A DNA stretch of 32,142 nucleotides. Source: Euryarchaeota archaeon UBA596. Lineage in GTDB: Archaea > Thermoplasmatota > Poseidoniia > Poseidoniales > Poseidoniaceae. Below the pieces are notes generated by a model. It was given only the letters and a program-made list of their open reading frames with translations. It was not told where the DNA came from and ran no database searches. The stretch spans positions 1 to 32,142 of the forward strand of contig DAGQ01000056.1 of the NCBI GenBank assembly GCA_002498205.1, read 5' to 3'. The number at the start of each line of letters is the position of its first letter. Within the stretch, counting starts at the first letter, position 1. Shown here piece by piece: positions 1-32,142 of this stretch. The position numbers were made by a program, and so were the translations under genes.

Positions 1-1
1 T

Positions 2-2596
2 AGAGTAATTGAGCAGGGAGGAATTTATTTTACTGGAACTACTGGAATAATGTCTTTGAATTCAGAAAATGTAGTAAATTATAATATTAATTTTGGAGAT
101 CAACATACAATTCTGATGGATAGAACATATTGTATCGAATTAGAATTGAAAGATACTATTGAGGGTACTATTCTTGCTGAAACCTTAGATTGTATATTAA
201 CTCCAAATGGTATAGTAGATACTTCACAAGTAAGATGGAGTAACAGTTTAGAAACAGGTTCAACATGGGTTTCTTCTGCGGTAGAAGGTAAAGAAGGTCA
301 TTTAGCAGTTGACGACAATTACGATACTTATTGGGAATCAGAAAGCTCCTGTCAGAATGAGGATCAAGCAATCATAATTAATCTTCCAGGTTATGATGAT
401 GGAAATTTCCATCCAGTTTCAGCAATATCTTTAGAATGGTTAACTGACCCTCAAATGCCAATAAATTATGAGATTTTAGCATGGACGTCAGATGAAAAAT
501 GGCAACAACTAATAGAAGTAGAAGAAAATTTTGAACTTGAATATTGGAGCCGTCCGATTAATCATTTTATTGGCCAAATTGATGCCAATAGAATTAAGGT
601 AGTCTGTACACATTCTGAAGATACAACAATTGGATTAACAGAAATAAGAATTCATGAATGGCAAAATGCTAATTCTGGTGGCGGAGGTATTTTGGATGCC
701 TTCTATCCAAATGATCTTTCAGATGGTGCAGAAATTTATGTTACTAGCGAATATGGAAGTAATTCAGGTCCTAAAGCAATTGATAATGATTTCACTTCAT
801 TTTGGGAATCAAATGATTCATGTTCTGATTCAAATCAAGATATTATGATTGATTTAGAGCAGGAATATTATATTGGTGCTATGAAAGTAACTTGGGGATT
901 TTCATCATTTGATAATCAGTATATTGGTGGTGAAATTAAAATTTGGAATGAGCAGAATGGGTGGATTCATGTAATGAATTTCGACCAAAATCCAATTGAT
1001 GAAGATCCAGAATTTTATCTTTTTTATCCCAATTATGGTCAGAAAATAGTTTTCAAATGTCTGAGTTTAGATTTAAATTTAAAAATTAGCGAAATAGAAA
1101 TATTTGAGGCTAAATCAGATTGGCATGAATTTGATTTTGATAATGATGGTAAAAGTAACGGAGCAGATCAATGTTTCATTGGAGAATCAGAATGGTCTTC
1201 AGATCCATTAAAAGATTATGATGGTGATGGTTGTTTTGATGATACAGAAGATTGGGATGACGATAATGATGGTATTAATGATGAACAAGATAATTGTCCA
1301 AAAGGCCAGTTTAATTGGAATTCTTGGGATGAAGGTACAGATTTTGATCACGATGGTTGCTTTGATGATACAGAAGATTGGGATGATGATGCAGATGGTA
1401 TACCAGATTCTAATGATACATGTTTACTAACAAGACTTGGAGCAGGAGTTGACTTTGATGGTTGTGAGATTTCTTTTGATGACGGTGATGGAGATGGAGT
1501 AGCTGATTCTTATGACCAATGTTCCGAAACCCCAAATGGTACTGAAGTAGATATGTTCAATGGTTGTCCGTTATTTTATGATTCAGATGGAGATGGAGTT
1601 TTTGATAATGAGGATGCATTCCCAGAAGATTCTTCAGAACAATATGATGATGATGACGATGGCGTTGGAAATAATGCTGATAATTGTCCAAATACACAAT
1701 CGGGTGACTTTGTAGATCCTGCTGGTTGCACTGTTACTGTGCAAGATGACCCATTAAATGAAACTGCAAACGAAACTGCAAATGAAACTGCAAACGAAAC
1801 TGCGATTGATACTGATGGTGACGGTGTAAATGATTTCAACGAAGACGGAACAGTTTTAGATAATTGTCCAGAAACGGAAGAAGGAGTAGAGGTAGATGAA
1901 TTTGGATGTTCAACTTTAGATGCACTTCCTCCTCAATTAGCTGCTGCATTAGATTTCATTTTGAATATTGATTCATTACTTGGACTTCCAGATGGAACAT
2001 TAGAAATTATGTTTGCGGCATTGGGTATGATGTTTGGTGTACTTAGATTCGTAGGCCGAAGAACATTAGCAGGTAAGTCTAAACGTGTTGAAAAATATGC
2101 ATCAGAAATAAGATTAGCAAGAAGTCGTAGAGAACTAGAAAATCTTGAGAAAAGAATTACTAAAGATAATGAAAAGAAGCTTTTACCACCAGGAGGATTC
2201 GGGGATTTGATGGAATTAATTGAAACAAGAGCCATCGAACTTGGAGAAATGGATATGGCATCTCAAGTGAGACAAACAGCAGCTGAAGCTGATATGGTAG
2301 AATCTCATGAGAGGATGTTAGAAGAAATGGAAGGAACTAGAGAGGCCGTAGCAGGATTACAAGAAGAACTTTCTGAAATGCGTCGTAAGGGTCCACCTGG
2401 CAAGGGTAAAAGAAAAGGCCCTCCACGTAGAAGAGGTGGAGATGATTCGGGTTATAGAATGCAACAATCTGGAGGGCCAAGACGCCCCTCATTGCATCCT
2501 GCTGATTTGGATGGAGATGGTTTTGTAACAGAAGAAGAAAAAAGAATTTATAGACAGAGAAAAGAACAGGAGGATGGTCTTTGGGAATATGATTGA
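2..2596 (+). CDS. Large cell-surface adhesin-like protein, probably 5'-truncated by the window edge. Two discoidin (F5/8 type C)-like domains, thrombospondin type-3-like Ca-binding repeats, a C-terminal TM anchor and a cytoplasmic tail.
   Basis: ORF track gives 50..2596, but the frame stays open back to nt 2 (RVIEQGGIYFTGTTGI precedes the Met). There is no SD near ATG-50 and no signal peptide after it. AVDDNYDTYWES and AIDNDFTSFWES are typical discoidin-domain motifs. Many DxDxDGxxDxxD motifs with flanking Cys (DGCFDDTEDWDDDNDGINDEQDNCP etc.). Hydrophobic LEIMFAALGMMFGVLRFVG is followed by RR. Confidence 0.8.
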   Translation, partial: RVIEQGGIYFTGTTGIMSLNSENVVNYNINFGDQHTILMDRTYCIELELKDTIEGTILAETLDCILTPNGIVDTSQVRWSNSLETGSTWVSSAVEGKEGHLAVDDNYDTYWESESSCQNEDQAIIINLPGYDDGNFHPVSAISLEWLTDPQMPINYEILAWTSDEKWQQLIEVEENFELEYWSRPINHFIGQIDANRIKVVCTHSEDTTIGLTEIRIHEWQNANSGGGGILDAFYPNDLSDGAEIYVTSEYGSNSGPKAIDNDFTSFWESNDSCSDSNQDIMIDLEQEYYIGAMKVTWGFSSFDNQYIGGEIKIWNEQNGWIHVMNFDQNPIDEDPEFYLFYPNYGQKIVFKCLSLDLNLKISEIEIFEAKSDWHEFDFDNDGKSNGADQCFIGESEWSSDPLKDYDGDGCFDDTEDWDDDNDGINDEQDNCPKGQFNWNSWDEGTDFDHDGCFDDTEDWDDDADGIPDSNDTCLLTRLGAGVDFDGCEISFDDGDGDGVADSYDQCSETPNGTEVDMFNGCPLFYDSDGDGVFDNEDAFPEDSSEQYDDDDDGVGNNADNCPNTQSGDFVDPAGCTVTVQDDPLNETANETANETANETAIDTDGDGVNDFNEDGTVLDNCPETEEGVEVDEFGCSTLDALPPQLAAALDFILNIDSLLGLPDGTLEIMFAALGMMFGVLRFVGRRTLAGKSKRVEKYASEIRLARSRRELENLEKRITKDNEKKLLPPGGFGDLMELIETRAIELGEMDMASQVRQTAAEADMVESHERMLEEMEGTREAVAGLQEELSEMRRKGPPGKGKRKGPPRRRGGDDSGYRMQQSGGPRRPSLHPADLDGDGFVTEEEKRIYRQRKEQEDGLWEYD
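1226..1401 (+). repeat. Internal near-identical duplication inside the adhesin gene (two ~50-bp copies, 126 bp apart)
   Basis: gatggttgttttgatgatacagaagattgggatga at 1226 recurs as gatggttgctttgatgatacagaagattgggatga at 1352. Both encode DGCFDDTEDWDDD. Confidence 0.85.
1757..1804 (+). repeat. 12-bp tandem repeat x4 encoding (NETA)4
   Basis: aatgaaactgca aacgaaactgca aatgaaactgca aacgaaactgcg, in frame in the adhesin ORF. Confidence 0.95.
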
Positions 2597-2609
2597 TTGA
2601 TGCTTTGAA

Positions 2610-2625
2610 GGTATTGAAAAATACC
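2610..2625 (+). other. Perfect 6-bp stem with GAAA tetraloop, 14 nt after the adhesin stop codon. Function unknown (transcript 3'-end or processing element?).
   Basis: GGTATT-GAAA-AATACC. The flanking TTGA...TCAA can extend the stem across an internal loop. Confidence 0.3.
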
Positions 2626-2697
2626 CAATCAAGGTGTCAATTGTTTAAATTACAACTAAAGGTTATAGTGGGATTAGATGGGTGCGGTATCTGTATC

Positions 2698-2705
2698 GGG
2701 GTGAT
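2698..2705 (+). promoter_or_regulatory. Shine-Dalgarno site serving a TTG start
   Basis: GGGGTGAT lies 3 nt before TTG at 2709. The first in-frame ATG is about 68 codons downstream. Confidence 0.6.
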
Positions 2706-2708
2706 TAA

Positions 2709-4241
2709 TTGGCTAGGAAGAGACGTGGAAAGGGCCAGAGGCGACGTAAAAATGCCGGTGCGGACAAAAGAAATTATGATGAATTAGACAAATATCCCGT
2801 AAGGCCACCACATGCTTTTGCTAGAGTTGTACGGGATAGACGTTCATTGAATATTTTGTATCAAGTAATTGAACCACCACTTTCCAAAAAAGAAGAAAAA
2901 TATCGTCAAGAGATTATGGATATTTTTGTTAGAAGTCTAAATGCCAGTATTGAGGATATTGAAGCTGATGCCGCAGCATATCTTAGAACATCTATGGACA
3001 AAGTTATCAAATCTTATGGTATGAAAATCAATAAAAAATCTAAATCTAAATTATTTTATTATCTCCGTAGAGATTTATTAGGATATGGAAAAATGGATGT
3101 TTTAATGTCTGATCCAAATATTGAGGATGTTTCATTAGATGGAATGAATATACCAATTTTCGGATATCATAGGAAATTTGAATCTGTAGAAACTACCATT
3201 AAATGGGAGACAGATGAAGAATTAGAAGCTTATATCATTAAACTTGCTCAACGTTGTGGAAAACATATTTCAGTTGCTGAACCATTATTAGATGCTACAT
3301 TAATGGATGGTTCTAGGATTGTAATGAAATTAGGGCATGAAATTTCAACTAGAGGTTCAACTTTCTGTATTAGGCGTTTCCGTGATGATCCCTTTTCTCC
3401 TTGCGACCTTATTGCATTTAGAACAATGACTAGTCTAATGGTTGCCTATTTATGGGTCGCTTTCCAACAAGGTGTATCTATGCTTTATGTAGGTGGTACA
3501 GCATCAGGTAAGACTACAACTCTAAATGCCATGTGTATTTTCATACCCTGGCAAATGAAGATTGTAAGTATTGAATCAACAAGAGAAGTTAACATTCCAC
3601 AACCTAACTGGATTCCAGGATTAACTCGTCAAGGTTTTGGTGGAGAATCTAATGAAGGTGAGATTGGAGAATTCGAACTCTTAAAGGCCGCTCTTAGGGA
3701 ACGTCCAGAGTATATTATTGTAGGTGAAATTAGGGGTGCAGAAGCATACGTACTGTTCCAAGCCATGGCTACAGGGCACTGTGCATATTCAACAGTTCAC
3801 GCGGATTCTGTACCGTCATTAGTTCACAGATTAGAAAATAAGCCAATTGATATCCCTCGTGTTCTTCTACCAGCATTAGAAGCATGTGCAATTCAAATTC
3901 AAACAAGAATTAATGGTAAACGTGTTAGACGTTGTAAACAACTTGTGGAAATTGTGGGAATAGATCCAAACTCAATGGAAATAATTACCAATGAAGTATT
4001 CAAATGGGATCCTTCAAGAGATGATTTTGACTTCAGCGGTAAATCTTATGTTTTGGAAAAAATAATGGTAAAAATCAATTATTCACAAGATGAGATGCGT
4101 ACAGAATTACGTACTCGAAAGCGAGTTCTAGACTGGATGGTGTTAAATGATATTAGAAAATCAGATCAAGTTTCTCAAATCATTACTGAATATTATGTAA
4201 GGCCTGAACAAGTTCTCGCTCGTGTAGATGGCTTAGTGTAA
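2709..4241 (+). CDS. Type II/IV secretion-family ATPase (FlaI/PilB/TadA-like filament assembly ATPase)
   Basis: Walker A GGTASGKTTTLNA, Walker B-like YIIVGEIRGAEA, His-box GHCAYSTVHA. Basic N-terminal extension. TTG start with SD. Confidence 0.88.
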   Translation: MARKRRGKGQRRRKNAGADKRNYDELDKYPVRPPHAFARVVRDRRSLNILYQVIEPPLSKKEEKYRQEIMDIFVRSLNASIEDIEADAAAYLRTSMDKVIKSYGMKINKKSKSKLFYYLRRDLLGYGKMDVLMSDPNIEDVSLDGMNIPIFGYHRKFESVETTIKWETDEELEAYIIKLAQRCGKHISVAEPLLDATLMDGSRIVMKLGHEISTRGSTFCIRRFRDDPFSPCDLIAFRTMTSLMVAYLWVAFQQGVSMLYVGGTASGKTTTLNAMCIFIPWQMKIVSIESTREVNIPQPNWIPGLTRQGFGGESNEGEIGEFELLKAALRERPEYIIVGEIRGAEAYVLFQAMATGHCAYSTVHADSVPSLVHRLENKPIDIPRVLLPALEACAIQIQTRINGKRVRRCKQLVEIVGIDPNSMEIITNEVFKWDPSRDDFDFSGKSYVLEKIMVKINYSQDEMRTELRTRKRVLDWMVLNDIRKSDQVSQIITEYYVRPEQVLARVDGLV

Positions 4242-4251
4242 GGAGATAAAA

Positions 4252-5307
4252 ATGGAATTAAATGCCTGGCAGAAGATAGGCCATCGCCTTTTGGGTGGTC
4301 TTTTAAGAAAAAGGGCAAGAGGAGATAAAGAATTATCTAATAATATTCAAAGAGGTAACTTAAACATAATGCCAGAAGTTTTTATGGCAACTAGTATATT
4401 ATCTACAATAGCAACTGTTGGGATTTTAGTTGGGTTAAATGTACTCGTTTTTATGCCAGGAATTGGAGGTGTTGCATTATATGAAAATATTCAAGACCCT
4501 GTTTCAATCCCTCTTTGTGTAGATTGGGCATATTGGCATTCAGATGAGATTGATTATAATCTTAATTGGGGAGTTAATTCTGATGAATTTGGAGAAGTAC
4601 AGTATGGGGGATGTCCTTATTATCAAACTAAATCTTTTCCGGCTCCTTTGAAGATAGTTATTCCAGTACTAACTCTTGGTTTAGGGCCATTGTTGGCATA
4701 TAGAACTTTCATGGGTGGAGCTAAAAGAGCTGCAGAAATGAGATCAAAAGATATTGAAAAATATCTACCTTATGCTGCATCATATACTGCTGCTATGTCT
4801 GCAGCTAATGCAACACCACAGAAAATTTTCCGTTCATTAGCAAAGAACCAAGATATTTATGGAGAAATATCTCATGATTCTGCACAAATTTATAGAGATA
4901 CAAATCTTCTTGGTTTTGATTTAGTTACTGCAATTAAAATGTCTGTAGGAAGGGCAGCATCACCTTGGTTAACTGAGTTCTTTCAAGGAATGGAAGGTAC
5001 TTTAACAGCAGGAGGTAATCTCAAGATATATTTCTTAAATCGTGCTGAACATTACATGAGAGAGAATAGAACAAGATTGCACGTATTTTTAGAAACATTA
5101 GCAATGCTTGCAGAATCTTATGTTGTAGTTGCAGTGGCTATGCCTCTGTTTTTACTTGTAATGCTCGTAATTATGTTTTGGGTTAGTGGTTCTGGTTCTA
5201 CAATGGATGAAAGTACGCTTTACTTTATTGTGCTAGGATTTTTACCAATGATTCATATTGCTTATGGATATTTAGTCTGGGCAATGTCAGCAGATCAAAA
5301 TATGTGA
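4252..5307 (+). CDS. Polytopic membrane protein with one T2SSF (FlaJ/TadB/PilC-type platform) domain
   Basis: AAGGAGAT SD before the ATG. The cytoplasmic block KYLPYAASYTAAMSAANATPQKIFRSLAK...LLGFDLVTAIKMSV...AGGNL fits the T2SSF pattern. Hydrophobic helices at both ends. Follows the ATPase by 10 nt. Confidence 0.75.
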   Translation: MELNAWQKIGHRLLGGLLRKRARGDKELSNNIQRGNLNIMPEVFMATSILSTIATVGILVGLNVLVFMPGIGGVALYENIQDPVSIPLCVDWAYWHSDEIDYNLNWGVNSDEFGEVQYGGCPYYQTKSFPAPLKIVIPVLTLGLGPLLAYRTFMGGAKRAAEMRSKDIEKYLPYAASYTAAMSAANATPQKIFRSLAKNQDIYGEISHDSAQIYRDTNLLGFDLVTAIKMSVGRAASPWLTEFFQGMEGTLTAGGNLKIYFLNRAEHYMRENRTRLHVFLETLAMLAESYVVVAVAMPLFLLVMLVIMFWVSGSGSTMDESTLYFIVLGFLPMIHIAYGYLVWAMSADQNM

Positions 5308-5315
5308 GGTGGTGA
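5306..5315 (+). promoter_or_regulatory. Shine-Dalgarno site serving a TTG start, overlapping the upstream stop codon
   Basis: GAGGTGGTGA lies 4 nt before TTG at 5320. Confidence 0.6.
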
Positions 5316-5319
5316 AAAA

Positions 5320-6915
5320 TTGGCAAGAAAAAAGAAAAATAAATTAAAAGTTGATTTAGATCTTCCAAAAGATGATTCAACGATGACTTATTTTTATTTG
5401 ATTTGTACCGTTTCAATTATTCTTGGATTAATGTGTATGGGTTTTTGGTTTACAAATAGTAATTTTATGCCCGGAAATGATGATGCAGCTTTACCATTTT
5501 TTGTAAGTACTTATTGTCAAACTACAGCTCAAGACGAATTTGGTAACCCAAACCCTGAACCTTTTGCAAATGCTAGATTAGGATTAGAAACATCATACAA
5601 AGATAATGAAACATGTTCAATTTTAACAGATTCACCATCTCCCGCTGAATGGGTTTTAGATGACCCCTGGGAAGGGATGGATGGAAAGGCCAGATCTTTT
5701 CAAGTACCTGGATTAAAAGACTCACAACTTGCAGGAAAATCCCATCCATTACAGGAATTAAGAGTTGATTGTACAGCAGAATCATTAGATTATCCTACTT
5801 TAGAATACACTGTTAGTATTTTAGATGAAGATGAACAATTACCTGGTGATAGTTGGAGACATATAGGTAGAGCTAATGATAATGATTGTAGTATTTTAAT
5901 TGAACATGCTGACCCTGGAGAATATCAAATTAGATTAATTCCAGAGTGGCCTGAAGGAGTCTCTTCTGCTCCTGACTTTGAATTTAGTTTTACAGTAACT
6001 GCAATGGTTTATGATGGAATACCGAATTATATGAATAATAAATCACAATGGATTGGTCCAGAAGTAAATTTAGGAGGCTTCTCATTACATCCTACAATTT
6101 ATATTAACTTCTTTGGATTTGCTTTCTTTTTGATGATTTACCCAGCTTCAGTTTATTGGGATAGAGTACAGAGAAATATTAACGCAAGGGAAGAAAAATT
6201 TCCAGATTTTTTGAGGGACTTAGCAGAATATTGGAAGGGTGGTTTATCAATGACAGTGGCTGTTACATCACTTGCAAATTCAGAATATGGAGCATTAAAT
6301 GATGATGTAAAAAAGATGTCTAATCAGATTAGTTGGGGGGTGGCTTTTGGAGATGTATTGGAGTTATTTGCTGCAAGAGTAAATACTCCATTGGTTAAAA
6401 GAGCAGTTTCCTTAATTTCTGAGGCTAATAAGGCAGGGGGTAAAATCTCAGATATTCTTGTAACTGCAGCAAGTGATAGTAGAGAAATTAAATTTTTAGA
6501 GGGTGAGCGGAGCAGAACTATTTCATCATATATTGCAGTAATTTGGGTATCTTATTTGGTTTTCATGATTGTTATTGTTATTTTGTCAAGAGTATTTATT
6601 CCAGCGATTGCAGAATCAAATACAGGATCTGGCGGCGACTCTTCAGCACAAATTGGAAATATGCAAATTAGAGCAATAGATCCATTATTATTCTTAGTAG
6701 TTTTCTTTTATGGTGTTACTATGCAAGCATTAGGGAATGGGGCAATGGCGGGTTTAATGGCAAATGGAAGATTAAGTTCTGGATTTAAACATGCAGGAAT
6801 GATGTTAGTTTTAGCGATACTTTCCTTTACTTTTATTTCATTTATCCCTTCTTTGATTGGAGTGCCGACTAGTCCCGGTTTGAATCCTTCTATTGGAATG
6901 TTGAGGATAACGTAA
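5320..6915 (+). CDS. Second T2SSF-domain platform protein (TadC/FlaJ-like) with a ~230-aa extracytoplasmic N-terminal domain
   Basis: FPDFLRDLAEYWKGGLSMTVAVTSLA...ISWGVAFGDVLELFAARV...ISEANKAGGKISDIL is a textbook T2SSF domain. N-terminal TM (MTYFYLICTVSIILGLMCMGFWF), then a 4-Cys soluble region, then several C-terminal TMs. Confidence 0.8.
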   Translation: MARKKKNKLKVDLDLPKDDSTMTYFYLICTVSIILGLMCMGFWFTNSNFMPGNDDAALPFFVSTYCQTTAQDEFGNPNPEPFANARLGLETSYKDNETCSILTDSPSPAEWVLDDPWEGMDGKARSFQVPGLKDSQLAGKSHPLQELRVDCTAESLDYPTLEYTVSILDEDEQLPGDSWRHIGRANDNDCSILIEHADPGEYQIRLIPEWPEGVSSAPDFEFSFTVTAMVYDGIPNYMNNKSQWIGPEVNLGGFSLHPTIYINFFGFAFFLMIYPASVYWDRVQRNINAREEKFPDFLRDLAEYWKGGLSMTVAVTSLANSEYGALNDDVKKMSNQISWGVAFGDVLELFAARVNTPLVKRAVSLISEANKAGGKISDILVTAASDSREIKFLEGERSRTISSYIAVIWVSYLVFMIVIVILSRVFIPAIAESNTGSGGDSSAQIGNMQIRAIDPLLFLVVFFYGVTMQALGNGAMAGLMANGRLSSGFKHAGMMLVLAILSFTFISFIPSLIGVPTSPGLNPSIGMLRIT

Positions 6916-6931
6916 CGGGTGGTTGGTAGAT

Positions 6932-7390
6932 ATGCGTAAGCTTTCTTCTGATACAAGTGCTCAAGTACATGTAATTGAAATGTTGACATTATTTTGGTTA
7001 TTTTTTATGTCAGCAATGTTTGTTATTAATATCCATGTTCCAGATTCTAATTCTGAAATTATCGATGCTTCATTATCTATGGCTGGTAGAGATGCTCTAG
7101 ATTTAGCGGCGAGTGAACCTGCATTTGATTCAACTAACCATTCTTCAAAATTAACAGAATTATTATCTTTAGATGATTATAGTGATGCATGTAATTTTGT
7201 AAAACAAGGATTACCTTCAACTTATGAAGCAAATTGCTGGGTGGCACAAAATAGCGGATCCATGGACATTTCTGGATTTAGTGGTTCTCCAATTGGGAAT
7301 AGTGTGACATCATATCTTATTATACAAGATTCTGGAAATATCTGGAGTATTGCTCTTGACGTTTGGAGTCAAGGAGGTGGAGCAATATGA
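6932..7390 (+). CDS. Pilin-like protein candidate (class III signal-peptide-like N-terminus)
   Basis: MRKLSSDTSA-QVHVIEMLTLFWLFFMSAMFVINI: short polar leader, Gln, then ~20 hydrophobic residues. GGTGGT SD upstream. I prefer ATG 6932 over the ORF-track TTG at 6923. Confidence 0.55.
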   Translation: MRKLSSDTSAQVHVIEMLTLFWLFFMSAMFVINIHVPDSNSEIIDASLSMAGRDALDLAASEPAFDSTNHSSKLTELLSLDDYSDACNFVKQGLPSTYEANCWVAQNSGSMDISGFSGSPIGNSVTSYLIIQDSGNIWSIALDVWSQGGGAI

Positions 7391-7821
7391 AGAAAAAAGA
7401 ATTATTTAATGATGATTCAGGCCAAATGTTATTGGCTGCGGGTTTGGTTTTATTGATGAGTTTACTTTCAATGTCATTGTATGGAGTTAAGGTGGCAGGT
7501 TATGATTTACCCAGAACTAGCGATGTTACAGATGTATTGGATGCTACAGAAGAAATAGAATCTATGTTTCTTCCAACATTAGAGAATAGAACTCAAGTCC
7601 GTTTTGATAATGGTATGAATCTGAATGATGCAACCATAGATTCTTTAGAAACAGTAGAATATGATATCAAAAATCATGGAATATTAAGAGGTATTCAGTT
7701 TAGTTTTACAGAAACAGATATTGTTGTAGATGGAAATAATGTGACCGTCAATACAATCTTAAATGTTGTATCTGATTCTATGATTGAATTACCTATTTCA
7801 GCAAGTTATACAATTTCATAG
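7387..7821 (+). CDS. Pilin-like protein candidate (class III signal-peptide-like N-terminus)
   Basis: MKKKELFNDDSG-QMLLAAGLVLLMSLLSMSL. GGAGGTGGAG SD. ATGA start/stop overlap with the preceding gene. I prefer ATG 7387 over the ORF-track start at 7363. Confidence 0.6.
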   Translation: MKKKELFNDDSGQMLLAAGLVLLMSLLSMSLYGVKVAGYDLPRTSDVTDVLDATEEIESMFLPTLENRTQVRFDNGMNLNDATIDSLETVEYDIKNHGILRGIQFSFTETDIVVDGNNVTVNTILNVVSDSMIELPISASYTIS

Positions 7822-8442
7822 ATTTTGTTCAGCACGATTCCATTCTAGATCAAACCAATGTGCAATTTCACTTACTGCATTTATTCCAGTTGATAAATCA
7901 ATAGTTTTCCAGTTTAATGGCTTTCCAATATCTAGAATTCCATTTTGAATATTTCTTATGGTATCAAAAGAACTTAGATATCTATCAGCGTTTCTCCATG
8001 TTTGTTTCTCTCTAGAGACTAACATTTGCTTATGATTTTCATCATTATGAACATAAAGAATTACTCCAATTGCTACTCCGCCTGCATTTTCCCATTTTCG
8101 TATAATTTCATTATCTGGCTTAATATGAACCCCTTCTAAGATTAAATCTACCCCTTCCCTTCTTGATTTGTCAATAATGGAATTAATTCCACCTGAAACG
8201 ACATTACTACATTCTTCCCAATCAGAAATAGGGTGATTATATCTTCCAACACTGAAAGTACTTCTGTGTAATTCCGGAGCTTCTAATGAATCAACATTTG
8301 AACGTAAGACTTCACGTATTGAATCTGTAGAAACTACTCTTTTAATTTTTAAAAAATTTGCAAGTTCCATTGAAAGTGTAGATTTCCCAACACCATTAAC
8401 TCCTGCTAATAATAGTAATTTAGGTCTACGAGATTTTTTCAT
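7816..8442 (-). CDS. 2-phosphoglycerate kinase-family P-loop kinase
   Basis: LLAGVNGVGKSTLSMELANFLKIKRVVSTDSIREVLRS and LILEGVHIKP match the 2PGK family signature as I know it. The internal ATG at 8442 has an AGGTG SD 8 nt upstream; ORF-track start 8475 has none. Confidence 0.65.
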   Translation of the reverse strand: MKKSRRPKLLLLAGVNGVGKSTLSMELANFLKIKRVVSTDSIREVLRSNVDSLEAPELHRSTFSVGRYNHPISDWEECSNVVSGGINSIIDKSRREGVDLILEGVHIKPDNEIIRKWENAGGVAIGVILYVHNDENHKQMLVSREKQTWRNADRYLSSFDTIRNIQNGILDIGKPLNWKTIDLSTGINAVSEIAHWFDLEWNRAEQNL

Positions 8443-8579
8443 GAATTTTGCACCTAGCTCATTAAAGATATACATCGGTAAAAGTATTCACTCTTTTGAT
8501 TTTCTCAATTATTTTTTTCTTTAGGCTATTTGTCTTTAGAACCTCATATATCCAAAAGGTATTACTTTATCCGGATAAC

Positions 8580-9359
8580 ATGCCAGTGGAACTTGAGCCC
8601 ATTTCAGATAAAACAATACTAGTTACTTTAACTGACGAATCAGCAACAAATGCATTCGATCCAGACTTTATGTCCGAATTAGATTTAAAATTAAGACAAA
8701 TAATTGAGGATGATAAAATCCATTCATTTATTTTGACAGGAACTGAAAAATTTTTTTGTGCTGGTGCTAATATTAATGAATTCAGAAAACATTATGATAA
8801 AGGAACAATTGGTAAATGGATTAAAAAAATGACTGATATTTTACATCCTTTAATATTAAAAATTAGGAATAGCGATACAATAATGATTGCTGCAGTAAAT
8901 GGTGCAGCCGCAGGAGCTGGCTTGGGATTAGCACTTTCTGCAGATTATCGTATTGCATCTCCTGGAGGTAAATTTGCAGCATCATATTTTTCTTTAGGCT
9001 TATCTCCTGATGGCGGTACTAGTTGGTTATTACCAAGATTAGTAGGTTCACAAAAATCTAGGATCTTTTTCTTTGAGAATCAAGTTTGGTCAGCAGAAAA
9101 GTGTTTAGAGTACGGAGCGGTTGATGAATTGGTAGATGATGCCTCTTTAATTGAAAAATCGATTAAAAAAGCTAATGAATGGGGGAGTTGGTCAAAAGCA
9201 AGTCGTTCTAGTAAAGATTTACTGGATCATCAAGAGAACAATAATTTAGAATCACATTTAAAATTAGAACAAAGAAGAATTATTGATGCTGGTTTTACTC
9301 CTGAATTTTCAGAAGGTATCAATGCATTTTTAGAGAAAAGAAAAGCAGATTTTAATTAA
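8580..9359 (+). CDS. Enoyl-CoA hydratase/isomerase (crotonase) family protein
   Basis: FFCAGANINEF and NGAAAGAGLGLALSADYRIAS are crotonase oxyanion-hole motifs. The N-terminal 28 aa of the ORF-track call (from 8496) look non-coding. Confidence 0.85.
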   Translation: MPVELEPISDKTILVTLTDESATNAFDPDFMSELDLKLRQIIEDDKIHSFILTGTEKFFCAGANINEFRKHYDKGTIGKWIKKMTDILHPLILKIRNSDTIMIAAVNGAAAGAGLGLALSADYRIASPGGKFAASYFSLGLSPDGGTSWLLPRLVGSQKSRIFFFENQVWSAEKCLEYGAVDELVDDASLIEKSIKKANEWGSWSKASRSSKDLLDHQENNNLESHLKLEQRRIIDAGFTPEFSEGINAFLEKRKADFN

Positions 9360-10528
9360 ATTAAAGTAGCATTATTTTGAATATTCATTTCTTTAATCAA
9401 TTTTTTGAATTCTAATCTGACAATTGCTATGTTACTCTTCACCTCTTTAATTTTTAATTTCATAGTAATTCTATTTTGACGCCATGTTTCTTTGATTAAC
9501 ATTTTTCTATTCTTTTTAGCATCTTTATATTCAATTCTTTTCTTTTTGAGGTCTTTTAATAAATTTCTAATTTGTCTTGTACAATTTTTTAATCTTTGAT
9601 TATAGTCTTCTTTTATTTTTAGATTTAGATTATTTTCTTTGTGTTCATAAGAAGTTTTCATTCTGGCATTTTCAATTGACCATGAAGGGACTTTATGCAA
9701 GTTTTTTGTAATTTTTATGAATGAAAATACCCTTATCCACCATTTTGTTGGATCCCAATGGTACCATTTGTGTCCATTTCGATAATCTGTTTGAAATGTA
9801 TGATGGAAATTATGATATCCTTCACCAAATGTCAGTAAAGATAGAATTGGAGAATCTCTAGATGTATTTTTTGTGGAGTAGTTTTGCTTACCCCAATAGT
9901 GTGCCCCTGAATTAATTAAGAAAGTTCCATGATGAACCATTACAAGACGTACTAATCCTCCCCAAATAAATCCTCCAAAGAAACCTGTTAAACCCCCTAT
10001 TAGAAGCATTCCTATTAATCCCGGAAATATTATCCCAGCAAAACCACCAATTTTGAAAATATGCTTATCTTGCCATGCGAGAATTGGGTCTTCTTGTAAA
10101 TCTTTTACATGTTCGATTTTCTCTTCATCTTCAGAAACCATAACCCATCCCATATGGGCCCAAAAAAACCCCCTTACAATTGAGTATGGATCTTCCTCAG
10201 TATCAGTCTTTAGATGGTGTCTTCTATGATCACTGCACCATTTAATTACTGAATTTTGAAAGGCGGCAGCCCCAAAAATAGCATAAAATAATCTTAAAGG
10301 CCATGATGCAGAATAAGATCTGTGACTAAATAATCTGTGATATCCTGCAGTTATTGAGATTCCACTGACGACATACATAAAAAATAGAATGCCGATTTCA
10401 AAAAAAGAGATTCCAAAATTAACTGTGTACCAATACACACCAATAATTGCCAGAATTGGAGTTCCACATAAAAATGAAGCATTTAAGAGATCTAACTTCC
10501 ACTCCGGCTTATTTGAAACCTCACTCAT
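9356..10528 (-). CDS. Membrane acyl-CoA (delta-9-type) fatty-acid desaturase with a Lys-rich C-terminal coiled-coil extension
   Basis: Three His boxes: HRLFSH, HRRHH, HNFHH. Four hydrophobic segments. Confidence 0.88.
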   Translation of the reverse strand: MSEVSNKPEWKLDLLNASFLCGTPILAIIGVYWYTVNFGISFFEIGILFFMYVVSGISITAGYHRLFSHRSYSASWPLRLFYAIFGAAAFQNSVIKWCSDHRRHHLKTDTEEDPYSIVRGFFWAHMGWVMVSEDEEKIEHVKDLQEDPILAWQDKHIFKIGGFAGIIFPGLIGMLLIGGLTGFFGGFIWGGLVRLVMVHHGTFLINSGAHYWGKQNYSTKNTSRDSPILSLLTFGEGYHNFHHTFQTDYRNGHKWYHWDPTKWWIRVFSFIKITKNLHKVPSWSIENARMKTSYEHKENNLNLKIKEDYNQRLKNCTRQIRNLLKDLKKKRIEYKDAKKNRKMLIKETWRQNRITMKLKIKEVKSNIAIVRLEFKKLIKEMNIQNNATLI

Positions 10529-10636
10529 AATTGTTGCTCATGCCTTACCGTTATTGACTTTGTCGGATTTCCAACATATTTTTTGATAATTTCCAATGAT
10601 TTTAAATTAGAGGGTTTTCTCAAAATATTGAAGCCA

Positions 10637-10738
10637 ATGGATAATATAATTTCTATTTGTAGAAAATGCGGTTTTACAATTGGTATTTTTGTACCAGGAA
10701 TGGAATGTCCTGAATGTGGTGAGTTAATATTTCCTTAA
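10637..10738 (+). CDS. Small (33 aa) zinc-ribbon protein candidate, absent from the ORF track
   Basis: My translation is MDNIISICRKCGFTIGIFVPGMECPECGELIFP, with CxxC...CxxC. Its stop overlaps the convergent stop of the dehydrogenase gene. No convincing SD. Confidence 0.35.
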   Translation: MDNIISICRKCGFTIGIFVPGMECPECGELIFP

Positions 10739-11643
10739 TTTAATGGCAAATCATCTCTTTCAGATTTTTGATTATTTATCCAATTGTAAATACCTTTATC
10801 GGTTTTTTTTCCTAATTCTCCTTTCTCAACTAATTTCTCTAATAATGGATGTGGTAAATAAGAAGAATCTCCAGTGGCTTCAGCAAGACCGAGTAATATA
10901 TCTCTTCTAACATCTAAACCCACTAAATCTGAAAGCTCTAGTGGCCCCATTGGATGTCTATATCCTAAATTCATAGCATAATCAATATCTGATGCACTAG
11001 CAACTCCTTCTGCAAGCATTCTAATCGCTTCATTCCCTAAGACTACACCTAATCTAGAGGTGGCAAACCCGGGACTATCTTTTACCACAATTGCAGTTTT
11101 ATTCATTGAACTTGCAATGTTTTTTGTAATTTCAACTATTTCATTTGATATTTCATCATGCTTAATAATTTCAAGTAATTTCATTAAAGGAACAGGGTTA
11201 AAAAAATGCATTCCAATAACTCTTTTTGGGTTTTTTGTCGATTTAGCAATTTTTGTAATTGAGAGACTAGATGTATTTGTCGCTAAAATACAATTAGGTT
11301 TAGTAAACTCATCAAGTTCTTGAAAAATCTTTATTTTTAAATCGATAATTTCGGGTACAGCTTCAATTACTAAATCAGCATCAGAAACTGCAGAAATTAA
11401 TTTATCAGATGTGTTCAAAAATGATGACCAAATTTCTTTTTGTTCTGTGGTTGTTTTCCCTTTACTAATTCCTTTATCCCAGAATGCATTAATTTTAGCA
11501 ATTCCATTTTTTATACTTTCTGGATATTTATCAAAAAGAATAGTTTCAAATCCACTCTCACAACAAACCTGAGCAATTCCTGCACCCATTGTCCCAGAAC
11601 CAATTACTGTAATTTTTCTTATTTCCAAATTATCACAAACCAT
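10735..11643 (-). CDS. 3-hydroxyacyl-CoA dehydrogenase (NAD-binding, HBD/PaaH-like)
   Basis: KITVIGSGTMGAGIAQ Rossmann motif, NTSSLSIT, and the C-terminal dimerisation domain (GFATSRL...GYRHPMGPLELSDLVGLD). Confidence 0.9.
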   Translation of the reverse strand: MVCDNLEIRKITVIGSGTMGAGIAQVCCESGFETILFDKYPESIKNGIAKINAFWDKGISKGKTTTEQKEIWSSFLNTSDKLISAVSDADLVIEAVPEIIDLKIKIFQELDEFTKPNCILATNTSSLSITKIAKSTKNPKRVIGMHFFNPVPLMKLLEIIKHDEISNEIVEITKNIASSMNKTAIVVKDSPGFATSRLGVVLGNEAIRMLAEGVASASDIDYAMNLGYRHPMGPLELSDLVGLDVRRDILLGLAEATGDSSYLPHPLLEKLVEKGELGKKTDKGIYNWINNQKSERDDLPLN

Positions 11644-11650
11644 GTCTAAC

Positions 11651-12211
11651 TTAAGGTTTTTTCATTTTTTGAGAATACCATTCTACTAATCCTAATTGTA
11701 ATAATCTTTGTCGAGGTAGAGCATATTCAGGTAAAGCCTCGGCTGGTGCATACAGCTTTAACCCCTCAATTACTGATACATATTTCGAATAGCAAGTCAA
11801 ATCATTTGGATCATAAGGAACATTCAAATTCATTAATTCTAAAGCTAAACATGCTTTTTCATCATAAATAGGATGAATATTTTTTAGAAAATGAAGCCAA
11901 TTTGATAATACGATACAATCTACATTCTCAATAGAAAGTAGATTTTCTATCATTGAAATATCGGGATATTTAGTGATTTCTAATGTTGAAATAATTTCCT
12001 GATTAATTTCATCATCCCAATCTTGTTCTTTAAATCCAATATATTCATTGATTTTTTTAATTTGATTATATCCATTTAGTTCCAAGGTATCATAAAGCAT
12101 TCTTTCATAGTTTGGATCTTCAATTTCAGAAATCTCTAATAATTCTGGCAATAAATTGAAAAAATCATTACATTCATTCGTATCAATCCCAAATAAGGAA
12201 GTAGGAATCAA
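11651..12211 (-). CDS. Acidic hypothetical protein (186 aa) embedded in the CoA-thioester cluster
   Basis: TTG start with a GGTGA SD 6 nt upstream. 14-nt gap to the upstream gene and 7 nt to the downstream gene. No motif I recognise. Confidence 0.6.
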   Translation of the reverse strand: MIPTSLFGIDTNECNDFFNLLPELLEISEIEDPNYERMLYDTLELNGYNQIKKINEYIGFKEQDWDDEINQEIISTLEITKYPDISMIENLLSIENVDCIVLSNWLHFLKNIHPIYDEKACLALELMNLNVPYDPNDLTCYSKYVSVIEGLKLYAPAEALPEYALPRQRLLQLGLVEWYSQKMKKP

Positions 12212-12217
12212 TTAGAT

Positions 12218-12222
12218 TCACC
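12218..12222 (-). promoter_or_regulatory. Shine-Dalgarno site serving a TTG start
   Basis: Minus-strand GGTGA lies 6 nt before TTG (12211..12209). Confidence 0.5.
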
Positions 12223-12225
12223 ATC

Positions 12226-13389
12226 TTATTGTAATTGGCCGATTCCAGAATCAATCATTCTTTGCGTAACAGCTCTATGTTCTATCCATTCTTTTTTGAA
12301 TAATTCTTTCAGATTTTCTTCATCTTCATCAGTAGGAAGGAATTTATTACAATATTCTTCATAACTTCCATCATCTTCTCCCCATTCATCTCCTTCTACA
12401 GTATATTGTTTACCAGCATAAGTTCCAATATTTCTATTGAATTTTTCATCTGCGACATAAAATGGAGTTTCATCTTCTAAAATTAGTTTGTTGAATTTCT
12501 CTTCAACTTCACGTACAATCTCATCATGATAATGTCCTCTAGATTCTTCATTGAGTTTTTCTTTATTTACTTCTTGATCTTTTTTAAGTTTCTTTCTCTC
12601 GTCCCATCTTCCTTTAATTCCCCATACGTATGCCCATTCAGCACTAGAAGAATTGTCAGTTCCGAATAAATCATGGGCCGTTGAAACCCATTTATTCATG
12701 TATCTTTGTAGTAAATCTCTAGGGATTACATTTGCTTTAATTATTCTACGCAATCCATTTGCTCCAGTTCCAAGGTGGAAAGCTTCTTCTTTCAACATCG
12801 GTCCCATACTTGCAGCTAATGGCTTGAAACTAGATGTTGACAACATTCCTAATTGGAATTTACCGTCCCTATCTACAAACATAGTATAACAGAAAAAGTC
12901 TAACCAATGATCCATTGGTTCATTAAATGCTCCAAGAAGTCTGCTTCCTGTTTGTGCATTTCTTTCAAGTAGTTTTTGTGCTTCACGTGCACCTTGTTTT
13001 CCAAAATAAGTCATTAACAAATAACACATTTGCCATCCATGGCGTTGTTCTTCAACCATAATTCTAGCAGCTGCATATCTGTCATAATCAGTAGGTGCTG
13101 ATTCTAACAAATGTTTTTGTTGTTCTACAGATGCAAATTCTGTATCTCCTTGGACAGTAATCATTGATAATAATGAGTCACGAATATTTTGGTGAGGTAT
13201 TTGTAAGGACCTTTCCCATTTTGGCCTCCCTGCATAATCGCCAAATTCAATTACTTCTCCAGCTCTTTCCCAGTCGAAAAGAGGTTTTAATTCAAAATCA
13301 CCAGCCCACTTTGCATCAAAGCCAACATTCTCTCTCCATAGTTCAAAATTTGCTACCCATTCGTCAAAAGTGGTTGGTAGTTTCCCCAT
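12226..13389 (-). CDS. Diiron-carboxylate oxygenase, BoxB-like (benzoyl-CoA 2,3-epoxidase family), shortened
   Basis: ITVQGDTEFASVEQQKH, VEEQRHGW, FVDRDGKFQLG and KEEAFHLG. The two ExxH motifs are about 88 residues apart by my count. ATG 13389 has a GTGGT SD; the ORF-track GTG at 13398 is less likely. Confidence 0.7.
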   Translation of the reverse strand: MGKLPTTFDEWVANFELWRENVGFDAKWAGDFELKPLFDWERAGEVIEFGDYAGRPKWERSLQIPHQNIRDSLLSMITVQGDTEFASVEQQKHLLESAPTDYDRYAAARIMVEEQRHGWQMCYLLMTYFGKQGAREAQKLLERNAQTGSRLLGAFNEPMDHWLDFFCYTMFVDRDGKFQLGMLSTSSFKPLAASMGPMLKEEAFHLGTGANGLRRIIKANVIPRDLLQRYMNKWVSTAHDLFGTDNSSSAEWAYVWGIKGRWDERKKLKKDQEVNKEKLNEESRGHYHDEIVREVEEKFNKLILEDETPFYVADEKFNRNIGTYAGKQYTVEGDEWGEDDGSYEEYCNKFLPTDEDEENLKELFKKEWIEHRAVTQRMIDSGIGQLQ

Positions 13390-13450
13390 GAGGACCACGT
13401 GTGAGTAAACGTATTTGAGTTTGTGTATTAGAGAATTTAATTATTACAAA

Positions 13451-14302
13451 TCATTCTCCAGTGAAGTTAGCTACTTTTTTATTCACATAAGCAGCAATTC
13501 CTTCTTTAGCATCATTAGACTGGAATAGATCTGATTGTAATTCACGTTCTAGTGCAAGATGGTATTCAAGCGGTAATTCAATTCCACTTTGTACACTTCT
13601 TTTGATATTTCCAACAGCTTTAACTGCTTTATTTGGTAAAGTAAATTGACCTGCCCAATCTAAAACATCTCTTCTAAAATCTCCAGCATCACTATCAAAA
13701 ATTTGGTTAACTAAATTCATATCATCTCCATCTTCAAATGAGATTAATTCTCCAGTAACCATTAACTCTAATGCTTTTGCTTTTCCAATAAGTCTCGTTA
13801 ACCTGGCTGTACCGCCTGTTCCTGCTAATACACCTAGGTTAATTTCTGGTAATCCTAATTTCCCTGCATTTTTTCTTGCGATTCTCATATCCGCCGCCAT
13901 TGCAATTTCCAAACCACCACCAACGGTATGGCCGTTTAATGCTGCAATTACTAATTTTGGAGTTTGTTCAAGGCGTGATAGAGTTTCATTTGCATGTAAA
14001 CAAAAGAAATATTTATAACGCGGAGAAAGACTATTTAGATAATTGATACTTGCACCAGCAGAAAAGAAATTATTTCCTTTTCCAGTAACTAAAATCACAG
14101 TTACTTTGTCGTCAAAACGTGCATTTAGAATTGCGGTATCTATATCTTCCCACATTTCACGAGTATATGTGTTTACAGGGGTTTTTCCGTCAGTCAGTGG
14201 TTTACCATCAGAATCTGAGGACAGTTCAATTATAGCGATTCCATTTTCGGTTACACCATAATTCACAAGGTTGTTAGGCATGGCTTCTAATTCAAGGCTC
14301 AT
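13451..14302 (-). CDS. Crotonase-family protein, resembling the N-terminal half of BoxC-type enzymes
   Basis: FFSAGASINYL and NGHTVGGGLEIAMAADMRIA crotonase motifs, plus LPEINLGVLAGTGGTARL. ATG 14302 has a GGTGGG SD 7 nt upstream; the ORF-track TTG at 14332 overlaps the upstream gene. Confidence 0.8.
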   Translation of the reverse strand: MSLELEAMPNNLVNYGVTENGIAIIELSSDSDGKPLTDGKTPVNTYTREMWEDIDTAILNARFDDKVTVILVTGKGNNFFSAGASINYLNSLSPRYKYFFCLHANETLSRLEQTPKLVIAALNGHTVGGGLEIAMAADMRIARKNAGKLGLPEINLGVLAGTGGTARLTRLIGKAKALELMVTGELISFEDGDDMNLVNQIFDSDAGDFRRDVLDWAGQFTLPNKAVKAVGNIKRSVQSGIELPLEYHLALERELQSDLFQSNDAKEGIAAYVNKKVANFTGE

Positions 14303-14328
14303 GTTCAGGCCCACCAGTAACCAGTTCT

Positions 14329-15600
14329 TCAATCACTCGCTTCTAGCATCTCTGGGATTGTTTCAGAATCTGAGTCTTTGGAGAAACTAATTTTTCCACC
14401 TTTTCTTTTAATCAGTTCCCATTCTTTCCCAATTTCTACAGCTCTTTCACTAGGGCTCCAAACATCTCTTTTTAGAGCATCCCTAAATGGCATTCTTCTC
14501 ATTTTTCTCCCATCTTTGGTAATTGTTTTTTTCAACATACCTAAATTAGCAAAGAAAAAAACTAATCTTCTAAAAATACCCCATTTGTAGATTTTTTCCA
14601 TAAAAAGTAAACCATCTCCATGCTTTTTTTGATGCTTCATCCAATATTTTGCAACTTGTTTAAATCCTCTATCGCCAATTCTATTCATAAGAAAACGATT
14701 AACAACAGATGTTTTTAATTTTGGTAATAATTTAGATTTGATTTCTAATTCATAATCTGTTTCTCCAAGAATGTCTTTGGCTGCATATACTCCACTGGTT
14801 ATGGCATATCTCATTCCAAAACCCCACATGAAATCTTGCAAACCTCCTGCTTCACCAACATAATATCGGCCATCAGATTTGTATGATGAATGAATTGCAA
14901 AATCTCCTTTTCCACCAACTCTTTTGATCGGAACTCTATCTAGTTCTGGATATTTCTTTTCATACCAATTTATTGTTTCATTTAGAAAACGATCTGATTT
15001 TGATTGTTGACGCCATAAACATGTACAAATCAGACCTATACCATCAATTACGATAAGATATGAGTATGCACCTGGAGCCAATTTATCATTTAGTTGAAAT
15101 GTGACATGATTTGGAAAATTTGTTTTAAAAACCTCCCCATAAGCCACTGCAGATGTCTTTTTTGGACCCGCAGCAATGATATCACAGTCTTTAGGTTTAA
15201 TTCTTGATTTATATTTTATTTCCACTCCTTCTTTCAAAGCAAGGCGCTTAAGTCCTTGATCGATTGTATGTTCATCACTTCCGCGTTCAACAACTCGGAA
15301 TGCTACTCTTGAACTCCAAGGTTTAGTAATTTCGTCATCTGGATGAGCCAAATCAATTTCATGAAAATCTGTGGATTTAAATGCCTCAGGATCAATTCCC
15401 CATTCTCTCAATTCCTCAAAAAAATCTGTTCCTGTTGTCCAATTTTCCAAACCTTGAAAATCACCATCAAATCTAGCTCCAGAATTTTCTCTGATATCAT
15501 GAATGACAACTTTTTTTCCACCCTTTGCTAAAATTATTGATGCAGCAAGCCCGGAAAGACCTGCTCCCATAATTACAATCGGCTTTGAATCATTTGCCAT
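14329..15600 (-). CDS. FAD-dependent oxidoreductase (geranylgeranyl-reductase / aromatic-hydroxylase fold) with a basic C-terminal extension
   Basis: IVIMGAGLSGLAASIILAKGGKKVVIHD dinucleotide-binding motif and YYVGEAGG (GD-type motif). Confidence 0.75.
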   Translation of the reverse strand: MANDSKPIVIMGAGLSGLAASIILAKGGKKVVIHDIRENSGARFDGDFQGLENWTTGTDFFEELREWGIDPEAFKSTDFHEIDLAHPDDEITKPWSSRVAFRVVERGSDEHTIDQGLKRLALKEGVEIKYKSRIKPKDCDIIAAGPKKTSAVAYGEVFKTNFPNHVTFQLNDKLAPGAYSYLIVIDGIGLICTCLWRQQSKSDRFLNETINWYEKKYPELDRVPIKRVGGKGDFAIHSSYKSDGRYYVGEAGGLQDFMWGFGMRYAITSGVYAAKDILGETDYELEIKSKLLPKLKTSVVNRFLMNRIGDRGFKQVAKYWMKHQKKHGDGLLFMEKIYKWGIFRRLVFFFANLGMLKKTITKDGRKMRRMPFRDALKRDVWSPSERAVEIGKEWELIKRKGGKISFSKDSDSETIPEMLEASD

Positions 15601-15708
15601 TGTGGGGGCGAGTATTATTATTCGTTTGAAAGATTCGTTACTTTGATGAATTAGAATTTACCACAGTTCATATATTGTCAGTATTATTGCATTGAAATAG
15701 GTGACACA

Positions 15709-16131
15709 ATGAAAAACATCATCATCGAGATTTCAGAATCTGAACTTGATGCTGAATTATTGAAAAATAAATTAAATTTTGAAGGTTGTGGAGCAGTAGT
15801 TTCTTTTGTGGGAATAACTCGAGATTTAGAAGATGGAGAGCGTGTTTTACAATTAGAATTTGGTCTCTGGATTGAACAATTAAAACCCACCTTAAGTAGA
15901 ATTGCAGAAACAATTAAAGAAGAATTTGGGGTTAGTGGTATTGCTATTTCACATAGAGTTGGTACGGTTGGCCCTCAAGAAAATATCGTAGCAATTCATG
16001 TATGTTCAGCACATCGAAAAGAGGCATTTTTAGCTTGTAGTAAAATTATTGATGAACTTAAAATACAAGCACCATTGTGGAAGAAAGAAGTTACAGAGTC
16101 AGGGTCAAAATGGAAATCAGGGTTGGGTTAA
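15709..16131 (+). CDS. moaE: Molybdopterin synthase catalytic subunit
   Basis: GAVVSFVGITRD..., ISHRVGTVGPQENIVAIHVCSAHRKEAF and APLWKKE are collinear with MoaE. AGGTGA SD. Confidence 0.85.
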   Translation: MKNIIIEISESELDAELLKNKLNFEGCGAVVSFVGITRDLEDGERVLQLEFGLWIEQLKPTLSRIAETIKEEFGVSGIAISHRVGTVGPQENIVAIHVCSAHRKEAFLACSKIIDELKIQAPLWKKEVTESGSKWKSGLG

Positions 16132-16590
16132 ATGAGTAGAAATGAAGAAAATAAAATTGAAGCAATAATAGATGTAGGTGGAAAACCTATCGTACGAAGA
16201 GAGGCTATAGCTACAGGAACCGTATTTTTACAAGAAAAAACGATTTTGGCTATAGAAAATAATGAAATTTCTAAGGGTGATGTGTTAGAAGCATCAACTG
16301 TTGCGGTGATTCAAGCAGTAAAAGAAACACCCAGAATCATTCCACATTGTCATATTGTTCCAATAGAAAGTTGTAAAGTCGATTGGAGATTTGAAGGAAG
16401 AAACTTAAGGTGTACTGTTGAAGTTACAGCTCATTATCGAACTGGAGTAGAAATGGAGGCTTTAGTTGGTGTTTCTGCAGGATTATTGTGTGTTTTTGAT
16501 ATGGTTAAATCTTTTGAAAAAAATGAATTAGGGCAATATCCGGAAGCGCAGATTAATGAAATTAAAGTACTGAGTAAAAAAAAGGAATAA
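16132..16590 (+). CDS. moaC: Cyclic pyranopterin monophosphate synthase accessory protein
   Basis: KGDVLEASTVAVIQAVKET, IPHCH and TGVEMEALVGVS. The ATG directly abuts the moaE stop. Confidence 0.88.
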   Translation: MSRNEENKIEAIIDVGGKPIVRREAIATGTVFLQEKTILAIENNEISKGDVLEASTVAVIQAVKETPRIIPHCHIVPIESCKVDWRFEGRNLRCTVEVTAHYRTGVEMEALVGVSAGLLCVFDMVKSFEKNELGQYPEAQINEIKVLSKKKE

Positions 16591-16626
16591 AGCGAGTTTT
16601 GAAAACCTTCAACCTTTGCGCTATTC

Positions 16627-17574
16627 ATGGCCTTAGTTAGTGAACTGTCGAATTATTTCTTAGAAGCATGTGAACAAGCAGCTATAGCAAGTGCTGATTG
16701 GAGAGGTAAAGGAGATGGAAAAGCCGCCGATGCAGCGGCTGTAGAAGCTATGAGGAAGACCTTTGACAAAGTTCCATTCAACGGACGGGTTGCTATAGGC
16801 GAGGGTGAAAGAGATGAAGCCCCTATGTTGTGGATTGGAGAACCTTTAGGTTCAATGCAAGGAGATTTGGAAGCATTAGCTGTTGATATTGCAGTTGATC
16901 CATTAGAATGTACTACAAATTGTGCTACCGATTCACCAAATTCTATTTCTGTTTTAGCTGCAGCACCTAGAGGAACTTTGTTACATGCACCCGATTGTTA
17001 TATGGATAAAATTGCAGCTGGACCAGAATTAATTGGAGAAATCTCGTTAGAGGGTAGTGTGTCTTGGAACCTTGAACAAGCGGCTTCTAAATTAGATAAA
17101 CCAATTTCGGAATTGAATGTTGTTGCTTTAGATCGAGAAAGGCATACTCAACTGTTTAATGAAATAAATGGTGTAGGGGCTAAACTACATCTAATGTCAG
17201 ATGGTGATGTTTCAGCAGCACTTTGGGCGGCAGAACCCTCAGGGCCCTATGATTTATTGCTGGGAATCGGTGCTGCACCAGAAGGAGTAATTACTGCAAC
17301 GGCAATTGAGGGAATTGGTGGAGTATTTGAAGGACGTTTGAAGTTTAAAGATGCTGAAGAAGAAGAAAGAGCATCAAAAATGATAGATGATGATTTACAT
17401 AAAGTTTGGAAGTCCAATGAATTATGTAAGAGTAATGATGCATTATTTGTTGCTACAGGGGTTTGTACAGGTTATCTTCCAGGTGTGGAAAAGACAGAAA
17501 AAGGAATTAAAACTACTTCTCAAATTATCGATGTTTACAATAAAGATGTTAAATTAATTACTAATTTTCATTAA
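16627..17574 (+). CDS. glpX: Class II fructose-1,6-bisphosphatase
   Basis: WRGKGDGKAADAAAVEAMR, IGEGERDEAPML, VDPLECT and GIGAAPEGV are collinear with bacterial GlpX. Confidence 0.9.
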   Translation: MALVSELSNYFLEACEQAAIASADWRGKGDGKAADAAAVEAMRKTFDKVPFNGRVAIGEGERDEAPMLWIGEPLGSMQGDLEALAVDIAVDPLECTTNCATDSPNSISVLAAAPRGTLLHAPDCYMDKIAAGPELIGEISLEGSVSWNLEQAASKLDKPISELNVVALDRERHTQLFNEINGVGAKLHLMSDGDVSAALWAAEPSGPYDLLLGIGAAPEGVITATAIEGIGGVFEGRLKFKDAEEEERASKMIDDDLHKVWKSNELCKSNDALFVATGVCTGYLPGVEKTEKGIKTTSQIIDVYNKDVKLITNFH

Positions 17575-17641
17575 AAATATTAATTTTAGTCTTTGAATAA
17601 GATTATTAGAATAAAACAATTGAACGTTACAAGGGGATAAT

Positions 17642-18574
17642 ATGGAACCAATAGAAGCTTATATTCCAGCGGATGTTCCAGAAGAGTTAGTTGATGATTT
17701 TTTACAAAATTTAATGGCTGCTACAAGCGGAACAGGTAGAATGAATTTATTTGCATGTGACCAAAAAATTGAACATTTAAATGATGATTTTTATGACGGT
17801 GGGAAAAAAATACCTTTGACTTCAAATGATCCAAAACATTTGTTTGAAATAGGTTCTAGAGCACATAAAGAAGGAACAATCGGTGTGTTGGCAGGGCAAT
17901 ATGGACTCATTTCACGTTATGCTAAAGATTATCCTGATATTCCTTATTTGGTAAAGATGAATAGCAAATCACATCTTGTAAAAACAGCACAAAGAGAACC
18001 AATTAGTATGTCTATGTGTAATATGGATGATATCAATAATTTGAGATTGAATGGGGTAAATGTTGTAGGGATTGGATATACGATTTATCTTGGTAGTGAA
18101 CATGAACCTGAGATGTTGACAGAAGCGGCAATGTTGATTTCAGAAGCTCATCAACATGGTTTAATTGCTGTTACTTGGATTTATCCTAGAGGCTCTGCAG
18201 TGCCCGATGAATTTGATCCACAATTAATCTCAGGAGCTTCAGGATTAGCATGTTGTATTGGTGCAGATTTTACTAAAGTCAATTATCCCAAAGAACCTTT
18301 TGAGGGTATGACAATTCCAGAAAGTTTGGGAATTGCTGTAGAATCAGCGGGTAGGACTGGTCTGATATGTTCAGGCGGTGGAAGTTTACCTCCAGAACAA
18401 TTCTTGCATCGTCTTTGGGAACAAGTCAATATTTCTGGTGCTAGAGGTGCAGCAACTGGAAGGAACATTCATCAAAAACCGATAGAAGATGCTGTAAAAA
18501 TGTGTGCAGCGTGTCATGCAATAATTTGCAATGGTGCAACAGTTGAAGAAGCATTACAAATTTACAATAGTTAA
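17642..18574 (+). CDS. Class Ia (DhnA/FbaB, archaeal-type) fructose-bisphosphate aldolase family; ADH synthase is an alternative
   Basis: LFACDQKIEH, LVKMNSKS, GYTIYLGSE, GADFTKVNYP (Schiff-base Lys context) and GRNIHQ. Confidence 0.8.
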   Translation: MEPIEAYIPADVPEELVDDFLQNLMAATSGTGRMNLFACDQKIEHLNDDFYDGGKKIPLTSNDPKHLFEIGSRAHKEGTIGVLAGQYGLISRYAKDYPDIPYLVKMNSKSHLVKTAQREPISMSMCNMDDINNLRLNGVNVVGIGYTIYLGSEHEPEMLTEAAMLISEAHQHGLIAVTWIYPRGSAVPDEFDPQLISGASGLACCIGADFTKVNYPKEPFEGMTIPESLGIAVESAGRTGLICSGGGSLPPEQFLHRLWEQVNISGARGAATGRNIHQKPIEDAVKMCAACHAIICNGATVEEALQIYNS

Positions 18575-18587
18575 ATTAAATTATTAA

Positions 18588-18594
18588 AGGTGGA
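18588..18594 (+). promoter_or_regulatory. Shine-Dalgarno site serving a TTG start
   Basis: AGGTGGA lies 6 nt before TTG at 18601. Confidence 0.6.
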
Positions 18595-18600
18595 AATTTC

Positions 18601-19599
18601 TTGAGTGTTCTAAATGTAACATTCCTTGGTTCTGATGATCTAGCCAAAGAAATAGGTAAACCCTCAGATTCAAGAGATGTAGAGTCATATGTGTACAAAG
18701 AAACAAATGATTCAGGAGTTAAGATATTATCATTAGTTCGACCTGTTACTTATCCTGAGAGATTAAAGCCTTTAACCTCCTCATTAACTCTCGGTGATTT
18801 TGTTGTTTTAGAGGTTAATGCTATTGATGCAAGATTAGGGGAATTGTTAGTTGCTTGTAGTTGTTCAGGAATTTCTGATGGGGTTATAATCCCTAGGCCA
18901 AATCAAGATCAGTGGATTGACGAAGAACAATTAGAACAATTAGTAAATCAAGTGGGATTAAGTCATTGGGCCATTAAAAAGTTAGATTCTCTCTCTTTAA
19001 GGGAAATGATGCTAGAATATTTATCAAAAAAAGAACAGGAATTGAATAATCGGTTAAATGATCCTTTAGTAATAGCAGTTGATCAGTTCTTTAATGTTAA
19101 AGGAGTAGGATTAGTAGTTATTGGTGGAGTTAGGACCGGATTTGTAAATAAACATGACAGTTTAGAAATATTACCCTCTAAAGGTAATGGAATTGTAAGG
19201 TCATTACAGGTTATGGATGATGATGTTGAACAAGCTAAAGCAGGAGATAAGGTTGGTTTGGCATTAAGAAATGCAGATGAAAATTCATTATCACAAGGGT
19301 CATTAATTGTTCATGGTGATGTTGAAAATTCTGTAGAAGTTCACAATAAAACAGAATTAGAATTCGTATCTGCAGCATTTGCAAGATATTCTCCTGCAGT
19401 TGGAGGGATAATTCATGTTGCTATAGATTTACAATTTGTTGTTGGAAGAATAGAGGTTGTAGAAGATAAAAAAATAGTTGTTAATTGGGAATCTCCTTTG
19501 ATGATTAGAAAGCATGGTTCACCACATTTATTAATTTGCCAATTAGATGCAAAACCGCGTATTATTGGGTACTCAAACCAATATAAAAAAATAGATTGA
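18601..19599 (+). CDS. EF-Tu/EF-1A-like protein with a degenerate (probably GTPase-dead) G domain
   Basis: Typical EF-Tu domain-2 beta-barrel (GVGLVVIGGVRTGFVNKHDSLEILP...AKAGDKVGLALR). At the P-loop position it reads GSDDLAKE instead of GHVDHGKS/T, and there is no DxxG. Confidence 0.7.
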   Translation: MSVLNVTFLGSDDLAKEIGKPSDSRDVESYVYKETNDSGVKILSLVRPVTYPERLKPLTSSLTLGDFVVLEVNAIDARLGELLVACSCSGISDGVIIPRPNQDQWIDEEQLEQLVNQVGLSHWAIKKLDSLSLREMMLEYLSKKEQELNNRLNDPLVIAVDQFFNVKGVGLVVIGGVRTGFVNKHDSLEILPSKGNGIVRSLQVMDDDVEQAKAGDKVGLALRNADENSLSQGSLIVHGDVENSVEVHNKTELEFVSAAFARYSPAVGGIIHVAIDLQFVVGRIEVVEDKKIVVNWESPLMIRKHGSPHLLICQLDAKPRIIGYSNQYKKID

Positions 19600-19688
19600 C
19601 GGCAAATGAAAAAACCTGTTTAGTGAGCAGTTTATTGTTTAAAATTGCATTAAACTTCATAACCTAAGAGTTTCCCTGACATTCTAGG

Positions 19689-21377
19689 ATGTACTCGACT
19701 GAGCCAGAAAAGGCTCGGCCAGATGGAGTGGAGGGAGAAGTTCTCTCGACATTCAAGTTGGCCGGTTCTCGTGGTAATTTACGTACGGTTTTAACGCAAG
19801 ATCATGTTACATTAGAATTAAAAAGTGGAAGTTTTTTGAGATTAGGATATAACAAAATTGATGCTATGAGACATCATCAATTCCATATTATACCACATTG
19901 GTGTGCATTAGTGAGTGGTTTATTCATTTATGCTTCATTAAGAGTATTAACTGGACAAATGCAAATTTGGTCAGGTATTTTTGGTGCTGCCGTAATAATT
20001 TCATGGCTTGGTTTCCGTAAATCAGCATTAACAATAGATTGCGGCGATACTGGAACATACACTTTATTTGGTTCAGTTAGTGAATTAATTAAATTCAGAC
20101 TTTTAGCTGAAAGAATCAAGGATGGATTATCCCTTGATAAGGCCAGAGAAGGATTAGATGAGGTTATACTTTCAGAATACCCATCTACAAGTATTTTTGA
20201 TGAATTGGTTGAGAGTATTGAAGTTGAACCTGATAGAAGTGATGATGCATTAACAATGGCTATGGCAGATCTGATAAATAAATCAAAAGATGATGAAGAA
20301 AAAGTAGATTCAGAAATTATTGAAAATATTAATGTAGATATTATTCCAGAATCAAGACACCCTCTTCATCATGGTTCTATTTCTAGAGCTAGACAAGTTC
20401 GTTCAGAACTTCGTTCACCTCCAGTTCATTCTGGATGGACAAATGTAGCTAATCGAACAGAAGTACTTAGAAATGAACATGAAATAAATACACCACAATT
20501 TAATAATCAAATTTCTCAGGATGAAAATACTATCTTTCCATCTACAAACTCCGATGAATCATTCAACTTATTTGGATTTGATTTAGATGAATCAGAACCT
20601 AAAGAAGAATCATTTAATATGTTTGGCGACTCTTTTGGTTCAACTTCAGATTCGTATGATGATTATGAAAAAACAGATCAAAATAAATCCTCTTTTTCAA
20701 TGATGCCAGATTCATTTGTATCTCAAAATAATCAACATAGTTACGAAAGAGCTGCCATTTCTGAAAAACCATTTATTAATAGCTTTCAAAATACGGGTTT
20801 TTCAAACCCATTAAATCAATTAGGTTCAACTATCAATCAATTTGAATCAAAAATAAGTATTGAAGAACCTGAAACTAATAAATTACCTGGAATAGTATCT
20901 CAAGCCAAAGGAGCGGAAGAAGAAATTGAGATTTCTCATGAACTTTCAAAGAAAACAGAAGGTCTGAAAAGAATTAAATTTGGGGAAGGAAAAAAGAAGT
21001 TAAAGAGATTAAAGGCAAATAATAATCAAACAAAAAGATTGACATTATCAAGTATTTTTAAACCTAAGATTAAGACACCAAACTTTTTTAGAAGAATGTT
21101 GAAACAAAAAAGACCTGTTAATGACTCAAAATTTTCAGTTCCAAATAGAACTATGGACGCATTAAAAATTCAGGCACATCAAACACATGAAGCACAATTA
21201 GCAGATGCATTAAGAAGAATGAATACAAAAGATGATAATTCTACAGATAATCTTCTTGAAGATATTTCTCCTGATTTGGTTCCTCAAAAAGTACCAATCT
21301 CATTTAATGAATTAAAACCATCAAATCAAGAGAACTCAGATGTACTTTCTTCAACAGGAATTGTTAGATTAGATTAA
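19689..21377 (+). CDS. Hypothetical membrane protein: N-terminal two-helix hairpin plus a long low-complexity Ser/Asn/Glu-rich tail
   Basis: Hydrophobic WCALVSGLFIYASLRVL and IWSGIFGAAVIISWLGF. Repeated ESFN(L/M)FG motif. Basic KKKLKRLK patch. Confidence 0.65.
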   Translation: MYSTEPEKARPDGVEGEVLSTFKLAGSRGNLRTVLTQDHVTLELKSGSFLRLGYNKIDAMRHHQFHIIPHWCALVSGLFIYASLRVLTGQMQIWSGIFGAAVIISWLGFRKSALTIDCGDTGTYTLFGSVSELIKFRLLAERIKDGLSLDKAREGLDEVILSEYPSTSIFDELVESIEVEPDRSDDALTMAMADLINKSKDDEEKVDSEIIENINVDIIPESRHPLHHGSISRARQVRSELRSPPVHSGWTNVANRTEVLRNEHEINTPQFNNQISQDENTIFPSTNSDESFNLFGFDLDESEPKEESFNMFGDSFGSTSDSYDDYEKTDQNKSSFSMMPDSFVSQNNQHSYERAAISEKPFINSFQNTGFSNPLNQLGSTINQFESKISIEEPETNKLPGIVSQAKGAEEEIEISHELSKKTEGLKRIKFGEGKKKLKRLKANNNQTKRLTLSSIFKPKIKTPNFFRRMLKQKRPVNDSKFSVPNRTMDALKIQAHQTHEAQLADALRRMNTKDDNSTDNLLEDISPDLVPQKVPISFNELKPSNQENSDVLSSTGIVRLD

Positions 21378-22328
21378 TTCTAAATATTCGTTAAATCTTT
21401 TTTTATATTCTTCATCATTTAGTGAATTTATTCTGTTTACACCCATTTCTTCAATAGTAAAAGATGCAGTAACATTAGCATGAATTAGAGACTTATATAA
21501 TTCATTTTTTGTAGGGAATTTCTCAGAAGAATTAGAAAGATGTGCTAATAATGCACCTGCAAAAGAATCTCCACATCCAGTCGGATCAATTAATTTTGAA
21601 GTAGGGTATGCAGGCAATTCAATGATGCTATCTTCAAATAATGCTAATACTCCCTCACCACCTTTTTTTATTACTAAAATATCTGGTCCTTTTCCAGAAT
21701 CTTTCCCCCCGACTAGTGCTTCACCACTACGAATTAAATTTCCGGCTTGGACTAAATTTTCTGATTTAGCTAACATCATTACTTCATCGGAATTTAAAAT
21801 TGCCATTTTAACTCTACGTAGAATATTAGACAATTCTTTAGGGGTGTTATTTATCCATAAATTCATTGAATCAACAGCAGCGAATTTTTTTGGTACACTT
21901 TGATCTAAGACACTTGATTGAATTAAGGGATGCATATTGGCACAAAATGTAATTTCAGGAGACTTCAAACTATCGGGAACAATGGGGGAAAATGTTTCAA
22001 ATACATTTAATTCTGTAGAATGTGTTATTGCCTGACTCATATCTCCAGAGTAACTTCCAGACCAACGAAATGTAAGACCTTCTTCTTTTTTAATTCCAGA
22101 AATATCTAAGCCTTTTTTTTCTAAGTTCTTTAAGTCTGAGTCTAAAAAATCATTTCCAATCACACCAACTAATCCGATTTCTTTTCTAGACTGATTGTAC
22201 ATTCGTTGCATATGCCCAGCCGCAGAAATTCCCGCATAAACTGCAGAACCACCTAGAGTATTCTCAACTTTGTTGATTTCAGTACTTATTGAGTCATAAG
22301 CGAGACTTCCAACGATTAATAATTTCAA
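21369..22328 (-). CDS. PfkB-family carbohydrate/nucleoside kinase
   Basis: N-terminal LIVGSLAYDSI...LGGSAVY and the C-terminal DPTGCGDSFAGALL PfkB signature. Confidence 0.85.
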   Translation of the reverse strand: MKLLIVGSLAYDSISTEINKVENTLGGSAVYAGISAAGHMQRMYNQSRKEIGLVGVIGNDFLDSDLKNLEKKGLDISGIKKEEGLTFRWSGSYSGDMSQAITHSTELNVFETFSPIVPDSLKSPEITFCANMHPLIQSSVLDQSVPKKFAAVDSMNLWINNTPKELSNILRRVKMAILNSDEVMMLAKSENLVQAGNLIRSGEALVGGKDSGKGPDILVIKKGGEGVLALFEDSIIELPAYPTSKLIDPTGCGDSFAGALLAHLSNSSEKFPTKNELYKSLIHANVTASFTIEEMGVNRINSLNDEEYKKRFNEYLELI

Positions 22329-22332
22329 TTTA

Positions 22333-23673
22333 TCACCTTAATAATTCTTGATGATCATCGATGTAATGTATTGTAATCTCTCTAGAATTGAAATCATTTT
22401 CATCTAGAATTCTTAGGTGTAGAGGAATCAATGTATCTACGCCTTCTAAACGAGTTTCATTTAATGCTGAACGCATACGTCTAATTGCTTCATCTCTTGT
22501 TTTACCCCATACAATAATCTTAGCTAATAGTGAATCAAAGCATCTTGGCATATCATAACCAATATGTGCATGTGAATCAACCCTAATTCCATAACCACTT
22601 GGGAAATGACAATCCCAAAGTCTTCCAGGTGATGGTACAAAATTTGCGGAATTTTCTGCATTAATTCTACATTGTATGGAATGGCCATTAAGTTTCACAT
22701 CTTCTTGAGTTATCGGCAAAGATTCTCCTTGAGCTACTCGAATTCCTAATTCTACAAGGTTATATCCTGAAATCATTTCAGTAATTGTGTGTTCGACTTG
22801 AACTCTCGGGTTAACTTCCAAAAAGTAAAATTCTCCAAATTTGTCTCTAAGGAATTCAAAAGTTGCTAAACCTTTGTATCCTACAGCTTCTGCACCTTTA
22901 CACACTAAATTTCCAATTCTTTCACGTTCATCTTCAGATAACCATGGGCCTTCTTCAATAATTTTTTGATGTCGTCTTTGTATTGAACAAAATCGTTCAC
23001 CAAAGTGAATTGCATTTTTACCGTCAGCTAAAACTTGAAATTCTATGTGTTGTGCACCCTCGATGAACTTTTCTACAAATACTCTATTATCTCCAAAAGC
23101 AGATTGAGCCCTACTTTGACATAGGTTTAGCGCACTTTCAAAATCACTTTTTTGATTAACTACTTGCATTCCGATTCCTCCCCCTCCTGCGGCGGCTTTA
23201 ATGATTACAGGATAACCAATCTTTTCAGCTAGTTCGGCTGCTTCATCGGCATTATTTATTGGTTCATCACTTCCTTCTGCTACAGGTAATCCTGCTTCTT
23301 TCATTGCAGCTCTAGCCCTAATCTTATCACCTAATAGAGATATTACTTCAGAATTTGGCCCTATGAAAGTAATATTTTCTTGTTCTAATCTCGAAACAAA
23401 CCATGAATTCTCAGCTAAAAAACCATATCCAGGGTGAACTGCATCGACTTCCAAACTTTTTGCAGCATTTATTACTGCATCTATTTCCAAATAACTAGAT
23501 AATGGCTCTTTACGATATATTGGAACAGCGTAGTCAGATAATTGTACTGGAAGACTCGTCCTATCTTCTCTTCCATGAATTATTGCTGCTTCAATACCTA
23601 GTTCTCTACAAGTTCTAAGTATCCTTAGAGCAATTTCACCGCGGTTCGCAATGAGTATTCGTTTGAATCCCAT
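22333..23673 (-). CDS. accC: Biotin carboxylase (AccC / pyruvate carboxylase subunit A type)
   Basis: KRILIANRGEIALRILRTCRELGI, the ATP-grasp GGGGIGMQVV, and NPRVQVEHTITE. Confidence 0.9.
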   Translation of the reverse strand: MGFKRILIANRGEIALRILRTCRELGIEAAIIHGREDRTSLPVQLSDYAVPIYRKEPLSSYLEIDAVINAAKSLEVDAVHPGYGFLAENSWFVSRLEQENITFIGPNSEVISLLGDKIRARAAMKEAGLPVAEGSDEPINNADEAAELAEKIGYPVIIKAAAGGGGIGMQVVNQKSDFESALNLCQSRAQSAFGDNRVFVEKFIEGAQHIEFQVLADGKNAIHFGERFCSIQRRHQKIIEEGPWLSEDERERIGNLVCKGAEAVGYKGLATFEFLRDKFGEFYFLEVNPRVQVEHTITEMISGYNLVELGIRVAQGESLPITQEDVKLNGHSIQCRINAENSANFVPSPGRLWDCHFPSGYGIRVDSHAHIGYDMPRCFDSLLAKIIVWGKTRDEAIRRMRSALNETRLEGVDTLIPLHLRILDENDFNSREITIHYIDDHQELLR

Positions 23674-23705
23674 ATTAAGCTCAGATAATAGGCCGCCTAT
23701 GAGTT

Positions 23706-25544
23706 TTAGTAAACATCTCTTAGGTAACGCTTTTCATCTTTCATCAAAGTTTGGCTTACAAATTCAGTTGCTTTTTCTAATCCCATTCCGCCTTGTTCAG
23801 AACAAATTTTAATTAATGCAGCATGTACATCCTTTGCCATATAATTTTTATCACCGCATACATAGAAATATGCACCACCGTCAATCCATTCCCAAATCTC
23901 CTCAGCGTGTTCAAGCATTCTATTTTGTACGTAAATCTTTTCAGCTTGATCTCTAGACCATGCCGTGGTGAATTTGAATAGAGTTCCATCATCTAACCAA
24001 GATTCAATTTGTTCCTTGTAGTAGTATTCAGTAGCTTCGTGTTGATCACCAAAAAATAACCAGTTTTTCCCTGAAGATTTATCAAATTCTCTTTGTTCAA
24101 TAAATGCTCTAAATGGTGCAATTCCAGTTCCTGGACCGACCATGATAATATTCGTATCTCCATCTTCAGGAAGTAAAAATGATTTTGTTGCAGACATATA
24201 TACTCCAAATTGAGTCTCTCCAACATCAACATCATCTGCTAGATATCCAGTACAAAGGCCTGCACGATCACGATTATGATGATTATATCTTACAATTGCA
24301 ATGGTTAATTGAACTTCACCCGGATGAGCATCAGGAGATGAAGCAATAGAATATAATCGTCCTTTTAATTTATCCAAATATGATAAGAATTTTTCTGGCC
24401 TGTCAAATTTTAAGGATGGGAATTGTTCCATAGTATCAACATAATCTCTTGACCATATATAATCTTCAATGGAGTCATTATCTTTAGAGATTTCTTCTGC
24501 TTTAGCCGAAGGGTTATTTGTACTTTGGATAGGGTAATTTATTGGTAAAGGCTTTGTTTTATTTTCAAATTCCCAAGAAAAATTCATACCACTTCTCAAA
24601 TTTTCTCTCTCACTTTTAATTAATTGAATTTCTATCGATGTCTCAGAATTACTTGAAAGTAGTTCTGGTAAAGCTTTAACAAATTTTTTGTTTAATCTGT
24701 GAATTTCATAATCTTTCTTTAAAGCATCATAAAGTGTTACAGTTCCAGAATGAGATTCAACTTCTTGATCAGCATTAAATCCTAATAAGTCAATCAATGT
24801 ATTTACTGTATCCTCTGGATTTTCAGGGATGATTCCTATTGCATCTCCAGCTCTATATGTTAATCCACTATCTCCAAGAAGTATACTTACATGACGTGTT
24901 TCTTTTGTTGCCCCAGGGCCATTTAAAATATCTTTTTCACTTATTGTAGTCATATATGGATTTTTCATACTCCATTTGGTATCCTTTTCTTTTGTTTTAA
25001 CTTCCTTTGATTTTTCAGGCTTAATTTTATTTTCTGGAATAGTTGTTTCAATTTTTACAGAAACTTCTTCTACGGCTTCTGGAGTCACCTTTCCAACTAC
25101 TGCAGATATTGCAGGGAGTGCTCCGTTTGCCCACTCAGCATAAGGCTCATCAAAATCAACATCACAATCTTGTCTTGGGAATACTCTTTTTGCACCCAAC
25201 TCTTCCAATCGATTATCCCAATCTTTTCCAGATTGACAGTAGAATTCATAACTAGTGTCTCCTAATGCGCAAATAGAAAAATGAGTATTTTCCATTTTAG
25301 GGGCATCTCCTGCACTAATTGAATCCCATAAATCTTCAGCTGAATCAGGCATTTCTCCTTCACCCCATGTACTACAAATGATTAGAATTCTTTCTGATTG
25401 AGCCATTTGTTCTACACTTGTCTCTTCCATATCTTGAACCGTAGGAACAAGATTATGTGATTCTGCGGATTTGGCTAATTGTGATGCTAAATCTTCTGAA
25501 TTACCGGACTGTGTTCCGAATAAAATTAATACTTCTTTTGACAT
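23706..25544 (-). CDS. Diflavin reductase (CysJ / cytochrome-P450-reductase-like): flavodoxin domain plus FAD/NADPH domain
   Basis: ILFGTQSGNSEDLA (FMN), RLYSIASSP (FAD), MVGPGTGIAPFRAF (NADPH) and C-terminal YLRDVY. ATG 25544 has an AGAGGTAG SD; I reject the ORF-track start at 25601. Confidence 0.85.
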   Translation of the reverse strand: MSKEVLILFGTQSGNSEDLASQLAKSAESHNLVPTVQDMEETSVEQMAQSERILIICSTWGEGEMPDSAEDLWDSISAGDAPKMENTHFSICALGDTSYEFYCQSGKDWDNRLEELGAKRVFPRQDCDVDFDEPYAEWANGALPAISAVVGKVTPEAVEEVSVKIETTIPENKIKPEKSKEVKTKEKDTKWSMKNPYMTTISEKDILNGPGATKETRHVSILLGDSGLTYRAGDAIGIIPENPEDTVNTLIDLLGFNADQEVESHSGTVTLYDALKKDYEIHRLNKKFVKALPELLSSNSETSIEIQLIKSERENLRSGMNFSWEFENKTKPLPINYPIQSTNNPSAKAEEISKDNDSIEDYIWSRDYVDTMEQFPSLKFDRPEKFLSYLDKLKGRLYSIASSPDAHPGEVQLTIAIVRYNHHNRDRAGLCTGYLADDVDVGETQFGVYMSATKSFLLPEDGDTNIIMVGPGTGIAPFRAFIEQREFDKSSGKNWLFFGDQHEATEYYYKEQIESWLDDGTLFKFTTAWSRDQAEKIYVQNRMLEHAEEIWEWIDGGAYFYVCGDKNYMAKDVHAALIKICSEQGGMGLEKATEFVSQTLMKDEKRYLRDVY

Positions 25545-25704
25545 AAGACTACCTCTGTCACTCTGGACAATCTGTTCCAACATAACGTGATTCTTGAACA
25601 TAACGCTGCCACGATTTTAACTCCCGTCTCCTAAATGAGAAATAATGAGGTTATTTTTCAATTATTTCCGTCAAACCAATATGTGATTGCTGACTGTCAG
25701 GGGC

Positions 25705-26502
25705 ATGGTCAGGTTTGAATTTCTCGGAACAGGGAATGCTTTTCTTCCTCAAGGCCGTTATCATTCATTGTTATTGATTGAAGAACAAATTTTAGTGGAT
25801 ACTCCTCCTACTGTGCTCGCAAGTTTACGTCGTAGAGAATTAACTCCCAGTCAAATAAATACTGTGATGATTACTCATTGGCACGGAGATCATATTTTTG
25901 GATTTCCATTCTTAATCTTGGATCAAAAATATATTTCAGATAGAGGATCTAATTTAATTTTAAATATTCATTGTCCTTCAAATGGTAGGGAAAAATTAAG
26001 TAATTTATGTGAAATTGCTTATCCTGGTTCTTTAACAGATAGGATGAAGAATAATGTGATAATTAACGAGGATCTATCAGGAGACATGTTGGGTGTTGAT
26101 GGTTGGGTTTTTGAGAGATTCGAGGTGGTTCACGATGACTTTGTTGATCCACATGGTTATGTTTTTACTCATAAGAGTGGATTTAAGATTATGCATACGG
26201 GAGATTCTGGACCTTGCGAATCTATTGAATCAAGGGTAGGTTCTTGTGATGTAGTTGTAATCGAATTAGGAGTTCCAGATAATGTTGTAGTACCAACTCA
26301 TTTTAGGCCAGAAACATTATCCGAGTTAGCAAATAAATTCCCTAAAACAATGTTTTTAGCTACGCATCATTATGCAGATGATATTAATAGTGGCAAAAAA
26401 CCCTATCTATCTAACGATTTACCAAATTTGCCAGATAATGTTTTACAGGTTAGAGATGAACAAAAATTCGAATGGAAAGATACTAAATTAAAAATTTTAT
26501 AA
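25705..26502 (+). CDS. Metallo-beta-lactamase-fold hydrolase
   Basis: ITHWHGDH (HxHxDH) motif, plus later HTGDS and TH. I prefer ATG 25705 to the ORF-track TTG at 25687. Confidence 0.8.
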   Translation: MVRFEFLGTGNAFLPQGRYHSLLLIEEQILVDTPPTVLASLRRRELTPSQINTVMITHWHGDHIFGFPFLILDQKYISDRGSNLILNIHCPSNGREKLSNLCEIAYPGSLTDRMKNNVIINEDLSGDMLGVDGWVFERFEVVHDDFVDPHGYVFTHKSGFKIMHTGDSGPCESIESRVGSCDVVVIELGVPDNVVVPTHFRPETLSELANKFPKTMFLATHHYADDINSGKKPYLSNDLPNLPDNVLQVRDEQKFEWKDTKLKIL

Positions 26503-26630
26503 TGTTATTTTTTCACTAATATTGGATAACCTTTTAATATTGAGATAATTTTTATTTAAACCTATTTACTTAGACATTTCAGACTTCAAATTTTTATCAT
26601 CGGTTAGGCTTATTACATGGCCTCGGTGTA

Positions 26631-26661
26631 GGCTCTGCCAGCACGCACCTGTGTTGGAGCC
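26631..26661 (+). other. GC-rich imperfect dyad (11 bp with a 3-nt bulge) overlapping the annotated cdc6 start
   Basis: GGCT-ctg-CCAGCAC-gcacct-GTGTTGG-AGCC. By my count 26619-26662 has 30 G+C of 44 nt, within AT-rich intergenic DNA. A G6 run lies at 26684-26689. Confidence 0.45.
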
Positions 26662-27934
26662 GAAAAAACATGTATTGTATCACGGGGGGCGTTTTTTGAC
26701 GAAAAATATTTTTGATGCGGCTCTCGATGCACCTTCTTTATTTATCGATAAAGAACTTCTCAGACATAGTCATGTTCCAAATGAATTACCTCACAGAGAT
26801 TCTGAAATAGAGTCAATCCGATTTAACCTTGTTGAAGCCTTGAAAGGTCATATTCCATCTAATATGATTTTGTATGGTGTCACAGGAGCTGGAAAGACAG
26901 CAGTTATCAGATTTATTTGTGACCAATTAATTGCTAAAGGCAATGAATTAGGTAGGGTTGTTAATCCATTAATTTTGAATTGTAGGAATGTAGATACTCA
27001 ATATAGGGTACTTGCTCATTTAGGAAACTCTTTGATGGAAGATTTTGAAGAAAAGATACCATTTACTGGTTGGCCTACAGATAGAGTATTTGGAAAGTTA
27101 GTAAAAAGAATGGATGCTATGGGAGGTGTCCATGTTATTGTTCTAGATGAAATAGATCATTTAGTTAAAAAATCAGGTGACGATTTATTGTATAACCTTA
27201 CTAATTTGAATGCTGATTTGAATAATGCGAGAAGTTGTGTAATTGGAATTAGTAATGATTTAACTTTTACAGATTACTTGGATCCAAGAGTTCGAAGTAG
27301 ACTTGGTCAGGAAGATGTTGTATTTACTCCATATAAGGCCAGTCATTTAGAGGATATCTTGAGGAAACGTTCTGAGATTGGAATTTCTGAAGGGGTAATT
27401 GAAACAGGTGTGATTCAACTCTGCTCTGCTCTAGCTGCACAAGAACATGGAGATGCTCGTAAAGCACTAGATTTATTACGCGTTTCGACTGAAAAAGCAG
27501 ATCAGGAAGGTTCAACAAAAGTGTGTGAAAGGCATGTAAGAATGGCTCAAAATCAGATTGAATGTGATCAAATCACCCCTGTAATTGCAACTTTACCATT
27601 CCAGCAAAAATTAGTATTATTTTCAGTATTAATTAATGAACAAAACGGATTAAATAATATTGCTACAGGTGAAGTTTATGAGGTTTACAAACAAGCCTGT
27701 CGTTTTGCAGGTGTTAATTTTTTAACTCAAAGAAGAGTTACTGATTTGATTTCAAATTTAGATATGCTAGGGTTGATTAGTGCTAAAACAGTAAGTCGTG
27801 GTAGATATGGAAGAAGTAAAGAAATTAATAGTTGCATTCCAGTAACAATTGAGGCTTCAGAAATAATGCGTAATGCTGATCATGGAATGATTCCAGTAGT
27901 GCAAGGAAAATTTAGATTACAATCAAGGCTTTGA
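26651..27934 (+). CDS. cdc6: Orc1/Cdc6 replication initiator
   Basis: HVPNELPHRDSEIESI, Walker A GVTGAGKTA, Walker B VIVLDEIDHL, and a winged-helix C-terminus. The start is uncertain: GTG 26651 lies inside the dyad, while TTG 26696 follows the G6 run by 6 nt. Confidence 0.88.
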   Translation: MLEPKKHVLYHGGRFLTKNIFDAALDAPSLFIDKELLRHSHVPNELPHRDSEIESIRFNLVEALKGHIPSNMILYGVTGAGKTAVIRFICDQLIAKGNELGRVVNPLILNCRNVDTQYRVLAHLGNSLMEDFEEKIPFTGWPTDRVFGKLVKRMDAMGGVHVIVLDEIDHLVKKSGDDLLYNLTNLNADLNNARSCVIGISNDLTFTDYLDPRVRSRLGQEDVVFTPYKASHLEDILRKRSEIGISEGVIETGVIQLCSALAAQEHGDARKALDLLRVSTEKADQEGSTKVCERHVRMAQNQIECDQITPVIATLPFQQKLVLFSVLINEQNGLNNIATGEVYEVYKQACRFAGVNFLTQRRVTDLISNLDMLGLISAKTVSRGRYGRSKEINSCIPVTIEASEIMRNADHGMIPVVQGKFRLQSRL

Positions 27935-27937
27935 CAA

Positions 27938-28522
27938 TTGTTAAACCAAGTTGCTAAGTCGCAGGGCTTAATGAGTGAAGTAGCGGACGAAGCAACAACT
28001 AGTTTTTTGGTACCAAGTAAAAGGATTTCTGGTTGGTTATTTATTCTTTCAATTTGGGGTATTTTGTTATGGTTACTTAATTTATTGAAAATGGCTACAC
28101 CCACAGGAGATAAGGTTGTTTGGTCTAGTCTACTTTCGATAGGTTTAATCGGTGGAGATTATCAAACAACTAATCCCGATTTTAGACCATTTAGTGATGG
28201 AATTTTTATCATACTCTGTGTTATAATTAATGTTTTAGCAGTAAGGGGAATTAACTCAAATGTTGAAGGTGGTATGAAAGGTTGGTTAATGAATATTAAA
28301 TCTGACTTTTGGCCTGCATTGGTAGATTTTTCTGGTAGTATTAGAAAGACAGTATCGTTATGGTGTATTTTAATTGGAATTTCCTTTTACATAACTTGGG
28401 GTATTTTGAATGGTGGATGGGTAGATCCTGGAGTTTATGCTGTAGCTGCCCCATTTGTAGCATTTGGTTGGGCATTTGGCAAATTAGCAGATGCAGAAGC
28501 TTCCGAGCCAAATGAAAACTAA
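27938..28522 (+). CDS. Hypothetical integral membrane protein (about 4 TM)
   Basis: Hydrophobic segments WLFILSIWGILLWLL, GIFIILCVIINVLAV, LWCILIGISFYITWGIL and AVAAPFVAFGWAF. The start may be ATG 27971. Confidence 0.6.
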   Translation: MLNQVAKSQGLMSEVADEATTSFLVPSKRISGWLFILSIWGILLWLLNLLKMATPTGDKVVWSSLLSIGLIGGDYQTTNPDFRPFSDGIFIILCVIINVLAVRGINSNVEGGMKGWLMNIKSDFWPALVDFSGSIRKTVSLWCILIGISFYITWGILNGGWVDPGVYAVAAPFVAFGWAFGKLADAEASEPNEN

Positions 28523-29565
28523 TTGGGAATAAAAGTTTCAATTCTAGATTTACATCTCAATTTTACTTTTTCGTCTGAAATACAAATAACAATCCCTTCA
28601 TTTGGTTGCCCATAAATTACGTATGCATCTAGTGGTAATGCTAGATGTAAGATGATTGGAGCAAGATCCTCTTCACCTTCGACTTTAATCATGACTTTAT
28701 GATTTGATTTCGCTGCAGAGATTAAGCAATTACTAAATTCTGGTGTAATTTTACCAGCGGGATTTTTACAATTGATTATCTCATCATAGCCTTGAATTTT
28801 TGGAATTAATTCCTCTGGTAAATCTTGTCTTTTTGTCCTCCCGTCAATTACAGAAATATCTGGAATTATTCCACTTTGTCTTAGTGCTGAAACACAAACA
28901 TCACCAACCGCTACAACTTTCCCTGAAATTTGATCAAAATCAAAATCCTTTTTTAATTTTGAAATTGCAATTGATGTATCTTCTTCTGGACCTTCAAATA
29001 ATGTTCCAAATGGTTTTTTGAGTGTACCTTCAATAGATTTAGGCATTTGTAATATGTTTGATATTTTTGAATCATCAATCCATTTTTCTCCTTCTCTAGT
29101 GTATGTGCCATTTCTGATTAAACTACTAGATAAAATACTTCCATCTTTGGTAAGAAAATGTTCTACTGAGATGATGTTTAATGGTTCTAAATTAGACTCT
29201 AATCTTGTTGAGTTGATTTGTTCACATGCAGGTAAGGTTTCTTCTGTACAAATTATTGCATCACAATCGTTTCTCCATTCTGCAGGACCTACGTTATCTT
29301 CTAATTCGTTGATAAATACTCTTGGTGAATCTCCGTTTCTAAAACCTATTTCATTTTGTTTTTTTCCTATCCATGACTTCAAGAAAGAACTACGTTCACT
29401 AAATGATTGGACAGCCCCCGTTTTTTGAGATGCTATTTTATCAGAAGTAATCCAAATTTCTAGCGCATCACATTCTTTTAAAGCAGTTAGAATTAATTTT
29501 TCATGACCTTGGTGGAAATGGTCAAAAGTCCCTCCAAGTAAACCTCTCTCAAACGGTCTTGCCAT
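28519..29565 (-). CDS. Fusion of archaeal phosphopantetheine adenylyltransferase with a DUF359-type (GTP-dependent) dephospho-CoA kinase
   Basis: N-terminus GGTFDHFHQGHEKL (nucleotidyltransferase HxGH). C-terminus VAVGDVCV...SVIDGRTKR...NPAGKITPE...KVEGEEDLAPI...YGQPNEGIV, matching the DUF359 pattern as I know it. Confidence 0.75.
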   Translation of the reverse strand: MARPFERGLLGGTFDHFHQGHEKLILTALKECDALEIWITSDKIASQKTGAVQSFSERSSFLKSWIGKKQNEIGFRNGDSPRVFINELEDNVGPAEWRNDCDAIICTEETLPACEQINSTRLESNLEPLNIISVEHFLTKDGSILSSSLIRNGTYTREGEKWIDDSKISNILQMPKSIEGTLKKPFGTLFEGPEEDTSIAISKLKKDFDFDQISGKVVAVGDVCVSALRQSGIIPDISVIDGRTKRQDLPEELIPKIQGYDEIINCKNPAGKITPEFSNCLISAAKSNHKVMIKVEGEEDLAPIILHLALPLDAYVIYGQPNEGIVICISDEKVKLRCKSRIETFIPN

Positions 29566-29619
29566 TGAACAACTGATATTGGAATCACTCTTGAGTTTTT
29601 GGTTATTTTTTGAAATTTA

Positions 29620-29885
29620 GGGCCCTGGTGACTAACGGCCAATATCACTGTTTCCTCCGAGGCCTGACCCATTCACCAGGGCGTTGAGGACTACGGGGTT
29701 GTCCAACCATCATCCAAAAGTCCGGCGGGGACCCATTCGTAGCCACTATTGTCTGTTTTTGCAACAAGGATCATTTCAAAAGATCACCATGTTCTTCGAT
29801 ACAGACGTACCACAACTTGGTATCGTCATTTCATATTTCCATCCGGCGAGGGGCAGAAATCCATGCGATGTTGCAGTGTGGTAAA
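29620..29885 (+). ncRNA. GC-rich structured non-coding island: one ~265-nt RNA or two adjacent RNAs. Family unassigned.
   Basis: By my count 29621-29745 has 73 G+C of 125 nt, against 10 of 39 in the preceding 39 nt. Perfect 10-bp stem 29622-29631/29673-29682. Second stem 29691-29695/29738-29742. GACCCATTC repeated at 29666 and 29730. TCCGGCG(G/A)GGG repeated at 29721 and 29842. Lies between two minus-strand genes. Strand call rests on G-rich loops only. Confidence 0.5.
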
Positions 29886-29918
29886 TCTCTGTAATTGTTA
29901 TTGCTTTTGAATTCTTTG

Positions 29919-32142
29919 TTAGGAAATTTTTAACTGTGGTGAATTTCTTAAATTTTCATGAAACCCTGTTTTTCTTGAAAGAATTCTTTTTGATACATTT
30001 TCATCACCTTCAAAATCAATTAATAAATTAAGATCTGGCCATAATTCGAGAGGTTGAACTAACCAACTAATGTGTTTGTGAGACTTTCCAATTGTTGGAG
30101 ATACACCCTTTCTGACAAATTCTAGAGAGTTTTTTAAATCTAATAGTTGTAGAATTCCCTCTTTGTCTCTAATTGAATCCATTCTATCTAGGGTTTGTAA
30201 TAATAATTCAAATAAGTCACTATTACATCCTGGATGTTTAATTTCTCCAAATCCTGGAAGTTGGTGGATTTCTTTTGGCTCTCTTAAAATTGCAGCAGAC
30301 CATGAAATATTTTCAGATTCTAGCCAAGACCTACCCTTCGAACTGTCCATACAAATTTTCAATAATTCTTCTGCTAATGGAGCCCACCATTCAATGTCGC
30401 CTTTTGAAATAATTTTTGAAGCATCATCAAAAGTTAAATTAATATCTGTTTCGTATTTTGAAATTAACTTCTTCCAAATAGCAACTTTCGAATCTTCATC
30501 ATTGATTTCACTATTTGATATTGTAGAAATCCAGTGATCATCAATTTCATTTAATTTTTGCATCCAATGAAGTATGTTTAAGACCTCATTAAAATCCCCT
30601 AAAGATAATTTTTGATTTAATTTAATCCATGGCTTTAATCCTAATTTGATTAGGTTTATTCGAATTGATGGTGCTAACCAAGGGGCAGACGAGATTAGAC
30701 ATGAAAACCACCATGCTTTTTCTTCTTCTGATCCATTAAGTAATATTTTTCTATAATTTAATGAAGAATCAGGATTATTTTGCAAATTAGAAATTAATAT
30801 TTTTCTAGATTTTAATTTCCATTCATTAGGTGCATTTAATGCTATTTTTCCTATGAATTCTATTGGTATTAATTCAGGAGGCAATAATTCTACCCAATGA
30901 GGCTCAATTCTATTGGAAATACGTTGCCAACGAAGCCATCTTAAGTTGGATGGTGTAATAATCCAAGATTCTAATGGATTCTCAAATTCTAATTTATTAG
31001 CTTCAAATTCATTTCCTGTGGGGTACTGTTTACAACATTCAATAATTAAATTTGATTTTATTAAATTTATATCAATTTGAGATTTTTTCATAAGTCTCAT
31101 TAATTCTGCTGGTATTGTGTAATTTTCTTCTGCTACAGTCCCCTCAGATTGGGTGGTGGAGATTTCAACACTAATTGGTAGGATTATTCCTCTGTCTAGA
31201 TGTAGATTCATGATTGGTAAGTTAGATTGTTTTGTTTCTCTTAACATCAGATTGGGCTTTCTTCCATTCCATTTTTCAATTATAATTATTCTTAACGCTG
31301 GGTGTCTAAGAATTACGTCTGAATCTATATTGGAAAGTTCAATATTTCTCGGCCATTGTATTGATAGGGGTACACCTTTGAAGTCTTTCATTACCCATTC
31401 AATTATTGACATTAGTGCGTTTTTTCTAATTTGTGAATTATCAAAAAACAACTCGTTTGATTTTTCCTGCTCACTCCATTTAGAATTGCCCCAGTCTAAT
31501 TTGAATTTACTCCATGTTGCTTGCTCTCCTGATGTTCTTCGTTTTTTCTTTACTCGCTTAACAATTCCTAATTCCTCTAAAATGAACTCAAATCTTTCAT
31601 TTTGAGACTCTTCGGTGAGCTTAGGGTGTATTCTTTTTACCCAATATTCTAATATTTTTATCGGAAATTCGTTAACTTCTCTAGATAATAAACTTGCTTC
31701 TCCAATAATTATTCCGTCACATGCGGCGGCTTCAAGAAGTAAATTAATTCCTAACCTTCTTCCAATCTCTGCAATTACTGGTCTTTGTGGCTTAATTTTA
31801 TGTTTGTCATCATGGAATGTGGCTAGTGTCCAACTATAGTCTTCGTTTAGTAATGTTGGTAATTTTGGAAAAATATTTTCTGGTGTTTTTGGAAACCATG
31901 AACCAACGGGTAGTGAAAATTTTTTTTCTGGTTCTAGTAGTCTTGCTCTTATTATGCAAATAGCCTTTTCTTTTTGATCCCACTCAGTTATTCCTTCTGG
32001 ATTGCTTTGTTCAGGCTCTTTAATTCGTTCAAGGGTGGGAATTGAAAACCACCTAATTTCAAACTCTCTTGAAATTGCCCATGTCCATTCTGCCTCTACC
32101 CCTTTATTTCTAGTGGAACTTTGGGATTCAAAATCAGATGCA
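29919..32142 (-). CDS. Large Trp-rich hypothetical protein, 5'-partial (at least 741 aa in the window)
   Basis: The ORF track stops at a TTG (31451). My manual translation of the same minus-strand frame has no stop from 31452 to 32142 (...ASDFESQSSTRNKGVEAEWTWAISREF...FHDDKHKIKPQRPVIAEIGRRLG...KSNELFFDNSQ). No motif I recognise. Confidence 0.65.
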   Translation of the reverse strand, partial: ASDFESQSSTRNKGVEAEWTWAISREFEIRWFSIPTLERIKEPEQSNPEGITEWDQKEKAICIIRARLLEPEKKFSLPVGSWFPKTPENIFPKLPTLLNEDYSWTLATFHDDKHKIKPQRPVIAEIGRRLGINLLLEAAACDGIIIGEASLLSREVNEFPIKILEYWVKRIHPKLTEESQNERFEFILEELGIVKRVKKKRRTSGEQATWSKFKLDWGNSKWSEQEKSNELFFDNSQIRKNALMSIIEWVMKDFKGVPLSIQWPRNIELSNIDSDVILRHPALRIIIIEKWNGRKPNLMLRETKQSNLPIMNLHLDRGIILPISVEISTTQSEGTVAEENYTIPAELMRLMKKSQIDINLIKSNLIIECCKQYPTGNEFEANKLEFENPLESWIITPSNLRWLRWQRISNRIEPHWVELLPPELIPIEFIGKIALNAPNEWKLKSRKILISNLQNNPDSSLNYRKILLNGSEEEKAWWFSCLISSAPWLAPSIRINLIKLGLKPWIKLNQKLSLGDFNEVLNILHWMQKLNEIDDHWISTISNSEINDEDSKVAIWKKLISKYETDINLTFDDASKIISKGDIEWWAPLAEELLKICMDSSKGRSWLESENISWSAAILREPKEIHQLPGFGEIKHPGCNSDLFELLLQTLDRMDSIRDKEGILQLLDLKNSLEFVRKGVSPTIGKSHKHISWLVQPLELWPDLNLLIDFEGDENVSKRILSRKTGFHENLRNSPQLKIS

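Follow-up and report, generated by a model that had tools for sequence, protein, structure and literature searches.

Positions 2 to 7821 of a contig from the Poseidoniales (Marine Group II, MGIIa.1) carry genes for a secretion ATPase, two membrane proteins and two small proteins, directly downstream of a giant adhesin gene. This raises the question of which machine they encode. The whole stretch of DNA that was analysed, 32 142 nucleotides in length, is referred to here as the window. An earlier note on this DNA had proposed a pilus of no named type, coupled to the adhesin. The genes, spacings and motifs on which that proposal was based are all present, and the features are listed below.

2..2596 (+), open at the 5' end: giant surface adhesin, 3' part, 864 codons (Pfam)
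2658..2667 (+): promoter-like element AAAGGTTATA (BRE/TATA-like), 51 nt before the ATPase start codon
2709..4241 (+), TTG start: secretion/assembly ATPase of the T2SSE (PilB/FlaI-like) superfamily, 510 aa (Pfam)
4252..5307 (+), ATG start: platform N-half (F1), 351 aa, T2SSF at aa 178-304
5320..6915 (+), TTG start: platform C-half (F2), 531 aa, T2SSF at aa 297-422
6932..7390 (+), ATG start: prepilin-like protein s1, 152 aa, Gln+1 codon at 6962-6964
7387..7821 (+), ATG start: prepilin-like protein s2, 144 aa, Gln+1 codon at 7423-7425
2709-7821 (+): operon core, comprising the ATPase, the platform N-half and C-half and the two ~150-aa proteins

Organization, conservation and transcription

The five core genes are closely packed, with spacings of 10 nt (ATPase to F1), 12 nt (F1 to F2) and 16 nt (F2 to s1) and an ATGA start/stop overlap between s1 and s2 (7387-7390). 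A Shine-Dalgarno-like motif (GGTG/GGAGG) precedes all five starts by 5-9 nt. The adhesin and the ATPase are 112 nt apart, a far wider spacing than the others. Of 75 loci, 43 have the motif AAAGGT[TC]ATA 49-59 nt before the ATPase start, regardless of the upstream gene, and AAAGGTTATA may act as the promoter of the operon.

The five-gene block is syntenic in all 80 of the Poseidoniales species genomes fetched, which argues that its layout is not due to chance; it is also present in a genome of the Thalassarchaeaceae (MGIIb; locus L077). Identity to other genera drops along the operon: 82-99% for the ATPase across the Poseidoniales, 49-63% for the platform (52-63% for F1), 38-48% for s1 and 30-41% for s2. 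Marine metatranscriptomes contain contigs from all five genes (s1 at 7168-7318, s2 at 7442-7592), and a single RNA contig (2450-2710) spans the adhesin stop and the ATPase start. In these few RNA contigs, whose depth is a poor measure, s1 and s2 do not exceed the ATPase in abundance, whereas a major pilin typically would. We consider it likely that 2709-7821 is one operon for a non-archaellar type IV filament machine, kept across the Poseidoniales.

The ATPase, the split platform and the archaellum

Of the Pfam families named in the earlier note, T2SSE, T2SSF and F5_F8_type_C were matched. The ATPase matches T2SSE (8e-27) and, weakly, PilB3_C; it has a Walker A motif (GGTASGKT, aa 262), a Walker B motif (YIIVGEIR, aa 335) and a His box (TVHA, aa 362). 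Its top relative of solved structure is GspE of A. fulgidus (2OAP, 404 bits), and FlaI of S. acidocaldarius gives 279 bits. The NCBI FlaI model scores 399 bits, under its cut-off of 550. Nine relatives of 37-60% identity score 374-457 bits on the same model, and the ATPase of a haloarchaeal PilB4-type pilus 395 bits. The TadA model gives 135 bits (cut-off 373).

F1 and F2 each contain a single T2SSF domain (Pfam 2.4e-11 and 1.8e-12). F1, with about four to five predicted membrane helices, aligns to positions 53-225 of 555 of the ArlJ profile and F2 to positions 224-457 of 465; they are complementary halves, and the earlier reading of a split platform thus stands. F2 also has a ~215-aa Cys-containing segment between membrane helices 1 and 2 that is predicted to be extracellular.

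FlaI is the highest-scoring named model for the ATPase, orthologues are named FlaI by JGI and UniRef, and these genes have been counted as 'flagella' in MGII papers (PMC6864105). They might accordingly be taken for a second FlaI/FlaJ set, archaellum paralogues that cooperate with the archaellum, but this seems very improbable: the FlaI score falls short of the cut-off and is matched by that of a known pilus ATPase, and the genes downstream look like PilB4-type pilin sets. No archaellin, FlaH or FlaF/G was found in the window, nor FlaC/D/E in cis. A MAG near-identical to the window, EAC30, carries a complete flaH-I-J archaellum operon with three flagellins, already published (PMC6336850), on NZRR01000031 and the pilus locus on NZRR01000042; in SP3024, the archaellum and pilus loci lie on PBHR01000008 and PBHR01000035, respectively. 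The locus also occurs in the MGIIb genome mentioned above, and about half of the MGIIb genera are reported to be without an archaellum operon (PMC6461757). The ATPase and platform are homologous to those of the archaellum, and a true archaellum operon is found in the same genomes, whereas the locus is without archaellins, ArlH, ArlF/G and ArlC/D/E, has a split platform and lies on its own contig. The genes form a type IV filament operon of their own, separate from the archaellum, as the earlier note had supposed.

Two prepilin-like proteins

The predicted cleavage sites are Ala10/Gln11 in s1 (leader of 10 aa) and Gly12/Gln13 in s2 (leader of 12 aa). In ~66 orthologues, only two positions of the shared N-terminal motif never vary, [A/G] at -1 and Gln at +1. 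In both families, which are unrelated to each other, this pair keeps a constant short spacing of ~6-13 residues from the start codon and is followed by a conserved hydrophobic helix. Gln+1, His+3, Glu+6 and TLFWLFF are invariant in s1, and the helix QMLLA.G.VL..SLLSM is near-invariant in s2. The motif D-x-S-[AG]-Q reported earlier reads as quoted in the window, but its Asp and Ser are not conserved among the orthologues. At -2, where a charged residue is reported to be critical for archaeal prepilin peptidases, both window proteins have Ser, and only about half of the orthologues carry a charge. Together with the His at +3 of s1, this non-canonical -2 counts against cleavage as a prepilin.

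The head of s1 is alpha/beta and contains two invariant cysteines, Cys87 and Cys102; in s2 the head is built from a three-stranded sheet and three helices. Each head has a conserved sequon, N-H-S in s1 and N-R-T in s2. The sequons and the Cys pair are consistent with extracellular heads, and fast-evolving heads joined to near-invariant N-terminal helices are the usual pilin pattern. The AlphaFold models (pLDDT 78 for s1 and 80 for s2) had no match among solved pilins and archaellins in Foldseek (best E 0.017-0.03, TM <0.4), and the heads are unlike the Ig-like sandwich of characterised archaeal pilins.

Both proteins also show similarity to haloarchaeal families, although every Pfam match of s1 and s2 falls under the gathering score. 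In a plasmid locus of Halobaculum halophilum (L081), the order is ATPase (PilB3_N/C)-T2SSF-DUF7287-DUF7288-DUF7261-like-DUF7266-DUF7289. Its DUF7288 protein has the N-terminus RA/QAHTLEG (A/QVHVIEM in s1) and its DUF7261-like protein RA/QMFLIGG (G/QMLLAAG in s2). Direct comparison of the profiles with those of s1 and s2 gives an hhalign probability of 4-5%, mostly over the N-terminal helix only. An intermediate locus, L083, whose ATPase is 60% identical, has the order DUF7289-DUF7266-ATPase-F1-F2-s1-like-s2-like, and its DUF7289 gene has a Pilin_N-like N-terminus. The gene in the position of s1 is homologous to s1 over its full length (hhalign 94%, E 1e-7) and itself matches DUF7288 (1.3e-4), and 15 of 21 members of the s2 family weakly match DUF7261 (best E 0.002). 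Thus s1 appears to be linked to DUF7288 and s2 to DUF7261, weakly but consistently.

The two proteins could instead be uncleaved single-pass membrane accessories, similar to PilN/PilO or ArlF/ArlG, with the filament subunits all encoded elsewhere. The non-canonical -2 residue, the architecture (a helix, coiled helices and a small sheet) and the missing structural match to pilins would fit this idea. We nevertheless regard it as unlikely, given the invariant [A/G]-Gln close to the start of both families, the same motif in the haloarchaeal pilin-set families and the lack of Pfam matches of s1 and s2 to FlaF/FlaG or PilN/PilO. As judged from their sequences, s1 and s2 are credible prepilin-like candidates, as the earlier note had them, and are probably cleaved at [Ala/Gly]/Gln.

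The earlier reading of Gln at +1 as the hallmark of processing by EppA is not borne out. The mature parts of the haloarchaeal DUF7288 and DUF7261-like proteins also begin with Gln, and a review names PibD alone as the peptidase of Haloferax volcanii; neither EppA hallmark, Lys/Arg at -2 or Glu at +5, occurs in s1 or s2. No A24 peptidase lies in the window, in agreement with the earlier note, and no A24 peptidase-like motif was seen within 10 kb in any locus scanned. The loci scanned for a PilA/Pilin_N-type or DUF7289-type pilin have none within 10 kb.

The adhesin, the proposed filament and known systems

The adhesin has two F5_F8_type_C (discoidin) domains (Pfam 1.3e-12) and a sequon repeat, (NETA)x4. 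Towards its C-terminus, a single membrane helix (aa 666-685) is followed by a charged cytoplasmic tail of ~180 aa. Its description as a TSP3 adhesin agrees with ten thrombospondin-type-3-like calcium motifs (D-x-D-x-D-G), but the Pfam TSP_3 match is below the cut-off (21.7 versus 25 bits). The full-length orthologue in locus L001 is 2150 aa long and has a Sec-type signal peptide; with this and its membrane anchor, the adhesin is not a pilus subunit. Homologues upstream of the operon are confined to L001, L002, L004 and L005, the MGIIa.1 lineage of the window, with none within 10 kb in the remaining loci from the 80 species genomes. The other genera examined have a ~185-aa P-loop kinase and an ABC transporter at this site. 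The same kinase lies upstream of the adhesin in L001, so the adhesin was inserted between the kinase gene and the operon. The adhesin is thus a lineage-specific neighbour outside the conserved system, contrary to the coupling proposed earlier.

The adhesin also bears on the idea that the locus encodes a machine for secretion or surface assembly, built around a short pseudopilus and resembling type II secretion or a bindosome. In this view s1 and s2 would serve as piston or scaffold in the export or positioning of surface proteins, possibly including the adjacent adhesin in MGIIa.1. Such a machine would account for the presence of only two small pilin-like genes with no PilA-type major pilin in cis, the alpha/beta rather than Ig-like heads and the lack of evident high s1/s2 expression, and in one lineage the adhesin is directly upstream, with an RNA contig bridging to the ATPase start. 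Yet the adhesin is missing from this position in every locus outside that lineage and carries its own Sec signal and anchor, and no class III-signal substrate was seen in the neighbourhoods scanned. The bindosome models score far below their cut-offs (BasE 200 bits versus 1000; BasF 20-26 versus 1300), and related loci have canonical pilin-type genes (DUF7289, with the Pilin_N-like N-terminus). We therefore give both the pseudopilus and the export of the adhesin through it little credence.

In the preferred reading, a filament machine, the power would come from a PilB/GspE-like ATPase, a hexamer in the cytoplasm, and the two platform polypeptides together would equal one FlaJ/PilC. The s1 and s2 proteins would enter the membrane by their N-terminal hydrophobic helix. 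A prepilin peptidase from another part of the genome would probably cleave them at the invariant [Ala/Gly]/Gln, and the platform would then lift them out of the membrane into a helical fibre. The Poseidoniales locus would retain from the PilB4-type pilin set only the DUF7288-like s1 and the DUF7261-like s2. These may form a short fibre alone or, with about the same probability, act as primer or tip of a fibre that takes its main subunit from a gene in trans. Such a filament would most probably serve for attachment to particles or algal cells.

Two known systems share only the layout. The Sulfolobus upsXEFAB genes have the same order (ATPase, platform, two small pilins), as had been pointed out, but the likeness is one of gene order alone, the UpsF model scoring 27-41 bits (cut-off 400). 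The bacterial TadA/B/C system also has a platform of two one-domain T2SSF proteins (TadB/TadC); no Flp-type pilin is present in the locus. The Epd pilus of Methanococcus maripaludis (EppA-processed pilins EpdJ/K/L) likewise has two platform genes and Gln at +1. However, Epd pilins carry Lys/Arg at position -2, which is Ser or variable here, and their Glu stands at +5, against +6 in s1 and none in s2; the Epd ATPase belongs to clade 1 of Makarova, which is confined to methanococci, methanobacteria and thermococci (PMC4858521).

The CdiP pilus of Cuniculiplasma divulgatum (Thermoplasmatales), compared by description, is from the same phylum and also has N-half and C-half platform genes beside the ATPase (PMC12448462). 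It has two ATPases instead of one, and pilins with beta-rich heads encoded 500 kb away, instead of two alpha/beta-headed candidates in cis. This pilus is adhesive and non-twitching, and its major pilin, encoded so far from the machinery (PMC12448462), is a precedent for a trans-encoded pilin.

The closest system is the PilB4-type locus of H. halophilum. Its ATPase also combines T2SSE with PilB3-type flanking domains, the platform is adjacent, the FlaI-model scores are nearly equal (about 395-399 bits) and the small proteins downstream also show the [A/G]/Gln site at the N-terminus, DUF7288 coming before DUF7261. The Poseidoniales locus differs in being reduced, without DUF7287, DUF7266 or a DUF7289/PilA-related pilin in cis, in its minimal ATPase (510 aa versus 989 aa) and in its split platform with the ~215-aa segment; the family links of s1 and s2 do not reach Pfam thresholds. 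The euryarchaeal 'clade 2' pilus loci of Makarova, Koonin and Albers (2016; PMC4858521) commonly contain a pair of tadC genes. With s1 and s2 linked to DUF7288 and DUF7261 in the PilB4-type order, sequence comparison places the locus, which the earlier note could assign to no named pilus type, as a reduced member of this already described class, clade 2 of PilB4 type.

Organization, conservation and expression of the operon

The operon consists of five genes that follow a giant adhesin gene in the Marine Group II (MGII) contig, the window having a G+C content of about 34%. The ORF positions and the co-directional tight packing given in an earlier note exactly match the coordinates found here.

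Genes and elements of the operon region
2–2596, forward strand: 3' part of the adhesin ORF, open at its 5' end
2658–2667, forward strand: AAAGGT[TC]ATA element, BRE/TATA-like, 5' of the ATPase gene
2709–4241, forward strand: ATPase, 112-nt gap after the adhesin gene, T2SSE (Pfam)
4252–5307, forward strand: platform gene F1, 10-nt gap before it, one T2SSF domain
5320–6915, forward strand: platform gene F2, 12-nt gap before it, one T2SSF domain
6932–7390, forward strand: s1, 16-nt gap before it, prepilin-like
7387–7821, forward strand: s2, ATGA overlap with s1 at 7387–7390, prepilin-like

A Shine–Dalgarno-like GGTG/GGAGG motif lies 5' of each of the five operon genes. In 43 of 75 loci, the AAAGGT[TC]ATA element occurs 49–59 nt 5' of the ATPase start codon, regardless of the upstream gene, and we infer that it is a putative BRE/TATA-type promoter of the operon's own. 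Rfam and tRNA scans of the whole window were empty.

Conservation was analysed by tblastn with the window proteins as queries against 80 fetched loci. The ATPase gene is 99% identical to the copy on NZRR01000042 (Marine Group II MAG EAC30) and shares 82–88% identity with genes from a further 80 species genomes of Poseidoniales. The block ATPase–F1–F2–s1–s2 is present in every locus reaching far enough, and identity in other genera declines stepwise along it: 82–88% for the ATPase, 52–63% for F1, 49–55% for F2, 38–48% for s1 and 30–41% for s2.

F1 and F2 cover adjoining parts of the ArlJ model in the NCBIfam profile comparison (positions 53–225 and 224–457, respectively). Against full-length platform models, the two genes account for different, complementary halves; the platform is therefore split, not duplicated, and the conservation of this split in every locus covering both genes rules out a sequencing frameshift. 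F2 carries a segment of about 215 aa with four Cys (5455–6100) between membrane helices one and two, predicted to be extracellular; the corresponding region is about 130 aa shorter in the distant related locus L083. The loop of F1 is smaller and has two Cys.

The 3' part of the adhesin gene and each of the five operon genes are matched by assembled contigs of marine metatranscriptomes, so that the whole operon gene set is transcribed in the sea. One RNA contig (2450–2710) runs from within the adhesin gene to the ATPase start, which is compatible with some adhesin-to-operon read-through or with DNA carry-over. In these low-depth assemblies, which inform on the presence of transcripts and not on operon boundaries or relative expression, s1 and s2 are not far above the ATPase; this is a weak argument against a typical major pilin role for either protein.

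The operon is followed by a convergent gene for a 2-phosphoglycerate-kinase-like P-loop kinase (7816–8475, reverse strand), whose 3' end shares 6 nt with the 3' end of s2 and which is conserved at this place in nearly all Poseidoniales loci. The usual 5' neighbour of the operon is a second small P-loop kinase (AAA_17/AAA_18). Further along lies a cluster for fatty-acid and aromatic acyl-CoA metabolism (8496–15600), with genes for two enoyl-CoA hydratases, a 3-hydroxyacyl-CoA dehydrogenase, a fatty-acid desaturase-like protein and a PaaA/PaaC-like protein, in agreement with the reported lipid-degrading lifestyle of MGII. There is a Cdc6/Orc1 replication initiator gene at 26651–27934, and a quick repeat search of its flanks found no convincing origin-recognition-box repeats. 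Four ORFs of 562, 510, 194 and 186 aa (19689–21377; 29919–31451, reverse strand; 27938–28522; 11651–12211, reverse strand) had no Pfam match at E <= 0.001. Among the fetched loci, L068 (NZEQ01000077.1), filed as 'Verrucomicrobiales bacterium' MAG ARS100, carries a complete Poseidoniales operon with flanking genes (ATPase 83% identical) and is most likely a mis-binned archaeal contig.

The adhesin gene upstream of the operon

The discoidin/TSP3 nature attributed to the adhesin is borne out by F5_F8_type_C, which scores 48.3 bits (cut-off 28.2) over two stretches, and by ten DxDxDG motifs, although TSP_3 itself remains sub-threshold (21.7 bits, below 25); the MtsC thrombospondin-3 model gives a weak match. 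The orthologue of the adhesin carries a signal peptide of the Sec type, and the window copy ends in a membrane helix followed by a charged tail of about 180 aa. These features mark the adhesin as a surface protein anchored in the membrane and not as a subunit of the filament.

A 12-nt tandem repeat inside the adhesin gene (1756–1814, about four copies) encodes (N-E-T-A)x4 and so gives four N-glycosylation sequons in a row, immediately ahead of the final calcium-motif block. Several RNA contigs match this stretch only partly, suggesting strain variation in repeat copy number or sequence. The cytoplasmic tail ends in an EF-hand-like loop, D-L-D-G-D-G-F-V-T-E-E-E (2504–2539), after a segment rich in Lys, Arg and Pro and a predicted coiled region; it is unusual for a surface adhesin to have a calcium-type motif facing the cytoplasm.

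Within the 80 loci, an adhesin homologue lies 5' of the operon only in the closest relatives of the window (L001, L002, L004 and L005). In other genera, this place is taken by a P-loop kinase of about 185 aa, preceded by an ABC transporter, in all eight loci with ORFs listed. In L001, of the window's own lineage, the kinase of about 185 aa is directly 5' of the 2150-aa adhesin, which indicates that the adhesin gene was inserted between kinase and operon in this lineage (MGIIa.1 of Tully). The proposed coupling of adhesin and operon is thus unsupported beyond one lineage.

The ATPase and the archaellum

The ATPase (Pfam T2SSE) has intact Walker A, Walker B and His boxes. Its top named model is FlaI (NCBIfam NF058587), in line with a reading of the operon genes as archaellum paralogues, but the score of 398.9 bits is below the curated cut-off of 550. 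This score was calibrated by an exhaustive representative search with the ATPase, which returned 150 unlabelled relatives, the majority of them long proteins with several domains. Against the FlaI model, nine representatives chosen across the closest 150 clusters reach 374–457 bits and a haloarchaeal PilB4-type pilus ATPase reaches 395 bits, so that about 400 bits is the level of non-archaellar relatives. A search of haloarchaeal plasmids for a positive-control FlaI or an archaellum locus gave H1, which proved to be a further locus of the pilus type. Outside Poseidoniales, the nearest relatives of the ATPase (P0115–P0120 and P0231–P0254, 47–60% identity) are mostly 700–1300 aa long, with large N-terminal extensions and, in some, zinc-ribbon domains; compared with these, the Poseidoniales ATPase is a minimal form of 510 aa.

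No window ORF has a Pfam match to archaellin (PF01917), ArlH/FlaH, ArlF/G (FlaF/G), ArlC/D/E or ArlX, and the flanks of the related loci examined are without archaellin, FlaH and FlaF/G, carrying kinases, an ABC transporter and metabolic genes instead. The MGII motility operon described by Tully in 2019 has co-localised FlaH-I-J and PF01917 flagellins (PMC6336850). Supplementary Table 3 of that work places it on NZRR01000031 (EAC30) and PBHR01000008 (SP3024). In the same MAGs the present locus is on NZRR01000042 (EAC30) and PBHR01000035 (SP3024), different contigs, and these genomes therefore carry both systems. Together with the sub-threshold FlaI score, this upholds the initial reading as a pilus rather than an archaellum, and the archaellum-paralogue explanation is not favoured.

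The closest solved structure is the 'GspE' of Archaeoglobus (A. fulgidus, 404 bits), against 279 bits for Sulfolobus FlaI. A pseudopilus or secretion role for the operon is not favoured. In Cuniculiplasma, of the same phylum, a split platform has been tied experimentally to a pilus, with the major pilin encoded 500 kb away (PMC12448462). The operon very probably encodes a type IV filament machine other than the archaellum.

Marine Group II archaea belong to the most abundant archaeal groups of surface ocean waters. To our knowledge they have never been cultured, and their supposed attachment to particles or algae has, as far as we know, been argued almost entirely from 'flagella genes'. The present genes are publicly named 'FlaI' or 'hypothetical protein', and in the MGII literature they receive passing mention as 'additional flaJ, flaI and tadC' or under 'flagella' (PMC6864105). 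MGII genomes hold two separate type IV filament systems, the archaellum and a conserved five-gene pilus-like operon annotated FlaI/FlaJ. This mislabelling changes the interpretation of 'flaI/flaJ' counts from metagenomes and metatranscriptomes, and the operon becomes a concrete candidate attachment organelle, also for lineages without an archaellum.

Prepilin-like proteins and the probable class of the pilus

In the s1 and s2 families, the start codon lies about 6–13 residues before an invariant [Ala/Gly]-Gln, which is followed by a near-invariant hydrophobic helix. The s1 motif is Q-[VI]-H-x-x-E-M-[LI]-T-L-F-W-L-F-F, with Gln+1, His+3 and Glu+6 in 67 of 67 orthologues; that of s2 is Q-M-L-L-A-[AT]-G-x-V-L-x-x-S-L-L-S-M. 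Position -1 is Ala in 60 of the 67 s1 orthologues (otherwise Gly) and Gly in 41 of the 66 s2 orthologues (otherwise Ala). As expected of class III signal-peptide substrates, proposed earlier, s1 and s2 have a short leader, Ala or Gly at -1 and about 20 hydrophobic residues. A charged -2 residue, reported to be critical for archaeal prepilin peptidases (PMC4371748), is replaced by Ser in both window proteins and occurs in only 34 of 67 (s1) and 34 of 66 (s2) orthologues. An acidic residue at -3 is common. Because of the Ser at -2 and a charge in only half of the orthologues, we name s1 and s2 'prepilin-like' and treat their processing as predicted. The -2 residue would suit uncleaved accessory proteins and the invariant [Ala/Gly]-Gln at a fixed short distance from the start codon would not; that explanation is not favoured, and s1 and s2 are probably cis-encoded prepilin-like substrates of the machine. 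A GxGD motif scan for a prepilin peptidase (A24) found none in the window, as had been noted, or in 85 loci.

Beyond the N-terminal helix, both sequences diverge fast. The conserved N-H-S sequon and invariant Cys pair of s1 and the conserved N-R-T sequon of s2, kept despite this divergence, are compatible with extracellular heads. AlphaFold models of moderate confidence (pLDDT 78 for s1, 80 for s2) show, for each protein, a small alpha/beta head carried by a long N-terminal helix, and the modelled heads differ from the Ig-like sandwiches of characterised archaeal pilins. Foldseek searches of the PDB with both models gave only noise (dynein light chains, NTF2-like proteins, de novo designs; E >= 0.017). 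Comparison of s1 with s2 indicated no paralogy, a word-index protein search returned Poseidoniales 'hypothetical proteins' alone, with no Pfam domain on record, and a scan of the operon neighbourhoods found no further class-III-like ORFs. It is about equally likely that s1 and s2 build the fibre and that they are primers or the tip of a fibre whose pilin has its gene outside this locus.

Family comparisons point to a known class. DUF7261 is the top Pfam match in 15 of 21 s2 family members (best E 0.002), and single s1 family members match DUF7262 and DUF7288, all below gathering score. A plasmid locus of Halobaculum halophilum (L081) encodes a PilB4-type ATPase (T2SSE, PilB3_N, PilB3_C), T2SSF, DUF7287, DUF7288, DUF7261-like, DUF7266 and DUF7289. 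Its DUF7288 (MRA/QAHTLEG, slash before Gln) and DUF7261-like (...ERA/QMFLIGGLAL) proteins have the N-terminal motifs of s1 and s2, in identical order. Direct comparison of the s1 and s2 families with single haloarchaeal DUF7288 and DUF7261-like proteins gave hhalign probabilities of 4–5%, and the intermediate locus L083 was therefore used instead. There the order is DUF7289 (Pilin_N-like N-terminus), DUF7266-like, ATPase (60% identical to that of the window), F1, F2, a 144-aa protein (MFDEKG/QMHVLEV) and a 436-aa protein (NEA/QLLLVTG). The 144-aa protein is homologous to the s1 family from end to end (hhalign 94%, E 1e-7) and matches DUF7288 at 1.3e-4. Given the weak direct comparison, the DUF7288/DUF7261 links of s1 and s2 are suggestive rather than proven. 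PilB3_C scores 21.7 bits on the window ATPase, below the cut-off of 27; PilB3_N is on record for P0001, a protein 98% identical to this ATPase, and weak on the related P0118.

DUF7289/PilA-related pilin, DUF7266 and DUF7287 are absent in cis, none being found within 10 kb in the loci scanned, and the Poseidoniales locus is reduced compared with loci of the L081/L083 type. We regard it as unlikely that s1 and s2 are the sole subunits of a filament built from an uncharacterised pilin type, whose helix has Gln(+1), His(+3) and Glu(+6) and whose alpha/beta heads are without a solved relative. Such a filament would be a minimal five-gene type IV pilus belonging to the core equipment of the most abundant archaea of the surface ocean, with the haloarchaeal DUF7288/DUF7261 families as relatives, and in MGIIa.1 it might also be co-expressed with the inserted giant calcium-binding adhesin. 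The operon offers a small, naturally occurring test case for the DUF7288/DUF7261 pilin-like families, which are unstudied and also occur in genetically tractable haloarchaea.

Other named systems compare less well. Epd/EppA pilins of Methanococcus have Lys/Arg at -2, Gly/Ala at -1, Gln at +1 and Glu at +5; here, Gln+1 is present in 100% of orthologues, but -2 is not Lys/Arg in the window, and Glu is at +6 in s1 and missing in s2. Gln(+1), taken at first as the hallmark of EppA, is not by itself a sign of this peptidase, because the haloarchaeal relatives share it and PibD is the sole peptidase named for Haloferax volcanii in a review. The models of Ups pili (UpsF, 27 and 41 bits; cut-off 400), Tad pili (TadA, 135 bits; cut-off 373) and the bindosome (BasE, 200 bits, cut-off 1000; BasF, 20–26 bits, cut-off 1300) are not reached.

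In clade 2, the euryarchaeal pilus class of Makarova et al., two tadC genes are common, and the H. volcanii PilB4 locus typifies a variant with its own pilin set (PMC4858521). The s1/s2 links, the gene order of L081 and L083 and this literature suggest that the operon belongs to that variant of clade 2, contrary to the view that it has no named archaeal pilus type. As a system it is of a kind already known from clade 2, found here in reduced form.

Follow-up and report, generated by a model that had tools for sequence, protein, structure and literature searches.

The nearest described relatives of the locus reported here are two systems that epoxidize CoA thioesters. In the Box system of Azoarcus evansii and Burkholderia xenovorans (PDB entries 3per/3pm5 and 2w3p), BoxAB is the benzoyl-CoA epoxidase and BoxC the 2,3-epoxybenzoyl-CoA dihydrolase. 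BoxC has its active center in the N-terminal domain only, co-purifies with BoxB, and relieves BoxB of product inhibition, while BoxA acts transiently and in small amounts (PMC4498308). The iron ligands of BoxB are E120, E150, H153, D211, E240, and H243 (PMC5489048). In the Paa system, PaaABCDE acts together with PaaG, PaaZ, PaaF, and PaaH, and epoxidation of the thioester is followed by crotonase-family ring chemistry, aldehyde oxidation, and steps resembling beta-oxidation.

Marine Group II (MGII) archaea are the most abundant archaea of the ocean surface. The window analyzed in this study, a stretch of 32,142 nucleotides, comes from an MGII archaeon of the Poseidoniales and has five ORFs at positions 10735-15600, all on the minus strand. 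Their products, in order along the cluster, are a flavoprotein of the PHBH/geranylgeranyl-reductase (GGR) fold, a crotonase (ECH1), a BoxB-like diiron protein, an acidic orphan, and a 3-hydroxyacyl-CoA dehydrogenase. The intergenic gaps, given as 7 to 52 nt in a preliminary description of this DNA, are 7, 14, 52-61, and 26 nt, depending in one case on the start codon. A fatty-acid desaturase gene adjoins the cluster in this lineage and is present only in its closest relatives. With a probability of roughly 0.58, we read the locus as a minimal form, previously uncharacterized, of the aerobic Box-type pathway by which CoA thioesters of aromatic acids are degraded. The interpretation offered in the preliminary description is supported in part.

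The diiron protein (12226..13389, minus strand; PF05138, TIGR03225) is a putative short-form BoxB-like ferritin-fold acyl-CoA oxygenase. Its ORF, 12226-13398, yields 390 aa from a GTG and 387 aa from an ATG at 13389, the latter being the length of most close homologs. Against NCBIfam profiles it scored 215.6 bits with TIGR03225 (BoxB), far under the BoxB equivalog cut-off of 499.1 bits, and 43 bits with PaaA; against PDB sequences it matched BoxB (3per) with an E value of 3.9e-48 and PaaA with one of 1e-6. With a genuine BoxB from Mycetohabitans it shares 37% identity over residues 50-369, nearly the full length of that BoxB. All of the motifs listed in the preliminary description were found, ITVQGDTEFASVEQQKH at residue 80, VEEQRH at 115, FVDRDGKFQLG at 174, and KEEAFH at 203, and its two ExxH motifs (E117/H120 and E205/H208) lie 88 residues apart. 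In the alignment all six BoxB iron ligands are conserved, the predicted ligands being E87, E117, H120, D176, E205, and H208 in the 390-aa numbering. Seven second-shell residues of BoxB orient the benzoyl ring, and five of these are retained as well (Q116, T119, S123, F193, and F203), the substitutions being F206 to Y and T210 to V; among the 86 sequences for which ligand and pocket residues were tabulated, T210 is replaced by V or I in every short form, and F206 mostly by Y.

The short forms nevertheless differ from canonical BoxB, from which they stand apart as a clade of their own, with the MGII sequences monophyletic inside it. The lengths given in the preliminary description for BoxB and BoxC, about 470 and about 550 aa, hold in Mycetohabitans (475 and 556 aa; BoxA, 404 aa), and the oxygenase of this locus is shorter than BoxB by about 85 aa, through one N-terminal and two internal deletions and a shorter C terminus. 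The superfamily also includes a minimal ferritin-like protein of 235 aa, PDB 4mud ([quoted passage not shown]), which aligns with residues 63-223 (E value, 1.7e-19) but is much shorter and lacks the C-terminal half found in both BoxB forms.

On these comparisons the protein groups with BoxB rather than PaaA, in agreement with the first assignment. It is very improbable that the protein functions as a phenylacetyl-CoA epoxidase of the PaaA type, although PF05138, the PaaA_PaaC family, takes in both enzymes, NCBI names some members phenylacetate-CoA oxygenase, and in Thermus a 40% identical ECH1 homolog, accompanied by an aldehyde dehydrogenase, lies beside a paaA/paaC epoxidase cluster (paaA_2), a context that fits the Box-type reading as well. 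Set against this are the fivefold difference in profile scores, the absence of PaaB, PaaC, PaaD, and PaaE genes from the locus, the BoxB-like pocket, and the reported lack of cross-reaction between BoxB and PaaA (PMC4498308).

The single-domain crotonase ECH1 (13451..14302, minus strand; PF00378) has 283 aa from an ATG at 14302, or 293 aa from a TTG in the longer ORF 13451-14332, whereas BoxC has two domains and about 556 aa. The preliminary description had likened it to the N-terminal half of BoxC from two stretches, NTYTREMWEDIDTAI and KYFFCLHANET, both of which are present, and the scores bear this out: orthologs of ECH1 matched the BoxC N-terminal domain with a median of 76 bits, and other crotonases of the same loci did so with 26-47 bits. 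Judged by sequence, ECH1 is thus the closest single-domain relative of the one catalytically active domain of BoxC, and it retains both catalytic glutamates (E132 and E153 in the 283-aa numbering), which align with those of BoxC. Its best PDB match is 2ppy, an "enoyl-CoA hydratase" from Geobacillus kaustophilus (218 bits, about 50% identity over the full length), which shares an FCxxxNET segment with BoxC and is also the top match of the BoxC N-terminal domain apart from BoxC itself, at 84 bits versus 68 for the next. This entry is a structural-genomics deposition, and we know of no function for it. The next best matches of ECH1 are ordinary enoyl-CoA or 3-hydroxypropionyl-CoA hydratases.

The linkage of oxygenase and crotonase genes, which mirrors the reported co-purification of BoxB with BoxC, is conserved across phyla. 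ECH1 and the short BoxB form the conserved core of the locus in 80 genomes from MGII, Acidobacteriota, Gemmatimonadota, and other groups, and the cluster is kept in both MGII families. Among loci with full flanks, an ECH1 ortholog (at least 50% identity, no more than 10 kb from the short BoxB) was found in all nine archaeal ones, all MGII, and in 38 of the 45 bacterial ones; in each of the 51 bacterial loci having ECH1, it lies on the same strand as the short BoxB, which stands alone on several other bacterial contigs. The system described at first as an archaeal variant is a distinct and uncharacterized one but no archaeal invention, since the pair is common to Acidobacteriota, Gemmatimonadota, Binatia, and others at about 50-65% identity and occurs in numerous soil bacteria. 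Unlike box operons, the short-Box loci have no BoxA, BoxC, BoxD, or benzoate-CoA ligase gene within 10 kb, and the MGII loci add two genes specific to that lineage.

The neighbors of the pair in bacteria include genes for a TetR regulator, an aldehyde dehydrogenase, PaaG-like and PaaF-like crotonases, a 3-hydroxyacyl-CoA dehydrogenase, and a 3-oxoadipyl-CoA-thiolase-like protein (541 bits versus a cut-off of 605). An Amidohydro_2 gene is common to short-Box loci and a canonical boxB-boxC locus of Nonomuraea. At one bacterial locus (L066) a neighboring gene encodes a Mo subunit that scores above the equivalog cut-off of TIGR03194, the alpha subunit of 4-hydroxybenzoyl-CoA reductase (1027 versus 994.6 bits), and homologs at least 60% identical to it occur at 15 further loci, making 16 in all. 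4-Hydroxybenzoyl-CoA reductase produces benzoyl-CoA.

In MGII the cluster suggests an uncharacterized, O2-dependent route of aromatic-acid breakdown. As the preliminary description surmised, no Box-type pathway has been described in these planktonic archaea, although high expression of boxB had earlier been noted in MGII (PMC5069720), and this finding, like the strong transcription of a 3-hydroxyacyl-CoA dehydrogenase in MGII (PMC9723583), is in keeping with the Box-type reading. Beyond the note on the boxB transcript, the MGII literature examined makes no mention of aromatic use. MGII archaea have instead been described as degraders of lipids and peptides with incomplete beta-oxidation sets (PMC6336850), and the highly transcribed 3-hydroxyacyl-CoA dehydrogenase has been interpreted as part of beta-oxidation (PMC9723583). 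Also counting against the Box-type reading are the low TIGR03225 score, the loss of T210 from all short forms, the hydratase matches of ECH1, and the bacterial contigs with a solitary short BoxB. An unlikely alternative is a non-aromatic substrate: the diiron enzyme would serve lipid beta-oxidation in an auxiliary step, by hydroxylation, epoxidation, or desaturation of an acyl-CoA that is aliphatic, branched, or alicyclic, ECH1, which has both hydratase glutamates and resembles short-chain hydratases, would act with the dehydrogenase in ordinary beta-oxidation, and the GGR-like flavoprotein, whose homologs occur in lipid-modification loci, would saturate or desaturate C=C bonds. The adjacent desaturase would fit such a role, but its restriction to the closest relatives speaks against it, as do the largely conserved benzoyl pocket, the specific likeness of ECH1 to the BoxC N-terminal domain, and the thiolase-like, PaaG-like, and 4-hydroxybenzoyl-CoA reductase genes of the bacterial operons.

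Under the Box-type reading, the short BoxB would activate O2 and most likely form a ring epoxide from benzoyl-CoA or a closely similar compound, drawing electrons from a donor that is either not dedicated to it or still to be found. A dedicated donor within the cluster had been proposed in the flavoprotein (14329..15600, minus strand; 423 aa, pI 9.2), which would replace BoxA and feed the diiron center, possibly with the orphan as mediator or effector. As stated in the preliminary description, the cluster has no BoxA: the flavoprotein shows no similarity to BoxA and has three Cys (139, 192, and 194), hence no Fe-S cluster motif. The orphan (11651..12211, minus strand; 186 aa) is acidic, as first noted, with a pI of 4.31, has no match in Pfam, NCBIfam, or PDB sequences, and has homologs in MGII only (28-96% identity); its AF2 model (pLDDT, 86.7) is all alpha, with nine helices, and gave no significant match in a fold search of the PDB (best E value, 0.88). 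In all complete MGII loci the flavoprotein gene adjoins ECH1 and the orphan gene lies directly downstream of the BoxB-like gene, and both pairs are intact even where an inversion parts them. This adjacency, the complementary pI values, and the absence of another reductase from the cluster favor a flavoprotein reductase, which we nonetheless regard as doubtful. Neither protein occurs at any of the 66 short-Box loci of bacteria, which evidently function without them, and the orphan has two conserved Cys only and no metal-cluster or flavin motif. The flavoprotein has a weak NCBIfam match to GG-red-SF (27.8 bits), and the top Foldseek matches of its AF2 model (pLDDT, 83.7) are substrate-acting enzymes, GGR (4opt), FixC (7koe_C), and squalene epoxidase (TM score, about 0.55); its bacterial homologs (31-35% identity) adjoin FabI and cyclopropane-fatty-acyl-phospholipid-synthase genes, with no diiron oxygenase nearby. 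To our knowledge, PHBH/GGR-fold proteins do not serve as diiron reductases. The two proteins are lineage-specific MGII additions, the flavoprotein a candidate electron donor or C=C-modifying enzyme and the orphan a putative accessory or structural partner.

A diflavin NADPH reductase (23706..25601, minus strand; Flavodoxin_1, FAD_binding_1, and NAD_binding_1) is a further candidate donor, in which a flavodoxin domain would take the place of the 2x[4Fe-4S] domain of BoxA. Its gene lies 8 kb from the cluster, and the C-terminal half of BoxA shares 31% identity with its FNR module (E value, 2e-15), but this similarity is that of the generic module. The gene adjoins that of a biotin carboxylase, and in MGII loci beyond the lineage of the window the 10 kb around the BoxB-like gene do not contain it. 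We consider this proposal unlikely.

In the Box-type route, ECH1 would most likely receive the epoxide and open the ring hydrolytically, the role of the BoxC N-terminal domain. The dehydrogenase (10735..11643, minus strand; 302 aa, PF02737 and PF00725), the final gene of the operon, would then carry the product towards 3-oxoadipyl-CoA by an oxidation of the 3-hydroxyadipyl-CoA type, so that the order of steps would parallel that of the Paa system. The enzyme had been called PaaH-like, a label too specific for it: it reached 235.6 bits against PaaH, under the cut-off of 669, and its best NCBIfam matches were 3-hydroxyacyl- and 3-hydroxybutyryl-CoA dehydrogenases at about 320 bits. Short-Box loci with such a gene number 12 in archaea and 20 in bacteria. 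The window itself has no gene for a CoA ligase, a thiolase, an aldehyde dehydrogenase, or a pathway reductase, so the pathway is not demonstrably complete for this organism; an aldehyde dehydrogenase and thiolase encoded elsewhere would assist, together with a second crotonase, ECH2 (8496..9359, plus strand), whose membership is tentative. ECH2 resembles PaaG (131.8 bits) and the "oxepin-CoA hydrolase, alternative type" (NF046063; 176.9 bits, cut-off 300), its best named matches, both under cut-off, and it is possibly a lower-pathway isomerase or hydratase. Of 14 MGII loci, 8 have it no more than 10 kb from the BoxB-like gene, and other MGII lineages pair it with an aldehyde dehydrogenase.

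The core of the five-gene cluster, a short relative of the diiron epoxidase BoxB together with a single-domain crotonase related to the N-terminal catalytic domain of BoxC (BoxC-N), is a real module, a variant of the Box system common to Marine Group II archaea (MGII) and several bacterial phyla. The MGII version adds a 3-hydroxyacyl-CoA dehydrogenase and two lineage-specific proteins, a flavoprotein and an orphan. We know of no Box-type pathway described in Archaea. All five minus-strand ORFs of the preliminary description exist as it described them, and every motif that it quoted was found. They encode the dehydrogenase (10735-11643, assigned by Pfam and NCBIfam), the 186-aa orphan (11651-12211, no match in either database), the diiron protein (12226-13398 from a GTG start, or 387 aa from the ATG at 13389, Pfam family PaaA_PaaC), the crotonase ECH1 (13451-14332, or 283 aa from the ATG at 14302, assigned by Pfam and NCBIfam), and the 423-aa flavoprotein (14329-15600, weak dinucleotide-binding and geranylgeranyl-reductase matches only), with gaps of 7, 14, 52-61, and 26 nt between them. 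The dehydrogenase scored 205.7 bits on PF02737 and 104.1 bits on PF00725, above the gathering score of each, and fell below the PaaH equivalog cut-off (235.6 versus 669.4).

The diiron protein had been claimed as a BoxB relative, and grouping it with BoxB rather than with PaaA was borne out by each comparison. It scored 215.6 bits on the BoxB model TIGR03225 and 43 bits on the PaaA model TIGR02156 (cut-off, 280); the BoxB structure 3per was matched with an E value of 3.9e-48 and PaaA structures with about 1e-6. A PaaA identity was rejected on these scores. By BLASTP, residues 50-369 were 37% identical to the annotated BoxB of Mycetohabitans, which comes from a complete bcl-boxC-boxB-boxA operon, and no PaaB-, PaaC-, PaaD-, or PaaE-like genes were found in the window. 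The window protein nevertheless reached under half of the BoxB equivalog cut-off of 499.1, which a bacterial short form from locus L049 (245.5 bits) did not attain either. Relative to BoxB (387 versus about 470 aa), one N-terminal and two internal segments are missing and the C-terminus is shorter, and in a neighbor-joining tree the short forms (about 370-390 aa) make up a clade apart from canonical BoxB. The nearest homologues of the window protein belong to “Candidatus Poseidoniaceae,” to Poseidonia, and to marine metagenomes, the protein of locus L020 (a contig from a “Methanobacteriota archaeon” metagenome-assembled genome [MAG]) being 96% identical. With the archaeal genes elsewhere in the window, these homologues identify its source as an MGII archaeon. 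A 79% identical homologue, P0010, carries the NCBI label “Deltaproteobacteria bacterium” and is probably from an MGII contig placed in the wrong genome bin. Database names for the short forms are inconsistent, ranging from BoxB (JGI) to PaaI or “phenylacetic acid catabolic protein” (NCBI).

In Azoarcus BoxB, the diiron center is ligated by E120, E150, H153, D211, E240, and H243 (PMC5489048). Their equivalents in the short BoxB, numbered from the GTG start, are E87, E117, H120, D176, E205, and H208; among the short forms, only the outlier P0172 departs from this conserved set of six. Seven second-shell residues of BoxB orient the benzoyl group, and five of them (Q116, T119, S123, F193, and F203) are identical in the short BoxB. 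At the other two positions the window protein carries F206->Y and T210->V; position 206 stays F in one MGII lineage (L022-L027), and V or I replaces T210 in almost all members of the short-form clade.

The suggestion that the crotonase recalls the N-terminal half of BoxC was also upheld. ECH1 is a clear member of PF00378 (ECH_1; 151.8 bits versus a cut-off of 27), its best PDB match (218 bits, about 50% identity) is the Geobacillus “enoyl-CoA hydratase” 2ppy, in an alignment that covers the very FCxxxNET stretch that had been linked to BoxC, and the PDB matches that follow are ordinary hydratases. Aligned directly, ECH1 and BoxC were 31% identical across the N-terminal 200 residues (E value, 1e-19), and both catalytic Glu residues matched up. 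The reciprocal PDB search with the N-terminal half of BoxC is decisive: it returned BoxC first, then 2ppy, a member of the ECH1 family, at 84 bits, and all other crotonases clearly behind at 68 bits or less, which marks ECH1 as a specific relative of BoxC-N. Within the collected loci, ECH1 orthologues likewise scored a median of 76 bits against BoxC-N, compared with 26 to 47 bits for other co-located crotonase types. The two tandem crotonase domains of BoxC (about 550 aa) were not found in ECH1, which is a single domain of 283 aa. According to a review (PMC4498308), the N-terminal domain of BoxC is the only one with an active center, which has two Glu residues; BoxC is purified together with BoxB, whose product inhibition it relieves; and the action of BoxA is transient and involves small amounts. 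Given these properties, a single-domain BoxC-like crotonase genetically linked to a BoxB-like oxygenase without a dedicated reductase gene makes a coherent minimal system.

Relatives of the short BoxB were collected by scanning one genome per GTDB species, which returned at least 594, and 80 loci were kept. Fourteen of the 80 short-form loci belong to MGII; the others, at 47-54% identity, come from Acidobacteriota (Terriglobia, Acidoferrales, Sulfotelmatobacter), Gemmatimonadota, Binatia, Eremiobacterota, and other groups. Synteny was assessed by tblastn of the window proteins against all loci, an ECH1 orthologue being counted at 50% identity or more within 10 kb. Such an orthologue (typically 55-66% identical) accompanied the short BoxB in all nine archaeal and 38 of 45 bacterial loci with full flanks, and the two genes shared a strand in every one of the 51 bacterial loci having ECH1. 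Twelve archaeal and 20 bacterial loci had the dehydrogenase; among the 80, the flavoprotein and the orphan were confined to MGII. The core is thus more widespread than the preliminary description supposed: bacterial phyla share the short BoxB and ECH1, which are no archaeal invention. Homologues of BoxA, BoxC, and benzoate-CoA ligase were absent within 10 kb in all 80 short-form loci, while the canonical loci L001 and L094 do have boxC. The distant short forms P0122, P0124, P0128, and P0163 are stand-alone genes with no informative neighbors. Two apparent features of the collection were discarded, a 636-aa fusion ORF in L034 as a wrong-frame artifact of a high-GC contig and an ORF cluster (“unk322”) as probable antisense noise over ECH1.

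Both MGII families retain the cluster, which occurs in two arrangements. That of the window reads GlpX<MoaC<MoaE / FAD>ECH1>BoxB-like>orphan>dehydrogenase (FAD being the flavoprotein), and the other reads DeoC<ECH1<FAD / MoaE>MoaC>GlpX>HTH>BoxB-like>orphan>EamA>dehydrogenase. The flavoprotein-ECH1 and BoxB-like-orphan pairs are intact throughout both. In some MGII lineages the MoaE-MoaC-GlpX(-DeoC) block (15709-18574, plus strand, in the window; also L005, L014, and L017-L019) separates the two pairs, and in other lineages it lies outside them, a shift in position that points to an inversion sparing both pairs. In the second arrangement, an HTH_10 (bacterio-opsin-activator-type) regulator, absent from the window, sits directly upstream of the BoxB-like gene (L005, 9420-9941; L006, 500-1123).

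The flavoprotein heading the cluster is, as first described, not a BoxA: it has three Cys residues in all, no Fe-S motif, and no significant similarity to BoxA, which combines a 2x[4Fe-4S] ferredoxin with an FNR-like FAD/NADPH domain. Its predicted structure (pLDDT 83.7) has the fold of p-hydroxybenzoate hydroxylase and geranylgeranyl reductase (PHBH/GGR); the best Foldseek matches were GGR, FixC, and squalene epoxidase (E value about 4e-13, TM about 0.55), and the score on the geranylgeranyl reductase model TIGR02032 was 27.8 versus a cut-off of 158.8. The protein is basic (pI 9.2). Its adjacency to ECH1 is constant across MGII. The further proposal that it acts as a novel reductase partner of the oxygenase fared poorly, its genes being confined to MGII among the short-Box loci. 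Homologues in the plasmid collection, from Halomonas, Sulfitobacter, and Roseibium only (31-35% identity over residues 6-351), adjoin genes for FabI, the cyclopropane-fatty-acyl-phospholipid-synthase family, an SDR, and cardiolipin synthase, with no diiron oxygenase nearby, and this lipid-gene neighborhood argues against a dedicated replacement for BoxA. The reductase hypothesis is weak. The neighborhood favors an enzyme that would act on an acyl-chain C=C bond, although such a role does not account for the constant adjacency to ECH1.

Another candidate donor, a 631-aa diflavin NADPH reductase (23706-25601, minus strand; flavodoxin, FAD_binding_1, and NAD_binding_1 domains), shares with BoxA only the generic FNR module (31% identity to the C-terminal half of BoxA), and MGII loci outside the window's own lineage show no linkage between its gene and that of the BoxB-like protein. 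It adjoins a biotin carboxylase and a PfkB kinase (22333-25601, minus strand). The orphan is acidic (pI 4.3), with an all-helical model (pLDDT 86.7) and no match to a sequence family or PDB fold. It evolves much faster than the neighboring BoxB-like protein, with 28-41% versus 59-73% identity between MGII families. A PaaB/PaaC-like or ferredoxin-like subunit was rejected, the model not being ferritin-like and the protein having no Cys cluster; the simplest guess is an accessory or structural partner of the oxygenase.

Clues to the substrate come from bacterial contexts. In Gemmatimonadales the operon order is TetR-ECH1-aldehyde dehydrogenase-thiolase-PaaG-like crotonase-short BoxB-GDPD-dehydrogenase-PaaF-like crotonase-Amidohydro_2, with the thiolase scoring 541 bits (cut-off, 605) on the 3-oxoadipyl-CoA thiolase model. 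In L066 (12372-16491) and 15 other acidobacterial loci, genes for a three-subunit xanthine-oxidase-family molybdoenzyme directly follow the short BoxB and crotonase genes. The L066 large subunit passes the 4-hydroxybenzoyl-CoA reductase alpha equivalog cut-off (1027 versus 994.6 bits), and those of the 15 further loci are at least 60% identical to it; the beta subunit best matched the corresponding model of the same reductase, and the gamma subunit scored nearly equally on reductase and glyceraldehyde dehydrogenase models, both subunits staying below cut-off. The product of 4-hydroxybenzoyl-CoA reductase is benzoyl-CoA; the enzyme, known from anaerobic aromatic pathways, is unusual beside an O2-dependent epoxidase. 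The Amidohydro_2 gene occurs in 33 short-Box loci and also after boxC in a canonical locus of Nonomuraea gerenzanensis (L094, 9001-13704), which has a canonical-type BoxB, a BoxC 57% identical to that of Mycetohabitans, and no boxA within 9 kb. The 11.8-Mb L094 record, classed as a plasmid, carries hardly any annotation. Thermus plasmids have an ECH1 homologue (40% identity) in an aldehyde dehydrogenase-crotonase-TetR unit next to a paaA/paaC cluster; on pTF24b of Thermus thermophilus (L098, 5535-12230), where this cluster is a second paaA/paaC copy, the unit resembles a ring-opening module without PaaZ.

Together, the bacterial contexts point to epoxidation of an aromatic acyl-CoA ring, hydrolytic opening, and beta-oxidation to 3-oxoadipyl-CoA. 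From homology and context, we put the probability that the cluster carries out aryl-CoA epoxidation and ring opening at roughly 0.6. Only part of the putative pathway is visible for this genome, because no aldehyde dehydrogenase, thiolase, CoA ligase, or BoxA is encoded within the window. A second crotonase, ECH2 (8496-9359), resembles PaaG and alternative oxepin-CoA hydrolase, below cut-off, and is paired with an aldehyde dehydrogenase in other MGII lineages.

MGII are uncultured and among the most abundant surface-ocean heterotrophs, with carbon sources deduced almost wholly from genomes; if the cluster serves aerobic aryl-CoA dearomatization, aromatic dissolved organic matter would join their diet. 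A Red Sea metatranscriptome lists boxB (benzoyl-CoA oxygenase) among highly expressed MGII genes (PMC5069720). In a coastal study (PMC9723583), six non-ribosomal genes had high transcript levels in each of the three MGII MAGs, one of them encoding a 3-hydroxyacyl-CoA dehydrogenase, which may be other than the cluster's own; neither that transcriptomic study nor the genomic study PMC6336850 mentions an aromatic pathway in MGII. Literature searches found nothing on Poseidoniales and BoxB, nothing relevant on short-Box systems in Acidobacteria or Gemmatimonadetes, and no characterization of the short-form clade.

A much bolder combination appears improbable: a “mini-Box” pathway in MGII and large groups of Acidobacteriota and Gemmatimonadota that would dearomatize and open benzoyl-CoA-type rings without BoxA, the MGII flavoprotein and the acidic helical orphan, with a new fold, forming a new electron-delivery/effector pair for diiron oxygenases, and the most abundant surface-ocean archaea being direct consumers of aromatic dissolved organic matter. 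For enzymology, the short BoxB and single-domain crotonase offer a compact system of two proteins, for which structural genomics has already supplied the structure of a relative (2ppy). Such a system could reveal which segments BoxB and BoxC can do without and how an epoxidase lacking BoxA receives its electrons.

Scanning the window for tRNAs and Rfam families gave no hits. Immediately downstream of the cluster, a membrane fatty-acid desaturase (9356-10528, minus strand; PF00487, 92 bits for the DesA family) whose long C-terminal tail is rich in Lys is present in the closest relatives only (L002 and L020) and absent from other MGII loci. Two long ORFs lie outside any Pfam family (19689-21377, plus strand, 562 aa; 29919-31451, minus strand, 510 aa). 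Cdc6/Orc1 and type IV pilus-type genes mark the window as archaeal, and the segment at 50-6915 (plus strand) encodes a large protein with F5/8 type C (discoidin) domains, after which come a type IV pilus/archaellum-type ATPase and a pair of T2SSF membrane proteins.

Follow-up and report, generated by a model that had tools for sequence, protein, structure and literature searches.

Our analysis of a 32,142-nucleotide stretch of DNA from the Euryarchaeota archaeon UBA596 (contig DAGQ01000056.1; the whole stretch is referred to as the window) indicated that a GC-rich island within it is very likely a single minus-strand gene of ~265 nt for a box H/ACA guide sRNA with four hairpins, belonging to the Poseidoniales (Marine Group II). 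This sRNA probably directs pseudouridine formation in the rRNA of its Marine Group II host, and it is an ordinary housekeeping RNA, a divergent HgcG/Pab40 relative that was missed at the Rfam threshold. Marine Group II archaea, still uncultured, rank with the most abundant archaea of the plankton.

The island lies in a 353-nt gap between two minus-strand genes, and both this position and the segment G+C counts given in a preliminary description of the DNA were fully reproduced (73 of 125 nt at 29621-29745, 33 of 89 at 29746-29834, 26 of 51 at 29835-29885 and 10 of 39 at 29582-29620). G+C content is ~50% in the sRNA block and 34.3% in the whole window. The locus contains the following features:

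28519-29565, minus strand: PPAT/DUF359 fusion gene (phosphopantetheine adenylyltransferase + DUF359), 348 aa, assigned with Pfam
29619-29883, minus strand: whole sRNA, ~265 nt, four tandem H/ACA-type hairpins (H0-H3), delimited by conservation limits and covariance models
29904-29911, minus strand: promoter-like TATA element UUCAAAAG, ~28 nt upstream of H0
ending at 29919, minus strand: upstream neighbour, a large gene without Pfam matches

Genes for Cbf5, Nop10, Gar1 and L7Ae were found neither in the window nor in the ~7 kb of contig to its right, a result that speaks neither for nor against the assignment, and ARAGORN reported no tRNA.

Relatives of the island were sought in 80 loci from species-representative genomes, nearly all of them Poseidoniales, Poseidoniaceae, Thalassarchaeaceae or unclassified euryarchaeotes. 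Among the homologs of the PPAT/DUF359 protein were entries attributed to Candidatus Poseidoniales and Poseidoniaceae. BLASTN with the island returned six loci (L001-L006) that were 90–95% identical, while the adjacent PPAT/DUF359 protein showed just 59–77% identity in the same loci. When the region 29883-29619 was compared at the DNA level in these six relatives, its 90–95% identity stood against 67–80% for the PPAT gene and 35–79% for the flanks, and because the block is conserved so far above the gene and flanks around it, the island is more than a chance feature. Profile searching with nhmmer identified a homolog in 73 of the 80 Poseidoniales loci, and covariance models matched H2 and H3 in 78 of 81 sources and H0 and H1 in 72 of 81. 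No locus gave more than one match, and every match was located a short way upstream of the PPAT/DUF359 gene, on the strand of that gene. Since a single syntenic match per locus was combined with identity above that of the surroundings, the element is order-wide, syntenic, strongly constrained and non-coding. A protein-coding reading was rejected, as homolog lengths (226–295 nt) leave every possible remainder on division by 3, no gene has been called in the gap on four public contigs and substitutions follow stem covariation; stop-free stretches of 79–93 codons do occur, but their frames and strands differ between homologs.

The limits of the gene were placed from the same comparisons. In a seven-sequence alignment of the window with L001-L006, the conserved block opens abruptly at ACCACAC / ACCACACUGCAAC (29881) and fades near GGGCCCYAAAU at ~29618. 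We infer the 5' end from the onset of conservation and the distance to the promoter, and the 3' end, which would lie near 29619 and ~50 nt ahead of the PPAT/DUF359 start codon, is uncertain with a leeway of ~10 nt. A TT[CG]A[ATC] motif starts at -29 to -26 relative to H0 in 57 of 67 distinct homologs, a position suitable for the archaeal TATA box that we infer it to be. Covariance models R2 (29885-29749) and R1 (29747-29613) each gave one match in the window, on the minus strand.

Each of the four hairpins has a lower stem of 6–10 bp, an internal-loop pocket with 5–8 nt per strand and an upper stem, and every upper stem terminates in tandem G-A/A-G pairs, its 3' strand carrying a C-box-like RUGAU. 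The defining anatomy of the archaeal H/ACA motif is summarised in PMC2377435 and PMC4652768, and the four hairpins conform to it. Their parts, all on the RNA strand, are as follows:

29808-29883, minus strand: hairpin H0, lower stem UACCACA/UGUGGUA
29876-29870 and 29821-29815, minus strand: H0 pocket, CUGCAAC + ACCAAGU
in H0, minus strand: K-turn, CAUG-GA-UUUC with GAAA-UAU-GA-AAUG
in H0: apical element CCCCUCGCCGGA, the third hairpin of the preliminary description
29745-29806, minus strand: hairpin H1, lower stem GUCUGU/ACAGAC, aligning with Pab40 motif 1
29800-29793 and 29763-29757, minus strand: H1 pocket, AUCGAAGA + UGCAAAA
in H1, minus strand: K-loop, UGA...GAU
29749-29747, minus strand: AUA triplet of H1, 14 nt past the upper stem
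29683-29744, minus strand: hairpin H2, lower stem GGCUACG/CGUAGUC, aligning with Pab40 motif 2
in H2, minus strand: pocket, AAUGG(GUC) + (GAC)AACCC
in H2, minus strand: K-loop, CCGGA...GAUGG
29687-29685, minus strand: degenerate UCA box of H2 (within CUCAAC), ACA in relatives; NCA type at 13–14 nt
29619-29682, minus strand: hairpin H3, 10-bp lower stem GCCCUGGUGA/UCACCAGGGC, aligning with Pab40 motif 3
29672-29665 and 29636-29632, minus strand: H3 pocket, AUGGGUCA + GUUAG
in H3, minus strand: K-loop, CGGA...GUGAU
29621-29619, minus strand: CCU after H3, where 63 of 69 relatives have ACA

H0 contains a true K-turn and H1-H3 contain K-loops, with the GA of the 5' strand and the UGA of the 3' strand invariant or nearly so in all four. 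Archaeal guides of this type have pocket strands of 5–11 nt and place the K-turn or K-loop ~10 stacked layers higher; hand counting of the GA stem layers from the sequence gave 10 in H0, 10 in H3, 9–10 in H1 and, according to the register chosen, 9–11 in H2. The second and third hairpins noted earlier were present as described, and the perfect 10-bp stem GCCCTGGTGA/TCACCAGGGC proved to be the lower stem of H3. Two copies of the 9-mer GACCCATTC, at 29666 and 29730, were also recovered. Their proposed origin as a duplicated module does not simply hold: the GGGUC core of this 9-mer belongs to the family-invariant pocket region of H2 and H3 on the RNA strand.

Covariation across homologs agreed with these structures. 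In the alignment of H2 and H3 (A4; 69 distinct sequences), 90.2% of cells were paired and 23 of 29 pairs had changed on both sides, with a covariation score of 0.508 in comparison to 0.07–0.17 for slid controls (34–54% paired). The corresponding alignment of H0 and H1 (A6; 67 distinct sequences) had 91.4% of cells paired, 18 of 22 pairs changed on both sides and a score of 0.660 in comparison to 0.05–0.12 for slid controls (27–42% paired); both alignments were fitted to a covariance model and are thus biased toward structure, yet the margin over the slid controls is still large. The same compensatory changes are visible by eye in plain MAFFT alignments. For individual hairpins, H0 (helices 1–2 of A6) was 91–98% paired with both sides changing in 8 of 11 pairs, H1 (helices 3–4 of A6) showed changes on both sides in 10 of 11 pairs, and H3 (helices 3–4 of A4) was 95–96% paired, with two-sided changes in 11 of 13 pairs. 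The syntenic alignment that had been suggested as a check yielded homologs across the Poseidoniales with stems that covary relative to slid controls. Conservation and covariation together bear out the earlier view that a GC-rich island in this AT-rich archaeon flags a structured non-coding RNA.

Invariant columns, apart from a few stem bases, are those of the K-turn/K-loop GA/UGA and of the pocket strands. Across the family these are GCAAC and ACC in H0; CGAAG and GCAA in H1; GGUC, GA, UGA, AC and ACC in H2; and GGGUCA and GUU in H3, with A as the following base in 90% or more of the sequences. The three GUC/GAC pairs of H2 never vary, and for this reason they may be guide sequence rather than helix. 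Such a combination of invariant loops and covarying stems is what a guide RNA for conserved targets should look like.

The comparative data also bear on strand and on the number of transcripts. G-U pairs make up ~10% of paired cells across homologs in the minus-strand reading, and since these would become A-C mismatches on the plus strand, the RNA is assigned to the minus strand. The GA/UGA K-turn signatures, the ACA boxes of relatives and the promoter-like motif are likewise found on the minus strand only. The preliminary description had instead read the plus strand and proposed a first RNA of ~140 nt ended by a T5 run, with a second RNA downstream. Two or more separate small RNAs, or a plus-strand RNA, would be in keeping with the presence of the T5 run at 29756-29760 and with plus-strand folding that is nearly as favourable (MFE of -88.1 kcal/mol versus -88.9 kcal/mol for the minus strand; z-scores, unimpressive by themselves, of -1.55 and -2.2, respectively). 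The run is indeed there, but it is not a terminator, because on the RNA strand it forms an A5 inside the 3' pocket strand of H1, which is rich in invariant positions. H0 and H1 are only one nucleotide apart, and in covariance-model matches the hairpins always co-occur in constant order. With the strand-specific signatures added, we give this alternative hardly any credence, and a single four-hairpin RNA on the minus strand is retained.

Family assignment was approached through Rfam. At gathering thresholds there were no matches in the whole window. At permissive thresholds, the region 29500-30000 gave a full-model match to RF00064, HgcG (Pab40), on the minus strand (22.7 bits, E=2.3e-4), the sole Rfam match there with E < 0.01. 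HgcG was again the single match for the distant relative L011 (21.6 bits), and neither score reaches the HgcG gathering score of 77 bits. In both the window and L011, H1-H3 align in order with HgcG motifs 1–3. The earlier suggestion of a divergent member of a known family is thereby confirmed, as is the failure of the resemblances to SRP RNA, RNase P RNA and 5S rRNA, for which, as for tRNA, no match was found up to E 10 in 29500-30000 on both strands. Matches to MIR171, FAS-AS1, SNORD21, rivX and RMST (E 0.25–8.5) were single low scores without structural or comparative support and were attributed to chance; the 9-bp complementarity between the H3 K-loop strand and the PPAT 5' leader, on which the MIR171 match is based, is lost in L001 and L002 and was also regarded as chance.

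The constant association with one downstream gene raises the question of whether the element acts in cis, as a structured 5' leader (riboswitch or attenuator) of the PPAT/DUF359 coenzyme A gene, and not in trans. It is found directly upstream of this gene and on its strand in 72–78 of 80 genomes, only ~50 nt separate it from the start codon and a separate terminator is not evident. Such a leader would leave the H/ACA architecture unexplained, namely the K-loops, the pockets and the ACA boxes of relatives, and the sole Rfam resemblance is to an H/ACA sRNA. Moreover, the pocket strands match conserved sites in (non-cognate) rRNA, and we know of no CoA-related riboswitch that resembles the four-hairpin element. 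We therefore consider a cis-acting leader very unlikely. The guide-RNA explanation would also accommodate an RNA that is co-transcribed with the PPAT gene and then processed.

Box sequences following the hairpins were surveyed across the family. An ACA directly follows the H3 stem in 63 of 69 distinct sequences, and 62 of the 69 have NNACA after the H2 stem. The latter box lies 14–15 nt from the upper stem, which is canonical spacing for an ANA box (14–16 nt). The H1 box is poorly conserved, with variable ACA, ACU, AAA and AUA-like triplets, and H0 has none; in the window, where H0 abuts H1, the corresponding place reads C/ACG. The window copy carries an ANA triplet only at H1 (AUA, at 14 nt), with UCA after H2 and CCU after H3. 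UCA after H2 and CCU, CCC or ACC after H3 are confined to the window and L001-L006, and since the exceptions coincide with the window and these six closest relatives, the ACA loss is a derived trait of one sub-clade. This loss accounts for the rejection of H/ACA guides in the preliminary description, as the window clade has lost the ACA kept by ~90% of relatives; that rejection is overturned, the four hairpins being of H/ACA type. As a lesson of method, box absence in a single sequence can mislead the rejection of a family, and relatives settle the matter.

It is important to consider whether the RNA of this sub-clade is a decaying relic whose H2 and H3, without ACA, no longer recruit Cbf5 and drift towards a pseudogene. 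The ANA box has been reported as necessary for Cbf5 binding (PMC2377435), and its replacement after H2 and H3 in the window and L001-L006 only would suit such decay. Within the clade, however, the RNA is far better conserved than the adjacent gene and flanks, by the identities given above, and the pockets are the same throughout, save that the H3 pocket of L005 differs slightly at its 5' edge. Stems are maintained through an A-U to G-C change in H0, a C-G to U-A change in the H2 K-loop stem and a GA/UC to GUG/CAC change in H3. Since stems are kept by compensatory or wobble changes and conservation exceeds that of the surroundings, the sub-clade RNA is unlike a pseudogene. In Pyrobaculum, H/ACA-like sRNAs with degenerate NCA, CCA or missing boxes have been classified as productive (PMC4652768). 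We consider a decaying relic very unlikely.

A further proposition, which we put forward tentatively and with considerable doubt, is that strong purifying selection maintains the four-hairpin guide RNA of the sub-clade (window and L001-L006) despite the missing ACA of H2 and H3, while H0 and H1 lack a conserved ANA throughout the order, so that Cbf5 recruitment, if the RNA is active, would be ACA-free in a euryarchaeal-type lineage with full lower stems. If true, this would be a mode of recruitment so far described only for the truncated Pyrobaculum H/ACA-like RNAs, and it might proceed via neighbouring hairpins or via L7Ae/Nop10 anchoring. The clade-specific ACA loss with selection retained is the single aspect of broader interest in an otherwise ordinary RNA, a natural experiment on how strict the need of Cbf5 for an ACA anchor is.

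Candidate target sites were sought in non-cognate rRNA, with E. coli rrnH and a plasmid-borne Halomicrobium operon (confirmed by Rfam) as stand-ins, and a U was demanded at the target position in scans of Halomicrobium rRNA. The invariant core of H3 predicts UAAC-UN-UGACCC, and this core matches 10 of 10 positions at helix 69 of the non-cognate Halomicrobium 23S rRNA (GUAAC-UA-UGACCC), where the target U corresponds to E. coli 1915 and where none of 600 shuffled guides reached the same score. Most relatives have GUUAC in H3, pairing also with the G before UAAC. The extended H3 guide additionally pairs with E. coli 23S 2196-2210 (12 Watson-Crick pairs and one G-U of 13), a possible second H3 target; helix 69 is preferred because the target base in the 2201 region is G in E. 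coli and the invariant core fits helix 69 equally well. A metagenome search with the predicted H3 target CTAACTNTGACCCAT gave 120 loci, mostly random, among which just four were 23S genes, all bacterial.

The GGUC/AACCC strands of H2 match uniquely, 9 of 9, at the U2586 site of the non-cognate Halomicrobium rRNA (GGGUU-UA-GACC), a fit equalled by 3 of 500 shuffles, and here the invariable GUC/GAC pairs with which the upper stem begins would have to open. With a non-canonical unpaired gap of 4 nt, H2 could instead address A-loop U2554/2555 (reached by 4 of 600 shuffles). H2 allows three registers, none of them fully canonical, and other registers (GACAACC with AUGGGUCC and variants) gave no convincing site. 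The H1 core predicts UUUGC-UN-CUUCG, or in longer form UUUGC(A)-UN-CUUCGAUG, and its best 23S sites in the non-cognate E. coli and Halomicrobium sequences include the 2496 position. In Halomicrobium this site reads CUUGC-UA-CCUCG with U as the base, and the match is weak (6 of 10 in non-cognate rRNA, reached by ~12% of shuffles). The site predicted from H0 (UUGGU-UN-GUUGCA) had no candidate in the non-cognate E. coli and Halomicrobium rRNA.

These candidates can be compared with published targets. Motif 3 of Pab40 guides modification of U2016 in stem-loop 69 and motif 1 that of U2588 in domain V, and eukaryotes share both of these P. abyssi sites (PMC2377435). For motif 2 of Afu4/Pf7, the true target is expected at the U2678 equivalent (P. 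abyssi numbering), which carries a pseudouridine in Haloarcula marismortui, while an earlier proposal had named the equivalent of 2647 (PMC2377435). By means of a ~92-nt offset in domain V, P. abyssi 2588, 2678 and 2647 would correspond to E. coli 2496, 2586 and 2555.

In the mechanism proposed, the pocket strands of each hairpin would base-pair with the rRNA flanking a target uridine, the K-turn would bind L7Ae, and Cbf5-Nop10-Gar1 would isomerise the uridine to pseudouridine, as is expected from membership of the family. In E. coli numbering, the likely targets would be the 2496 position beside the peptidyl-transferase centre for H1, U2586 (or alternatively A-loop U2554/2555) for H2 and U1915 in helix 69 for H3, with H0 as an extra 5' hairpin. 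Pseudouridines would accordingly be expected in helix 69 and close to the peptidyl-transferase centre.

A search of one literature library returned no paper mentioning Cbf5 together with Poseidoniales and no description of Marine Group II small RNAs. In this setting, the present locus supplies a conserved and easily located H/ACA sRNA gene for the whole order Poseidoniales, with a structure backed by covariation.

The window RNA was compared with known systems. Eukaryotic H/ACA snoRNAs differ from it in being built of two hairpins, with H and ACA boxes, and in lacking a K-turn that L7Ae could bind. The snoRNAs snR46 (yeast 25S Psi2865) and snR191 (helix 69) share the same guide logic with the window RNA, and we take their target positions to be homologous to its candidate sites. 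Pyrobaculum sR203-sR210 (PMC4652768) resemble it in having guide hairpins with a K-turn and a pocket and a degenerate or missing ANA, the UCA of H2 in the window being of the NCA type. They have no sequence relationship with the window RNA, however, and their lower stem has been lost, whereas the stems of the window RNA are long (6–10 bp) and covary.

The closest counterparts are Pab40, Pf7 and Afu4 (RF00064) of Pyrococcus, Archaeoglobus and Methanocaldococcus. Unlike these, the window RNA has the additional 5' hairpin H0 and hence four motifs, which would exceed the one to three described for archaeal H/ACA sRNAs (PMC2377435). It also differs in the lack of an ANA at H0, the poor conservation of the ANA at H1 and the clade-specific loss of the ACA at H2 and H3, and its host is a mesophilic marine Thermoplasmatota archaeon rather than a hyperthermophile. 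Both groups nevertheless consist of tandem H/ACA hairpins with K-loops, and the 3' pocket strand of H3 in Poseidoniales relatives, UGUUAC, is identical to the HgcG consensus. The candidate sites of H1-H3, found in non-cognate rRNA, would coincide with those published for motifs 1, 2 and 3, and the target of motif 2 is ambiguous in both. This agreement of independently found sites, and even of their ambiguity, with the published ones speaks more strongly than any other argument for H1-H3 being the counterpart of Pab40/Pf7/Afu4 in Poseidoniales.

Upstream of the four-hairpin box H/ACA guide sRNA, a conserved TTCAWAWA-like motif was found at window positions 29904-29911 (minus strand) and at the same position in the homologous loci from related genomes (L001-L080); 57 of 67 homologs have it, approximately 27 nt before the sRNA. 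A C/G-rich stretch occurs just before this motif at -35 to -30, and the two elements together look like a Poseidoniales BRE/TATA promoter consensus.

Two sequence repetitions involving the sRNA hairpins (H0-H3, 5' to 3') were also observed, and their elements are as follows:
29840-29855, minus strand, CCC(U)CGCCGGA in the apical part of H0
29721-29731, minus strand, CCC(U)CGCCGGA in the 5' strand of the H2 K-loop (tandem G-A element of the upper stem)
29573-29584, inverted repeat arm GATATTGG in the 5' leader of the PPAT/DUF359 fusion gene (PPAT)
29640-29650, complementary arm CCAATATC (9-10 bp) in the H3 K-loop strand

The occurrence of CCC(U)CGCCGGA in both H0 and H2 suggests that H0 may have originated by duplication of H2. 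Only some lineages (the window clade, L013 and Thalassarchaeaceae-like loci) possessed the H0 apical element; in others a short GCUACUGUGAAAUUGC loop took its place. The PPAT leader/H3 inverted repeat is probably due to chance, because it was absent from the close relatives L001 and L002, and it also produced a spurious match to the Rfam family MIR171.

An Orc1/Cdc6 gene (26651-27934, plus strand) is located approximately 600 bp from the PPAT gene, and an adjoining intergenic region might hold an origin of replication containing ORB repeats. Next to the sRNA on its upstream side, a gene at 29919-31451 (minus strand) continues past the window end and encodes 867 aa on L323, the public contig of 47.7 kb on which this locus lies; this large gene was kept on several contigs and had no match in a Pfam search.

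Elsewhere in the window, two separate gene sets were identified:
2709-6915, type IV pilus or archaellum-like ATPase/membrane genes (T2SSE, two T2SSF)
8496-14332, fatty-acid beta-oxidation-type cluster (two enoyl-CoA hydratases, a 3-hydroxyacyl-CoA dehydrogenase, a gene of the fatty acid desaturase family, a PaaA/PaaC-like protein)

Past the window's right-hand edge, a few genes upstream, L323 carries at 1-2770 a very large multidomain gene (at least 2777 aa) that resembles a type I polyketide or fatty-acid synthase and has ketoacyl-synt, Acyl_transf_1, PP-binding and KR domains; such a gene is unusual in an archaeon.
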